Shown: positions 1-61,438, counted from the first letter of the whole stretch. The stretch is 61,438 nucleotides of DNA, filler included, from an uncultured virus (IMG/VR IMGVR_UViG_2061766007_002631) (7 parts of one record of this genome joined end to end with filler, not necessarily neighbours in it); one strand, 5' to 3'. The notes: generated by a model from the letters alone, not told the origin. Numbers and translations: made by a program.

Positions 1-158
1 GAGTCGGCCTCGCCGCTCTGAAGCTCGCCTGGCTGACCGGGCTCCAGCCGTTGAAGAAAGCGTGGGCGGGCCTGAAAATGTTCCTTGCCGACAGCTGGAC
101 GCTCATCGTNNNNNNNNNNAAATTGTGCAGAAAGTTAGAATCAATTGTGCAGAAGAAA

Positions 159-560
159 TTACTTCTTGCTTTTCTGAAGTATCTCTACGAATTGTGCCGG
201 AGTTACGACATATGGTTTTACCGGAAAATGACGTATGTTTCCGGTAACCAGCAAGGCATCTTCGGATTCCCTCTCCGACATCGTTACAGCATAGAAGCAA
301 CGGTCTTTTGGATCGGTGACTTCCGGATACTCCGAGGATGCATCGGCTATGTTCAAGCAACACGCAGCAAAACGTGTCAGAACAGATTCAGCTAATTCAG
401 CAGAGATTTTGAGCTTCTTGCGAGAAAGCACTTCCCGATATTCGGCAAGGATTTCGTCGTTTACAAGAGGGATGGTTTCCCCGTTGAGAACGGAAAGAAG
501 AACTGTCCCTGGATTTGAATTGAAATGCAGCAGAGCGGAAACCAGAACATTGGTATCGAT
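159..560 (-). CDS. PIN-domain toxin (VapC-like, type II toxin-antitoxin), 5' end lost in gap
   Basis: IDTNVLVSAL ... EILAEYREVL ... DPKD ... LLVTGNIRHFP, the acidic PIN motifs. Confidence 0.88.
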   Translation of the reverse strand: MDTNVLVSALLHFNSNPGTVLLSVLNGETIPLVNDEILAEYREVLSRKKLKISAELAESVLTRFAACCLNIADASSEYPEVTDPKDRCFYAVTMSERESEDALLVTGNIRHFPVKPYVVTPAQFVEILQKSKK

Positions 561-576
561 NNNNNNNNNNTATGAT

Positions 577-605
577 AATATAATGCACGACAAATCAAAA
601 TGCAA
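577..605 (-). promoter_or_regulatory. Sigma70-type promoter divergent from the tape measure gene, probably driving the toxin-antitoxin moron
   Basis: Minus strand reads TTGCAT-17 nt-TATATT. The -35 region is also present upstream of the tape measure copy at 41168-41225. Confidence 0.65.
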
Positions 606-658
606 GTAGAAAGAACGAAAAACCAGGTTTTTCTTTCAAACCAGACTGGAGATTATGA

Positions 659-735
659 ATGAGCACGGCAACGGGCGAAGTGAAGGCGGGACGCGCATAC
701 GTCGAAATCCTGCTTGACCAGACGAAACTGGAACG
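659..735 (+). CDS. Tape measure protein N-terminus (fragment)
   Basis: MSTATGEVKAGRAYVEILLDQTKLE, identical to the start at 21391. Confidence 0.85.
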
Positions 736-1307
736 NNNNNNNNNNNNNNNNNNNNNNNNNNNNNNNNNNNNNNNNNNNNNNNNNNNNNNNNNNNNNNNNN
801 NNNNNNNNNNNNNNNNNNNNNNNNNNNNNNNNNNNNNNNNNNNNNNNNNNNNNNNNNNNNNNNNNNNNNNNNNNNNNNNNNNNNNNNNNNNNNNNNNNNN
901 NNNNNNNNNNNNNNNNNNNNNNNNNNNNNNNNNNNNNNNNNNNNNNNNNNNNNNNNNNNNNNNNNNNNNNNNNNNNNNNNNNNNNNNNNNNNNNNNNNNN
1001 NNNNNNNNNNNNNNNNNNNNNNNNNNNNNNNNNNNNNNNNNNNNNNNNNNNNNNNNNNNNNNNNNNNNNNNNNNNNNNNNNNNNNNNNNNNNNNNNNNNN
1101 NNNNNNNNNNNNNNNNNNNNNNNNNNNNNNNNNNNNNNNNNNNNNNNNNNNNNNNNNNNNNNNNNNNNNNNNNNNNNNNNNNNNNNNNNNNNNNNNNNNN
1201 NNNNNNNNNNNNNNNNNNNNNNNNNNNNNNNNNNNNNNNNNNNNNNNNNNNNNNNNNNNNNNNNNNNNNNNNNNNNNNNNNNNNNNNNNNNNNNNNNNNN
1301 NNNNNNN

Positions 1308-1574
1308 TTGAGCGTCGCAACTCTTAAGGAAGCTTCTCTCGAAATCACCATCCTCTATGACACCGAGGACGAAGATTTTCTCGCGTTCAAGGAGGCTTAC
1401 TTCTCGAACACGCCGATCTCGCTGTTCGTGACGGACGGCGATACCACGGCACACGGACTGGATGCCGATTTCTCGGTTACGGGCTTCACGGTCGACCAGC
1501 CGTTGGAAGAGGCCGTCACCGTCAAGGTCACGGCAAAGCCGACTGCTTCCGACAGAGCGCCGGTCTGGGTGTGA
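1308..1574 (+). CDS. Major tail tube protein, C-terminal fragment
   Basis: LSVATLKEASLEITILYD...QPLEEAVTVKVTAKP...PVWV*. Overlaps the N-terminal copy at 43532-43837 and lies directly before the chaperone gene. Confidence 0.8.
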   Translation: MSVATLKEASLEITILYDTEDEDFLAFKEAYFSNTPISLFVTDGDTTAHGLDADFSVTGFTVDQPLEEAVTVKVTAKPTASDRAPVWV

Positions 1575-1582
1575 GGTGGACA

Positions 1583-2071
1583 ATGAAAACTTTCACCGAC
1601 AACAAGGGGCGCACCTGGACGCTCGAAGTGACCGTGGCGACCGTCAAACGTGTTCGCGCTCTGTGCAAGGTCGACCTCAACAGCATCGTGGAACTCGACA
1701 AGAACAACAAGCCGTCCGCCGAACTGCTCGAACGGCTCTCCTCCGACCCCGTCCTGCTCGTGGATGTTCTTTATGCCGTCTGCAAGCCGCAGGCGGACAA
1801 GCTGAACATCACTGATGAAGACTTCGGGGAAGCGATGGCGGGCGACGCCATCGAGCATGCGACCACGGCTCTTCTGGAGGAAGTCATCGATTTTTTCCCG
1901 GAGGCGAAGCGGCTCGTGATGCGGAAGATTCTGTCGGCCAGCCGCAAGTTCAGCGAAGCTGCTCGGAAGAAACTGGAGGCCGAGTTGAACGGAGAGTTCG
2001 AGAGCCGGGTGGTCTCCGAGCTGGATCGGTTGACCGGCTCATCTGGGACTGTGCCGGAATCTGCGGAGTAG
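1583..2071 (+). CDS. Tail assembly chaperone (lambda gpG-like)
   Basis: Complete ORF MKTFTDNKGRTW... between tube and tape measure genes, with GAGG RBS. Copies at 41929-42210, 44137-44445 and 44456-44731. Confidence 0.8.
   Translation: MKTFTDNKGRTWTLEVTVATVKRVRALCKVDLNSIVELDKNNKPSAELLERLSSDPVLLVDVLYAVCKPQADKLNITDEDFGEAMAGDAIEHATTALLEEVIDFFPEAKRLVMRKILSASRKFSEAARKKLEAELNGEFESRVVSELDRLTGSSGTVPESAE
1891..1897 (+). promoter_or_regulatory. Candidate -1 programmed frameshift heptamer T_TTT_TTC
   Basis: In-register X_XXY_YYZ. The -1 frame stays open into the gpT-like ORF. Conserved at 42103-42109 and 44311-44317 (minus). Confidence 0.65.
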
Positions 2072-2346
2072 ACCCGAACGGATTCACTCTCCGCGAGCTC
2101 GTCCGCATGACGGAAGCCCGCGGCAGATTCGAATGGGGGCAGACAGCCAGTCTGATGGCTCTGATCGCCAATGTTCTTCGTGATCCGAAGAAAAGCAGGA
2201 CCGTGAAGCCGAGCGACTTCAATCCGTACAACATAAAACAGAAAACGAAAGCGCCAGTCAGCATCCTGCGGGACATCTGGTGTCAGGAGACCAAGAATGA
2301 GCACGGCAACGGGCGAAGTAAAAGCGGGACGCGCATACGTCGAAAT
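1891..2346 (+). CDS. gpT-like part of the G-T frameshift chaperone (-1 frame)
   Basis: VDRLIWDCAGICGVDPNGFTLRELVRMTEARGRFEWGQTASLMALIANVLRDPKK...DFNPY, conserved in copies at 21043-21326, 41236-41564, 41575-41759 and 41770-42210. Confidence 0.75.
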
Positions 2347-2495
2347 NNNNNNNNNNCCCTTACAATGTGAAACCGAAAACGAAAGCGCCAGTCAGCATCC
2401 TGCGGGACATCTGGTGCAAACAGGATTCTGCACAATCCTGATACCGGATTAGGCAGGATGACACAATTCATTGTGCAGAATAGGAAAGGAACAAC

Positions 2496-3975
2496 ATGAG
2501 CACGGCAACGGGCGAAGTAAAAGCGGGACGCGCATACGTCGAAATCCTGCTCGACCAGACGAAACTTGAACGGGGGCTGAAGCAGGCCCAGCAGAAGATA
2601 AAGAGCTTCGGGTCGGCTCTGACGGGCATCGGAAAGAACATGCTCGCCGTCTCNNNNNNNNNNAGTTCTGGCTGCACCGATGGCATTCGCCACGAAAACG
2701 TTCGCCGACTTCGACGACGCCATGCGCATGGTCAAGGCCGTGTCAGGCGCGACCGAGGGAGAGTTCAAGAGGCTGACCGACGCCGCCGAGAAGCTCGGAC
2801 GCGAAACGTCGTACACGGCGAAAGAGGTTGCTGAGGGCATGACAGCTATGGGGCGTATGGGCTTGAAGCCNNNNNNNNNNTGCTCCGATGGCGTTCGCCA
2901 CGAAGACGTTTGCCGACTTCGATGATGCCATGCGCATGGTCAAGGCCGTATCGGGTGCGACCGAGGGAGAGTTCAAAAGACTGACCGATGCTGCCGAGAA
3001 ACTCGGACGCGAAACGTCCTACACGGCGAAAGAGGTGGCCGAGGGCATGACCGCTATGGGGCGCATGGGGCTGAAGCCGGACGAGATTCTCTCTGCTGTT
3101 CCCGCCGTCTTGAGCCTTGCCCGTGCTACCGGAACCGAGCTCGGAGCAGCCGCCGAGATCGCCTCCAACAACATGCGTGTGTTCGGCCTTGACACCTCGA
3201 AGATGGCGAATGTCGCGGATATCCTGACCGCGACAGCCAATGGATCGGCACAGACGCTGACCGACTTGGCTGAGGGACTGAAGATGGCGGGACCGCAGGC
3301 TGCGGCCGCGAACGACAACATCGTGAACGTCTCCGGCGCTCTTGGCGTCCTGGCGAACATGGGCATTAAGGGGAGCTTGGCTGGCACAGCCCTGCGGAAA
3401 TCCTACTCGCAGTTTGCGAAGACGAAGGTGCAGGACAAGCTCAAAGCCATTGGGGTCGCCACCACGGACGCAAACGGAAATCTGAGGTCGATGCCGGACA
3501 TCATCGCCGACATCGCGAAATACATGAACAAGCTCCCGACAGCCCAACGCTTGGGTTTTGCCGAGGAAATNNNNNNNNNNATGAGGGTGTTCGGCCTCGA
3601 CACCAGCAAAATGGCGAACGTGGCCGACATCCTGACTGCCACGGCGAACGGATCGGCACAAACGCTAACTGACCTTGCCGAGGGACTGAAAATGGCTGGN
3701 NNNNNNNNNNNNNNNNNNNNNNNNNNNNNNNNNNNNNNNNNNNNNNNNNNNNNNNNNNNNNNNNNNNNNNNNNNNNNNNNNNNNNNNNNNNNNNNNNNNN
3801 NNNNCGCGAAGACGAAGGTGCAGGACAAGCTCAAAGCCATCGGGATCGCTACCACGGACGCGAACGGGAATTTGAGGTCGATGCCGGACATCATCGCCGA
3901 CATCGCGAAACACATGAACAAGCTCCCGACTGCCGAAAGGCTGGGGTTCGCAGAGGAAATCTTCGATCTGCGCGG
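2496..3975 (+). CDS. Tape measure protein N-terminal fragments (several contigs from different copies)
   Basis: TP901-type core: FDDAMRMVKAVSGATEGEFKRLT...LANMGIKGSLAGTALRK. Confidence 0.9.
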
Positions 3976-4019
3976 NNNNNNNNNNNNNNNNNNNNNNNNN
4001 NNNNNNNNNNNNNNNNNNN

Positions 4020-4031
4020 TTAATTAATTAA
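4020..4031. other. Artificial six-frame-stop scaffold linker TTAATTAATTAA (also 9682, 10440, 14583, 44895, 48828)
   Basis: Identical 12-mer centred inside N runs six times. Confidence 0.95.
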
Positions 4032-4075
4032 NNNNNNNNNNNNNNNNNNNNNNNNNNNNNNNNNNNNNNNNNNNN

Positions 4076-5357
4076 AAACTATGCCCAGCCTGGCAACGAC
4101 CGGACATTTGTCCGGGCAACCACGGGAAGCGCCAGAATTCTGCACGTCTACGGCGACAGCGCGGTAATCCTGCTGGGATGCAACGGCGGTATGATGGCTC
4201 AGGACACTGAGTACAACGGGCCTTTCAAGGTCGAATACATTACCACTCTGCCCAATCGTGATATCGTCGTCAGTGTCCACCAGGGAACGATCCAGTTTGG
4301 GGCTGGTTCTACGGACTTTTTAAGAACATTCACCTATACTGGCGGCCTTGTGACGATCCCGTATGACACTGGCGGATATGTTTATCTGCAGGGGTATAAA
4401 ACCCGTGAATATGCTCATACGGACAGGGTATTTGTCGACTATATCATCAATGCGATTGGTTCAAGTGCCACCAATCAAAGCAGATTGAACGAATTCACGA
4501 CTCTCTTGGGCCGCTGCTACCGTGGCGGGACAGTCACTCAGGTTCAATCCGGCAACGTCATGATACCAACGTGTATCGGACCGGGGTCCGGCCTGCATTA
4601 CACGGCGGTCGGAAACAGTGGATATCATGGTATCGCTCTGAATCCGGCAATTTCATACAGCGCGGGCGGTGTCTGCGTGACATCAAGTCTTGTGAATCGC
4701 CCTGTCGGTGAATCCGATTATGTTCCGACCGCTCATGCAGTTGAGCAGTTCGTTTCAAGCTGTGTTATGGACAGATGCCGCAGCCTGATCAATGCAAACA
4801 ATCTTTATGATCCGTTCCAATATGAGTACGAACATTCCGATTTCTATCCTCCGTACAGACCGACCGTTACTGCGGATATAACGAGTTCGACCAGCGGGGC
4901 AGTCGTTCTGACAGCTTCCTTCACTGCTGATACCGAGAAAGGGGAGTATTCCAAAGACGGCGGTTCGACCTGGATTCCGTACCCGTCGAGCGGCGGAGTT
5001 TCCATAACTTCGAACGCCATCGTGTACTTCCGAGGCATCGATTCGAACGGAAACCAGTCGCCGGTGATGCAGTACGGCGTGAGCAACATCAGCCTGGAAG
5101 ATCCGCAGATCCCAACCATTTTTGCGAACACTACGTCTCCGACAACCGATCCGGTACTCGTAACGGCAAACTTTTACGGAGGCGGAATCAAAGCGAACGA
5201 ATACAGTCTGGACGGCGACACATGGACAAGATATCCGACCGGCGGGGTCAGGATGGAATCGAACGGGACGGTTTCTTTCCGTTCGGTCAACAGCGCAGGA
5301 CGCTCGGCATCCCGGTCCTACACGGTTACCAACATTGTCAGTTCATCCTCAACATAA
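4076..5357 (+). CDS. Tail-tip protein variant with two C-terminal Ig-like repeats (5' truncated)
   Basis: The start aligns with the tail protein at 28417-28656 (TFVRATTGSARILHVYGDSAVILLG vs IFVRASSGTAKILHVSGTTAVILLG). It ends in two ~80-aa repeats P.(V/I).A..T......V..TA.F......EYS.DG..W..YP..GGV...SN..V.FR. Confidence 0.7.
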
Positions 5358-5373
5358 AGGAGAAAAAGAATCC

Positions 5374-6658
5374 ATGCAGGAACACATCATCTATCTCGAC
5401 GCGCACGAATCGGTCGCAGTCGTGCGGGACGAGAAAAACATGAGGACGCTTCCGCCTCCCACGCTCGTGCGAGGGACGGCATGTATCCTCAAACTGCGAC
5501 TGTTTGCCGAGCGGATCGGCACGACCCCGTATCCCATCGCAAATCTCTATGATGTCGTGAGCTGGCAGTGGGCGATGGACTCGGACTTTTACGACCGCAG
5601 CCCATACAAGCTCGTCGGAGACAACCCGAACATCGAACTCAATTCCGTACAGGAATTTCGCGATGGAATCGGGCGCGTGTATACTCAGATTACAATCCCG
5701 ATGCCCTCAATGGAATCCAATGAACTTGCCCGGTGGCTGGGCTCGGAACCTGTTCGAGCTGGACTGACCGGGGAACTGACGGGCTTCGATGCCACTGGCT
5801 CCCCGATTTATATCCTGCAGATCGAGGGATTCAAAATCCGAAACCGCATCGTGTCCTCGGCGGCTTTGCCCACGTCCTCTTCGAGTGCTGTGTCGGGCGT
5901 CACGCTTGAACAAATCCAGCAAATGATCAACCAGGCCATCGTCAATGCAGGCGGGAACAGTTCTGGCGGGAACAACAGCTCCTCCGGCGACAGCGGAGGC
6001 AATTCGAGTTCCGGCAGTGGCGGAAACAACAGTTCGTCCGGCTCTGACGGAAATAATAGCTCCTCCGGTAGCGGCGGGCATTCCGGCGCATACGAGAACG
6101 AGACCGGCGGNNNNNNNNNNTGCCAATATCGAGCTCAATTCCGTGCAGGAATTCCGGGATGGCATCGGGCGGGTTTATACCCAAATCACGATTCCGATGC
6201 CCTCAATGGAAACCAACGAGCTTGCGCGATGGCTTGGCTCCGAGCCTGTCCGAGCTGGACTGACCGGGGAGCTGACCGGCTTCGATTCCACGGGGGCTCC
6301 GATCTACATCCTGCAGATTGAAGGCTTCAAGATCAGAAACAGAATCGTATCCTCTGCGGGGCCGACCACATCGTCTTCGGGTGCCGCGATTGCCGGTATC
6401 ACGATGGAACAACTCCAGCAAATGATCAACCAGGCAATCGTCAACGCAGGCGGGAGCAACAGCTCCTCCGGTTCTGGCGGGAACAACAGTTCCAGCGGCT
6501 CCGAGGGCAACAATTCGAGCTCCGGCACTGGTGGCAACAACACTTCCAGTGGTTCTGGCGGGAACAACAGCTCTTCCGGCTCCGCTGGCAGCTCCGGCGC
6601 GTATGAGAACGAGACCGGCGGCGCCATCAGCGAAGATATCACCTACGACATTCTGTAA
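5374..6658 (+). CDS. Tail/baseplate protein A with Gly-Asn-Ser linker (two overlapping copies, 5374-6110 and 6121-6658)
   Basis: AAGGAG RBS, MQEHIIYLDA..., ends GAISEDITYDIL*. Further ends at 6787 and 7728, always followed by fibre gene B. Confidence 0.7.
6450..6590 (+). repeat. 27-nt coding tandem repeat GGNNSSSGS (about 5 units; a different unit set at 5950-6075)
   Basis: GGSNSSSGS GGNNSSSGS EGNNSSSGT GGNNTSSGS GGNNSSSGS. Confidence 0.85.
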
Positions 6659-6829
6659 CCGCGCATATTGCGCACAAACCATTTTAACAGGAGGAATCCT
6701 ATGGCCAATCAAAANNNNNNNNNNGGCGCATACGAAAACGAAACTGGCGGAGCGATCAGCGAAGACATCACTTACGAGATCCTGTAACCGCGCATTCCAG
6801 CGCATAAACCATTTCAAAGGAGGAATCCT

Positions 6830-8833
6830 ATGGCCAATCAAAAGATTCAACTCAAGAGCGTGAACGGGAACAAACTTTTCCCCCGCACAAGCATCAACAA
6901 CATCGTTGGTGAGGACTTCACGACCGTCGTCAGCATCCCCGTGCTGGACGGTACCGGCAAAATCAAGGCTGAGAACCTGCCGAGTTTCGTCGATGACGTG
7001 ATTGAACTCATCGCGGTCAGCGAGACGGCTCCGGCATCCTGCGCCGCGGGTGACATGTACTTCAACTCCGGTTCCACGAACANNNNNNNNNNTTGTTCCC
7101 TCGTACAAGCATCAACAACATCGTTGGTGAGGACTTCACGACTGTCGTCAGCATCCCCGTGCTGGACGGCACCGGCAAGATCAAGGCGGAGAACCTGCCG
7201 AGCTTCGTGGACGACGTGATTGAACTCATCGCGGTCAGCGAGACGGCTCCCGCGTCCTGCGCGGCGGGCGACATGTACTTCAATTCCGGCTCCACCAACA
7301 AGAAGATCTACACCGCNNNNNNNNNNTGATTGGGGAGAATCCGTCTACGACAGTCCGTACAGCAACCGACAGGCGGCAGTGGATTCCGTTCCGAGGGAAA
7401 CCGTGGTAGAAACATATTATGACAATCCCGGCTTCCACTGTTTCTCTCGGATGTACGACGATGTCTGCGTGGATTTGGAATTGCGCCTTCCGATTTCGGT
7501 CGCTCCATACTACGAAGAAGAAATGCCCGATGAGCTCAAGCCGAAATCCGGATACCTGGTCGTCAATGTAGCCGACCCGTTCGTCGGAATATATGACCCG
7601 CTGAATGCCCCGGTCACGNNNNNNNNNNAGGGAACAACAGTTCCTCCGGTAGCGGCGGGCATTCCGGCGCATACGAGAACGAGACCGGCGGCGCAATCAG
7701 CGAAGATATCACTTACGACATTCTGTAACCGCGCATCCGTGCGCATAAACCATTTCAAAGGAGGAATCCTATGGCCAATCAAAAGATTCAACTCAAGAGC
7801 GTGAACGGGAACAAGCTTTTCCCCCGCACAAGCATCAACAACATCGTCGGTGAGGATTTCACGACCGTCGTCAGCATCCCCGTGCTGGACGGCACCGGGA
7901 AAATCAAGTCGGAAAATCTGCCGAGCTTCGTGGACGATGTGATTGAACTCATCGGTGTCAGCGAAACTGCTCCCACCAGCTGTGCCGCGGGCGACATGTA
8001 CTTCAATTCCGGCTCCACAAACAAAAAGATCTACACCGCCACCGCNNNNNNNNNNAACCGGCAAAATCAAGGCAGAGAACCTGCCGAGCTTCGTGGATGA
8101 CGTGATCGAGCTCGTCGCGGTCAGCGAAACGGCTCCCGCCAGTTGCGCCGCAGGCGACATGTACTTCAACTCCGGCTCTACGAACAAGAAAATCTACACC
8201 GCCACAGCGGCCAATACGTGGGGAACCACCGGCGTCGAACCCGAAAAGAGCAAAATTTACGTCAACATCGCCGACAACAAGACCTACCGCTGGTCTGGCA
8301 GCACGATGACAGAAATCGGCAAGCTGCCGGCCATCGCGACCACCATTCGCGTGTCCGGCACCGCTGACGACAATCATGTCGCGTCCGAGAAAGCTGTTCG
8401 CGATGCCCTCGTCGCCGCAGGAGCTTACACGCTCCCGGCTGCCACGTCGTCTGAACTCGGCGGTGTCAAGGTCGCCGCCGTTGCCACCTCTGGTCTGAAC
8501 AATGCGTCCGGGAGCATCAGCCTTGCCACAGCCAGTGCCTCCCAGCTCGGCGGCGTGAAAATCGGGTCGAACATTTCCGTCAGTAACGGCGTGATTTCAG
8601 TTGCCGAAAGTACCAATTCCCAGAAGGGTGTCGTCCTCACGAAAAGCACCGTTGACGGCAACAACACCTCCCTGTCCGCCACCGACTCCGCAGTCGGGAC
8701 TGTCCCGACCGTGTGGGCCGTTGAAACCGCCCTGAAAGCGAAACAGGACAAGCTCACTGCTGGTACGGGCGTCTCCATCTCGAACGGCACGGTCAGCGTG
8801 GCCGACACGGTCATCTACGAGGTCGTCTCCTGA
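6830..8833 (+). CDS. Tail fibre protein B (fragments of several copies; starts 6701, 6830, 7771; end 8833)
   Basis: MANQKIQLKSVNGNKLFPRTS...GKIKAENLPSFVDDVIE...KIYVN..YRWSG, YTLPAAT..LGGVK repeats, ends DTVIYEVVS*. Confidence 0.78.
7327..7618 (+). CDS. Hypothetical protein fragment (probably a tail protein)
   Basis: Open frame DWGESVYDSPY...DPLNAPVT across the contig; no recognised motif. Confidence 0.4.
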
Positions 8834-8849
8834 CCCCGAACGCTCCTGA

Positions 8850-8874
8850 ATCCGTCCGGCATCCGGCCGGACGG
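8850..8874 (+). terminator. Intergenic hairpin after fibre B (TCCGTCCGGC-ATCCG-GCCGGACGGA)
   Basis: Perfect 10-bp stem, same at 34379-34403, diverged version near 19808-19837. Weak or no U tract, so it may not terminate. Confidence 0.45.
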
Positions 8875-8996
8875 AACACATCCCACCNNNNNNNNNNCAC
8901 CAGGGGGTGCCAATACTATCCCTGGCACGGGCAGGTGAACAACTGTCCGGGGCATCAGTACACATGTGTGGACGCAAATGGAACCCNNNNNNNNNN

Positions 8997-9376
8997 GCGA
9001 GGCAGTCGCGGTTACCCCGAAGGGGCTGAAGACCGAGCTCGACAAAAAAGCGAACAGCTCCCACACGCACAACTACCAGGCCGTGCTTACGGCGGGGAAC
9101 GGCATCGCGATTTCGAGCAACGTGATCTCCGCCGACATCACCACCACGGCTTCGAACGGCGTCGCCCTCGCGTGGGATGGATCGACCGACAATGCGAAGA
9201 AGATCAAGGTCACGGCAACCGCCGCGACTGCTTCTGCTCGTGGCACGGTCATTCTGGCCTCCACGACTGAAGCGACCACCGGCACGGACACGGCGAAAGC
9301 CGTCACCTGCGCTGGCGTCAAGGCCGCGCTCGACAATCGGCTCGCGTCCTACATCACCTACGAGGAACTGGCTTAA
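8997..9376 (+). CDS. Tail fibre protein C, C-terminal fragment
   Basis: AVTPKGLK..LD.KA..SHTH and ATA...GTV.LA...EA..GT fibre repeats; ends ASYITYEELA*. Confidence 0.78.
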
Positions 9377-9491
9377 CACCCCAATGGGGTGACGAGCGGT
9401 GGTGTGCTACGCGACACCACGAAAAATCAATACATGCTGGGGGAGAGTTCGCTCTCCCCGGCATGTTTGAACTCAAATCGAAAGGTTTTCT

Positions 9492-9637
9492 ATGGCTGAG
9501 AATAAGAAAATCTTACTCAAGTCCTCGGCTGGAGATAACCTGTATCCACGGGCATCTCTCGACAATCTGGTGGATGTCGTCGGAGGAACGACAGCCGTGC
9601 AGGTCCCGACACTGGATTCCTCCGGGCATATCGAAAG
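9492..9637 (+). CDS. Tail fibre protein D N-terminus
   Basis: MAENKKILLKSSAGDNLYPRASLDNLV, same as the start at 17687 (minus). Confidence 0.75.
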
Positions 9638-9879
9638 NNNNNNNNNNNNNNNNNNNNNNNNNNNNNNNNNNNNNNNNNNNNTTAATTAATTAANNNNNNN
9701 NNNNNNNNNNNNNNNNNNNNNNNNNNNNNNNNNNNNNGACTCGGCCAGCCCGCCTGGTGGTACAGATGCTGGGAACTGGCCGGGCTTGACCTCAGGAACG
9801 CTTAACACACAGGAGGAAAAACATTGACTTCCATCGAAACCATCATTGAGCTGTACTATCAGGCTCAGANNNNNNNNNN

Positions 9880-10395
9880 AGGGTCGGGCGGTGCTTATGT
9901 AAGCCTCGGGCAAGGTGCCAGAATCGAGGGGCTCAAGGGCGAAGGACGTACAACGCCCTGCATCAACTTGAACAACCACTGGCTGAAGGCATCTGGCGGA
10001 GTTGCCGTAGAGAACGCTTTTATTTACAACGGTTTCAGCTACGATGATGAACCGATGTTCATGGGCGATATGAACCTGTCGAGCGTGACAATCGCCAACT
10101 GTTCGGCAACGCAGAGCGGCATGCTCATCCGCACCGAAGAAGGTGAAACGGCCAATCTCACGGACTGCGTGATTTCCGGCTATCATGATGACTGCAGGGG
10201 TGCTTTTGTTCAAATCGACGGGGAAAGCCGCCTCAACATGAGCCGTTGTTCTATCGTTGGCAATAGCGGCGGAACCGTTACCGAAGAAGGGCCGATGCAT
10301 TTGTATGGTTATACCACTGCCGATTCCTGCACGTTCGCAAGCAACGCAATTACTGCGTCTGCAGGCAAAAACACGCATGGCGGGGTGGCATGGAT
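9880..10395 (+). CDS. Right-handed beta-helix (pectin-lyase-like) fragment, probably part of a fibre tip
   Basis: Repeating L..(C/V).(I/F)..N patterns (LTDCVISG, MSRCSIVGNSG, SCTFASNA). Confidence 0.5.
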
Positions 10396-10495
10396 NNNNN
10401 NNNNNNNNNNNNNNNNNNNNNNNNNNNNNNNNNNNNNNNTTAATTAATTAANNNNNNNNNNNNNNNNNNNNNNNNNNNNNNNNNNNNNNNNNNNN

Positions 10496-10748
10496 CGAAC
10501 ACTTCTCTGCGTCGTTCACCCTGCGCTACGGCAAGACTTTGACCGCAATCACCCGCGACAACGTTGAGATCGAGCTTGCGGGGAAAGCCAATGCGGACGG
10601 AGTCCCGGCTTCCGATGCCAGCACCAATGTCGGCACTGACGGCAATCTCCGCGTCAAGATCGGTCGGCAGATCAACGGATATGCCGTTGACCTCGTGGAA
10701 GCCGGAGCAGATCCCGACAAGGTGGTCGATGCGCTGACCGACAAATGA
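10496..10748 (+). CDS. Phage lipoprotein C-terminal part (last late gene)
   Basis: ASFTLRYGKTLTAITRDNVEIEL...DKVVDALTDK*. Overlaps the N-terminal fragments at 11445-11701; second end at 15007-15060. Confidence 0.7.
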
Positions 10749-10760
10749 ACCATCTGGGTT

Positions 10761-10808
10761 CCCGCCTACGCCTCCGACTGGTCCCCAGCCATGCGCAACC
10801 TTGGCGGG
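10761..10808 (-). ncRNA. Candidate conserved structured element (three-stem hairpin)
   Basis: CCCGCC/GGCGGG here vs CCCGGC/GCCGGG at 14947-14994 is a compensatory change. Inner stems pair with G-U wobbles only on the strand antisense to the late genes. Confidence 0.4.
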
Positions 10809-10816
10809 CTTTTTCT

Positions 10817-10859
10817 TCCGTCCAGGTCTGACCTCGGTCAAGCCTGGCGGATTTTTTTT
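10817..10859 (+). terminator. Rho-independent terminator ending the late operon
   Basis: CCAGGTCTGAC-CTCG-GTCAAGCCTGG followed by a T8 run; homolog at 14901-14935 (minus). Confidence 0.75.
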
Positions 10860-11444
10860 ACCTTCGCGCTGGAAGACACGGCGGCTTTCGTGGCGATCTT
10901 TCGGCTATGTCCCGCACAACGCATAAAGGATTGGTTCAGGGGCATCCTGCCAGGGGGCCAACCTCGGCCAAATCGGCCTTTCTGGCCATTCTTTGGCATA
11001 AAANNNNNNNNNNATGCGAACACCCGGTAAGAACGAGCAGGACGGGGATCGCGAGGGTAAGAAAGATTTCTTTCATGGTTTTAGCCTTTCAATAGTTGAT
11101 GGTGAAAAACGCTGCCAAGACAAGCAGGAACAGCACGAGCAGGAGGAATCCGAAGACGAACACAATAGCGAGGCTGGCAAGCTCATCCATTCGCTTTCGC
11201 CTGCTCACGCGCCTTCGTGCAGATCGGACATTCGCACGGAGAACACCAGGCGGGCCACCCGAAGAGTTCACAGTAGTTCCCGAAGCGCCGTGCCTGGTTC
11301 CAGACGATGTAGCGACGCGGATTGAAGAACGAGAAGGAACACTTGGCGACGGCCTTGCCGTTCCGCTTGAAGCGGGCATTGGATTCGGAGAACGAATCTT
11401 TCGTCTTGTCGCTTTCGTGCCACTCGACATCGTGNNNNNNNNNN

Positions 11445-11701
11445 TTGCGGTAAGGGTCTTGCCGTAACGCAGGGTAAAAGACGCCATCATGTGTTCGGGG
11501 TCGACACCGACGTCCACGCCGATACCGTCGCCATAGATGACGGAGTTATGTCCGCATGCGCTCAGGACGAGCAGAGCGGGNNNNNNNNNNATCGACACCG
11601 ACATCCACGCCGATGCCGTCGCCATAGATGACGGAGTTATGTCCGCATGCACTCAGGACGAGCAGAGCGGGAATCGCGAGGGTGAGAAAGATTTCTTTCA
11701 T
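11445..11701 (-). CDS. Phage lipoprotein N-terminal fragments (other starts at 11076 and 11858)
   Basis: MKEIFLTLAIPALLVLSAC / ...VLLVLTGC: signal peptide II with lipobox. Confidence 0.75.
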
Positions 11702-11869
11702 GTTTTTTGCCTTTCAATAGTTGATGGTGAAAAACGCTGCCAGGAGAAGCAGGAACAGCACGAGCAGAACGAAGCCGAAGACAAGCACAACAGCGAGGCT
11801 GGCAAGCTCATCCATTCGNNNNNNNNNNGATCGCGAGGGTAAGAAAGATTTCCTTCATTTTTTTGCCTT

Positions 11870-11971
11870 TCAATAGTTGATAGTGAAAAACGCTGCCAGG
11901 AGAAGCAGGAACAGCACGAGCAGGACGAAGCCGAAGACAAGCACAACAGCGAGGCTGGCAAGCTCATCCAT
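11870..11971 (-). CDS. 33-aa single-pass membrane peptide (copies at 11089-11190 and near 11713-11814)
   Basis: MDELASLAVVLVFGFVLLVLFLLLLAAFFTINY. Start overlaps the upstream stop; only conservative changes across three copies. Confidence 0.65.
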   Translation of the reverse strand: MDELASLAVVLVFGFVLLVLFLLLLAAFFTINY

Positions 11972-12474
11972 TCGCCTGCGCCTGCTCACGCGCTTTCGTG
12001 CAGATCGGGCATTCGCACGGCGAACACCAGGCGGGCCATCCGAAGAGTTCGCAGTAGTTCCCGAAGCGACGCGCCTGGTTCCAGACGATGTAGCGACGAG
12101 GATTGAAGAACGAGAAGGAACACTTGGCGACGGCCTTGCCGTTACGTTTGAAGCGGGCGTTGGACTCGGAGAACGAATCTTTCGTCTTGTCGCTTTCGTG
12201 CCACTCGACATCGTGTATCAGGGCGACCGGAGCAAGGCTTGGATGCAGGGAAGAAATGACCTTGCGAAGCCACTCCGGGAACGAATCGGGACCGATGCCG
12301 TTGTAGATCTTTGCCAGGTCCTCGAACGAGTACCGTTCGAGGATGTCCGTNNNNNNNNNNATTGTAGATCTTTGCGAGGTCCTCGAACGAGTACCGTTCG
12401 AGGATGTCCGTGTTCTCAAGATGGAACTTCTGAGCCTGATAGTACAGCTCAATGATGGTTTCGATGGAAGTCAA
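11964..12474 (-). CDS. Phospholipase A2-like (DUF1353-type) protein, TTG start
   Basis: AGGAGG RBS plus TTG (same at 9824, + strand). Motifs YNGIGP...VALIHDVEW...SNARF and a C-terminal CSPCECPIC. Second copy at 11183-11434. Confidence 0.55.
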
Positions 12475-12488
12475 GGTTATTCCTCCTG

Positions 12489-12944
12489 TCAATCGATTTC
12501 AATTCCAGCCAGCTGCCAGCATCGGTACCACCACTGAGGCTGTCCATATCCGATTTTGGAGCCAAAGTATTTGCCCTGCTCGTTGGCAGCCGACCACTGG
12601 ATGGCGAGGCTGTTCCCCATAACTGGGTTTGCCTGATANNNNNNNNNNTGCGAAAGCATGAGTGCCTGGACGGGGTTGTTCGCCACTGCCTCGGACTGGT
12701 CAAACAGCGGGATTTCATCCAGACCGCCGTGGAAGTCTTCATCCCCGATGAACTGGCCGATGGCGGCACAAATCGCTCGGAAGTATGCGCAGGCCGCCTC
12801 GAACTCCTGTTCCTGAGTCGGAGTACCGTCATCCGTGATGACGCCGCCAAGCAGCTCAAACAGCTCTTCCGTCATGGGGCTCATGTTCAGATACGGATCG
12901 GGCAGAGCCTTGAAGGTCTGCCCGTCGATGGTGTAAAGTTTCAT
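12489..12944 (-). CDS. Hypothetical protein directly after the last fibre gene (possible fibre chaperone)
   Basis: AGGAGG RBS, MKLYTIDGQTF...GQPQWWYRCWQLAG; homologous end at 9738-9805. Confidence 0.6.
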   Translation of the reverse strand: MKLYTIDGQTFKALPDPYLNMSPMTEELFELLGGVITDDGTPTQEQEFEAACAYFRAICAAIGQFIGDEDFHGGLDEIPLFDQSEAVANNPVQALMLSXXXXYQANPVMGNSLAIQWSAANEQGKYFGSKIGYGQPQWWYRCWQLAGIEID

Positions 12945-12958
12945 GGATTATGCCTCCT

Positions 12959-13291
12959 TTATGTCGTTGTCAGCGTACCGGAGCTTGTGAGTTTCGTGCC
13001 GGAACCGGAGATTGTCTTGCGCGCATTGCTGGTGATGATGGTGGCGGAGCCGCCCATTGTCCACGGATTCAGGTCATAATCTCCGGGTTCACCATGACCG
13101 ACAATGATGTTGGCTGCGGACATAACAGTGGCTGTTGTTGCATTTGTCAAATCAAGCACAGCCCCGGACGAGATATAAACCGTTGCCGAAGCACCAGCAC
13201 CCTGTGAAATCACACCGTCGAAACGGTTGGAACCGGCGAGAATAATCTGTGTTCCTTTGAACTCGGTAACTACGTTGTTTATGCCGGGACC
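12959..13291 (-). CDS. C-terminus of the last fibre-like gene (probably E); second copy at 14389-14538
   Basis: Beta-rich ATVYISSGAVLDLTN...TISGSGTKLTSSGTLTTT*. Confidence 0.6.
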   Translation of the reverse strand, partial: GPGINNVVTEFKGTQIILAGSNRFDGVISQGAGASATVYISSGAVLDLTNATTATVMSAANIIVGHGEPGDYDLNPWTMGGSATIITSNARKTISGSGTKLTSSGTLTTT

Positions 13292-13496
13292 NNNNNNNNN
13301 NATTATCGAAGAAAAGCGATTCTTTCTTCATATTTCTTTTTTCAATGCCTCATAATGAGGTTATTGAAATATCAAGTGTAAAAGCGAAGAAAAACGAGAA
13401 AAAGATTCGGAGCATGGTATTTCTGAATAGCAAGTCGGAATGCGAAGAAAAAGCGAAAAAAGATTTGCCCGGCATCCAGCCGGGCGTGTTCGATGT

Positions 13497-13912
13497 TTAC
13501 TCTTCTTTTCGGAAGGCTTCGATGATGTGGTGCGCGGCCGCGAACAGCTCTTTGGCAGTTTCGGTCATACCTTCGTCCTCGGCATAGATTTCAATCTTTT
13601 CGAGGTGTTCCTCGAGCTCGTCCAGGTCTCCGTTNNNNNNNNNNGTGGGCGGCCGCGAACAGCTCTTTGGCGGTTTTGGTCATACCCTCGTCCTCGGCGT
13701 AGATTTCAATCTTTTCGAGGTGTTCNNNNNNNNNNTTTGGCGGTTTCGGTCATGCCTTCGTCCTCGGCGTAGATTTCAATCTTTTCAAGGTGTTCCTCGA
13801 GTTCGTCCAGGTCTCCGTTCCAGACCTCGGAGATTCCGCTCGGTTCGCCCGTGGCCACACAGCAGATGCTGTCCATCGCGGCGATCAGGCTTTCGGTTTG
13901 CAGTCTTTTCAT
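13497..13912 (-). CDS. Small acidic hypothetical protein (three overlapping copies)
   Basis: MKRLQTESLIAAMDSICCVATGEP...EDEGMTETAKELFAAAHHIIEAFRKEE*. Confidence 0.65.
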
Positions 13913-13968
13913 GTTCGTTCTCCGGTTGGACATGACCCGCCAGGTGGCGGGCCATGCTGTTGGTGGGT

Positions 13969-14287
13969 TCAGTATTCGTCGCCTTCGCAGTCGAAGTCGT
14001 ACTCGTCTTCATCTTCGTCTTCGAAGAGGTCCACGTCGAACCAGTCCATGATGGTGGCGAGCAGGTGATTGTAGTCGCCCGAGGTCGCTTCCTTGTGGAA
14101 CTCGTCCCACATCTCCATCTTGCCCGCTCTCCGAAGTGCCTGGCGGCACCGACCTAAGCAGGCGAACGCGTTTCCGTCTTCTCCGACCATTTTCACTTTC
14201 ACNNNNNNNNNNTTGGCACCGCCCTAAGCAGGCGAACGCGTTTCCGTCTTCTCCGACCATTTTCACTTTCACGTTTGTTTTGCTCAT
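13969..14287 (-). CDS. Small conserved phage protein (VGEDGNAF...GDYNHLL motif) with acidic tail
   Basis: GGAGG RBS, MSKTNVKVKMVGEDGNAFACLGRC...ATSGDYNHLLATIMDWF; two overlapping contigs. Confidence 0.7.
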
Positions 14288-14638
14288 CTTGAGCCTCCGT
14301 CATTTTGGAGTTTTTGTTTGGTTCGCGAGCGGCCCGTGCCGCCCGCTCGACATCAATTAATTAAGCGCATAATTCGTTNNNNNNNNNNGTTTGTCAGGTC
14401 AAGCACAGCCCCGGACGAGATGTAAACCGTTGCCGAAGCGCCAGCGCCCTGCGAAATCACGCCATCGAAACGGTTGGAGCCGGCGAATATAATCTGTGTT
14501 CCTTTGAACTCGGTAACTACGTTGTTTATGCCGGGACCNNNNNNNNNNNNNNNNNNNNNNNNNNNNNNNNNNNNNNNNNNNNTTAATTAATTAANNNNNN
14601 NNNNNNNNNNNNNNNNNNNNNNNNNNNNNNNNNNNNNN

Positions 14639-14864
14639 CAGAATCCTGTTTCGCGGAGGATGTCGGATGCTTTCCAGAGGGCTTTCTTGGCGGCGGCCAC
14701 CTGCTTCTGTGCTTTCTTCAGTTCCTCGACGATTGCCATGTCTTGCGAGTTCCTGATGCCATCTTCGAGAAGGTCTATCACGCTCGTGAGGCAGTCCGAA
14801 GCTTCCCAGCCATCGCTGTGCATAGCCCCGGCGATTTTCTGACCGGCTTCGGTGTTCCAGAAGG
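14639..14864 (-). CDS. Hypothetical helical protein fragment
   Basis: Open frame FWNTEAGQKIAGAMHSDGWEASD...ILRETGF. Confidence 0.45.
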
Positions 14865-15243
14865 NNNNNNNNNNGCCGTCGTGTCGTCCAGCGCAAAGGC
14901 AAAAAAATGCCAGGCCTAACCGAGGTCAGACCTGGACAAAAAAAAGCCCGGCAAGGTTGCGCATGGCTGAGATCCAGTCGGAGGCGTAGCCGGGACCCCA
15001 GACGGTTCATTTGTCGATCAGAGCGTCGACCACCTTGTCAGGATCGGCTCCGGCTTCCACNNNNNNNNNNATTCGGGAATCTTGCATTCGATTCTCTTTT
15101 TCATGTTGCATCTCCTTGTTGTCGTGTGGGTCGCCCTATGCTTCCCGTTCTGTTGTTAATTTAGCGTACTATTCGTTAATAGNNNNNNNNNNNNNNNNNN
15201 NNNNNNNNNNNNNNNNNNNNNNNNNNNNNNNNNNNNNNNNNNN

Positions 15244-15457
15244 AGCGCCATTGGTGACGGTGGCATCAGTTTTCACTGTACCGAACTGGTTCGCACCAGC
15301 AGTCTGTGCGACAGCCTTGAGCGGCGAGCCGTTACCGCCTTGAATTTTAACGCCGTTTGACACCGTATCGTCTACAGTGGCACACAGGACAGGAGCCAGG
15401 GGNNNNNNNNNNGTCACCGCCTGTGTTTTTGATTTGGACTTTCTTGTTTTCTGCCAT
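15244..15457 (-). CDS. Tail fibre protein E, N-terminal fragments (second start at 16380)
   Basis: MAENKKVQIKNTGGD starts 16 nt after the gene D stop. The next contig has VDDTVSNGVKI..AVAQTAGANQFGTVK, similar to fibre C repeats. Confidence 0.6.
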
Positions 15458-15473
15458 GAAAAAAATCCTTCTG

Positions 15474-16364
15474 TTATTGGTTTGATCGACTGATGGCTAC
15501 GGAGAGTTCATTGTCGATGATCGCCAACGAATACACCGTGCCATTTGCTGTGAGTGATCCGTTCAATGCGAGGGTTCCGAGGCTAACGCCGTCATCCGTT
15601 CGCACCTGCATTTCTGTATTCCATGAGGAGCAAATTCCGCCAAGGGCGTACACCCCGGACGGCTGATCCTCAGCTACGGTCAGCGTGTGCGTGACCACAG
15701 CATTGTTGCTCCTCGATATTTTCGAGATATCGTTGAATCTGGCCGTGTCCCCAGGAGACATATCCGCGATACGGAAATCCAGAATGGCTCCGTTGTACAA
15801 AACAAGGCTTCCGCCGTTCAGAACACTGCATTGCCCCGTCAGCGTTCCCCCTTCGAAAGCGTGGAGCGAACCGCCGCTCGAAATGATGGCGTTGCTGACA
15901 TAATTGCCACTGTGGATCGTCGCCGACTGAGAAGCCGACAGTGTAAGATTCGGGATAACAGTCTGCTCGAACTGGCCGACAGCTCCGGTCGGAACACGAA
16001 CATATCCGCCGTATTCGACGATATTGGTGGCTGTGCCGCCTGACGATACGAACAGAAGACAACCCGTGTTTGCCGTTACATTTTCCAGAAGTCCGCCTTT
16101 TTGAACTTCAATGGTTCCTTTGCAGCAGTCCACATATTGAACGTGGCCCCCTGGAATGTACATGGTGCCCGGACTGTTCCAGGCGATGTCTGCGGCGGCA
16201 CCACCGGATGACACAGTGAAGTTGCCGGATGTTACCGTGATCCGTTTCGCGCTTCCGCCGCTCAGAACGCGGATAAAACCGGATGCTTCCTCAGCGTCCC
16301 GAAGCAAAGCGCCGGACGAAACGTAGATTGTTCCGTTCAACGCAACACGAGCAGCCGGTGGAAA
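15474..16364 (-). CDS. Tail fibre protein D, AIDA-like repeat C-terminal region
   Basis: V.SGG.A repeats (VLSGGSA, VSSGGAA, VSSGGTATNIVEYGGYV); ends LSVAISRSNQ*. Confidence 0.75.
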   Translation of the reverse strand, partial: FPPAARVALNGTIYVSSGALLRDAEEASGFIRVLSGGSAKRITVTSGNFTVSSGGAAADIAWNSPGTMYIPGGHVQYVDCCKGTIEVQKGGLLENVTANTGCLLFVSSGGTATNIVEYGGYVRVPTGAVGQFEQTVIPNLTLSASQSATIHSGNYVSNAIISSGGSLHAFEGGTLTGQCSVLNGGSLVLYNGAILDFRIADMSPGDTARFNDISKISRSNNAVVTHTLTVAEDQPSGVYALGGICSSWNTEMQVRTDDGVSLGTLALNGSLTANGTVYSLAIIDNELSVAISRSNQ

Positions 16365-16396
16365 NNNNNNNNNNCGCCATGTAAAAAATCCTTCTG

Positions 16397-17687
16397 TTAT
16401 TGGTTTGAACGGCTGACCGTCACGGAGAGCTCATTGTCGATGATTGACAAAGAGAACACCATGCCGTTTGCCGCGAGTGATCCGTTCAATGCGAGCGTTC
16501 CGAGGCTGACGCCATCGTCTGTTCGCACCAGCAGTTCTGTATTCCATGAGGAGCAGTTGCCGCCGAGAGCATACACCCCGGACGGCTGGTCTTCCGATAC
16601 CGTCAGTGTGTAAGAAACGACGGCGTTGTTGCTCCTCGATATTTTCGACGTATCATTGAATCTGGCCGTGTCTCCCGGAGACATATCCGCAATGCGAAAG
16701 TCAAGCACGGCTCCGTTGTACAGAACCATGCTTCCGCCGTTCAGAACACTGCATTGTCCCGTCAGCNNNNNNNNNNCATACACCCCGGACGGTTGGTCTT
16801 CCGATACCGTCAGGGTGTAAGAAACGACGGCATTGTTGCTCCTCGATATTTTCGTTGTGTCATTGATTCTGGCCGTGTCGCCCGGTTGCATGTCCGCAAT
16901 ACGAAAATCCAGGACAGCACCGTTGTACAGGACTAGGCTTCCACCGCTCAGGACATTGCATTGCCCGGTCAAAGTTCCGACCTCGAAAACATGGAGCGAA
17001 CCGCCACTCGAAATGGTGGCGTTGCTGACATAATTGCCGCTATGGATCGTCGCCGACTGAGATGCGGATAGAGCGAGATTCGGTATAACGGTCTGCTCGA
17101 ACTGACCGATGGCTCCGGTCGGAACACGAACATATCCGCCGTATTCGACGATATTGGTGGCTGTGCCTCCGGACGACACGAACAGGAGACATCCCGTGCT
17201 TGCCGTTACATTTTCCAGGAGCCCGCCTTTTTGGACTTCGATGCTGCCTTTGCGGCAGTCCAAAAACTGGACATGGCCGCCTGGAATGTACATGGTTCCG
17301 GGACTGTTCCAGGTCATGTCCGTGGCTGCTCCACCGGACGATACCGTGAAATTGCCGGATGTGACGGTAATCCGTTTCGCGCTTCCGCCGCTCAGAACAC
17401 GGATAAAACCGGAGGTTTCCTCCACGTCTCTGAGCAGAGCACCGGACGAAACATAGACTGTGCCGCTCACCGTGACTCTCGCTGCAGGAGGAAAGAAGTC
17501 NNNNNNNNNNNNNNNNNNNNNNNNNNNNNNNNNNGAAACGGCTTTCGATATGCCCGGAGGAATCCAGTGTCGGGACCTGCACGGCTGTCGTGCCGCCGAC
17601 GACATCCACCAGGTTGTCGAGAGATGCCCGTGGATACAGGTTGTCTCCAGCCGAGGACTTGAGTAAGATTTTCTTATTCTCAGCCAT
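16397..17687 (-). CDS. Tail fibre protein D with AIDA-like repeats (further copies, gapped)
   Basis: MAENKKILLK start at 17687, scaffolded to the same V.SGG.A repeat region. Confidence 0.72.
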
Positions 17688-17755
17688 AGAAAACCTTTCG
17701 ATTTGAGGTCAAACATGCCGGGGAACAAGTCCCCGGCACAAATGAGGTTCTGGAA

Positions 17756-19773
17756 TCAAGCCAGCTCTTCGTAGGTGATGTAGCCGGACAATCTGTTGTC
17801 GATGGCGGCCTTGACACCCGCACAGGTGACGGCCTTCGCCGTGTCGGTGCCGGTGGAAGCTTCGGTCGTACTGGCAAGGATGACCGTACCACGTGCGGAG
17901 GCGGTCGCAGCGGTCGCCGTGACCTTGATTTTCTTGGCATTGTCGGTCGAGCCATCCCATGCGAGGGCGACGCCGTTCGAAGCCGTGGTCGTGATGTCCG
18001 CGGAAATCACGTTGCTNNNNNNNNNNAGTGCCGGTGGAAGCTTCAGTCGTGCTGGCCAGGATGACCGTACCACGGGCGGAGGTGGTTGCAGCGGTCGCCG
18101 TGACCTTGATCTTCTTTGCGTTGTCGGTCGAGCCGTCCCATGCGAGCGCGACGCCGTTCGAAGCCGTGGTCGTGATGTCCGCAGAAATCACGTTGCTGGC
18201 AATCGCGATACCATTTCCAGCGGTCAGCGGAGCCTGGTAGTTGTGCGTGTGGGAAGTGTTCGCCTTCTTGTCCAGTTCGGTCTTCAGTCCCTTCGGGGTA
18301 ACGGCGACGGCTTCGCTGGTGCCGGTCGTGGCCTCGGTCGTAGTCGCCAGGCGAACAGTACCGACAGCCGCAGTCGTACCGAGGACGGCCACCGCGCTGA
18401 TNNNNNNNNNNGGAGATCGCGATGCCGTTTCCAGCGGTCAGCGGAGCCTGGTAGTTGTGCGTGTGGCTGGTGTTCGCCTTTTTCGCGAGTTCGGTGGCGA
18501 GTCCCTTCGGGGTAACGGCGACGGCTTCGCTGGTGCCGGTTGTGGCCTCNNNNNNNNNNGGTGCCGCTGTTCACTGCAATCTTGACGCCGTTGGATGCGG
18601 TCTCGTCAACCTGCAGGATACCCTTTGCCGTAGTGGAGCCGGTATTAACGGACAGAACCTCGCTGGCGATGCTGAGGCCGGTGCCGACCTTCACGCCGCC
18701 CTTGGTCGAACTGGATGCGGTCGGGAGCGAGTAGCTGTAGGTGTTGCTGACCGTGCCGTTCGAGATACTNNNNNNNNNNCAGACCCGCGCCGACCTTGAC
18801 GCCGCCCTTGGTCGAGGAAGATGCAGTCGGGAGCGAGTAGCTGTAGGTGTTGCTGATCGTGCCGTTGGAAATACTGATGTTCGTTCCGGGAGTCAGCGTT
18901 CCCTGCTTGGCGTCGAGGGCGTCCTGGAGGCCGGAGACGTTTGCGATGGAGTGCGTGTGGGAGCTTGCAGCCTTGCCGCCGAGGGCGGTGGCGACGGCCT
19001 TTTCGGTCGGGACGACGGTATCAAGCGCGGAACTCGTCGCCCGAACACTCGTAACGGTGGAGACCTGCTTGGAAATCTCCACCATCGCACTTCCAGACCA
19101 GCGGTAGATTTTGCTGTCCGCGAGGTTGACGTAAATCTTGCCAGTCTCCGGCGTGGTTCCGGTCGTTCCCCATGTGTTGGTCGCGGTCGCCGTATAGATT
19201 TTGAGGTTGCCGGACGCATTATTGAAGTACATGTCCCCGACGGCGCAGGTAGTCGGCGCGGTACCCGTGATCGCTTTCAGGTCGATGATGTCATCCACGT
19301 AACTCGGCAGATAGGAACTGTCNNNNNNNNNNGTCGAGGGCGGAACTGGTAGCCCGGACGCTCGTGACGGTGGAGACCTGCTTCGAGATCTCGACCATCG
19401 CGGAGCCAGACCAGCGGTAGATTTTGCTGTCCGCGAGGTTAACGTAAATCTTGCCAGTCTCCGGTGTGGCTCCGGTCGTTCCCCATGTATTGGCCGCAGT
19501 CGCCGTATAGATTTTGAGGTTGCCGGACGCATTGTTGAAGTACATGTCACCGATGGCGCAGGTGGTCGGCGCGGTGCCCGTGATCGCTTTCAGGTCAATG
19601 ATGTCATCAACGTAGCTCGGCAGATAGGAACTGTCGAGTTTGCCGTTGGCATCGAGGACGGGAACGCTGACGGATACGGTACTGCCGACGGCATCCACGA
19701 GGTTGTCAATGGATGTGCGCGGGAACAGGGCATCGCCCGAAGTGGATTTCAGAAGGATTTTCTTGTTTGCCAT
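17756..19773 (-). CDS. Tail fibre protein C (fragments of several copies)
   Basis: MANKKILLKSTSGDALFPRTSIDNLV...LPSYVDDII..., HTHSIANVSGLQDALD repeats, ends GYITYEELA*. Confidence 0.78.
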
Positions 19774-19866
19774 AAATGGTTTCTCCTATGATTTGAGGTG
19801 AAAAAGGACTCCGCCAGGCAGATTCGCCAGACGGAGCCGATGAATTGGATTTGTGTTCGGGTCAGG

Positions 19867-20997
19867 TCAGGAGACGACTTCGTAGATGANNNNNNNNNNN
19901 NNNNNNNNNNNNNNNNNNNNNNNNNNNNNNNNNNNNNNNNNNNNNNNNNNNNNNNNNNNNNNNNNNAGTGGCGGACAGGGACGCATTGTTGCCGTCAACG
20001 GTGCTTTTCGTAAGGACAACGCCCTTCTGGGAGTTGGTACTTTCTGCCACGCTGATGACGCCGTTGCTGACGGAAATATTCGACCCGATTTTCACGCCGC
20101 CGAGCTGGGATGCGCTCGCGGTCGCAATGGAGATGGAACCGGAGGCATTGTTGATGCCNNNNNNNNNNGGAGGCGTTATTGCCATCAACGGTGCTCTTTG
20201 TGAGGACGACGCCCTTCTGAGAGTTCGTGCTTTCGGCCACGGAGATCACGCCGTTGCTGACGGAGATGTTCGACCCGATCTTCACGCCGCCGAGCTGCGA
20301 TGCGCTCGCGGTCGCAATGGAGATGGAACCGGAGGCATTGTTGATGCCGGAGGTGGCGACCGCGGCGACTTTGACGCCGCCGAGATCGGACGCGGTGGCA
20401 GCGGGGAGCGTGTAAGCACCTGCGGCAACAAGGGCATCGCGAACAGCCTTTTCGGACGCGACATGATTGTCATCCGCGGTACCGGACACGCGAATGGTGG
20501 TAGCGACGGCGGGCATCTTACCGATTTCCGTCATCGTGCTGCCGGACCAACGGTACGTCTTGTTGTCGGCGACGTTGACGTAAATCTTGCTCTTTTCGGG
20601 CTCGACTCCGGTGGTTCCCCAGGTATTGGCTGCGGTGGCGGTGTAGATCTTCTTGTTCGTGGAGCCGGAGTTGAAATACATGTCGCCTGCGGCGCAGCTG
20701 GAAGGAGCCGTCTCGCTCACGGCGACGAGCTCGATCACATCGTCCACAAAGCTCGGCAGGTTTTCCGCCTTGATTTTGCCGGTACCGTCCAGCACGGGAA
20801 TGGAGACGACGGTCGTGAAGTCCTCACCCACGATGTTGTTGATGGATGTACGGGGGAACAGCTTGTTCCCGTTTACGCTCTTGAGTTGAATCTTTTGATT
20901 GGCCATAGGATTCCTCCTGTTAAANNNNNNNNNNCTCGTCCGGGGGAACAGCTTGTTCCCGTTCACGCTTTTCAATTGGATTTTTTGATTGGCCATA
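19867..20997 (-). CDS. Tail fibre protein B (fragments; starts 20907 and 20997)
   Basis: Same protein as 6830-8833. Confidence 0.78.
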
Positions 20998-21390
20998 GGA
21001 TTCCTCCTGTTAAAATGGTTTGTGCGCAATATNNNNNNNNNNCTCTGCCAGCCGCAAGTTCAGCGAAGCCGCAAGGAGGAAACTGGAAGCCGAGCTGAAC
21101 GGCGAGTTCGAGAGCCGGGTGGTCTCCACGCTGGAGCAGTTGACCGGCTCATCTGGGACTGTGCAGGCATCTGTGGAATAGACCCGAACGGATTCACTCT
21201 CCGCGAACTCGTCCGCATGACGGAAGCCCGCGGAAGGTTCGAGTGGGGGCAGACAGCGTCCTTGATGGCTCTGATTGCCAATGTTCTTCGTGACCCGAAG
21301 AAGAGCAGGACCGTGAAGCCGAGCGANNNNNNNNNNGGCCGGATTAGGCAGAATGGCATGATTCAATGTGCAGAACAGGAAAGGAACAAC

Positions 21391-23385
21391 ATGAGCACGG
21401 CAACAGGCGAAGTGAAAGCGGGACGCGCATACGTCGAAATCCTCCTGGATCAGACGAAGCTTGAACGGGGGTTGAAGCAAGCCCAGCAGAAGATTAAAAG
21501 CTTCGGGTCTGCCTTGACGGGTATCGGCAAGAACATGCTCGCCGTCTCCGGTGTTCTGGCGGCTCCGATGGCGTTCGCCACGAAGACGTTCGCCGACTTC
21601 GATGATGCTATGCGCATGGTCAAAGCAGTGTCCGGTGCGACCGAGGGAGAGTTCAAAAGACTGACCGATGCTGCCGAGAAACTCGGACGCGAGACATCCT
21701 ACACGGCGAAAGAGGTGGCCGAGGGTATGACGGCTATGGGACGCATGGGCTTGAAGCCGGCCGAGATTCTGTCCGCTGTCCCCGCCGTCCTGAGCCTCGC
21801 CCGTGCGACCGGAACCGAGCTCGGAGCGGCAGCGGAGATCGCCTCCAACAACATGCGCGTGTTCGGGCTCGATACCTCGAAAATGGCGAACGTGGCCGAC
21901 ATCCTGACTGCCACTGCGAACGGATCGGCACAGACCTTGACAGACCTTGCAGAGGGACTGAAGATGGCGGGGCCGCAGGCGGCGGCCGCGAACGACAATA
22001 TCGTGAATGTCTCCGGCGCACTCGGCGTTCTGGCCAACATGGGCATTAAAGGTTCCTTGGCTGGCACTGCCCTGCGAAAATCCTATTCGCAGTTCGCGAA
22101 GACGAAGGTGCAGGACAAGCTGAAAGCAATCGGAGTTGCCACCACGGACGCCAACGGGAATCTGAGGTCGATGCCGGATATCATCGCCGACATCGCGAAG
22201 TACATGAACAAGCTCCCGACAGCCCAACGCTTGGGGTTTGCCGAGGAGATCTTTGATCTGCGCGGCTCGCTTGCTGGGCTTCAGCTCGGCGGGAACGTCC
22301 AGCAGTTGGACGAGTTCATTTCGAGGCTGAAAAACGTCGGCGGGGTCGCCGACCAGACGGCAGCAGAGATGGATGCAGGGATCGGCGGTGCATTCCGAAT
22401 CATGATGAGCGCGATTGAGGGCTGCCAAATCGCCATCGGGCGGGTCATCGGCGAGGCTCTCAATCCTTATGTAAAGCGGCTATCTTCCACGCTGAATGTG
22501 GTCGCCGAGTGGATCGCGGCGCATAAGGAAGTGGCCATCATGGCTGTCAAGGTCGTCGCCGGGATTGCTGCGGTCGGCGTCGGCATGATCGCCGCAGGAC
22601 TCGCCATCAAAGCGATGGCTGTCGGCGTCGGTCTGCTTTCAACAGTATTCTTCCTCCTGAAAGCAGCGGTCCTTGCTCCAATGGTCGCTATCCAGGGGTT
22701 GATCGGATTGTTCGGACTCCTGCAGACGGCAATGGTCGCCACCAAGGTTATTGCTCTTGCGATGTGGGCGGCGATCACGTCCCCGGCTTTCCTGATCGGT
22801 GCGGCATTGGCCGCCGTGATTGCCGTTGTCTGGGAGCTGACGGGAGCATGGGGGGCCTGCAAAGCCGAAGCAAGCGAGCTTGCCGAAGACGTTACGGGCG
22901 CGTNNNNNNNNNNAAGCGCCAGGGAAAACGCAAAGGCACAGGCCTCCACACAGCGCAAGGCCGAGCTTGCGAGCATCAACGACGAATGGGACAGAGCGAA
23001 CGCGAGTGCGGATGAAGCACAGACGCAGGAGATTCTGGAACACCAGAAGGCGTATCAGGACGCTCTGACCGGAGCCGCCGAGGAGATCGCCAGCGCCCGT
23101 GCCGCCTGGCAGGAAGCGATGGACGAGGTCAAGCAGAAAGCTGCGGAGAAAGCTGATAGGGTCGAAGANNNNNNNNNNCAACGCTCCGAGGTCAAGATTC
23201 AGGAAATCTCCTCTGCCGGAGAGAAGTCGATGGGAGCATGGAGTTCGGAAGCCCTGGATGCTCTCCTCGGCGGCGGTGCGCAGGAACGGACGGCGAAAGC
23301 GACCGAGCAGATGGCGAAGAACACGCTTCAGACGAACAAGCTGCTGAAGAAAATCGGGCAGGACAAGGCTCTGACCTACGGATAA
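21391..23385 (+). CDS. Tail tape measure protein (gapped)
   Basis: Start MSTATGEVK, TP901-like core, hydrophobic Ala/Gly-rich middle, ends DKALTYG*. Confidence 0.92.
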   Translation: MSTATGEVKAGRAYVEILLDQTKLERGLKQAQQKIKSFGSALTGIGKNMLAVSGVLAAPMAFATKTFADFDDAMRMVKAVSGATEGEFKRLTDAAEKLGRETSYTAKEVAEGMTAMGRMGLKPAEILSAVPAVLSLARATGTELGAAAEIASNNMRVFGLDTSKMANVADILTATANGSAQTLTDLAEGLKMAGPQAAAANDNIVNVSGALGVLANMGIKGSLAGTALRKSYSQFAKTKVQDKLKAIGVATTDANGNLRSMPDIIADIAKYMNKLPTAQRLGFAEEIFDLRGSLAGLQLGGNVQQLDEFISRLKNVGGVADQTAAEMDAGIGGAFRIMMSAIEGCQIAIGRVIGEALNPYVKRLSSTLNVVAEWIAAHKEVAIMAVKVVAGIAAVGVGMIAAGLAIKAMAVGVGLLSTVFFLLKAAVLAPMVAIQGLIGLFGLLQTAMVATKVIALAMWAAITSPAFLIGAALAAVIAVVWELTGAWGACKAEASELAEDVTGAXXXXSARENAKAQASTQRKAELASINDEWDRANASADEAQTQEILEHQKAYQDALTGAAEEIASARAAWQEAMDEVKQKAAEKADRVEXXXXQRSEVKIQEISSAGEKSMGAWSSEALDALLGGGAQERTAKATEQMAKNTLQTNKLLKKIGQDKALTYG

Positions 23386-23415
23386 TACACCCCCTCTGCC
23401 TCAGGCTTTGGGTAC

Positions 23416-23442
23416 GGGGAGCCATGAGGCTCCCCAGTTTTT
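23416..23442 (+). terminator. Terminator-like hairpin between the tape measure gene and the next tail gene
   Basis: GGGGAGCC-ATGA-GGCTCCCC followed by AGTTTTT; conserved in four copies (also near 25132, 42312 and 46193). Confidence 0.7.
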
Positions 23443-23462
23443 CAAACTTTACAGGAGATACT

Positions 23463-24158
23463 ATGGCGGCAAAAGTTGAACAGAACTATAAGGAGCACGC
23501 TACCAGCATCGACCGCTGGGGACGATATACGTCGGTCGAAGTCCCGTATATCGTTTTCGATGCCGCGGACGAGGATGCGGCTCTTACAGCCGTCCTCAAC
23601 ACGGCCCCGAAGACGCTACACAGTCTTCCGCTGGATGCCATCGAGATCGACAGCCGCGAGGGAGACACCACGTTCAAGGTGAACGCGACGTACAGAGCGG
23701 AGACCAGCACGGAATCTTATGGCGATGACGAGGAGGACGAGGAGTCCACCATCAGTTTCGACTGTGGTGCCGGAACAAAGCATGTGTCGTTCGCTATTGA
23801 TCAGCGTATCGCATACGGTTCGATTGATGCAGGCGGAGCGATTGGATGGAACGGGAAGCACGGCACGGAAATGGAGATCGCCGGTGTNNNNNNNNNNGCT
23901 GACCGCCGTCCTCAATACGGCCCCGAAGACGCTTCACAGCCTCCCTCTGGATGCCATCGAGATCGACAGCCGCGAAGGCGACACGACCTTCAAGGTGAAC
24001 GCGACGTACAGAGCGGAGACCAGCACGGAATCTTATGGCGATGACGAGGAGGACGAGGAGTCCACTATCAGTTTCGATTGTGGTGCCGGGACGAAACATG
24101 TGTCGTTTGCTATCGATCAGCGAATCGCCTATGGCACGATAAACGCCGGAGGCGCTAT
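23463..24158 (+). CDS. Tail protein following the tape measure gene (distal-tail-like), two copies
   Basis: AGGAG RBS, MAAKVEQNYKEH...LPLDAIEIDSREG...ISFDCGAGTKH. Confidence 0.72.
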
Positions 24159-24168
24159 NNNNNNNNNN

Positions 24169-25097
24169 TCACCTCAATCCGGAACATTGCCGGGGAGACG
24201 TGGGGAGCCATCAAGACCGCCTTCATGTCCGGCGACCTCGCCGGAGCAGCCAGAGTCGGCCTCGCCGCTCTGAAGCTCGCCTGGCTGACCGGGCTCCAGC
24301 CGCTGAAGAAGGCGTGGGCGGGCTTGAAGATGTTCCTTGCGGACAGCTGGACCGTCATCGTGTACTCAATTCTGAAGCTCGGAAACAACCTCTGGTACGG
24401 CTTGCTTTACGGACTGAAATCCATCGGCAATGCGATGCAGGACGCCTGGGCTTTCATCTGGAACGGCATCATCGCTGCCTTCGAAAAGACCGTGCTGGAA
24501 ATCCAGAAAGTCTGGATCAAGACGAAGGGCTTCTTCGACTCCGACGAGGAAGTCGAGGCCGAGATCGCCCGCGTCGAACGGGCATACAATGAACGGAAGA
24601 GTGCCAGAGAAAACGCGAAAGCACAGGCCTCCGCGCAGCGGAAAGCCGAGCTTGAAAGCCTCGGCAGCAAGTGGGATGCCGCCAATGCGGGTGCGGACGA
24701 AGCACAGATGCAGGAGATTCTCGCTCATCAGAAAGCATATCAGGATGCTCTAAGCGGAGCCGCCGAGGAGATCGCAAGCGCCCGTGCCGCCTGGCAGGAT
24801 GCAATGGAAGAAGTGAAGCAGAAAGCCGCGGAGAAAGCTGAGAAAGTCGAGGAAATCCGCGAGAGGACAGAAGCCGCCGCCGAGGAAACGGAGCGATCCG
24901 AGGTCAAGATTCAGGAGATTTCCACAGCCGGAGAAAAGTCGATGGGAGCGTGGAGTTCGGAAGCCTTGGATGCTCTCCTCGGCGGCGGTGCGCAGGAGCG
25001 AACAGCGAAAGCGACCGAGCAAATGGCGAAAAACACGCAGCAGACGAACAAGTTGCTGAAGAAAATCGGGCAGGAAAAAGCCCTGACTTACGGATAA
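24169..25097 (+). CDS. Tape measure protein C-terminal fragment
   Basis: AFMSGDLAGAARVG...EKALTYG*. Confidence 0.9.
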
Positions 25098-25177
25098 GCA
25101 CTACACCCCCTCTGCCTATGGCTTTGGGTACGGGGAGCCGCGAGGCTCCCCTGTTTTTTGACTTAACAGGAGATTTC

Positions 25178-26104
25178 ATGGCAGCAAAAGTAGAACAGAA
25201 CTATAAAGAACGCGCTACCAGCATTGACCGCTGGGGACGATATACGTCGGTCGAAGTCCCGTATATCGTTTTCGAGGTTGCCGATGAAGATGCGGCGCTG
25301 ACTGCTGTCCTCAACGCAGCTCCGAAGACGCTTCATAACCTCCCTCTGGACGCCATTGAAATCGACAGCCGCGAGGGAAACACCACCTTCAAAGTGAATG
25401 CGACATACAGGGCAGAAACCACCACAGAATCCTACGGTGATGATGAGGAGGATGAGGAATCCACCATCAGCTTCGACTGCGGTGCCGGAACGAAGCATGT
25501 GTCATTTGCCATCGATCAGCGCATTGCGTACGGCACGATTGATGCGGGCGGAGCCATTGGATGGAACGGCAAGCATGGCACAGAAATGGAGATCGCCGGA
25601 GTTGACGTTCCGACCGCCGAACTACGGGAGACGCACACAAAAACCATGCGTGTTTCGAANNNNNNNNNNGCACAGTCTTCCGCTGGATGCCATCGAGATC
25701 GACAGCCGCGAGGGCGACACCACGTTCAAGGTGAACGCGACATACAAAGCGGAAGCAAGTACAGATTCCTACGGCGACGACGAGGAGGATGAGGAATCGA
25801 CGATCAGTTTCGACTGCGGTGCTGGAACGAAGCATGTGTCGTTCGCCATTGATCAGCGAATCGCCTACGGTACGATAAACGCCGGAGGTGCTATCGGCTG
25901 GAATGGGAAGCACGGCACGGAGATGGAGATCGCCGGTGTCGACATCCCGACCGCCGAACTACGGGAGACGCACACAAAAACCATGCGTGTTTCGAAACTG
26001 ACGAACTCCTTCATTCGGAAAGTAGCGGGCTTCGTCGGTAAGGTGAATTCGAAGACATTCAACGGTTGGCAGCCTGGGGAAGCAATGTTCCTCGGTATGG
26101 GCTA
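25178..26104 (+). CDS. Distal-tail-like protein, two further copies
   Basis: MAAKVEQNYKER...VGKVNSKTFNGWQPGEAMFLG. Confidence 0.72.
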
Positions 26105-26114
26105 NNNNNNNNNN

Positions 26115-26761
26115 GCCCACGCTCCGGTCAGCTCCCACACAACGGCAATCACGGCTGCAAGGGCCGCGCCGATCAGGAATGCCGGAGAGGTGATCGCCGC
26201 CCACATTGCCAGTGCGATGACCTTTGTGGCGACCATCGCGGTCTGTAACAGCCCGAACAACCCGATCAACCCCTGGATAGCAACCATCGGAGCAAGGACC
26301 GCAGCTTTCAGCAGGAAGAACACCGTCGAGAGCAGTCCGACGCCGACAGCCATTGCTTTTATCGCAAGCCCGGCGGCAATCATGCCGACGCCGACCGCAG
26401 CAATCCCGGCAACGACCTTGACAGCCATGATGACCACTTCCTTATGTGCCGCGATCCATTCGGCGACCACATTCAGCGTGGAAGATAGCCGTTTTACATA
26501 AGGATTGAGAGCCTCGCCGATGACCCGTCCGATGGCAATCTGGCATCCCTCAATCGCGCTCATCATGATTCGGAAAGCCCCGCCGATTCCGGCATCCATT
26601 TCCGCTGCCGTCTGGTCGGCAACCCCGCCGACGTTCTTCAGCCTCGAAATGAACTCATCGAGCCGCTGAACGTTTCCGCCGAGCTGGAGCCCGGCAAGCG
26701 AGCCGCGCAGATCGAAGATTTCCTCGGCAAAACCCAAGCGTTGGGCTGTCGGGAGCTTGTT
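26115..26761 (-). CDS. Tape measure protein internal fragment
   Basis: NKLPTAQRLGFAEEIFDLRG...VVWELTGAW. Confidence 0.9.
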
Positions 26762-26771
26762 NNNNNNNNNN

Positions 26772-28656
26772 GATGTTCGACCATGCAAACAAAGCGAGAT
26801 AGCCATCATATTTCCGGCAGAAGTTCTTTTCCGCGAAGGAATCGCATTTAGTGAACTCGTCGGGGAAGAACCTCGTCCGGTATTCGTCCAGCGTCCAGTC
26901 CCAGCCTCCGCCGTATTGTGCTATGTAACTTGCCCGCTGCCGTTCAAACAAGGCCCTGAGAAGCCCCTCGGCAACCACCATCGGCTTGCAGAAAGTCGGA
27001 TCGTCCAGATGATAGTCAGCCCAGCTCATACGCACCACCTCCCGGTGATTTCGATGTTCCCGCAGAGGTGCGTCTGGTGAAGAACACCCTCGGCGTCGAC
27101 GGAAGCCAGCTCCTTGTACCAGTATTGGGACCAGCGGTCGGCATAAGATGACAGCTTCGTGATGAAGCCCATTGTGTAGTCCGCCGCCTCGCTGTCGTAG
27201 GAGACTTCCAGATAGATTTTCTTTCCGGGCTCGACCTCGACCGTGCTGACGGGGATGTTCCAGGTTTTGCTTCCGATGCGGACAGTCCCGGCATTTTCGT
27301 CATTCACATCAGCGCCGTTGAAGATGGTCGCCGTGGTTCCGTCCAGGCTGACCTTGAANNNNNNNNNNGCATGTTTCGGGGACGACCGCCATAATTCTGC
27401 TTGGGGGAAGCCAGCCGCAGGCGGCGGCACCGCAACTCGTTTCGGGATATGCCGGAGCTTTCAAGGTCAGCCTGGACGGAACCACGGCGACCATCTTCAA
27501 CGGCGCTGACGTGAACGATGAAAACGCCGGAACAGTCCGTATCGGAAGCAAAACCTGGAACATCCCCGTCAGCACGGTCGAGGTCGAACCGGGCAAGAAA
27601 ATCTATCTGGAAGTCTCCTACGACAGCGAGGTGGCAGATTACACTATGGGCTTCATCACGAAGCTGTCATCGTATGCCGACCGCTGGTCCCAATACTGGT
27701 ACAAAGAGCTGGCATCAATTGATGCCGAGGGTGTTCTTCATCAGACGCACCTCTGCGGGAACATCGAAATCACCGGGAGGTGGTGCGTATGNNNNNNNNN
27801 NTGGTGCTGACGTGAATGACGAAAACGCAGGGACGGTTCGTATCGGAAGCAAGACGTGGAACATTCCCGTCAGTACCGTCGAGGTCGAACCGGGCAAAAG
27901 AATCTACTTGGAAGTGTCCTACGACAGCGAGGAGGGAGCCTACAGCATGGGCTTCATCACGAAGCTGTCGTCGTATGCCGACCGCTGGTCGCAATACTGG
28001 TACAAGGAACTGGCATTCGTGGACGCCGAGGGGGCTCTTCACCAAACGCATCTCTGCGGGAACATCGAAATCACCGGGAGGTGGTGCGTATGAGCTGGGC
28101 TGACTACCATTTGGATGACCCGACGTTCTGCAAACCGATGGTCGTCGCCGAGGGGCTGGTTCGAGCCCTGTTTGAACGGCAACGAGCAGCATCTATTGCG
28201 GATTATGGCGAAGGTATGGACTGGTCTTTGGATTCATTCCGGACAAGGTTCTTTCCTGACGAGTTCACCAAATGCGATTCTTTCGCGGAAAAGAACTTTT
28301 GCCGGAATTTCGATGGCTGGCTTGCCCTCTTCGCATGGACGAACATCAACATTTGGGAATGTCCGATTGCAAATATCTTCGGGCCGATGGGGCCATGTAC
28401 CAAGGGNNNNNNNNNNGACAGCGACCGTGACTGTCGGTTCTGGAACGGGCAACTTCGTCAAGCCCGGCGAGGCGCGGATATTTGTCCGGGCAAGCAGCGG
28501 AACCGCCAAAATTCTGCATGTTTCGGGAACGACAGCTGTTATTCTGCTTGGGGGAAGCCAGCCGCAGACGGCAACTCCGCAAATCGTTTCGGGATATGCC
28601 GGAGCCTTCAAGGTCAGCCTGGACGGAACCACGGCGACCATCTTCAACGGCGCTGA
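26772..28656. CDS. Tail-tip protein C-terminus (...GNIEITGRWCV*) and the next gene MSWADYHLDD... (starts 27029 minus, 28090 plus), several copies
   Basis: ATGA stop/start overlap seen in three contigs. Confidence 0.68.
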
Positions 28657-28666
28657 NNNNNNNNNN

Positions 28667-28856
28667 CTTTTCGATTCAGCTGAACGAAACAAACGCGAAA
28701 CTCTGCGGGCACTCGCTCGGTTCGAAAAAGGGCTTCGAATATATTTCCGCGATCCCGAAAACGAGCGTGGACGAAGATGTTCCGAGCGTGGATATTGAGG
28801 CGGCGCACATTTCGCAGGTCGTCCAATACGGCGATTTCGGAGAATTGGGGGTCTGA
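28667..28856 (+). CDS. C-terminus of the distal-tail-like protein
   Basis: FSIQLNETN...KKGFEYI...VVQYGDFGELGV*, continuing the HVSVTFHFSI seen at 37523. Confidence 0.65.
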
Positions 28857-28857
28857 C

Positions 28858-30448
28858 ATGCCATTTTATCCTGATGTTTCGCCGGGTGATCCATTCAAGC
28901 CGAATGCCCGGCTGAGCAACGATATCCGACACCTCGTCAATGCTGCTCATGGTTTCCAGGACTGCCGACAGAAAAGTGTTCCGTTCGGCTCTGTAAGAGT
29001 GAGCGTGTACAACGCTTCCACAGCCTCAATCCCGGCGAACACGGCAGTCGTGTTCACCTCAGACCTCATCAAGAGAGACGCACTTCCTGTGAAGCAGGCT
29101 CCTGCCGGAACAGCGGAGTTCGGCATCGTGACCCGTGCGCTTGCTCCGAAAGAGTGCGGGAGTTGCATCCTGATCGGAACGGCGACCGTGACCATTGGCT
29201 CTGGAACGGGCAATTTCGTCAAACCGGGAAGCACACGGACATTTGTCCGGACGAGCAGCGGAACCGCCAAGATTCTNNNNNNNNNNATGTTGCGCCGGGT
29301 GATCAGTTCAAACCGAATGTCCGGCTGAGCAACGATATCCGGCACCTGGTCAATGCTGCTCATGGGTTCCAGGACTGCCGCCAGAAAAGTGTTCCGTTCG
29401 GCTCAGTAAGAGTGAGCGTGTACAACGCTTCCACGACCTCAATCCCGGCGAACACGGCAGTCGTGTTCACCTCGGATCTCATCAAAAGAGACGCTCTTCC
29501 CGTGAAGCAGGCTCCTGCAGGAACAGCGGAGTTCGGCATCGTCACCCGAGCCCTCGCTCCGAAGGAATGCGGGAGCTGCATCCTGATCGGNNNNNNNNNN
29601 GTTTGTCGCAGTATGCCGACCGCTGGTCCCAATACTGGTATAAGGAGCTGGCGTCCGTGGATGCCGAGGGTGTTCTTCACCAGACGCACCTCTGCGGGAA
29701 CATCGAAATCACNNNNNNNNNNAACGGCGAACGTGACTGTCGGTTCCGGAACGGGCAACTTCGTCAAGGCAGGCAGTGCGCGGACATTTGTCCGGGCGAG
29801 CAGCGGAACCGCCAAAATTCTGCATATTTCGGGGNNNNNNNNNNCCTCAGGTTGGTCGGTCAGGTGTTCGGTTTGCCATTCTTCCATGCCTTGCTTCCCG
29901 GCAAGTTAGCGAGGAGGTGCTTGCGGATGTTTTTGAACTCCGGACCNNNNNNNNNNNNNNNNNNNNNNNNNNNNNNNNNNNNNNNNNNNNNNNNNNNNNN
30001 NNNNNNNNNNNNNNNNNNNTTCGCGCGGTTTCTTGGTGCTTGCACATTTCGCGGTCTTGGCCTTGGCGGCTATCATCAGGGCAAGGACCACGGCCATTTT
30101 AACCTTGCCCGCGTGGTTGCATCCGTTAAAAGCCCGGATTTCGACCGTGCCTGTGGACCAGACGTTGTTCAGGTTGATGNNNNNNNNNNACGTCTCGCCG
30201 GGAGACAAGTTTGTTCCGGATGTGAAACTGAGCAACGACATCCGGCATCTCGTTAACGCGGCTCACGGGTTCCAGGACTGCCGACAGAAAGGTGTTCCGC
30301 CTGCCGCCGTGCGTGTAAGCGTGTTCAACGCGACCACGGAGATAATCCCACAGAATACTGCTGTAGTGTTCACTTCGGACGCTCCTCGCGGAGAAGTACT
30401 GCCGATTAAACCGGCTCCGTCAGGGACAACGGATTTCGGCATCGTGAG
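28858..30448 (+). CDS. Tail-tip protein N-terminal fragments (28858-29276, 29287-29590, 29723-29834, divergent allele 30190-30448)
   Basis: MPFYPDVSPGD.F.P...LSNDIRHLVNAAHGFQDCRQK... Confidence 0.68.
29860..30179 (-). CDS. Putative amidoligase enzyme, C-terminal fragments
   Basis: INLNNVWSTGTVEIRAFNGCNHAGKVK...GPEFKNIRKHLLANLPGSKAWK matches the phage amidoligase pattern T(V/I)EFR.FNGT.HAGK.K. Confidence 0.7.
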
Positions 30449-30658
30449 NNNNNNNNNNNNNNNNNNNNNNNNNNNNNNNNNNNNNNNNNNNNNNNNNNNN
30501 NNNNNNNNNNNNNNNNNNNNNNNNNNNNNNNNNNNNNNNNNNNNNNNNNNNNNNNNNNNNNNNNNNNNNNNNNNNNNNNNNNNNNNNNNNNNNNNNNNNN
30601 NNNNNNNNNNNNNNNNNNNNNNNNNNNNNNNNNNNNNNNNNNNNNNNNNNNNNNNNNN

Positions 30659-31940
30659 TGAGGCTGTCAGACTGGCTCCGAAGCTCCGCACGATGCGGAT
30701 GGCGCGATGCCAGGACGGGGAAGCGTTCGCGGTGCTGGCGACGAATCCGAAGGTCCGCAGTCCCGTCAAGCTCGACCTCATGCTGATTGAGGCTGACAGA
30801 GTGTCGGGCGGCATCAAGCTCCTGGACGACGGTCAGTCGGTCGACGGCATCACGTTCGACGAGTGGGGAAACCCGACCTCGTACAGAGTGCTGAAATACC
30901 ATCCGGGCGATGACAGGTTCGCCACGGGAGACGAGGCCGTCGATGTTCCCGCCGAGTGGATGATCCACATCTTCCGGCAGGACAGGCCAGGCCTCCATCG
31001 CGGTGTCCCGGAACTGACCTCGGCGCTTCCGCTGTTTGCCCAGCTTCGGCGATACAACCTCGCCGTCCTGAGCGCAGCCGAGGCGGCCGCCGATTTCGCT
31101 GCGATCCTTTACACGGATGCGCCGCCGAACGGGGAGGCAGATGAAGTTGAACCGATGGACACGATTCCGCTCGAACGGAACATGATGCTCACCGTCCCCT
31201 CGGGCTGGAAGATGGATCAGCTCGACCCCAAGCAGCCTGCCGCGAACCACGCCGAGTTCGTGAAAATCATCCTGAGCGAAATCGCCAGATGTGCCGTCAC
31301 GACCTACGGGACTCTCGCGGGTGACTACAGCGGACACAACTATGCGTCCGGCCGCCTCGACAACCAGATCTACCACAAGTCCATTCTGGTCGACAGGTCN
31401 NNNNNNNNNAGACCAGCTCTCCGCCGACATGGAAGCCTCGCCGGAAGTCCGCAGAACCCTGCGGATGCGGTCACGGTACGAGGTCGCGAACAACAGTTAT
31501 GCGCGAGGTCTCGTCCAGATGCTGGCGAACGACACAATCGGCACGGGTCCGAGATTGCAGATGCTCTCCGCAGACGAAACGTTCAACGATGAGGTTGANN
31601 NNNNNNNNGACTGAGGTCCTGAACAGAATCTTCGAGGTATGGTTCCGGGAGTATCTCCTGACCGAGAATCTTGTTCCACTTGAGGAAAGCCACACCTGGT
31701 TCTGGGACGGTTTCCCGCATGTCGACCCGAACAAGGAGGCGACCGCACAGGAACGCCGCCTCGCGAACCTCACGACGACCTTGGCTGCGGAATGCGCCAA
31801 AGACGGCAGAGATTATCTCGGCGTCCTGCAGCAGAGGGCGAAGGAGATCAAATTGATGAAATCTCTGGGAATTCCGATCCCTGGAGAAACCGTGAAAGAA
31901 CAAAACAACACCTCAGAACCGGAAGAGTCCGGCGAGGAAG
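30659..31940 (+). CDS. Lambda-family portal protein fragments
   Basis: RPGLHRGVP, GDYSGHNYASGRL, WDGFPHVDPNKEA, RMRSRYEVANNSYARG. Confidence 0.9.
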
Positions 31941-31991
31941 NNNNNNNNNNNNNNNNNNNNNNNNNNNNNNNNNNNNNNNNNNNNNNNNNNN

Positions 31992-33987
31992 ACCGAAGAT
32001 TGTCGGTACGGCATACTCCGGGGGCAAGATGTCCCTGCCGGGCTGGAAGAACCCGGTGGTGGTGGACCTGAGCGGGATGGAGCTACCGGAAACCGTGCCT
32101 CTGCTCGCGAACCACGAGAACCGGACGAGCTCCCGCATCGGCATGGTGTCCGCGAGCGTGAAAAACAACGTGCTCGAAATCTCCGGCGAAATCATCTCCG
32201 AAGGCTCGGAGGCCGCGGACATCGTTGCGCAGAGCAAAGCTGGCGCCGACTGGCAGCTCAGTATCGGAGCCGATGTAAAGGAGTGCGAGCTCATCCGAGG
32301 CAAACGCGAGGTGAACGGACAGGAAATCGAAGGCCCGTTCTATCATGTTCGAAAGTCCGCTCTCCGCGAAGTGAGCGTGGTGGCAGTCGGAGCTGACGCT
32401 CATACGAGCATGAAAGTCACCGCAAAATTCGATCTTATCAACCCNNNNNNNNNNCCATGTCCGGAAATCCAGCCTGCGCGAAGTGAGCGTGGTGGCAGTC
32501 GGAGCCGACGCCCATACGAGCATGAAAGTCACCGCAAAATTCGATCTTATCAACCCTAACCCCGAAGAGGAAGGAGTTCAAAACATGAACGAAAACAAAG
32601 ATGTTGAAGCCAAGGCTGATGTCAAGCCTGAGGTCAAGCCGGAAGCGAAGCCGGAAGCGAAGCCCGAAATCAAGGCCGAGGCAAAGCCGGAAATCAAGGC
32701 GGAAGCCAAGCCCGAAATCAAGCCTGAACCCGCTCCCGTCGACGTGACCGCCGCTGCCCGCGATGCCGCCGCTGCCGCAGTCAAGGCCGAGCGCGAACGT
32801 GTCGCGGCAATCCGTGCCATTTGTGACGGCGAGTTCCCCGAAATCGAGAAGGACGCAATCTCTGCCGGGTGGACGCCCGAAGTCGTGACGAAGAAGGTGC
32901 TGGAGACCATCCGTGCCGAACGGCCTGCCGCCAACGTCCACATCTCCGTGAAGACCGAGCCGGAAGGCGACGGCCTCCGCAAGACCATCGAGGCGGCCAT
33001 GTGCCTGCGTTGCGGCATCTCTGCCGACGATCTCGAAAAGTCCTACGACGGCAAGACCATCGAGGCGGGCATGCGCGAAATGGATATGCCGCTGAAGCAA
33101 CTCCTGATCGAGTGTATGAAACTGGACGGCATTCCGTACGGCCGCGGCTTCGACAACGAGACCATCCGCGCGGCCTTCAGCTCCGTGTCCCTGCCGGGCA
33201 TCCTGAGCAACGTGGCCAATAAAAAGCTCCTCAAGAGCTTCGAGGCCCAGCCGGTCATCGCCACCAAACTGTGCAGCACCGGCGACCTGAACGACTTCAA
33301 AGAGAACGACAGATTCAGACTGACCGACGTCGGCGACCTGCTTCCGGTCGGCGCTGACGGCGAGATCAAGGATGGCGGCGTCACCGAAGAAGCCGCGAAG
33401 AACCAACTCGATACCTATGGCAAAAAGTTTGTTCTGACCCGCAAAATGATCATCAACGACGACCTCGGAGCCTTTATGAAGGTCCCGGTCGCGATGGGCA
33501 ACAGGGCGGCGCGTTTGATCGACCAGTTGTTCTTCTCCCGCCTGCTGAAAAATCCCGTGCAGCTTGACGGCAAGGCTCTGTTCAGCACCGCTCACAAGAA
33601 CCTGCTCACCGGCGCGTCCAGCGCTCTCTCCTTCGACGGCCTCAAGAAAGCCATTCAGCTCTTCCTCGACCAGGTGGACGCGGATGGTCAGCCGATCAGC
33701 GTCGAGCCGAAGTTCCTGCTCGTTCCGACTGCCCTCAAGCACCTCGCCATCGAGCTCACCCGCGGCGCGACCCTCATCACCGCTGGCGGCGCCGACAATG
33801 TCGTTCGTCCTGCTCTGAACATCCTCGCGGATGAGAACCTGCAGGTCGTCAGCTCCCCGTACCTCGCGAACAGCGCATACGAAGGAGCCTCCTCCACCGC
33901 ATGGTATCTGTTCGGCGATCCCCACCAGGTCGACACCTGGGAAATCGGGTATCTGAAGGGCAAGCGCACCCCGACCGTGGAGCGCGG
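31992..33987 (+). CDS. Fused prohead protease / scaffold / major capsid protein (fragments)
   Basis: AYSGG..PLLANH..WQLSIGA..LREVSVVAVGAD protease motifs in frame with AVKAERERVAAI and capsid TYGKKFVLTRKMIINDDLGAF. Confidence 0.88.
32611..32730 (+). repeat. 12-nt coding repeat K-[PA]-E-[AVI] in the scaffold region
   Basis: KADV KPEV KPEA KPEA KPEI KAEA KPEI KAEA KPEI KPEP; variant array at 54535-54643. Confidence 0.85.
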
Positions 33988-33997
33988 NNNNNNNNNN

Positions 33998-34361
33998 GGT
34001 CGCTGCGGTCGCCACTTCCGGCATCAACAATGCTTCCGGGAGCATCAGCATTGCCACGGCATCCGCTTCCCAGCTCGGCGGCGTGAAGATCGGGTCGAAC
34101 ATCACAATCAGCAACGGCGTCATCTCCGTTGCCGAAAGCACCAACTCCCAGAAGGGCGTGGTCCTCACGAAGAGCACCGTTGACGGCAACAACGCCAGTC
34201 TGTCCGCCACCGACTCCGCAGTCGGCACTGTCCCGACCGTGTGGGCCGTGGAAACGGCCCTGAAGGCGAAGCAGGACAAGCTCACTGCCGGTACTGGCGT
34301 CTCCATCACGAACGGCACGGTCAGTGTCGCCGATACGGTCATCTACGAAGTCGTCTCCTGA
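33998..34361 (+). CDS. Tail fibre protein B C-terminus
   Basis: ...KQDKLTAGTGVSI.NGTVSVADTVIYEVVS*. Confidence 0.78.
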
Positions 34362-34438
34362 CCCAGAACGCTCCTGAATCCGTCCGGCATCCGGCCGGAC
34401 GGAACACATCCCACCTCAACTTTTAGGAGAACATCTCT

Positions 34439-36074
34439 ATGGCAAATAAGAAAATCCTGCTGAAGTCGACTGGTGGAGACGCGCTGTATCCGCGCACCTC
34501 CATCGACAATCTCGTGGATGCCGTCGGCAGTACGAACTCCGTCAGCGTTCCCGTGCTCGACTCCAACGGCAAGCTCGATGCGTCCTACCTTCCGAGCTAT
34601 GTGGACGACATCATCGACCTCAAGGCCATCACCGGAACCGCACCGACTTCCTGCGCGGTCGGCGACATGTACTTCAACAATGCCAGCGGCAACCTCAAAA
34701 TCTACACTGCAACGGCAGCCAACACCTGGGGAACGACCGGAGCAACGCCTGAGGTCGGCAAAATCTACGTCAATCTCGCAGACAGCAAAATCTACCGCTG
34801 GTCCGGCTCCGCGATGGTCGAGATTTCCAAACAGGTCTCCACTGTCACGAGTGTTCGAGCAACCTCGTCCGCGCTCGATACTGTCGTCCCGACAGAAAAA
34901 GCCGTCGCCTCCGCCCTCGCAGGCAAGGCGGCAAGCTCCCACACGCACAGCATTTCCAATGTTTCTGGTCTGCAGGATGCTCTCGACGCCAAACAGGGAA
35001 CCCTGACCGCGGGGACGAACATCAGTATCTCGAACGGCACGGTCAGCAACACCTACAGTTATTCTCTGCCGACCGCTTCGAGCTCGACCAAAGGCGGGGT
35101 GAAGGTCGGTTCCGGCCTCAGCATCGCAAGCGAGGTTCTGTCCGTCAATACCGGCTCGACCTCGGCAAAAGGTATCCTGCAGGTCGATGAGACTGCGTCC
35201 AACGGCGTCAAGATTGCCGTCAACAGCGGCACAATCAGCGCCGTCGCCGTCCTCGGTACGACCGCCTCTGCTGGTCCTGTCCGTCTGGCAACCACCACGG
35301 AAGCCACGACCGGCACGAGCGAGGAAGTCGCCGTCACCCCCAAGGGCCTTGCCACCGAGCTTGCGAAGAAGGCAGCCTCCAGCCACACCCATAGCATCGC
35401 CAATGTGAGTGGTCTGCAGGACGCTCTCGANNNNNNNNNNCCTCGGTTCGACCGCATCGGCTGGCCCCGTCCGTCTGGCAACCACCACGGAAGCCACGAC
35501 TGGAACGAGTGAAGAAGTTGCCGTCACCCCGAAGGGACTGAAAACTGAGCTCGACAAAAAGGCGGCCTCCAGCCACACCCACAGCATCGCAAATGTCAGT
35601 GGCCTGCAGGACGCTCTCGACGGCAAGCAGGGAACCCTGACTGCGGGAACGGGNNNNNNNNNNCCCGACCGCCAGTTCGTCCGTCCTTGGCGCTGTCAAG
35701 ATCGGTACGAACATCAGCATCAGTTCCGGCGTCATCAGCGTCGCCAATGGCAGCACCTCGGCCAAGGGCGTTGTTCAGCTCGCGACCGTCGCCGAAGCCA
35801 CTGCCGGAACCCTCGAAACTAAGGCTGTCACGCCGAAGGGATTGAAAACCGAGCTCGACAAGAAGGCTGACACCTCGCACACTCATGCGATCTCGGACGT
35901 CACTGACCTGCAGGATGCCCTTGACGGCAAGGCTGCGACCAGCCACAGTCACGAAATCGCGGACGTCACCGGCCTGCAGACCGCCCTTGACGGCAAGCAG
36001 GGGGCTCTGACGGCTGGCACGAACATCAGCATCACGAACGGAACCGTCAGCTGCACCTATTCGTATTCTCTGCC
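34439..36074 (+). CDS. Tail fibre protein C (longest piece plus fragments)
   Basis: MANKKILLKSTGGDALYPRTSIDNLV...; H.H.I..V.GLQ.ALD.K and AVTPKGL repeats. Confidence 0.8.
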
Positions 36075-36980
36075 NNNNNNNNNNNNNNNNNNNNNNNNNN
36101 NNNNNNNNNNNNNNNNNNNNNNNNNNNNNNNNNNNNNNNNNNNNNNNNNNNNNNNNNNNNNNNNNNNNNNNNNNNNNNNNNNNNNNNNNNNNNNNNNNNN
36201 NNNNNNNNNNNNNNNNNNNNNNNNNNNNNNNNNNNNNNNNNNNNNNNNNNNNNNNNNNNNNNNNNNNNNNNNNNNNNNNNNNNNNNNNNNNNNNNNNNNN
36301 NNNNNNNNNNNNNNNNNNNNNNNNNNNNNNNNNNNNNNNNNNNNNNNNNNNNNNNNNNNNNNNNNNNNNNNNNNNNNNNNNNNNNNNNNNNNNNNNNNNN
36401 NNNNNNNNNNNNNNNNNNNNNNNNNNNNNNNNNNNNNNNNNNNNNNNNNNNNNNNNNNNNNNNNNNNNNNNNNNNNNNNNNNNNNNNNNNNNNNNNNNNN
36501 NNNNNNNNNNNNNNNNNNNNNNNNNNNNNNNNNNNNNNNNNNNNNNNNNNNNNNNNNNNNNNNNNNNNNNNNNNNNNNNNNNNNNNNNNNNNNNNNNNNN
36601 NNNNNNNNNNNNNNNNNNNNNNNNNNNNNNNNNNNNNNNNNNNNNNNNNNNNNNNNNNNNNNNNNNNNNNNNNNNNNNNNNNNNNNNNNNNNNNNNNNNN
36701 NNNNNNNNNNNNNNNNNNNNNNNNNNNNNNNNNNNNNNNNNNNNNNNNNNNNNNNNNNNNNNNNNNNNNNNNNNNNNNNNNNNNNNNNNNNNNNNNNNNN
36801 NNNNNNNNNNNNNNNNNNNNNNNNNNNNNNNNNNNNNNNNNNNNNNNNNNNNNNNNNNNNNNNNNNNNNNNNNNNNNNNNNNNNNNNNNNNNNNNNNNNN
36901 NNNNNNNNNNNNNNNNNNNNNNNNNNNNNNNNNNNNNNNNNNNNNNNNNNNNNNNNNNNNNNNNNNNNNNNNNNNNNNNN

Positions 36981-37511
36981 TCATCCGGATTGACTTTGTC
37001 GTATCAAAGCTTCCTTCAGAACAGGCGGGAGGGGCTTGCCTCTTCGTTCGGCACGGCGGAGAATTCCCTCCGCGCATTTCGCCGTCAAATAGTACCGTTG
37101 CGGGATAGAGCCACGAACCAAAATATCCGATAACGAAGAGACGTCTCCGTCGCTGCGGGATCGCCCTTGGAAATTCGGGAACTCTGGTGTACTGAGCGTC
37201 AAGAATTCTCCAAGCCAAGCCGAAACATCCGGGAGCGGGGACGACAACACCACTTTTACGCCATCCTCCTTCGGGGACGTCGATTTCCCATCCGCACAGA
37301 AGCGATAGGAAGCTGGCAAAATCTTTTCCGGCCCCACTGGACAGGACACCAGGAACGTTTTCCCAGACCGTCCATCGTACCCCTGAGCGGTAAGCCAGGC
37401 GGACAAACTCAAGCGCGAGGTTGCCGCGGGGATCGGCAAGGCCTCTTCGAAGCCCGGCAATAGAGTAGCTCTGGCAGGGGGTTCCGCCGACGAGCAGGTC
37501 AATTGGTTCAT
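36981..37511 (-). CDS. Overlapping alternative-frame ORF inside the methyltransferase (EcoHK31I-beta-like)
   Basis: About 176 open codons ending SSLSDILVRGSIPQRYYLTAKCAEGILRRAERRGKPLPPVLKEALIRQSQSG*; conserved at 61097-61438. Confidence 0.7.
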   Translation of the reverse strand: MNQLTCSSAEPPARATLLPGFEEALPIPAATSRLSLSAWLTAQGYDGRSGKTFLVSCPVGPEKILPASYRFCADGKSTSPKEDGVKVVLSSPLPDVSAWLGEFLTLSTPEFPNFQGRSRSDGDVSSLSDILVRGSIPQRYYLTAKCAEGILRRAERRGKPLPPVLKEALIRQSQSG

Positions 37512-37512
37512 C
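36981..37512 (-). CDS. C5-cytosine DNA methyltransferase, internal fragment
   Basis: Hand-translated main frame: DLLVGGTPCQSYSIAG (motif IV), WENVPG (VI), LDAQY..IPQRRRRLF (VIII). Confidence 0.9.
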
Positions 37513-37522
37513 NNNNNNNNNN

Positions 37523-38296
37523 AATCGAAAAATGGAACGTCACTGAGACGTGCTTTGCGCTCTTTGCCCGGCTGTAGCTCATGCCGAGGAACATCGCCTC
37601 GCCAGGCTGCCACCCGTTGAAGGTCTTTGAGTTTACCTTGCCGACGAATCCCGCAACCTTTCGGATGAAATCGTTCGTCAGCCTCGAAACGCGCATGGTT
37701 TTCGTATGTGTCTCCCTCAGTTCGGCGGTCGGGACATCGACTCCGGTGATTTCCATCTCCGTGCCGTGCTTCCCATTCCATCCGATAGCGCCTCCGGCGT
37801 CAATCGTGCCGTAGGCGATTCGCTGATCGATAGCAAACGACACATGCTTCGTCCCGGCACCGCAGTCGAAACTGATGGTCGATTCCTCATCTTCCTCATC
37901 GTCGCCGTAAGAATCCGTGCTGGTTTCCGCCTTGTACGTCGCATTCACCTTGAACGTGGTATCGCCTTCGCGGCTGTCGATCTCGATGGCGTCCAGCGGG
38001 AGCTCATGGAGCGTCTTCGGCACGGNNNNNNNNNNTTTCGTTCCGGCACCGCAGTCGAAACTGATTGTCGACTCCTCGTCCTCCTCATCGTCGCCGTAGG
38101 AATCCGTGCTGTTCTCTGCTTTGTACGTTGCGTTCACCTTGAAGGTGGTGTCGCCCTCGCGACTGTCGATCTCAATGGCATCCAGCGGGAGATTGTGCAA
38201 CGTCTTCGGGGCCGTATTAAGGACGGCGGTCAGCGCCGCATCCTCGTCCGCAGCATCGAAAACGATATACGGAACTTCGACCGACGTATATCGTCC
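37523..38296 (-). CDS. Distal-tail-like protein, two further copies
   Basis: Same protein as 23463. Confidence 0.72.
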
Positions 38297-38306
38297 NNNN
38301 NNNNNN

Positions 38307-41168
38307 TGCACCGATGGCATTCGCAACCAAGACGTTCGCCGACTTCGATGATGCCATGAGGATGGTCAAGGCCGTGTCCGGCGCGACCGAGGGTGAGTTC
38401 AAGAGGCTGACTGAGGCCGCCGAGAAGCTCGGACGCGAAACTTCCTATACGGCGAAAGAGGTGGCCGAGGGCATGACGGCTATGGGACGCATGGGCTTGA
38501 AGCCGGACGAGATTCTGTCTGCTGTTCCCGCCGTCCTGAGCCTTGCACGTGCGACCGGAACCGAGCTCGGACAGGCTGCCGAAATCGCATCCAACAACAT
38601 GAGGGTGTTCGGCCTCGACACCTCGAAGATGGCGAACGTCGCTGACATCCTGACTGCAACGGCGAATGGATCTGCACAGACGCTGACCGACCTNNNNNNN
38701 NNNTGCTTTCTGTTTGACCTCGTCCATTGCTTCCTGCCAGGCGGCGCGGGCGCTGGCAATCTCCTCGGCGGCTCCGGTCAGGGCATCCTGATACGCCTTT
38801 TGGTGTTCCAGAATCTCCTGTGTCTGCGCCTCGTCCGCACTCGCGTTTGCTCGATCCCAATCGTCGTTAATGCTCGCAAGCTCGGCCTTTCTCTGCGCGG
38901 ATGCCTGTGCCTTCGCGTTTTCTCTGGCACTCTTCCGTTCATTGTATGCCTGTTCGACGCGGGCGATCTCGGCCTCGACTTCCTCGTCGGAGTCGAAGAA
39001 GCCCTTCGTCTTGATCCAGACCTTCTGGATTTCCAGCACGGTCTTCTCGAATGCCGCAATGATGCCGTTCCAAATGAAGGCCCAAGCATCCTGCATCGCG
39101 TTGCCGATGGATTTCAGACCGTAGAGAAGCCCATACCACAGATTGTTTCCGAGCTTTAGGATCGAGTAGACGATGAGCGTCCAGCTGTCGGCAAGGAACA
39201 TTTTCAGGCCCGCCCACGCCTTCTTCAGCGGCTGGAGCCCGGTCAGCCAGGCGAGTTTCAGAGCGGCGAGGCCGACTCGTGCGGCCCCGGCGAGGTCGCC
39301 AGACATGAAGGCCGTCTTGATGGTTTCCCAAGTCTGTCCGGCAATATCCCGAATCGAGGTAAAAGCGCCGGTAACGTCCTCGGCAAGCTCGCTCGCCTCT
39401 GCTTTGCAGGCCGCCCATGCCCCGGTCAGCTCCCACACGACCGCAATCACGGCAGCCAAGGCCGCGCCGATCAGGAATGCCGGAGAGGTGATGGCTGCCC
39501 ACATCGCCAGAGCGATAACCTTGGTTGCGACCATTGCAGTCTGCAGGAGACCGAACAATCCGATCAACCCCTGGATAGCGACCATCGGAGCAAGCACAGC
39601 AGCTTTCAGCACGAAGAACACGGTCGAGAGCAGACCGACGCCGACTGCCATCGCTTTGATGGCGAGTCCTGCGGCGATCATTCCGACGCCGACTGCGGCA
39701 ATCCCGGTGACGACCTTGACGGCCATGATGACCACTTCCTTATGCGCCGCGATCCACTCGGCTACCACGTTCAGCGTGGAGGACAACTTTTTCATGTAGG
39801 GCGTCAACGCCTCGCCGATGACCCGTCCGATGGCAATCTGGCATCCCTCAATCGCGCTCATCATGATTCGGAATGCACCGCCGATTCCTGCATCCATCTC
39901 TGCCGCCGTCTGGTCGGCGACCCCGCCGACGTTCTTCAGCCTCGAAATGAACTCATCCAGCTGTTGGACGTTCCCGCCGAGCTGGAGCCCGGCAAGCGAT
40001 CCACGAAGATCGAAGATTTCCTCCGCAAAACCCAAGCGTTGGGCTGTCGGGAGCTTGTTCATGTACTTGGCGATGTCGGCGATGATGTCCGGCATCGACC
40101 TCAAATTCCCGTTGGCATCCGTCGTGGCGATCCCGATTGCTTTGAGCTTGTCCTGTACTTTCGTTTTGGCAAACTGCGAGTAGGATTTCCGCAGGGCTGT
40201 GCCCGCCAAGCTCCCCTTAATGCCCATGTTCGCNNNNNNNNNNATCCGGCATTGACCTCAGATTCCCGTTCGCGTCCGTCGTGGCGATCCCGATGGCTTT
40301 GAGCTTGTCCTGCACTTTCGTCTTTGCAAACTGTGAATAGGATTTTCGCAGGGCCGTGCCTGCCAAGGAACCTTTAATGCCCATGTTAGCCAGGACGCCG
40401 AGGGCTCCGGACACGTTCACGATGTTGTCGTTCGCGGCCGCTGCCTGCGGCCCCGCNNNNNNNNNNATCCCGGAAGACTGTAGATCTGCTGTCCCGAACT
40501 GCGAATAGGATTTTCGTAGGGCAGTGCCTGCCAAGGAACCTTTAATGCCCATGTTCGCCAGAACACCGAGAGCGCCGGACACGTTCACGATGTTGTCGTT
40601 CGCGGCCGCAGCCTGCGGTCCAGCCATCTTCAGACCCTCGGCGAGGTCGGCCAGCGTCTGTGCCGATCCGTTGGCCGTGGCGGTCAGAATGTCCGCGACG
40701 TTCGCCATCTTCGAGGTGTCGAGGCCGAATACCCTCATGTTGTTGGAGGCGATCTCGGCGGCTTCTCCGAGCTCGGTTCCNNNNNNNNNNNNNNNNNNNN
40801 NNNNNNNNNNNNNNNNNCCCCATAGCCGTCATGCCCTCGGCCACCTCTTTCGCCGTGTAGGACGTCTCGCGTCCGAGCTTCTCGGCGGCTGCGGTCAGTC
40901 TCTTGAACTCTCCTTCGGTCGCGCCGGACACGGCCTTGACCATGCGCATGGCGTCGTCGAAGTCGGCGAACGTCTTTGTGGCGAACGCCATCGGAGCCGC
41001 CAGAACCCCGGAGACGGCGAGCATGTTCTTTCCGATGCCCGTCAGGGCAGACCCGAAGCTCTTGATCTTCTGCTGGGCTTGCTTCAAACCTCGTTCAAGT
41101 TTCGTCTGGTCGAGCAGGATTTCGACGTATGCGCGTCCCGCTTTCACTTCGCCTGTTGCCGTGCTCAT
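38307..41168. CDS. Tape measure protein fragments (38307-38693 plus; 38704-40233, 40244-40456, 40496-40780 and 40818-41168 minus)
   Basis: Near-identical translation to 46247-48619. Confidence 0.9.
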
Positions 41169-41235
41169 TCATAACCTCCAGTCTGGTCTAAAGAAAAACC
41201 TGTTTTTTCGTTCTTTCTACTTGCANNNNNNNNNN

Positions 41236-42210
41236 ACACCAGATGTCTCTGAGGATGCTGATCGGTGCTTTCGTTTTCGGTTTTGCGTTGTACGGATTGA
41301 AATCTGATGGTTTCACGGTCCTGCTCTTCTTCGGATCGCGAAGAACATTGGCGATCAGAGCCATCAGGGATGCAGTCTGTCCCCACTCGAACCGACCTCG
41401 CGCTTCGGTCATTCGGACGAGTTCACGCAGTGTGAATCCGTTCGGGTCTACTCCGCAGATACCTGCACAGTCCCAGATGAGCCGGTCAACCGATCCAGCT
41501 CGGAGACCACCCGACTCTCGAACTCGCCGTTCAGCTCGGCTTCCAGTTTCTTCCTTGCGGCTTCNNNNNNNNNNTCGACCTCGCGCTTCCGTCATGCGGA
41601 CGAGTTCGCGCAGGGTGAATCCGTTCGGGTCTACTCCGCAGATTCCGGCACAGTCCCAGACGAGCCGGTCAACCGATCCAGCTCGGAGACCACCCGGTTC
41701 TCGAACTCTCCGTTCAGCTCGGCTTCCAGTTTCTTCCTTGCGGCTTCGCTGAACTTGCGNNNNNNNNNNTGTAGGGATTGAAGTCGCTCGGCTTCACGGT
41801 CCTGCTCTTCTTCGGATCACGAAGAACATTGGCGATCAGAGCCATTAAGGACGCCGTCTGTCCCCACTCGAAACGGCCACGCGCTTCCGTCATACGGACG
41901 AGCTCGCGCAGGGTGAATCCGTTCGGGTCTACTCCGCAGATGCCCGCGCAGTCCCAGACAAGCCGGTCAACCGATCCAGCTCGGAGACCACCCGACTCTC
42001 GAACTCTCCGTTCAACTCGGCTTCCAGTTTCTTCCTGGCGGCGTCGCTGAACCTGCGGCTGGCGGACAGAATCTTCTGCATAACCATCCGCTTCGCCTCC
42101 GGGAAAAAATCGATCACTTCCTCCAGGAGTGCGGTAGTCGCATGCTCGATGGCGTCTCCGGCCATAGCCTCGCCGAAGTCCTCGTCCGTGATGCCGAGCT
42201 TGTCGGCCTG
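41236..42210 (-). CDS. Tail chaperone G/GT fragments (three copies)
   Basis: EVIDFFPE... and VDRL(I/V)WDCAGICGVDP... Confidence 0.78.
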
Positions 42211-42220
42211 NNNNNNNNNN

Positions 42221-43310
42221 CCGACCCCAGCGGTCAATGCTGGTAGCGTGCTCCTTGTAATTCTGTTCGACTTTTGCCGCCATATAATCTCCTGTAATGT
42301 TTGAAAAAACTGGGGAGCCTCGCGGCTCCCCGTGCCCAAAGCCCGAGGCAGAGGGGGTGTAGTTATCCGTAGGTCAAAGCCTTATCCTGACCGATTTTCT
42401 TCAGCAGCTTGTTCGTCTGCTGCGTGTTCTTGGCCATCTGCTCGGTCGCTTTCGCCGTTCGCTCCTGCGCACCGCCGCCGAGGAGAGCATCCAAGGCTTC
42501 CGAGCTCCACGCTCCCATCGATTTCTCTCCGGCAGAGGAGATTTCCTGAATCTTGACCTCGGAGCGTTCCGTCTCNNNNNNNNNNGGCGATTGGATGGAA
42601 CGGGAAGCACGGCACGGAAATGGAGATCGCCGGTGTCGACATCCCGACCGCCGAGCTGCGGGAGACGCACACGAAAACCATGCGCGTTTCAAGATTGACG
42701 AACTCCTTCATTCGGAAAGTGGCGGGCTTCGTCGGTAAGGTTAATTCGAAGACCTTCAACGGATGGCAGCCGGGAGAAGCAATGTTCCTCGGCATGGGCT
42801 ACAGCCGGGCGAAGAGCGCGAAGCACGTTTCCGTGACATTCCANNNNNNNNNNCGGCTGGAACGGGAAGCACGGCACGGAAATGGAAATCGCCGGCGTCG
42901 ATATCCCGACCGCCGAACTACGGGAGACGCACACGAAAACCATGCGCGTTTCGAAGCTGACGAACAGCTTTATTCGGAAGGTGGCCGGGTTCGTCGGCAA
43001 GGTGAACTCGAAAACATTCAACGGTTGGCAGCCTGGGGAAGCAATGTTCCTCGGTATGGGCTANNNNNNNNNNCGCGCTGACTGCCGTCCTCAATACGGC
43101 CCCGAAGACGCTTCACAGCCTCCCACTGGATGCCATTGAGATCGATTCCCGCGAAGGAAACACCACGTTCAAGGTGAATGCGACGTACAAGGCAGAGGCC
43201 ACCACGGATTCTTACGGCGATGACGAGGAAGACGAGGAATCGACCATCAGTTTTGACTGCGGCGCCGGAACGAAGCATGTGTCGTTCGCTATCGATCAGC
43301 GAATCGCCTA
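42221..43310. CDS. Tape measure end (42363-42575 minus) and distal-tail-like fragments (42221-42283 minus; 42586-43310 plus)
   Basis: Matches to the other copies. Confidence 0.75.
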
Positions 43311-43320
43311 NNNNNNNNNN

Positions 43321-43837
43321 AGAAGTAAGCCTCCTTGAACGCAAGAAAATCCTCGTCTTCGGTGTCGTACAGGATAGTGATTTCGAGCGAGGCTTCCTTG
43401 AGGGTGGCAACGCTCAGTTTCCAGCCCCTTGCTTTGCGGGTCGTGACATCCGCTTCGCCGGATTCTAGGGAGAGGGAAACGTCCTTCACGTTGGTGACCT
43501 CAATCGTCCCCTGGGTTCCGGNNNNNNNNNNATCGAGGCCATGCGCGGTGGTGTCGCCGTCCGTCACGAACAGCGAGAGCGGCGTGTTCGTGAAATAGGC
43601 GGTTTTGAACGCAAGAAAATCTTCGTCTTCGGTGTCGTAGAGGATGGTGATTTCGAGCGAGGCTTCCTTGAGCGTGGCGACGCTCAGTTTCCAGCCCTTA
43701 GCCTTTCGGGTGGTTACATCCGCTTCGCCGGATTCCAGAGAGAGGGAGACGTCCTTGACGTTCGTGACCTCAATCGTCCCCTGAGTCCCGGCAGTGCCGC
43801 GGAACAGTTTTGCATCAAGACCAAGTTTGATGGCCAT
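43321..43837 (-). CDS. Major tail tube protein N-terminal fragments
   Basis: MAIKLGLDAKLFRG...TNVKDVSLSLESGEADVTTRKAKGW; follows the gp10-like gene end (43850-43950). Confidence 0.8.
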
Positions 43838-44136
43838 ATATATACCTTTCATTGTTTTTTGACCGCGTTCTCCCACAGCTTCGGAAGCTGAGGCGCAGTC
43901 TTGTTCAAAGTGGGTCCCATGAGGGGACGTTTCGGGTAGCGGCGTCTGCGNNNNNNNNNNCAACACCGCGGAACAGCTTTGCATCAAGACCAAGTTTGAT
44001 GGCCATTGGAATATAATCCTTTCATTGTTATCGTTTGACTGCATCCGCCCAAAGCTTCGGAAGCTCAGGAGCGGTCTTTTGGAGAGTCGGTCCCATTAGG
44101 GGACGTTTCNNNNNNNNNNAGTAAAGCCGTTCGGGT

Positions 44137-44850
44137 CTATTCCGCAGATCCCTGCGCAGTCCCAGATGAGCCTGTCAACCGATCCAGCTCGGAGACCACC
44201 CGGCTCTCGAACCCGTTGTTCAGCTCGGCTTCCAGTTTCTTCCTTGCGGCTTCGCTGAACTTGCGGCTGGCGGACAGAATTCTCTGCATGACCATCCGCT
44301 TCGACTCCGGGAAAAAATTGATCACTTCCTCCAGAAGAGCGGTTGTCGCATGTTCAATGGCGTCGCCCGCCATCGCTTCCCCGAAGTCCTCGTCAGTGAT
44401 GCCGAGCTTGTCGGCCTGAGGCTTGCAGACGGCGTAGAGAACATCNNNNNNNNNNGTGTTCGATTGCGTCGCCGGCCATTGCCTCGCCGAAATCCTCGTC
44501 CGTGATGCCGAGCTTGTCGGCCTGAGGCTTGCAGACGGCGTAGAGAACATCTACGAGCAGGACGGGGTCGGAGGAGAGACGTTCGAGCAATTCGGCGGAC
44601 GGCTTGTTGTTCTTGTCGAGCTCCACGATGGAGTTGAGGTCGACCTTGCACAGACCGCGAACACGTTTGACAGTCGCCACTGTGACTTCAAGTGTCCATG
44701 TGCGGCCTTTGTTGTCAGTAAAAGATTTCATCGTTCACCTCACACCCAGACCGGAGCCCGGTCGGAGGCAGTCGGCTTCGCGGTAACTTTGACGGTGACG
44801 GCTTCTTCCAGAGGCTGATCCACGGTAAAGCCCGTGACCGAAAAGTCGGC
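44137..44850 (-). CDS. Tube C-terminus and gpG-like chaperone (further copies)
   Basis: MKSFTDNKGRTW... starts at 44731. Confidence 0.78.
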
Positions 44851-44967
44851 NNNNNNNNNNNNNNNNNNNNNNNNNNNNNNNNNNNNNNNNNNNNTTAATT
44901 AATTAANNNNNNNNNNNNNNNNNNNNNNNNNNNNNNNNNNNNNNNNNNNNCCCGCCTCCTAGGAAGA

Positions 44968-45381
44968 TCAGCCGTTGGCGGCGCCAACGGACTTGACCAT
45001 GCCGCGGTGATCCTGCTCCCTGACACCGACGTCGAAATAGACGCGGAACCAGAGCCCCAGCGTGTTGAAGTCGGTCTCGCCGCGCTCCACGGTCGGGGTG
45101 CGCTTTCCACGAAGATAACCGATCTCGAACGTATCGGTCTGATGCGGATTCCCGAACAGATACCACGCAGTGGCGGAGGCTCCTTCGTAAGCGCTGTTGG
45201 CGAGGTACGGGGAGCTGATGACCTGCAAGTTTTCATCCACGAGGCTGTTGAGCGCAGGACGAATGGTGTTGTCGCTGCCGGCCATGACGAAGGTCGCGCC
45301 GCGAGTGAGCTCGATGGCAAGATGCTTGAGCGCAGACGGAACGAGCAGGAAACGAGGTTCGACGCTGATCGGCTGGCCGTC
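44968..45381 (-). CDS. Major capsid protein C-terminus
   Basis: ...GLWFRVYFDVGVREQDHRGMVKSVGAANG*. Confidence 0.88.
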   Translation of the reverse strand, partial: DGQPISVEPRFLLVPSALKHLAIELTRGATFVMAGSDNTIRPALNSLVDENLQVISSPYLANSAYEGASATAWYLFGNPHQTDTFEIGYLRGKRTPTVERGETDFNTLGLWFRVYFDVGVREQDHRGMVKSVGAANG

Positions 45382-45419
45382 NNNNNNNNNNCCCCGCTTC
45401 AACTCCATATGAGTTTTTC

Positions 45420-45452
45420 GACGCTCTGGATTCGTCCAGGGCGTCTTTTTTT
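45420..45452 (+). terminator. Rho-independent terminator convergent with the tail terminator gene
   Basis: GACGCTCTGGA-TTCG-TCCAGGGCGTC followed by T7. Confidence 0.75.
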
Positions 45453-45867
45453 AAGGCTCCAGCCGCCTGCAGGTGTCGCGGAAAACGAGCTCGATAACGC
45501 TCGTGAACTGGTGGCGCTCCCGAAGGTCATCGGCAGAATAGATCGGGTTGAATCCAACCGCCACGCACTTCGCACCGCAGAATTCCTTGTTCAGGAAGCT
45601 CATTCCAAGCTTCTCGACCGTCGCGAGGAGCTCGTCGAGTTCCTCGTCCTTCGCCCTCTTCATGAAGCCGATTTGGAGCTTCACCGTGCGTTCCTTGAGC
45701 GCTCGCGTGATGTTCTTGTAGCTCAACTCAACAGGGACGACCACAACTTTCAGCTCCTCAAGCTCTCGAAGCGTGAATTCGGGGGCAAGCGCAGGTTTCG
45801 CATGCCAGTCGTCGAGCGACGCGGCGACCGCCTCGCTCAAAACAAGACAGTCCATATTGTCGATCAT
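45451..45867 (-). CDS. Putative tail terminator/completion protein (second copy at 49790-50008)
   Basis: Complete 138-aa ORF MIDNMDCLVL...LKVVVVP...FTSVIELVFR, in the neck region. Confidence 0.62.
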   Translation of the reverse strand: MIDNMDCLVLSEAVAASLDDWHAKPALAPEFTLRELEELKVVVVPVELSYKNITRALKERTVKLQIGFMKRAKDEELDELLATVEKLGMSFLNKEFCGAKCVAVGFNPIYSADDLRERHQFTSVIELVFRDTCRRLEP

Positions 45868-46246
45868 CTCCGCAGCAACTCCATGACAATGTTCCCGATT
45901 GCGGCGAGTAGCGCAATGAGTGCAGCGCCGAGGGTGGAAACCATCATCTTCTGCAGGTCGGCGGCGGGTTTGCAGGGCGGATAGTGGTGTTCTCCACGCC
46001 CGAAATGCATGTTCAGCATCCCGCGGAGTTCCGCGATATCCAGTCTTGCCTGGTTGACTTCGTGCCAGAGGTCGCGGGTATCCGGCACGGGTTCTTTNNN
46101 NNNNNNNCCAGCGGTCGATACTGGTAGGGTGCTCCTTGTAATTCTGTTCGACTTTTGCCGCCATATAATCTCCTGTAAAGTTTGAAAAAACTGGGGAGCC
46201 TCACGGCTCCCCGTGCCCTAAGCCTGAGGCAGAGGGTGTGTGGTGC

Positions 46247-48619
46247 TTATCCGTAGGTCAGAGCCTTGTCCTGCCCGAGCCGCTTCAGCAGCTTGTTCGT
46301 CTGGAGCGTATTCTTCGCCATCTGCTCGGTTGCCTTCGCTGTCCGTTCCTGCGCACCGCCGCCGAGGAGGGCATCCAAGGCTTCCGAGCTCCACGCTCCC
46401 ATCGACTTTTCTCCGGCTGTGGAAATCTCCTGAATTCTGACCTCAGATCGCTCCGTCTCATCGGCGGCGGTTTCTGTCCGTTCGCGGATTTCCTCGACCC
46501 TTTCGGCTTTCTCCGCAGCTTTCTGCTTGACCTCGTCCATTGCTTCCTGCCAGGCAGCTCGCGCGCTGGCGATTTCCTCGGCGGCTCCGGTCAGGGCATC
46601 CTGATACGCTTTCTGGTGTTCGAGAATCTCCTGCGTCTGCGCTTCATCCGCACTCGCGTTCGCCCTGTCCCAGTCATCGTTGATGCTCGCAAGCTCGGCC
46701 TTCCGTTGTGCGGATGCCTGAGCCTTCGCGTTTTCCCTGGCACTCTTCCGTTCATTGTATGCCCGTTCAACGCTGGCGATTTCGGCCTCGACCTCCTCGT
46801 CGGAGTCGAAGAAGCCCTTCGTCTTGATCCAGACCTTCTGAATCTCCAGCACGGTTTTCTCGAATGCGGCGATGATGCCGTTCCAGATGAAGGACCATGC
46901 GTCCTGCATGGCGCTGCCGATGGATTTCAGACCGTAAAGCAGCCCGTACCAGAGATTGTTTCCGAGCTTCAAAATCGAGTAGACGATGACCGTCCAGCTG
47001 TCGGCAAGGAACATCTTCAAGCCCGCCCACGCTTTCTTCAGAGGCTGGAGCCCGGTCAGCCAGGCAAGCTTCAAGGCGGCGAGGCCGACTCGCGCAGCCC
47101 CGGCGAGGTCGCCGGACATGAATGCGGTCTTGATCGTTTCCCACGTCTGCCCGGCAATGTCCCGGATTGAGGTGAAAGCACCAGTGACGTCCTCAGCAAG
47201 CTCGCTCGCTTCGGCTTTGCAGGCCGCCCATGTTCCCGTCAGCTCCCACACGACAGCAATCACGGCGGCCAAGGCCGCGCCGATCAGGAATGCCGGAGAG
47301 GTAATAGCCGCCCACATCGCAAGTGCGATAACCTTCGTGGCAACCATTGCCGTCTGCAGGAGCCCGAACAGCCCGATCAATCCCTGGATAGCAACCATCG
47401 GGGCGAGGACAGCAGTTTTCAGTACGAAGAACACGGTCGAGAGCAGACCGACACCGACCGCCATCGCTTTGATGGCAAGGCCTGCGGCAATCATACCGAC
47501 GCCGACTGCGGCGATTCCGGCGACAACTTTGACGGCCATGATGACCACTTCCTTGTGCGCGGCAATCCATTCGGCCACCACGTTCAGCGTGGAAGACAGG
47601 CGTTTCATGTAGGGCGTCAGCGCCTCGCCGATCACTCGTCCGATGGCAATCTGGCATCCCTCAATCGCGCTCATCATGATTCGGAAAGCGCCCCCGATTC
47701 CGGCATCCATCTCTGCCGCAGTCTGATCGGCAACCCCGCCGACGTTTTTCAGCCTCGAAATAAACTCGTCCAACTGCTGGATGTTTCCGCCGAGCTGAAG
47801 TCCGGCCAAAGAGCCGCGCAAGTCGAAGATTTCCTCCGCAAACCCCAAGCGTTGGGCTGTCGGGAGCTTATTCATGTATTTGGCGATGTCGGCGATGATG
47901 TCCGGCATCGCCCGCAGATTCCCGTTGGCATCCGTCGTGGCGACTCCGATAGCTTTGAGCTTGTCCTGCACTTTCGTCTTTGCGAACTGCGAATAAGATT
48001 TGCGTAGGGCTGTGCCTGCCAAGGAACCTTTAATGCCCATGTTCGCCAGGACACCGAGAGCACCGGACACGTTCACGATATTATCGTTCGCGGCCGCCGC
48101 CTGCGGTCCCGCCATCTTCAGTCCCTCGGCGAGGTCGGTCAGCGTCTGTGCAGATCCATTCGCCGTTGCAGTCAGGATGTCGGCGACGTTCGCCATTTTC
48201 GAGGTGTCGAGCCCGAACACCCTCATGTTGTTAGAAGCGATCTCCGCAGCCTCTCCAAGCTCGGTTCCTGTAGCACGGGCAAGGCTCAGGACGGCAGGGA
48301 CAGCGGACAGAATCTCGTCCGGCTTCAAGCCCATGCGTCCCATGGCCGTCATGCCCTCGGCAACCTCTTTCGCCGTATAGGACGTCTCGCGTCCGAGTTT
48401 CTCGGCAGCTTCGGTCAGTCTTTTGAACTCTCCCTCGGTCGCTCCCGACACGGCTTTAACCATCCTCATGGCGTCGTCGAAGTCGGCGAACGTCTTCGTG
48501 GCAAATGCCATCGGAGCAGCCAGAACCCCGGAAACAGCGAGCATGTTCTTGCCGATGCCCGTCAGGGCAGACCCGAAGCTTTTAATCTTCTGCTGGGCCT
48601 GCTTCAAGCCCCGTTCCAG
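46247..48619 (-). CDS. Tail tape measure protein (near complete, about 810 aa with the missing N-terminus)
   Basis: Uninterrupted 786+ codon ORF with TP901-like core. Confidence 0.95.
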   Translation of the reverse strand: MERGLKQAQQKIKSFGSALTGIGKNMLAVSGVLAAPMAFATKTFADFDDAMRMVKAVSGATEGEFKRLTEAAEKLGRETSYTAKEVAEGMTAMGRMGLKPDEILSAVPAVLSLARATGTELGEAAEIASNNMRVFGLDTSKMANVADILTATANGSAQTLTDLAEGLKMAGPQAAAANDNIVNVSGALGVLANMGIKGSLAGTALRKSYSQFAKTKVQDKLKAIGVATTDANGNLRAMPDIIADIAKYMNKLPTAQRLGFAEEIFDLRGSLAGLQLGGNIQQLDEFISRLKNVGGVADQTAAEMDAGIGGAFRIMMSAIEGCQIAIGRVIGEALTPYMKRLSSTLNVVAEWIAAHKEVVIMAVKVVAGIAAVGVGMIAAGLAIKAMAVGVGLLSTVFFVLKTAVLAPMVAIQGLIGLFGLLQTAMVATKVIALAMWAAITSPAFLIGAALAAVIAVVWELTGTWAACKAEASELAEDVTGAFTSIRDIAGQTWETIKTAFMSGDLAGAARVGLAALKLAWLTGLQPLKKAWAGLKMFLADSWTVIVYSILKLGNNLWYGLLYGLKSIGSAMQDAWSFIWNGIIAAFEKTVLEIQKVWIKTKGFFDSDEEVEAEIASVERAYNERKSARENAKAQASAQRKAELASINDDWDRANASADEAQTQEILEHQKAYQDALTGAAEEIASARAAWQEAMDEVKQKAAEKAERVEEIRERTETAADETERSEVRIQEISTAGEKSMGAWSSEALDALLGGGAQERTAKATEQMAKNTLQTNKLLKRLGQDKALTYG

Positions 48620-48629
48620 NNNNNNNNNN

Positions 48630-48783
48630 CTTCAACCTGAAACTGAATACGGTTCCTACCGCAGAGGAAGCAATTGCGGCAATGAAGAAGATTTCCGATA
48701 TCGCTCAGACGAATGGGACATCCGAGCTTACGTTGGATGAGATCAACGCTGAAATTGCTGCGGTAAGGAAACGCCGGAAATGA
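48630..48783 (+). CDS. RelB/DinJ-type antitoxin C-terminus (likely partner of the PIN toxin)
   Basis: Hand translation FNLKLNTVPTAEEAIAAMKKISDIAQTNGTSELTLDEINAEIAAVRKRRK*; absent from the ORF track. Confidence 0.65.
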
Positions 48784-48938
48784 NNNNNNNNNNNNNNNNN
48801 NNNNNNNNNNNNNNNNNNNNNNNNNNNTTAATTAATTAANNNNNNNNNNNNNNNNNNNNNNNNNNNNNNNNNNNNNNNNNNNNAACGAGGTTATATTTAT
48901 CTAACCCTTAACCTCAAACCAACGGAGGAGTGTTTAAT

Positions 48939-49075
48939 ATGAAACACAGCTTCTACGACGTCAAAGCGAAAAAGAAAGTCACCGCCGAAGTCACCAAGGC
49001 CGTTAAGTACGGCAAAGGCACGGCCACCCGCTATGCTTTCAAGGCCCTCACGAAGGACGGCCGCAATCTGACCGC
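48939..49075 (+). CDS. Small basic protein, Cc1/DUF5679-like (3' truncated; second start at 49585)
   Basis: GGAGGAG RBS, MKHSFYDVKAKKKVTAEVTKAVKYGKGTATRYAFKALTKDGRNLT. Confidence 0.6.
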
Positions 49076-49085
49076 NNNNNNNNNN

Positions 49086-49472
49086 CTTGACCGCGTTTTC
49101 CCACAGCTTCGGAAGCTGAGGTGCGGTCTTGTTCAAAGTCGGTCCCATAAGGGGACGTTTCGGGTAGCGGCGTCTGCGGTACATCCCGCCGAATTCGTGA
49201 GCGGTCATGGACACGCCGATAAACTTCTTCGCGGGGCCGATGACCACGCTCATCCGGCTCTTATCCACGCCGAACAGAATCGAGCGTTTCAGCAGTCCGC
49301 GTCGAGTGTGCGGAGGCGTTTCCTTTTCCGAGGCGCGTTTCGACTTGTGGACGGCGTTCCGAGCCGCTTTCCGGACATACGCGCCAGCCCTCCGCAAGGA
49401 AGCGTAATTTGCCTTGCTGACCGCCCCCAGAAGCCGCCTCGAATCGAACTCGAAGCGCATTTTTACAGACAT
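49086..49472 (-). CDS. HK97 gp10-like / virion morphogenesis neck protein
   Basis: Basic protein with PPHTRRGLLKRSI...HEFGG...YPKRPLMGPTL; homologous ends precede the tube gene. Confidence 0.72.
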
Positions 49473-49518
49473 TTTGGCGTAAATCCTTGTATTTTTGCGA
49501 GAAAATAACTTTTTTCGC

Positions 49519-49547
49519 TTGACACGAGGTGGATTCGAGGTTATATT
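49519..49547 (+). promoter_or_regulatory. Near-consensus sigma70 promoter of the small basic protein
   Basis: TTGACA-17 nt-TATATT; the -10 is also conserved near 48892. Confidence 0.8.
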
Positions 49548-50004
49548 TGTAGTAACCCTTAACCTTAACCGAGGAGTGTTCAATATGAAACACAGCTTCT
49601 ACNNNNNNNNNNGACTGCGGGTCTTTCGGCAGAACCTCGACCGGGATCAGAAAGTCACGGGAATAGACGTGAATGGTGGTTCCGTAGGAGTTTTCGACCT
49701 TGAAGAGCGTCCGGCCGAGCGTGGCGTGTACACGGAGCCTCTCTCCGTCCCTGCGAAGATACTCCACAGGGACGGAGAGNNNNNNNNNNTTTCGCCCGCT
49801 TCATGAAGCCGATCTGGAGCTTGACCGTGCGTTCCTTGAGTGCCCTTGTAATGTTCTTGTAGCTCAGTTCCACGGGCACAACGACAACCTTCAGCTCCTC
49901 AAGCTCACGAAGGGTGAATTCGGGGGCAAGCGCAGGTTTCGCATGCCAGTCGTCGAGCGACGCGGCGACCGCCTCGCTCAAAACCAGGCAGTCCATATTG
50001 TCGA

Positions 50005-50250
50005 TCATCTCCGCATCAGCTCCATGAAGATGTTCCCCATTGCAGCAATCAGCGCGATAACGGCTGCGGCGAGCGTGGAAAGCATCGTTTTCTGAAGCTC
50101 GGCCGCGGGCTTGCAGGGCGGATAGTGGTGCTGTCCACTGCCGAAATGCATGTTCAGCATCCCGCGGAGTTCCGCGATGTCCAAGCGAGCCTGGTTCACT
50201 TCGTGCCAAAGATCCCGCGTGTCCGGGGTATTTTCTTTGTTTTCGTTCAT
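50005..50250 (-). CDS. Small protein with C-terminal transmembrane segment (possible holin); copy at 45864-46097
   Basis: Coiled-coil N-terminus and a hydrophobic MLSTLAAAVIALIAAMGNIFMELMRR tail. Confidence 0.6.
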   Translation of the reverse strand: MNENKENTPDTRDLWHEVNQARLDIAELRGMLNMHFGSGQHHYPPCKPAAELQKTMLSTLAAAVIALIAAMGNIFMELMRR

Positions 50251-50338
50251 CTTTTCCCAATCTCCTTCGTGTGGATTCTTCTNNNNNNNNNNNNNNNNNN
50301 NNNNNNNNNNNNNNNNNNNNNNNNNNNNNNNNNNNNNN

Positions 50339-50584
50339 GCCATCGTAAAAAATCTTATCGCCGGACTGCGGGTCTTTCGGCAAGACTTCAGCCGGAATCA
50401 GGAAATCACGGGAATAGACGTGGATTGTGGTTCCGTAGGAATTCTCGACCTTGAACAGCGTCCGTCCGAGCGAGGCGTGAACACGGAGCCTCTCTCCGTC
50501 CCTGCGGAGGTATTCCACAGGGACGGAGAGCCAGGCTTGCCGCTGGGACGACAACCAGAGTTGGCCTTCTTCCAGCAGTCCCAT
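50339..50584 (-). CDS. Head-closure / head-tail joining protein (fragments; also 49613-49779)
   Basis: MGLLEEG..WL...VEYLR...ATLGRTLF...SRDFLI...PQSGDKI; directly follows the DUF2190 gene. Confidence 0.62.
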
Positions 50585-51029
50585 TGTGCTNNNNNNNNNN
50601 CAGCCAGTTTGCTCCTTCTTCCAGCAGTCCCATTTTGTGCTTAGCTGGCCGCGATGATACCCGCGGAACGAAGGGCTTCNNNNNNNNNNTTCTTTCAGCA
50701 CGCCCATGGACTCGGAACAGCCCGAATCGCTGGAGAGTGTGCCGAGGTCGGCGATGGCGGCACTGCCCGTGCCGGAACCGGAACCGGAACCGCCTGCGGA
50801 GCCGCCCTTTGCCCCGGAATTGAGCAGGAAGTAGACAAATTCCGCGCTCGCCTGTGCATTGTAGACGGCAGTGCCGAGGTAGATATCGGTCTTCTGCTTC
50901 GTGGCGACTTCGTTCGTCTCGTCCCAGTAGACCGGGTCGCCGACGTCGATGGCTTCGTCCGCCTTCGGGGTTTCGAAAACNNNNNNNNNNTAACCAACTG
51001 GCACCTTCTTCCAGCAGTCCCATTTGTGC

Positions 51030-51524
51030 TTAACTGGCCGCGATGATGTTCGCGGAACGAAGGGCTTCGAGGATTTCGTTGATGGTTTCTTTCAGAGTCG
51101 CCATCGAGGCGGAACATCCGGAATCGCTCGTGAGCGTTCCGAGATCGGCGATGGCGGGAGACGCGGTGGCGGCGCTGCCGGAAGTGCCGGATGCTCCCGT
51201 GCTCCCGGCATTGAGCAGGAAGTAGACGAACTCCGAGCTCGCCTGAGCATTGTAGACGGCAACACCGAGGTAGACGTCAGTCTTCTGTTTCGTGGCGACT
51301 TCGTTCGCCTCGTCCCAGTAAACCGGGTCGCCGACATCAATGGCTTCGTCAGCCTTCGGGGATTCGAACACGCCGGTCACGGCAAGAGCACCGAGCTCAC
51401 CGGCTCGGATGTCGAGGCGGGTGATGCCGACGAATCCGGGAAAAGGAACAATGGTTTTGGCGCGGACATCGGTTTCAGGACGGTAGTCGATGGATTCGCC
51501 TTTCTGAACGTAACGTGCAGACAT
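51030..51524 (-). CDS. DUF2190-family capsid cement protein with head-fibre-like C-terminal extension (copies 50690-50980, 51751-52168, 52767-53147)
   Basis: YVQKGESIDY...GELGALAVTGVF..PKA....VGDPVYWD, then a G/S/A linker and AIADL...INEILEALRSANII; directly after the capsid gene. Confidence 0.8.
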   Translation of the reverse strand: MSARYVQKGESIDYRPETDVRAKTIVPFPGFVGITRLDIRAGELGALAVTGVFESPKADEAIDVGDPVYWDEANEVATKQKTDVYLGVAVYNAQASSEFVYFLLNAGSTGASGTSGSAATASPAIADLGTLTSDSGCSASMATLKETINEILEALRSANIIAAS

Positions 51525-52234
51525 ATTTTTTCTCCTGTTTTGAATTCAAGTTGAGGGTGAGGAGGCGGGAATCAACCCGCCCCCTGCGAAGATCAGCCCG
51601 CGGNNNNNNNNNNGGGACGGTAGTCGATGGATTCGCCTTTCTGAACGTAACGTGCAGACATGATATTTCTCCAGTTTTGAGTTCAAGTTTAGGGTGAGGA
51701 GGCGGGAATCAACCCGCCTCCTGCGAAGATCAGCCCGCGGNNNNNNNNNNCCATGGATTCGGAACAGCCCGAATCACTGGTGAGCGTACCGAGGTCTTCG
51801 ATGGCCGCGCTGGCAGAACCGGAGCCTGCGGCAGCTCCGGCAGAAGCGGAGGCATTGAGCAGGTAATAGACGAATTCCGCGCTCGCCTGGGCATTGTAGA
51901 CGGCAGTGCCGAGGTAGATGTCGGTCTTCTGCTTCGTGGCGACTTCGTTCGTCTCATCCCAGTAGACGGGATCGCCGACGTCGATGGCTTCGTCAGCCTT
52001 CGGGGATTCGAAGACGCCGGACACGGCGAGTGCGCCGAGGTCGCCGGCTCGGATATCAAGTCGGGTGATGCCGACAAAACCGTTGAACGGGAAGATGGTT
52101 CCGGCCTTGACATTATCGGCAGGGCGGAAGTCGATGTTCTCGCCTTTCTGAACATAACGTGCAGTCATGATAATTCTCCTGTTTGAGTTCAAGTTGAGGT
52201 TCGGAGGCGGGGTTTAGTCCGCCTCCGGGGAAGA

Positions 52235-55209
52235 TCAGCCGTTGGCGGCACCAACAGACTTGACCATGCCGCGGTGATCCTGCTCCCTGACACCGACATC
52301 GAAATAGACGCGGAACCAGAGCCCCAGCGTGTTGAAGTCGGTTTCGCCGCGTTCGACGGTCGGGGTGCGCTTGCCGCGAAGATACCCGATCTCGAACGTA
52401 TCCGTCTGATGCGGATTCCCGAACAGATACCACGCGGTGGCGGAGGCTCCTTCGTAGGCGCTGTTGGCGAGGTACGGGGAACTGATGACCTGCAGGTTTT
52501 CGTCCACGAGACTGTTGAGCGCGGGACGGATGGTGTTGTCGCTGCCCGCCATGATGAAGGTCGCACCGCGGGTGAGTTCGATGGCAAGATGCTTGAGGGC
52601 AGACGGAACGAGCAGGAAACGAGGTTCGACGCTGATCGGCTGGCCGTCCGCATCCACCTGATCGAGGAAGAGCTGGATGGCCTTCTTCAGACTGTCGGAG
52701 GACAGCGCGCTGGTCGCGCCGGAGAGCAGGTTCTTGTGAGCAGTGCTGAACAGAGCNNNNNNNNNNGTCGGCGATAGCCGGAGACGTGGTTGCGGTGCTG
52801 CCGGACGTGCCAGAAGCTCCCGTACTCCCGGCATTGAGCAGGTAATAGACGAATTCCGAGCTCGCCTGAGCGTTGTAGACGGCAGTGCCGAGGTAGATAT
52901 CGGTCTTCTGCTTCGTGGCGACTTCGTTCGCCTCGTCCCAGTAGACGGGATCGCCGACGTCGATGGCTTCGTCCGCCTTCGGAGTTTCGAAGACTCCGGA
53001 CACGGCGAGAGCGCCGAGTTCACCGGCTCGGATGTCGAGTCGGGTGATACCGACAAAACCGTTGAACGGGAAAATGGTTCCGGCCTTGACATTTTCGGCA
53101 GGGCGGAAGTCGATGGTCTCGCCTTTCTGAATATAACGTGCAGTCATGATAATTCTCCTGTTTGAGTTCAAGTTGAGGTTCGNNNNNNNNNNNNNNNNNN
53201 NNNNNNNNNNNNNNNNNNNNNNNNNNNNNNNNNNNNNNNNNNNNNNNNNNNNNNNNNNNNNNNNNNNNNNNNNNNNNNNNNNNNNNNNNNNNNNNNNNNN
53301 NNNNNNNNNNNNNNNNNNNNNNNNNNNNNNNNNNNNNNNNNNNNNNNNNNNNNNNNNNNNNNNNNNNNNNNNNNNNNNNNNNNNNNNNGTCGAGGAAGAG
53401 TTGGATGGCCTTCTTCAGACTGTCGGAGGACAGTGCGCTCGTTGCGCCGGAGAGCAGGTTCTTGTGAGCGGTGCTGAACAGAGCCTTTCCGTCAAGCTGG
53501 ACGGGGTTCCTCAGCAGACGGGAGAAGAACAGCTGGTCGATCAGGCGAGCGGCCCTGTTGCCCATCGCCGTCGGAACCTTCATAAAGGCTCCGAGGTCAT
53601 CGTTGATGATCATCTTGCGGGTCAACACAAACTTTTTGCCATAGGTGTCGAGTTGGTTCTTCGCGGATTCTTCCACGACACCGCCGTCTTTGATCTCGCC
53701 GTCAGCGCCGACCGGAAGCAGGTCGCCGACGTCGGTCAGACGGAATCTGTCGTTCTCTTTGAAGTCCGTGAGGTCGCCGGTGGAACACAGCTTGGTGGCG
53801 ATGATCGGCTGGGCTTCATAGCTCTGCAGGAGCTTCTTGTTCGCGACGTTGCTCAGAATGCCCGGCAGGGACACGCTGGAGAACGCGGCACGGATGGTTT
53901 CGTTGTCGAAACTGGTTCCGTAGGAGATGCCGTCCATCTTCATGCACTCGATCAGGAGCTGCTTCAGCGGCATATCCATTTCCTTCATGCCGGCTTCGAC
54001 GGTCTGGGCTCCGTAGCTCTTTTCGAGCTCGTCGGCGGAGACGCCGCAACGGAGGCACATTGCAGCCTCGATGGTCTTGCGGAGNNNNNNNNNNAGCACG
54101 GATGGTTTCGTTGTCGAAGCTGTTTCCGTAGGAGATGCCGTCCATCTTCATGCACTCGATCAGGAGCTGCTTGAGGGGCATATCCATTTCCTTCATGCCG
54201 GCCTCCACGGTCTGGGCTCCGTAGCTCTTTTCGAGATCGTCAGCGGAGACGCCGCAACGGAGGCACATTGCAGCCTCGATGGTCTTGCGGAGGCCATCGC
54301 CTTCCGGCTCGGTCTTCACGGAGATGTGGACGTCGGCGGCGGGACGTTCGGCGCGGATGGTTTCCAGCACCTTCTTCGTCACGACTTCGGGCGTCCATCC
54401 GGCGCTGATGGCGTCCTTCTCGATTTCGGGAAACTCGCCGTCGCAAATGGCGCGGATTGCCGCGACACGTTCGCGTTCGGCCTTGACAGCGGCAGCGGCG
54501 GCATCGCGGGCAGCGGCAGCCACGTCGACGGGCGTCACTTCGGGCTTCGCCTCTGCTTTGATCTCCGGCTTGGCTTCCGCCTGGATTTCGGGTTTGGCCT
54601 CGGCCTTGATTTCCGGCTTCGCTTCGGGCTTCGCTTCGGGCTTNNNNNNNNNNCAGCCTTGGCTTCAACATCTTTGTTCTCGTTCATAGTTTGGACTCCT
54701 TCCTCTTCGGGGTTAGGGTTGATAAGATCGAATTTTGCGGTGACTTTCATGCTCGTGTGCGCGTCGGCTCCAACGGCCACCACGCTCACTTCACGGAGAG
54801 CGGACTTGCGGACATGGTAGAACGGCCCCTCCATTTCCTGTCCGTTCACCTCTCGTTTACTTCGGACGAGCTCGCATTCCTTCACGTCGGCTCCGATGGA
54901 AAGCTGCCAGTCGGCTCCGGCTTTGCTCTGTGCAACGATGTCCGCGGCTTCCGGGCTGTCCGAAATGATCTCGCCCGTGATTTCGAGCTGGTTGTTCTTC
55001 ACATGCGCCGACACCATGCCGACGCGGGCGCTCGTCCGGTTTTCATGGTTCGCGAGCAGAGGCACGGATTCGGGCAGCTCCATTCCGCTGAGATCCACCA
55101 CGACCGGGTTCTTCCAGCCCGGCAGCGGCATCTTTCCACCGGAATACGCGATCCCGACGATTTTCGGGCGACCTTCGCCCGACGCTTCAATCAGTGTGAA
55201 TTCACTCAT
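52235..55209 (-). CDS. Fused protease/scaffold/major capsid protein (fragments 52235-52756, 53389-54084, 54095-54643, 54654-55209; also 55537-55947)
   Basis: Start MSEFTLIEAS overlaps the portal stop; same motifs as 31992-33987. Confidence 0.88.
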
Positions 55210-58200
55210 GTTCCCTCAATGGTTTGTGTTTCTTCCTCGCCGGTCTCTTCCGGTTCTGAGGTGTTGTTTTGTTCTTTCGCTGTTTCTCCGGGGATCGGAA
55301 TCCCCAGAGATTTCATCAGCTTGATCTCCTTCGCCCTCTGCCTCAGTACGCTCAGGTAGTCCCTGCCGTCCTTGGCGCACTCGGCCGCCAAGGTCGTGGT
55401 GAGGTTGTTCAGACGGCGTTCCTGCGCGGTCGCTTCCTTGTTCGGATCGACGTGCGGGAAGCCGTCCCAGAACCAGGTGTGGCTTTCCTCAAGCGGAACA
55501 AGATTTTCGGTCAGGAGATATTCCCTNNNNNNNNNNAGCATCGGCTCCAACGGCAACGACGCTCACTTCGCGGAGAGAAGACTTGCGGACGTGGTAGAAC
55601 GGACCGTCGAAGACCTGTCCATTCACCTCGCGTTTTCCTCGAACGAGCTCGCATTCCTTCACGTCGGCTCCGATGGAGAGCTGCCAGTCGGCTCCGGCTT
55701 TGCTCTGCGCCACGATGTCGGCAGCTTCCGAGCTTTCGGAGATGATTTCGCCGGTGATTTCGAGCTGGTTGTTCTTCACATGCGCCGACACCATGCCGAC
55801 GCGNNNNNNNNNNGCTCCATTCCGCTCAGGTCGACGACTACCGGGTTCTTCCAACCCGGCAGGGACATCTTGCCCCCGGAGTATGCAGTGCCGACAATCT
55901 TCGGACGAGCATCTCCGGCAGCTTCAATCAGGGTAAATTCGTTCATGTTTCCTCGGTTGTTTNNNNNNNNNNTGGTTTGTGTTTCTCCCTCGCCGGACTC
56001 TTCCGGTTCTGAGGTGTTGTTTTGTTCTTTCGCGGGTNNNNNNNNNNGTCCCAGAACCAGGTGTGGCTTTCCTCAATCGGAACAAGATTCTCGGTCAGGA
56101 GATATTCCCGGAACCATGCCTCGAAGATTCTGTTCAAGACCTCGGTTTCCCAGAAGGACCTGTCGACNNNNNNNNNNGCGGCGTTCCTGTGCGGTCGCCT
56201 CCTTGTTCGGGTCGACGTGCGGGAAGCCATCCCAGAACCATGTGTGGTTTTCATCGGTCGGAACAAGATTCTCGGTCAGGAGATATTCCCGGAACCACGC
56301 CTCGAAGATTCTGTTCAGCACCTCGGTTTCCCAGAAGGACCTGTCGACAAGGATGCTTTTGTGGTAGATCTGGTTGTCGAGGCGACCTGAGGCGTAGTTG
56401 TGTCCGCTGTAGTCGCCTGCGAGAGTCCCGTATGTCGTGACGGCACATCGGGCAATCTCGCTCAAAATAATCTTGACGAATTCTGCGTGGTTCGCAGCGG
56501 GCTGCTTCGGATCGAGTTGATCCATCTTCCAGCCCGAAGGCACGGTGAGCATCATATTACGTTCGAGCGGGATGGTGTCCATCGGTTCGACTTCATCTGC
56601 CTCTCCGTTCGGCGGCGCATCAGTATAGAGGATGGCTGCGAAATCGGCGGCGGCCTCTGCCGCACTCAGCACGGCAAGGTTATATCGTCGGAGCTGGGCG
56701 AACAGCGGAAGCGCCGAGGTCAGTTCCGGCACACCGCGATGCAGTCCCGGTCTGTCCTGCCGGAAGATGTGGATCATCCATTCGGCAGGAACCTCGACGG
56801 CCTCGTCGCCCGTGGCGAACCGCACATCGCCCGGATGGTATTTCAGCACCCGGTACGAGGTCGGGTTTCCCCACTCGTCGAACGTGATGCCGTCCACGGA
56901 CTGACCGTCGTCCAGNNNNNNNNNNCGCGAGAGTTCCGTAAGTCGTGACGGCGCATCGGGCAATTTCGCTCAAAATAATCTTGACGAATTCGGCATGGTT
57001 TGCGGCAGGCTGCTTCGGGTCGAGCTGATCCATCTTCCAGCCCGAGGGCACGGTTAACATCATGTTCCTTTCGAGCGGGATGGTGTCCATCGGTTCGACT
57101 TCCTCGGCCTCTCCGCTCGGCGGCGCATCCGTATAAAGGATGGCGGCGAAATCTGCAGCCGCTTCTGCCGCGCTCAGGACAGCGAGGTTGTATCGCCGCA
57201 ATTGAGCGAACAGCGGAAGCGCCGAGGTCAGTTCCGGCACACCGCGATGCAGTCCGGGCCTGTCCTGCCGGAAGATGTGGATCATCCATTCGGCGGGAAC
57301 TTCGACAGCCTCATCGCCCGTAGAGAACCGGCAGTCGCCCGGATGGTATTTCAGCACGCGGTACGAGGTCGGGTTACCCCACTGGTCGAACGTGATGCCG
57401 TCCACGGACTGCCCGTCGTCCAGGAGCTTGATGCCGCCTGACACCCGGTCNNNNNNNNNNAAAATGGTCGCCAATTCTGAAATGAAATAAATCATCGGTT
57501 CTGGGGTTTTATTACAAAAGAATCCGAAAAAAGTATCCTCGATAACATCCGATAAGCACGAAATCATTTCATGCTTGCCGAGCTTTCGACCTTTTCCCGC
57601 GCTTTATGCGAAGATTTCCGGCATTTTCTTTCCGAGCTGAGCTTAATCGGGCATGGTTTATGCGAAGATTTCCCGAAAATTCTTTTCGGCGGATCACCGG
57701 NNNNNNNNNNCAGGCGTCTACCTGTACCCCAAACGGAGAATGGCCCTTGGAGGGGGTCCCGAAACGTTTTTTTAAAGCTTTTTAGCGGGTTCTCCTCGGA
57801 GAAAGAGAGAAGGAATATTCTTTGTACAACTCTCTGATTGAACGGGTTATACACGAAGAATAAAAGAGGAGTCATCGAGAGGTCGCTTGTGCGCACGCTG
57901 CAGCCTCGGACCCGTGCCAATGGTGTCGTTCGCGAGCATCTGGACCAGACCACGCGCATAACTGTTGTTCGCCACCTCGTACCGGGAACGCATCCGCAGT
58001 GTTCGCCTCACTTCCGGCGAGGCTTCCATGTCGGCNNNNNNNNNNTTTGACGGGGCTGCGCACTTTCGGATTCGTCGCCAGCACTGCGAATGCCTCGCCG
58101 TCCTGGCATCGAGCCATCCGCATGGTGCGGAGCTTCGGGGCCAACCTGACCGCTTCCGCCCACCTCATGAACGCCCGCTCAACCTCATCGTTGAACGTTT

Positions 58201-58597
58201 CGTCCGAGGAGAGCATCTGCAGCCTCGGTCCCGTGCCGATGGTGTCGTTCGCAAGCATTTGGACCAGCCCACGCGCATAGCTGTTGTTCGCGACCTCGTA
58301 TCTCGACCGCATCCGCAGGGTACGCCGGACTTCCGGCGAGGCTTCCATGTCGGCTGAGAGCTGATCGGCATACGCCCAGTGCTTCGAATTGTCCCGCGTG
58401 GTCTGCGCGGCATCGAACCTCGCCCGGACCGGTCTATGGAAATGCTGTTCGGGAGGCTTCGAGGTGCGGAACATGTTCTNNNNNNNNNNGTCACGCGTGG
58501 TCTGCGCGGCATCGAACCTTGCACGGACTGGCCTGCGGAAATGCTGTTCGGGAGGTTTCGATGCACGGAACATGTTCTTCAGTGTTTTGAACATCAC
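55206..58597 (-). CDS. Lambda-family portal protein fragments from several copies
   Basis: Start MFKTLKNMFR..RARFDAAQT, the internal motifs listed above, and end ...EEETQTIEGT*. Confidence 0.88.
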
Positions 58598-58797
58598 ACG
58601 GCCCCCGAATGCGTCATCTTGGAAAACTTCAGCCCGCTTCCTCTGCGTTTCACGGCGTCCTTCGAGGCGAGATATTTGTCTGCGGCGATTTGTTCGGTCA
58701 GGGTGTGCTGCTCGACGCGCTGTCCGTCAACCTCGGCGGACTTCGGGCCGGATGCGTTTTTGACAATGGTTTCGGTGATTTTTTCGTGTTCGGACAT
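58594..58797 (-). CDS. gpW-like head completion protein (copies 59037-59139 and 59150-59266)
   Basis: 67-aa ORF GPKSAEVDGQRVEQHTLTEQIAADKYL overlapping the portal start, the position of lambda W. Confidence 0.68.
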   Translation of the reverse strand: MSEHEKITETIVKNASGPKSAEVDGQRVEQHTLTEQIAADKYLASKDAVKRRGSGLKFSKMTHSGAV

Positions 58798-59338
58798 AGT
58801 ATGCTCCCTGCTGCNNNNNNNNNNGGTCTGTGCGGCATCGAATCTTGCACGGACCGGTCTACGGAAATGCTGTTCCGGAGGTTTCGAGGCACGGAACATG
58901 TTCTTCAGTGTTTTGAACATCACACGGCCCCCGAATGCNNNNNNNNNNAGTCTGCGCGGCATCGAATCTTGCCCGGACCGGTCTGCGGAAATGCTGTTCC
59001 GGAGGTTTCGATGCACGGAACATGTTCTTCAGTGTTTTGAACATCACACGGCCCCCGAATGCGTCATTTTGGAAAACTTCAGCCCGCTCCCTCTGCGCTT
59101 CACGGCATCCTTCGAGGCAAGGTATTTGTCAGCTTCGATNNNNNNNNNNGGCTTCAATCTGCTCTTTCAGCGAATGCTGCTCGACGCGCTGTCCGTCAAC
59201 TTCGGCGGACTTCGGACCGGATGCGTTCTTGACAATGGTTTCTGTGATTTTTTCGTGTTCAGACATGATAAACTCCTTGACTTTTCTGCTTGATGGTGTA
59301 TTTTAGTTGTAACAATGTATTACCAATGGAGGCACACC

Positions 59339-59667
59339 ATGATTAAATCTCTGGTCAAACACGGAAACAGTTCCGCAATCGTCATCGAAAAGCCGATCCT
59401 GAGCCTGCTCGGCGCGACTGCGGACACGGCATTCGAAATGATCACAGACGGGAAANNNNNNNNNNCAACAGTTCAGCAATCGTCATCGAGAAGCCTATTC
59501 TGAGCTTGCTCGGCGCGACTGCGGACACGGCATTCGAAATGATCACAGACGGGAAATCCCTGATTCTCACTCCGATCCAGGATGCCGTGCGCCACAACAA
59601 ATTCCGCAAATCCGTGGAGAAGACGGGCAAGCGTTTCAACAAGACCTTTGAGGAGCTCGCCCGTTGA
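59339..59667 (+). CDS. AbrB/MazE-family antitoxin (two overlapping copies)
   Basis: MIKSLVKHGNSSAIVIEKPILSLLG...TDGKSLILTP...FEELAR*; stop overlaps the toxin start. Confidence 0.85.
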
Positions 59668-60059
59668 ACAAAGAACCTCTCTTCCTGACTTTCGCGGAAA
59701 TCATCGAAATCCACGATTATCAGATCAGCCACTTCGGCGGGTCGGACGGACTTCGCAGTGCGGAGATGCTGAAATCGGCAATCGGAATGCCGTCTTCAAC
59801 GTTTTCCGGCGAATATCTGCATCCGACTATCCCGGAGATGGCAGCCGCATACCTTTTTCACCTCGTCGAGAACCATCCGTTCCTTGACGGGAACAAACGT
59901 GTCGGCGCTATGGCTTCCCTCGTGTTCCTTGATCTGAACGGATACGAATTCGACGCTACGGATGAAGAGTTCACCGATCTGGTAATGCGGGTTGCCAGCG
60001 GAAAAATGCTCAAGTCTGAGGTTGTACTGTTTTTTCAGCAGCATTCTCATGACAGGTGA
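59664..60059 (+). CDS. doc: Death-on-curing (Doc/Fic) toxin
   Basis: HPFLDGNKRVG Doc motif and LTFAEIIEIH..GG..GLR N-terminus; second copy of the 3' end at 60111-60161. Confidence 0.9.
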   Translation: MNKEPLFLTFAEIIEIHDYQISHFGGSDGLRSAEMLKSAIGMPSSTFSGEYLHPTIPEMAAAYLFHLVENHPFLDGNKRVGAMASLVFLDLNGYEFDATDEEFTDLVMRVASGKMLKSEVVLFFQQHSHDR

Positions 60060-60171
60060 GGCTCTCGTCTGTCCCTTGACGAGCCTCACGTGAGGCTCGA
60101 NNNNNNNNNNAGGAAAAATGCTCAAGTCTGAGGTTGTACTGTTTTTTCAGCAGCATTCTCANNNNNNNNNN

Positions 60172-61438
60172 ACTTCCTCGACGGCCTGAATCCGATGCCC
60201 GATCCAGGCCATTACGTTCACGCACATGCTATTTCCGCATGCCTTGTACCTTGGAGCATCCGGGCATTCCTCTTCCGGCTTACCTTTCCACGAAATCCGT
60301 GTGTGGTTGTCGGGGAAGCCCATGAGGCGCTCACATTCGACCGGGAGGAGCTTGCGGACGGTCGACTGCCACCCGACACCGGGGACAGACGCGGAGGTAA
60401 TAGTGTTNNNNNNNNNNNNNNNNNNNNNNNNNNNNNNNNNNNNNNNNNNNNNNNNNNNNNNNNNNNNTGTCGCGTTCCTTAAATCAAGAGGAACACATTC
60501 AGGAGAATCGACCACGACCATTTCCGTGTTCGGGCCGTTTGCCGTCACGGTCTTTCCCGTGTCCGCCTCAGTCACATACAGCCCGCCGTTCGGCCGGTCT
60601 TTCCGTGTCCCGTTCGCATCGCAGAACGTGACGTTGTATGCAACGGCGGGAAGAGCGCCGCTCCGAAGCGTCGGGAACGTGTCGCCCCAAAACCCCTGCT
60701 GTTCCCCTCCGGCATCGTTCTTGATGAAGCCGACGGGTTTGTCTTCCTGAGGTTCATCGAAGCAGACAGCTCCGGGGCCCCTGGATGTCAGCGTGGGCTG
60801 AACATCTTCCGACAGGCTCATGCCGTATTTGGCATTCTGCCCTTGGTTGAACGCATCGCGACCAATCCCGACAGGCTTACACTCAATGATGGGCTCTATT
60901 ACGCACTGCAGGCGGCCTTTGTCGGGCATCAGCTGCCGGTCGCTCGTTCCGGTCAGCGTTCCGGCCTGATCGCTGCCATCCCACCACTGAGCTTCTTCGG
61001 TCAGAGTTACGATGGTTTGGTCATTGCCGGTCGCCAGCGTGTGGCTCAGGTCGTCGCCGACTAAAGCGCCTTTCCCTCCGCCCTCACAACCACCCCTCAT
61101 CCGGATTGACTTTGTCGTATCAAAGCCTCTTTCAGCACAGGGGGAAGCGACTTGCCTCTTCGTTCGGCGCGGCGGAGTATCCCCTCCGCACATTTCGCCG
61201 TCAAATAATACCGTTGCGGGATAGAGCCACGAATCAATATGTCCGATAACGAAGATACGTCGCCTTCTTTGCGGGATTGCCCTTGGAAATTCGGGAACTC
61301 TGGTGTACTGAGCGTCAAGTATTCTCCAAGCCAGACCGAAACATCCGGGAGCCGGGACGACAACACCACTTTTTCGCCAGCCACCCTGGGGGACGTCGAT
61401 TTCCCATCCGCACAGAAGCGATAGGAAGCTGGCAAAAT
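60172..61438 (-). CDS. C5-cytosine DNA methyltransferase with long multi-TRD variable region (partial)
   Basis: Motif VIII region, six T-[LVI] TRD-like units, VRKLLPVECERLMGFPD (IX) and RYKACGNSMCVNV (X). Confidence 0.88.
61097..61438 (-). CDS. Overlapping alternative-frame ORF inside the methyltransferase (second copy)
   Basis: ...SSLSDILIRGSIPQRYYLTAKCAEGILRRAERRGKSLPPVLKEALIRQSQSG*. Confidence 0.7.
   Translation of the reverse strand: MLPASYRFCADGKSTSPRVAGEKVVLSSRLPDVSVWLGEYLTLSTPEFPNFQGQSRKEGDVSSLSDILIRGSIPQRYYLTAKCAEGILRRAERRGKSLPPVLKEALIRQSQSG

Follow-up and report, generated by a model that had tools for sequence, protein, structure and literature searches.

Two recurring terminal motifs in the five-gene fibre cassette of an uncultured tailed phage and their possible role in fibre docking

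The fibre cassette of an uncultured tailed phage, comprising genes A, B, C, D and E, carries a real and non-random pair of terminal motifs: a conserved N-terminal module (N-module) heads four different genes, B, C, D and E, and a short C-terminal peptide (tail peptide) ends the products of A, B and C. The cassette is built from two portable end-modules, and comparisons of the sequences make it plausible, albeit tentatively, that the tail peptide of one protein docks into the N-module of another. The source is a long-tailed prophage, and the cassette consists of host-recognition (fibre) genes.

The window, i.e., the whole stretch of 61,438 nucleotides that was analysed, is composed of 136 short assembly pieces with N10 gaps and TTAATTAATTAA spacers between them, and tblastn mapping indicates that several variants of one prophage's region are present in it (Table 1). 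The order A-B-C-D-E, deduced earlier from contig-internal links, is borne out, since each of the quoted junctions A>B, B>C, C>D and D>E falls within one assembly piece and the same order is found in intact relatives: in L001, 96% identical over B, the five genes run directly 3' of the tape-measure gene and three baseplate-region genes, and the order is likewise found in L002 (an 82% relative) and in all longer metagenome and genome contigs examined from the window lineage. According to the tblastn map, E is nearly missing from the window, where it is represented by 15457–15413 and two short pieces only. The 388-aa protein encoded immediately upstream of A in the variant with A at 5374–6110, on the same assembly piece (4076–6110), is a variable baseplate-region protein; it matches the Pfam family CHB_HEX_C (24.7 bits, cut-off 23.6) and contains neither the N-module nor the C-terminal motif.

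Table 1. Genes and gene pieces of the fibre cassette in the window and in the intact relative L001, with matches to the N-module and tail-peptide expressions.
Feature	Position	Strand	Description	Motif match
Gene upstream of A	4191–5357	+	ORF, 388 aa, Ig-like C-terminal repeats	
A	5374–6110	+	first 245 codons: globular domain, short helix, start of Gly/Ser/Asn-rich linker; cut by a gap	
A, second variant	6121–6658	+	C-terminal 178 codons, linker and tail, ..GAYENETGGAISEDITYDIL and stop	tail, stop 6658
A, third variant	6725–6787	+	tail, ..EDITYEIL and stop; B start on same piece	tail, stop 6787
B	6830–7082	+	N-terminal 84 codons with N-module; start 43 nt past A stop	N-module, start 6830
A, fourth copy	7630–7728	+	tail, ..EDITYDIL and stop	tail, stop 7728
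B	7771–8045	+	N-terminal piece with N-module	N-module, start 7771
B	8056–8833	+	C-terminal 258 codons, ..GTVSVADTVIYEVVS and stop	tail, stop 8833
C	8997–9376	+	C-terminal 125 codons, ..LASYITYEELA and stop	tail, stop 9376
D	9492–9637	+	N-terminal 48 codons with N-module; piece shared with C end	N-module, start 9492
p135 family	12492–12944	-	small acidic Trp-rich protein; 76% identical to L001 15961–16365	
E	15413–15457	-	first 15 codons with N-module; start 17 nt past D stop	N-module, start 15457
D	15474–16364	-	C-terminal ~296 codons, beta-helix-like repeats, ..SVAISRSNQ and stop, without C-motif	
D, second variant	16397–17687	-	pieces: N-module 17687–17535, remainder 17500–16397	N-module, start 17687
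C, second variant	17756–18401	-	C-terminal pieces, ..SGYITYEELA and stop	tail, stop 17756
C, second variant	18780–19773	-	N-terminal pieces: N-module and knob from 19773 down	N-module, start 19773
B, further variant(s)	19967–20996	-	246 codons 20906–20169; piece 20158–19967	N-module, starts 20996, 20906
B	33998–34361	+	C-terminal 120 codons, ..DTVIYEVVS and stop; next C start on same piece	tail, stop 34361
C	34439–35430	+	N-terminal 330 codons: N-module, knob, phage-tail repeats	N-module, start 34439
L001 gene A	9161–9958			
L001 gene B	10001–10900			
L001 gene C	10990–12237			
L001 gene D	12306–13418			
L001 gene E	13435–15945			

Pfam and PHROGs scans revealed no family for A, the gap-cut first piece of which is 95% identical to residues 1–192 of the L001 protein; the fold model of A has a pLDDT of 34. 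The N-terminal piece of C (34439–35430), used as the query for the Pfam and PHROGs scans and for the phage-record search, matches Pfam PTR (PF12789) above the gathering threshold (42.4 bits, cut-off 27). The match of B to Phage_head_fibr (PF11133), spanning its LGGVK-type repeat, lies below the cut-off (21.8 and 22.3 bits vs 24.6); these two families cover the shaft repeats only, and neither the N-module nor the C-terminal peptide. D was described earlier, and E with some probability, as ending in an adhesin-like domain that lacks the C-terminal strand; D indeed has no tail motif, but its match to Pfam AIDA (PF16168) is below the cut-off of 27 (21.4 bits for the window copy, 25.2 for the L001 copy), and E matched no Pfam or PHROGs family. 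A gene of the p135 family follows the last fibre gene in L001, L085 and L101, the three N-module lineages with complete 3' context; its product, without a match in Pfam and PHROGs, is a possible assembly factor.

The N-module is about 35–55 aa long, has the consensus MA(E)NKK[IV]x[LI]K..G..L[FY]PRT..DN[IL]V and is absent from Pfam and PHROGs families. The regular-expression search returned nine starts (Table 1), in agreement with the preliminary description, in which B, C, D and E open with one motif; the likeness of all four extends over about 40–55 residues, and that of B, C and E reaches further than described, to about residue 135. In these three proteins, the N-module is followed by a small knob domain of trimer type; D has no knob. 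In an alignment of the four proteins, 14 of 48 columns are invariant, and the mean column identity is 69%. The carriers themselves differ: B and C are fibres, the former short and the latter built of repeats and variable in length, D resembles a beta-helix adhesin, and E is large and beta-helix-like. The pairwise nucleotide identity of the four N-modules is 0.56–0.71 over 26 codons, and 20 of the 26 residues are shared by C and D, 10 of these via different codons; codon comparison indicates that selection at the protein level, and not recent gene conversion, has preserved the N-modules. The fibres F1 and F2 of the divergent prophage L085 have the N-module without the knob; the knob alone is found in 4696 proteins, often internally, and the N-module is present in 30 of the best 150 of these 4696 matches, always at residue 1–3. 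The N-module is thus a separable unit. Single-chain modelling of residues 1–140 of C, made from the L001 copy (L001:10990–11409), gave pLDDT values of 56–66 for residues 1–50 and about 90 for the knob (residues 60–130); the low values fit a segment that would become ordered upon binding or trimerising.

A structure comparison superposed the modelled knob (C residues 57–131) on residues 33–112 of the tail fibre of roseophage vB_DshS-R4C (R4C; 8gtc_T) with a Z-score of 8.8 and an rmsd of 2.3 Å over 72 residues, well above the next rows, at a sequence identity of only 17%. The tripod fibre of R4C, an RcGTA-like siphophage, resembles C in having a short N-terminal segment followed by a small knob, and, in the available text of the source, the N-terminal extension preceding the knob binds a baseplate protein, and a C-terminal peptide motif is not described (PMC10276861). 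The single fibre gene of R4C encodes a lectin-like foot; in the present cassette, the N-module is common to four genes, which, judged from their sequences, run on into fibre repeats in B and C (Pfam PTR, head-fibre) and into repeats of beta-helix type in D and E. A precedent for docking is offered by the Pseudomonas phage JBD30, where, according to the accessible part of the report, the C-terminus of the hub gp53 docks into the N-terminal trimer of the fibre gp54 (PMC11445458), a mechanism like the one proposed here from gene neighbourhoods. Among the phage matches of the knob, 8rk3 chain E (373 residues) ranked second, with weak values (Z-score 5.0, 26% identity, 82 residues, rmsd 6.2 Å; Foldseek E = 0.046, probability 0.96; hhalign probability 1.3%); from its length alone, we infer that this chain is gp54, the gene of which encodes 382 aa. 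The JBD30 system, as presented in the same part, uses an alpha-helical bundle, unlike residues 1–50 of C, which are not predicted to be helical, and involves one docking event, without a repeated motif pair or a tether.

The C-termini of A, B and C have the form hydrophobic-x-Y-[DE]-x-hydrophobic. When all six reading frames of the window were searched for [IV]xY[DE] followed by 2–3 residues and a stop codon, seven places were found, all of them ends of these three proteins (Table 1), and zero matches elsewhere, so that the reported similarity of their final strands holds. In its wider form, the tail peptide comprises 7–10 residues, hydrophobic-x-[YW]-x-[acidic/Thr]-hydrophobic and then 0–1 residue, at the extreme C-terminus; an aromatic residue is located 3–4 residues from the C-terminus in all listed tails, and only 2 unrelated matches to the tail motif occur in the 608 distinct ORFs of the loci retrieved. 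Almost all homologues of A (119 of 120) end in [DE]DI[TVIY]Y[DE]IL at protein lengths from 235 to 296 aa, the tail being kept beside a variable Gly/Ser/Asn linker; a 39%-identical homologue from L086 retains ..DLFYHEIE, as do 2 of its 3 database relatives. A Dit-like family presents a comparable picture: 6 of 12 homologues (58–72% identity) have a variable S/G/T linker and an invariant MNW[IQ]EI[TPN] end, and the other six are without the entire appendage. The tail carriers (A, the Dit-like protein and fibres) are non-homologous. Such conservation, together with the codon comparison of the N-modules, indicates that both motifs are under protein-level selection, and the tail peptide appears to behave like a linear docking peptide.

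Co-occurrence of the two motifs in adjacent genes of other phages, put forward in the preliminary description as a check, was found in some lineages. In the divergent prophages L085 and L086, a protein with a flexible linker and a hydrophobic-x-[YW]-x-E-I-x end is encoded upstream of N-module fibres. In L086, a distant A homologue with the tail adjoins an N-module fibre gene and the Dit-like protein is untailed; L085 has no A gene, and the tail is found on the Dit-like protein, the gene of which is separated from that of F1 by a 520-aa gene, while F1 itself ends in the tail motif and directly precedes F2. Tails on non-fibre carriers were found only in N-module lineages (the window lineage, L085 and L086). 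Among 150 representative relatives, the strict C-motif ends 10 of the 30 proteins with the N-module vs 1 of the 120 without it (one-sided Fisher p = 2.5e-7, the proteins being related and, therefore, not independent samples). The pairing does not extend to L101, where an untailed A-like protein precedes three consecutive N-module-type genes (two recognised by HMM, one by eye) and the neighbouring proteins, ending in ..GITAEDI, ..ALTAVDV and ..GSAVAS, have no aromatic C-motif, or to L055, where, as in L074, a lone fibre bears both motifs and the upstream gene is untailed. The related phages L088, L089 and L093 have no N-module gene, but similar C-terminal peptides are present on a DUF2190-like protein and two small fibre-region proteins, so that, in some phages at least, the peptide does not depend on the N-module.

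In the docking reading, the most likely of those considered, the C-terminal peptide would be a strand that the N-module of a trimeric fibre captures. Fibres would be linked to the tail tip by A, or by the Dit-like protein in a relative, B and C could carry additional fibres, resulting in serial or branched compound fibres, and D and E, which have no peptide, would be terminal tips; the contact between the motifs, its stoichiometry and the tail-to-fibre pairing are all presumed here. Counting against docking are the three tails vs four N-modules of the window lineage, the only about four positions shared by the three tails of one phage, the four N-modules of which are far more alike, and the A-like relative P0290, with the linker present and the motif absent. 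A universal plug-and-socket, in which any peptide-ended protein, with the peptide tethered or at a fibre end, carries any N-module fibre, seems unlikely. If true, it would allow tethered, serial or tree-like compound fibres to be made from four receptor-binding proteins per virion, two-ended lone fibres such as that of L055 could polymerise head to tail, and the transfer from gene to gene of a tail of ~10 residues or a head of ~40 would be enough to re-wire host range.

Alternatively, though this is rather doubtful, the two motifs may have independent functions, the N-module being a common baseplate anchor of each fibre and the tail a closing strand or a small oligomerisation tag. The four fibres would then be interchangeable or mixed receptor-binding proteins anchored separately at like sites, and the tail would suit thin fibrous proteins without a globular C-terminal domain, A being a whisker with a low-complexity stalk. 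Such a division of functions accounts for the absence of tails in D and E, with their large C-terminal domains, for the lone fibre of L055 with both motifs, for the untailed N-module array of L101 and for the tails without the N-module in L088, L089 and L093. The motif of B-type relatives forms the final strand, behind a conserved ..GTGISI..GTVS[VL].. element, and alignments indicate that the last strand of B-type and C-type fibres is similar to repeat strands inside these fibres, so the tail could there be no more than the end of the fibre fold. The knob is also similar to the trimerisation domains of collagen XV/XVIII (Z-score 4–5), and the N-terminal segment of the R4C fibre, in the text available, itself binds the baseplate (PMC10276861). 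However, the tail of the Dit-like protein, one strand of ~8 residues carried by a variable linker of ~40, could hardly close a fold; all three non-fibre tails belong to N-module lineages, and the carrier swap between L085 and L086 is complementary. Furthermore, the motif ends only 1 of 120 knob-bearing relatives without the N-module, which argues against a general fibre cap.

It is less probable still that the tail is a docking or recognition strand for another acceptor, i.e., a shared tail-tip or baseplate component or an assembly factor (p135), the N-module attaching fibres through a separate contact. The similar peptides on different carriers in L088, L089 and L093, phages without the N-module, point in this direction, and the fixed distance of 3–4 residues between the aromatic residue and the C-terminus suggests recognition of a free end. 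The position after the last fibre gene, occupied by the p135-family gene in L001, L085 and L101, is the usual location of a fibre assembly factor gene. Nevertheless, no candidate acceptor is common to all lineages examined: L085 is without an A-like domain, L093 has no p135 homologue of at least 100 aa, and p135 itself matched no Pfam or PHROGs family. Finally, a chance or historical resemblance of the tails without function, with only the shared N-terminus meaningful, is very improbable: the motif common to A, B and C does have about four defined positions and was defined post hoc, but it has no other match in the six frames of the window and only two unrelated ones in the 608 ORFs, and the tails are kept beside a hypervariable linker in 119 of 120 A homologues and invariant across the six Dit-like homologues.

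With the docking reading, the fibre cassette is rated as a variant among branched or serial fibre systems. The long tail fibre of phage T4 is assembled end to end from gp34, gp35, gp36 and gp37 and is likewise segmented, being composed of separate gene products that are encoded side by side and joined serially; its assembly needs dedicated chaperones and a hinge protein, and its segments are not known to share a plug-and-socket motif pair. Homology to the T4 long tail fibre was not detected. The anchor-branch receptor-binding systems of the G7C, K1-5/SP6, Klebsiella KP32/KP34, Menlow and PhiK64-1 groups, as outlined in the accessible text of the sources, similarly attach several receptor-binding proteins per phage via re-used short conserved N-terminal peptides or domains, with the first protein or an adapter carrying the remaining ones (PMC6872550, PMC13352976); a short N-terminal part common to several fibre genes is found here in B, C, D and E. 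The acceptor of those systems is, in the same text, a T4gp10-like domain within the first protein or adapter, and this domain was not among the Pfam and PHROGs matches of A–E and the three upstream proteins; the candidate partner here is a C-terminal peptide, partly flexibly tethered, in a long-tailed phage of a host group unlike those of the anchor-branch systems.

The pairing of a shared N-terminal attachment module (N-module) with a short C-terminal peptide in the fibre-cassette proteins A–E is a genuine observation and reaches well past the window. The five-gene chain that the preliminary description had rebuilt through junctions lying within single pieces was confirmed at each junction; the N-terminal motif said to be shared by B, C, D and E was found at nine starts in the window, and a six-frame search for [IV]xY[DE] followed by two or three residues and a stop returned seven sites, each of them the C-terminal end of A, B or C; the rest of the window contained no match. 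Protein E is nearly missing from the window; the layout is uninterrupted in the IMG/VR contig L001, which shows 96% identity over B. There, the tape-measure gene (813 aa) is followed by genes for three proteins of the baseplate region (273, about 281 and 358 aa), for A, which has 265 aa and ends ..EDITYDIL, and for B (299 aa, ..DTVIYEVVS), C (415 aa, ..SYITYEELA), D (370 aa), E (836 aa) and a 135-aa acidic protein, and then by lysis-region genes. This gene order is kept in a relative at 82% and in all longer contigs of the window lineage among 41 metagenome loci and one genome locus.

The window itself consists of 136 pieces, mostly of 100–2,500 bases, and is not one continuous genome stretch; neighbouring pieces are separated by 10 N or, in six places, by a TTAATTAATTAA spacer with N on either side. 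Mapping the proteins of the intact relative onto the window revealed several divergent copies of the same genes, which indicates a fragmented assembly of multiple variants of one prophage; the tape-measure gene is present in at least four divergent copies (85–99% identity). Window coordinates are no guide to the gene order of a single genome.

The N-modules of B, C, D and E have 56–71% nucleotide identity over 26 codons, and a third to two thirds of their identical residues are encoded by different codons (10 of 20 between C and D). Judged by their codons, they are evidently old paralogous segments under protein-level constraint and not recent copies; recent gene conversion as the cause of the likeness is ruled out by the codon differences. 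The A family is narrow, with 135 matches, and the 120 listed are all at least 69% identical; the lengths of the listed homologues range from 235 to 296 aa because a Gly/Ser/Asn linker varies, 119 of the 120 end in [DE]DI[TVIY]Y[DE]IL, and ten of the last 20 positions are invariant in the family. Among three relatives of the short A form, two retain DLFYHEI[ED], and the third has the linker and another end. A Dit-like protein behaves similarly: six of twelve homologues (54–72% identical) carry a linker and an invariant MNW[IQ]EI[TPN] end, the linkers being quite different from one another in composition, and the remaining six are without the whole appendage.

Neither the N-module nor the C-terminal motif is represented in Pfam or PHROGs, and A, E and the three upstream proteins have no match in either database. 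B and C resemble tail or head fibre-like repeat proteins in both, and both match PHROGs tail-fibre families; in Pfam, C scores above the PTR cut-off, B is sub-threshold for the head-fibre family, and D matches AIDA below the cut-off. Alignment of B–E delineates a segment of about 40–55 residues that all four share; in B, C and E the likeness continues through another module to about residue 135. An exhaustive search with the profile of residues 1–140 gave 4696 proteins with E ≤ 1e-3; the part at positions of about 38–133 is a widespread fibre module, often located inside long proteins, and the first ~35 residues are present in 30 of the best 150 of these matches, always at the extreme N-terminus.

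The fold model of C residues 1–140 is confident at ~55–130 (pLDDT about 90), where it forms a small β knob, and weak at residues 1–50 (56–66). Among solved structures, the knob is best matched by the R4C roseophage tail fibre (8gtc_T, Z 8.8, rmsd 2.3 Å, 72 residues), where the matched residues 33–112 are the R4C fibre knob; next are collagen XV/XVIII trimerisation domains (Z 4–5), and chain E of the JBD30 baseplate, judged by its length probably the receptor-binding protein gp54, gives Z 5.0. The knob is common among predicted viral structures, labelled mostly as tail fibre, tail protein or baseplate wedge. The model of A, made with a 19-sequence alignment, is unusable (mean pLDDT 34). Sequence searches of solved structures yielded no significant match to the N-terminal profile (lowest E = 0.21) and none to E or to a 188-aa protein of L093 ending in ..LEWQTIE, a locus of a lineage described below; phage GenBank records (INPHARED) contained only seven weak matches, all confined to the knob region.

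Among 150 representatives, the strict C-terminal pattern is present in 10 of the 30 proteins with the N-module, about a third of which are truncated fragments and seven E-type, versus one of 120 others (one-sided Fisher p = 2.5e-7, a value inflated by relatedness); the lone exception, P0249, has an N-module that looks degenerate by eye. P0249 and P0136, another of the most divergent N-module proteins, are both listed on a 127-kb contig. In the first 74 loci, 78 of 608 distinct ORFs of at least 100 aa have the pattern, and 76 of these, alternative starts counted, are A, B, C or the fibre of L055. Three more genomes with N-module genes were found among 251 genomes of the order around the carrier genome, and an alignment scan with the A family added eight viral contigs; 351 genomes of the class and 401 sampled from the phylum around the same genome contained no lineage beyond the four of its order. 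N-module alignments matched in IMG/VR only the window's own lineage, or only the contig of L101 itself.

The co-occurrence of the two motifs across phages, a check proposed in the preliminary description, is borne out in part: two further lineages speak for it and three against. In the window lineage, A has the peptide, B and C have both motifs, D and E have the N-module, and p135, a small protein, follows. In L085, the gene of a Dit-like protein with the peptide (a ~40-residue Ser/Gly linker and ..GAGMNWIEIT) precedes those of a 520-aa protein, fibre 1 (N-module and ..CLTYEEIT), fibre 2 (N-module, no peptide) and a p135 homologue; the A gene is absent and the knob is in neither fibre. In L086, a homologous Dit-like protein without the peptide is followed by a 412-aa protein, an A homologue (39% identical, 184 aa, ending ..GSLGPDLFYHEIE) and, starting 25 nt downstream, an N-module fibre, where the contig ends. 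The two Dit-like proteins are homologous and differ by the whole appendage: the linker with ..MNWIEIT is present in L085, with no A gene, and absent in L086, where the A gene has the peptide.

The fourth lineage, L101, encodes a 704-aa A-like protein without the peptide, a 142-aa protein that is N-module-like by eye and ends in ..GITAEDI, two N-module proteins (380 and 637 aa) that lack an aromatic C-terminal peptide, and a p135 homologue. The fifth (L055 and L074) has a single fibre with both motifs (..GVFYEALS), and the gene upstream is without the peptide. The sixth (L088–L092, L093/L094) has long A-like proteins and no N-module gene, and peptides of the same type are present on other carriers: a fibre-region DUF2190-like protein, where ..GIQWQTIN or ..DAEWQPL follows a Ser/Gly stretch, a 188–286-aa protein (..LEWQTL) and a ~105-aa protein (..TTYPIL). 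An E-type N-module start also lies at the extreme end of a 130-kb bacterial contig (L087) that has no phage genes upstream of it; an assembly join or a fragment is the probable explanation.

Coordinates of the features of the fibre cassette and its surroundings in the window and in related loci
Feature	Locus	Position	Strand	Remark
Tape-measure copy	window	21391-23382
Tape-measure copy	window	24108-25094
Tape-measure copy	window	40233-38443
Tape-measure copy	window	48619-46250
Low-GC piece	window	36981-37218	-
Composition bin	window	36001-38000		GC about 0.31
Gene upstream of A	window	4191-5357	+	388 aa
Gene upstream of A	L001	8088-9164		358 aa
Gene upstream of A	L033	5479-7191		570 aa, fused; also L049
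C	L001	10990-12237
C	L033	9001-11034
C	L045	1509-2978
C	L041	9001-10260
p135	window	12492-12944	-
p135	L001	15961-16368
p135	L085	2618-2166	-
p135	L101	11755-12150
Dit-like protein	L085	6968-6000	-	appendage present
Dit-like protein	L086	8105-8911		appendage absent
DUF2190-like protein	L088	10114-10572		C-terminal peptide
DUF2190-like protein	L093	10403-10768		C-terminal peptide
E-type N-module start	L087 (G095)	14304-14507

The C-terminal element behaves like a short linear peptide: its spacing from the free C-terminus is constant, it is conserved beside variable low-complexity linkers, and it is optional and found on unrelated carrier proteins. The N-module is an autonomous head common to all fibres of a phage, and alone it is poorly ordered in the fold model. 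Together with the precedent of JBD30, where the C-terminus of the hub docks into the N-terminal trimer of the fibre, these features make capture by the N-module the most economical mechanism, and we tentatively suggest, while stopping short of calling it probable, that the C-terminal peptide is held by the N-module within the fibre trimer. On this view, A or the Dit-like protein would serve as a tail-tip tether, additional fibres could be attached to B and C, and D and E would be terminal tips. The docking interpretation is plausible, with a structural precedent, part of the comparative test passed and real counter-examples.

The fourth, fifth and sixth lineages indicate that neither motif strictly requires the other; the window lineage has three peptides versus four heads, and the three peptides of one phage have only about four positions in common. 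Such features leave some room for independent functions, in which the N-module would be a common baseplate anchor and the C-terminal motif would close or oligomerise thin fibres; we regard this as somewhat less likely than docking. Small trimerisation tags occur in other fibrous phage proteins, and the C-terminal motif was also considered as a possible trimerisation hairpin of this sort.

A docking peptide with a different acceptor, or one read by an assembly factor such as p135, appears unlikely. In each of the three N-module lineages with complete 3′ context, the last fibre gene is followed by that of p135, a small, acidic, Trp-rich protein (131–150 aa) without a family match; L093, a locus without the N-module, showed no homologue of at least 100 aa. 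p135 may act in fibre assembly or as a partner of the fibres. That the C-terminal ends resemble each other by chance is highly improbable beside the near-uniform A ends and the confinement of the pattern, within the window, to cassette proteins.

Phages with several receptor-binding proteins are known, and T4 has serial fibres, which resemble the serial arrangement proposed here; to our knowledge, parts joining multiple receptor-binding proteins have been described for few groups only, mostly enterobacterial phages. The cassette fits best among multi-fibre attachment systems, as a variant of them. The JBD30 hub-to-fibre docking is nearest to the docking mechanism, and the fibre of R4C/RcGTA-type siphophages is nearest in fold and layout; the R4C fibre attaches to the baseplate through the segment that precedes its knob (PMC10276861). 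Re-used N-terminal docking peptides are also the principle of the anchor-branch systems in G7C, K1-5 and the Klebsiella phages (PMC6872550; PMC13352976), but their acceptor is reported to be a T4gp10-like domain, and Pfam and PHROGs detected none in this cassette.

The cassette offers a compact pair of end modules recognisable from sequence. Should it prove to be a true connector, the pair would account for the fit of four different fibres on one tail tip; fibre genes in metagenomes, and the order in which they attach, could be recognised by a simple signature, and phage re-targeting would gain small portable parts. Even with separate functions for the two motifs, the C-terminal peptide tethered to Dit-like and A-like proteins and the N-module common to four fibre genes are new; for the motif pair no claim of novelty in print is made, the literature search having covered related systems only.

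The cassette is from uncultured prophages of gut-type bacteria, and one carrier MAG is named Lachnospiraceae by its source. The lengths of C among relatives (415, 419, 489 and 677 aa) differ by internal repeats gained or lost, with both ends unchanged; E has about 695–836 aa, and its C-terminal parts differ. D and E of L033, as well as A and the fibre of L086, were read by eye, since a simple gene caller erred there. The ORF start in the low-GC window piece resembles, by eye, part of a DNA methyltransferase; the composition bin also contains a 906-N gap. The slot just upstream of A, adjoining the fibre cassette, varies between variants: the window's protein has Ig-like CHB_HEX_C-type repeats, and that of L001 is unrelated to it.
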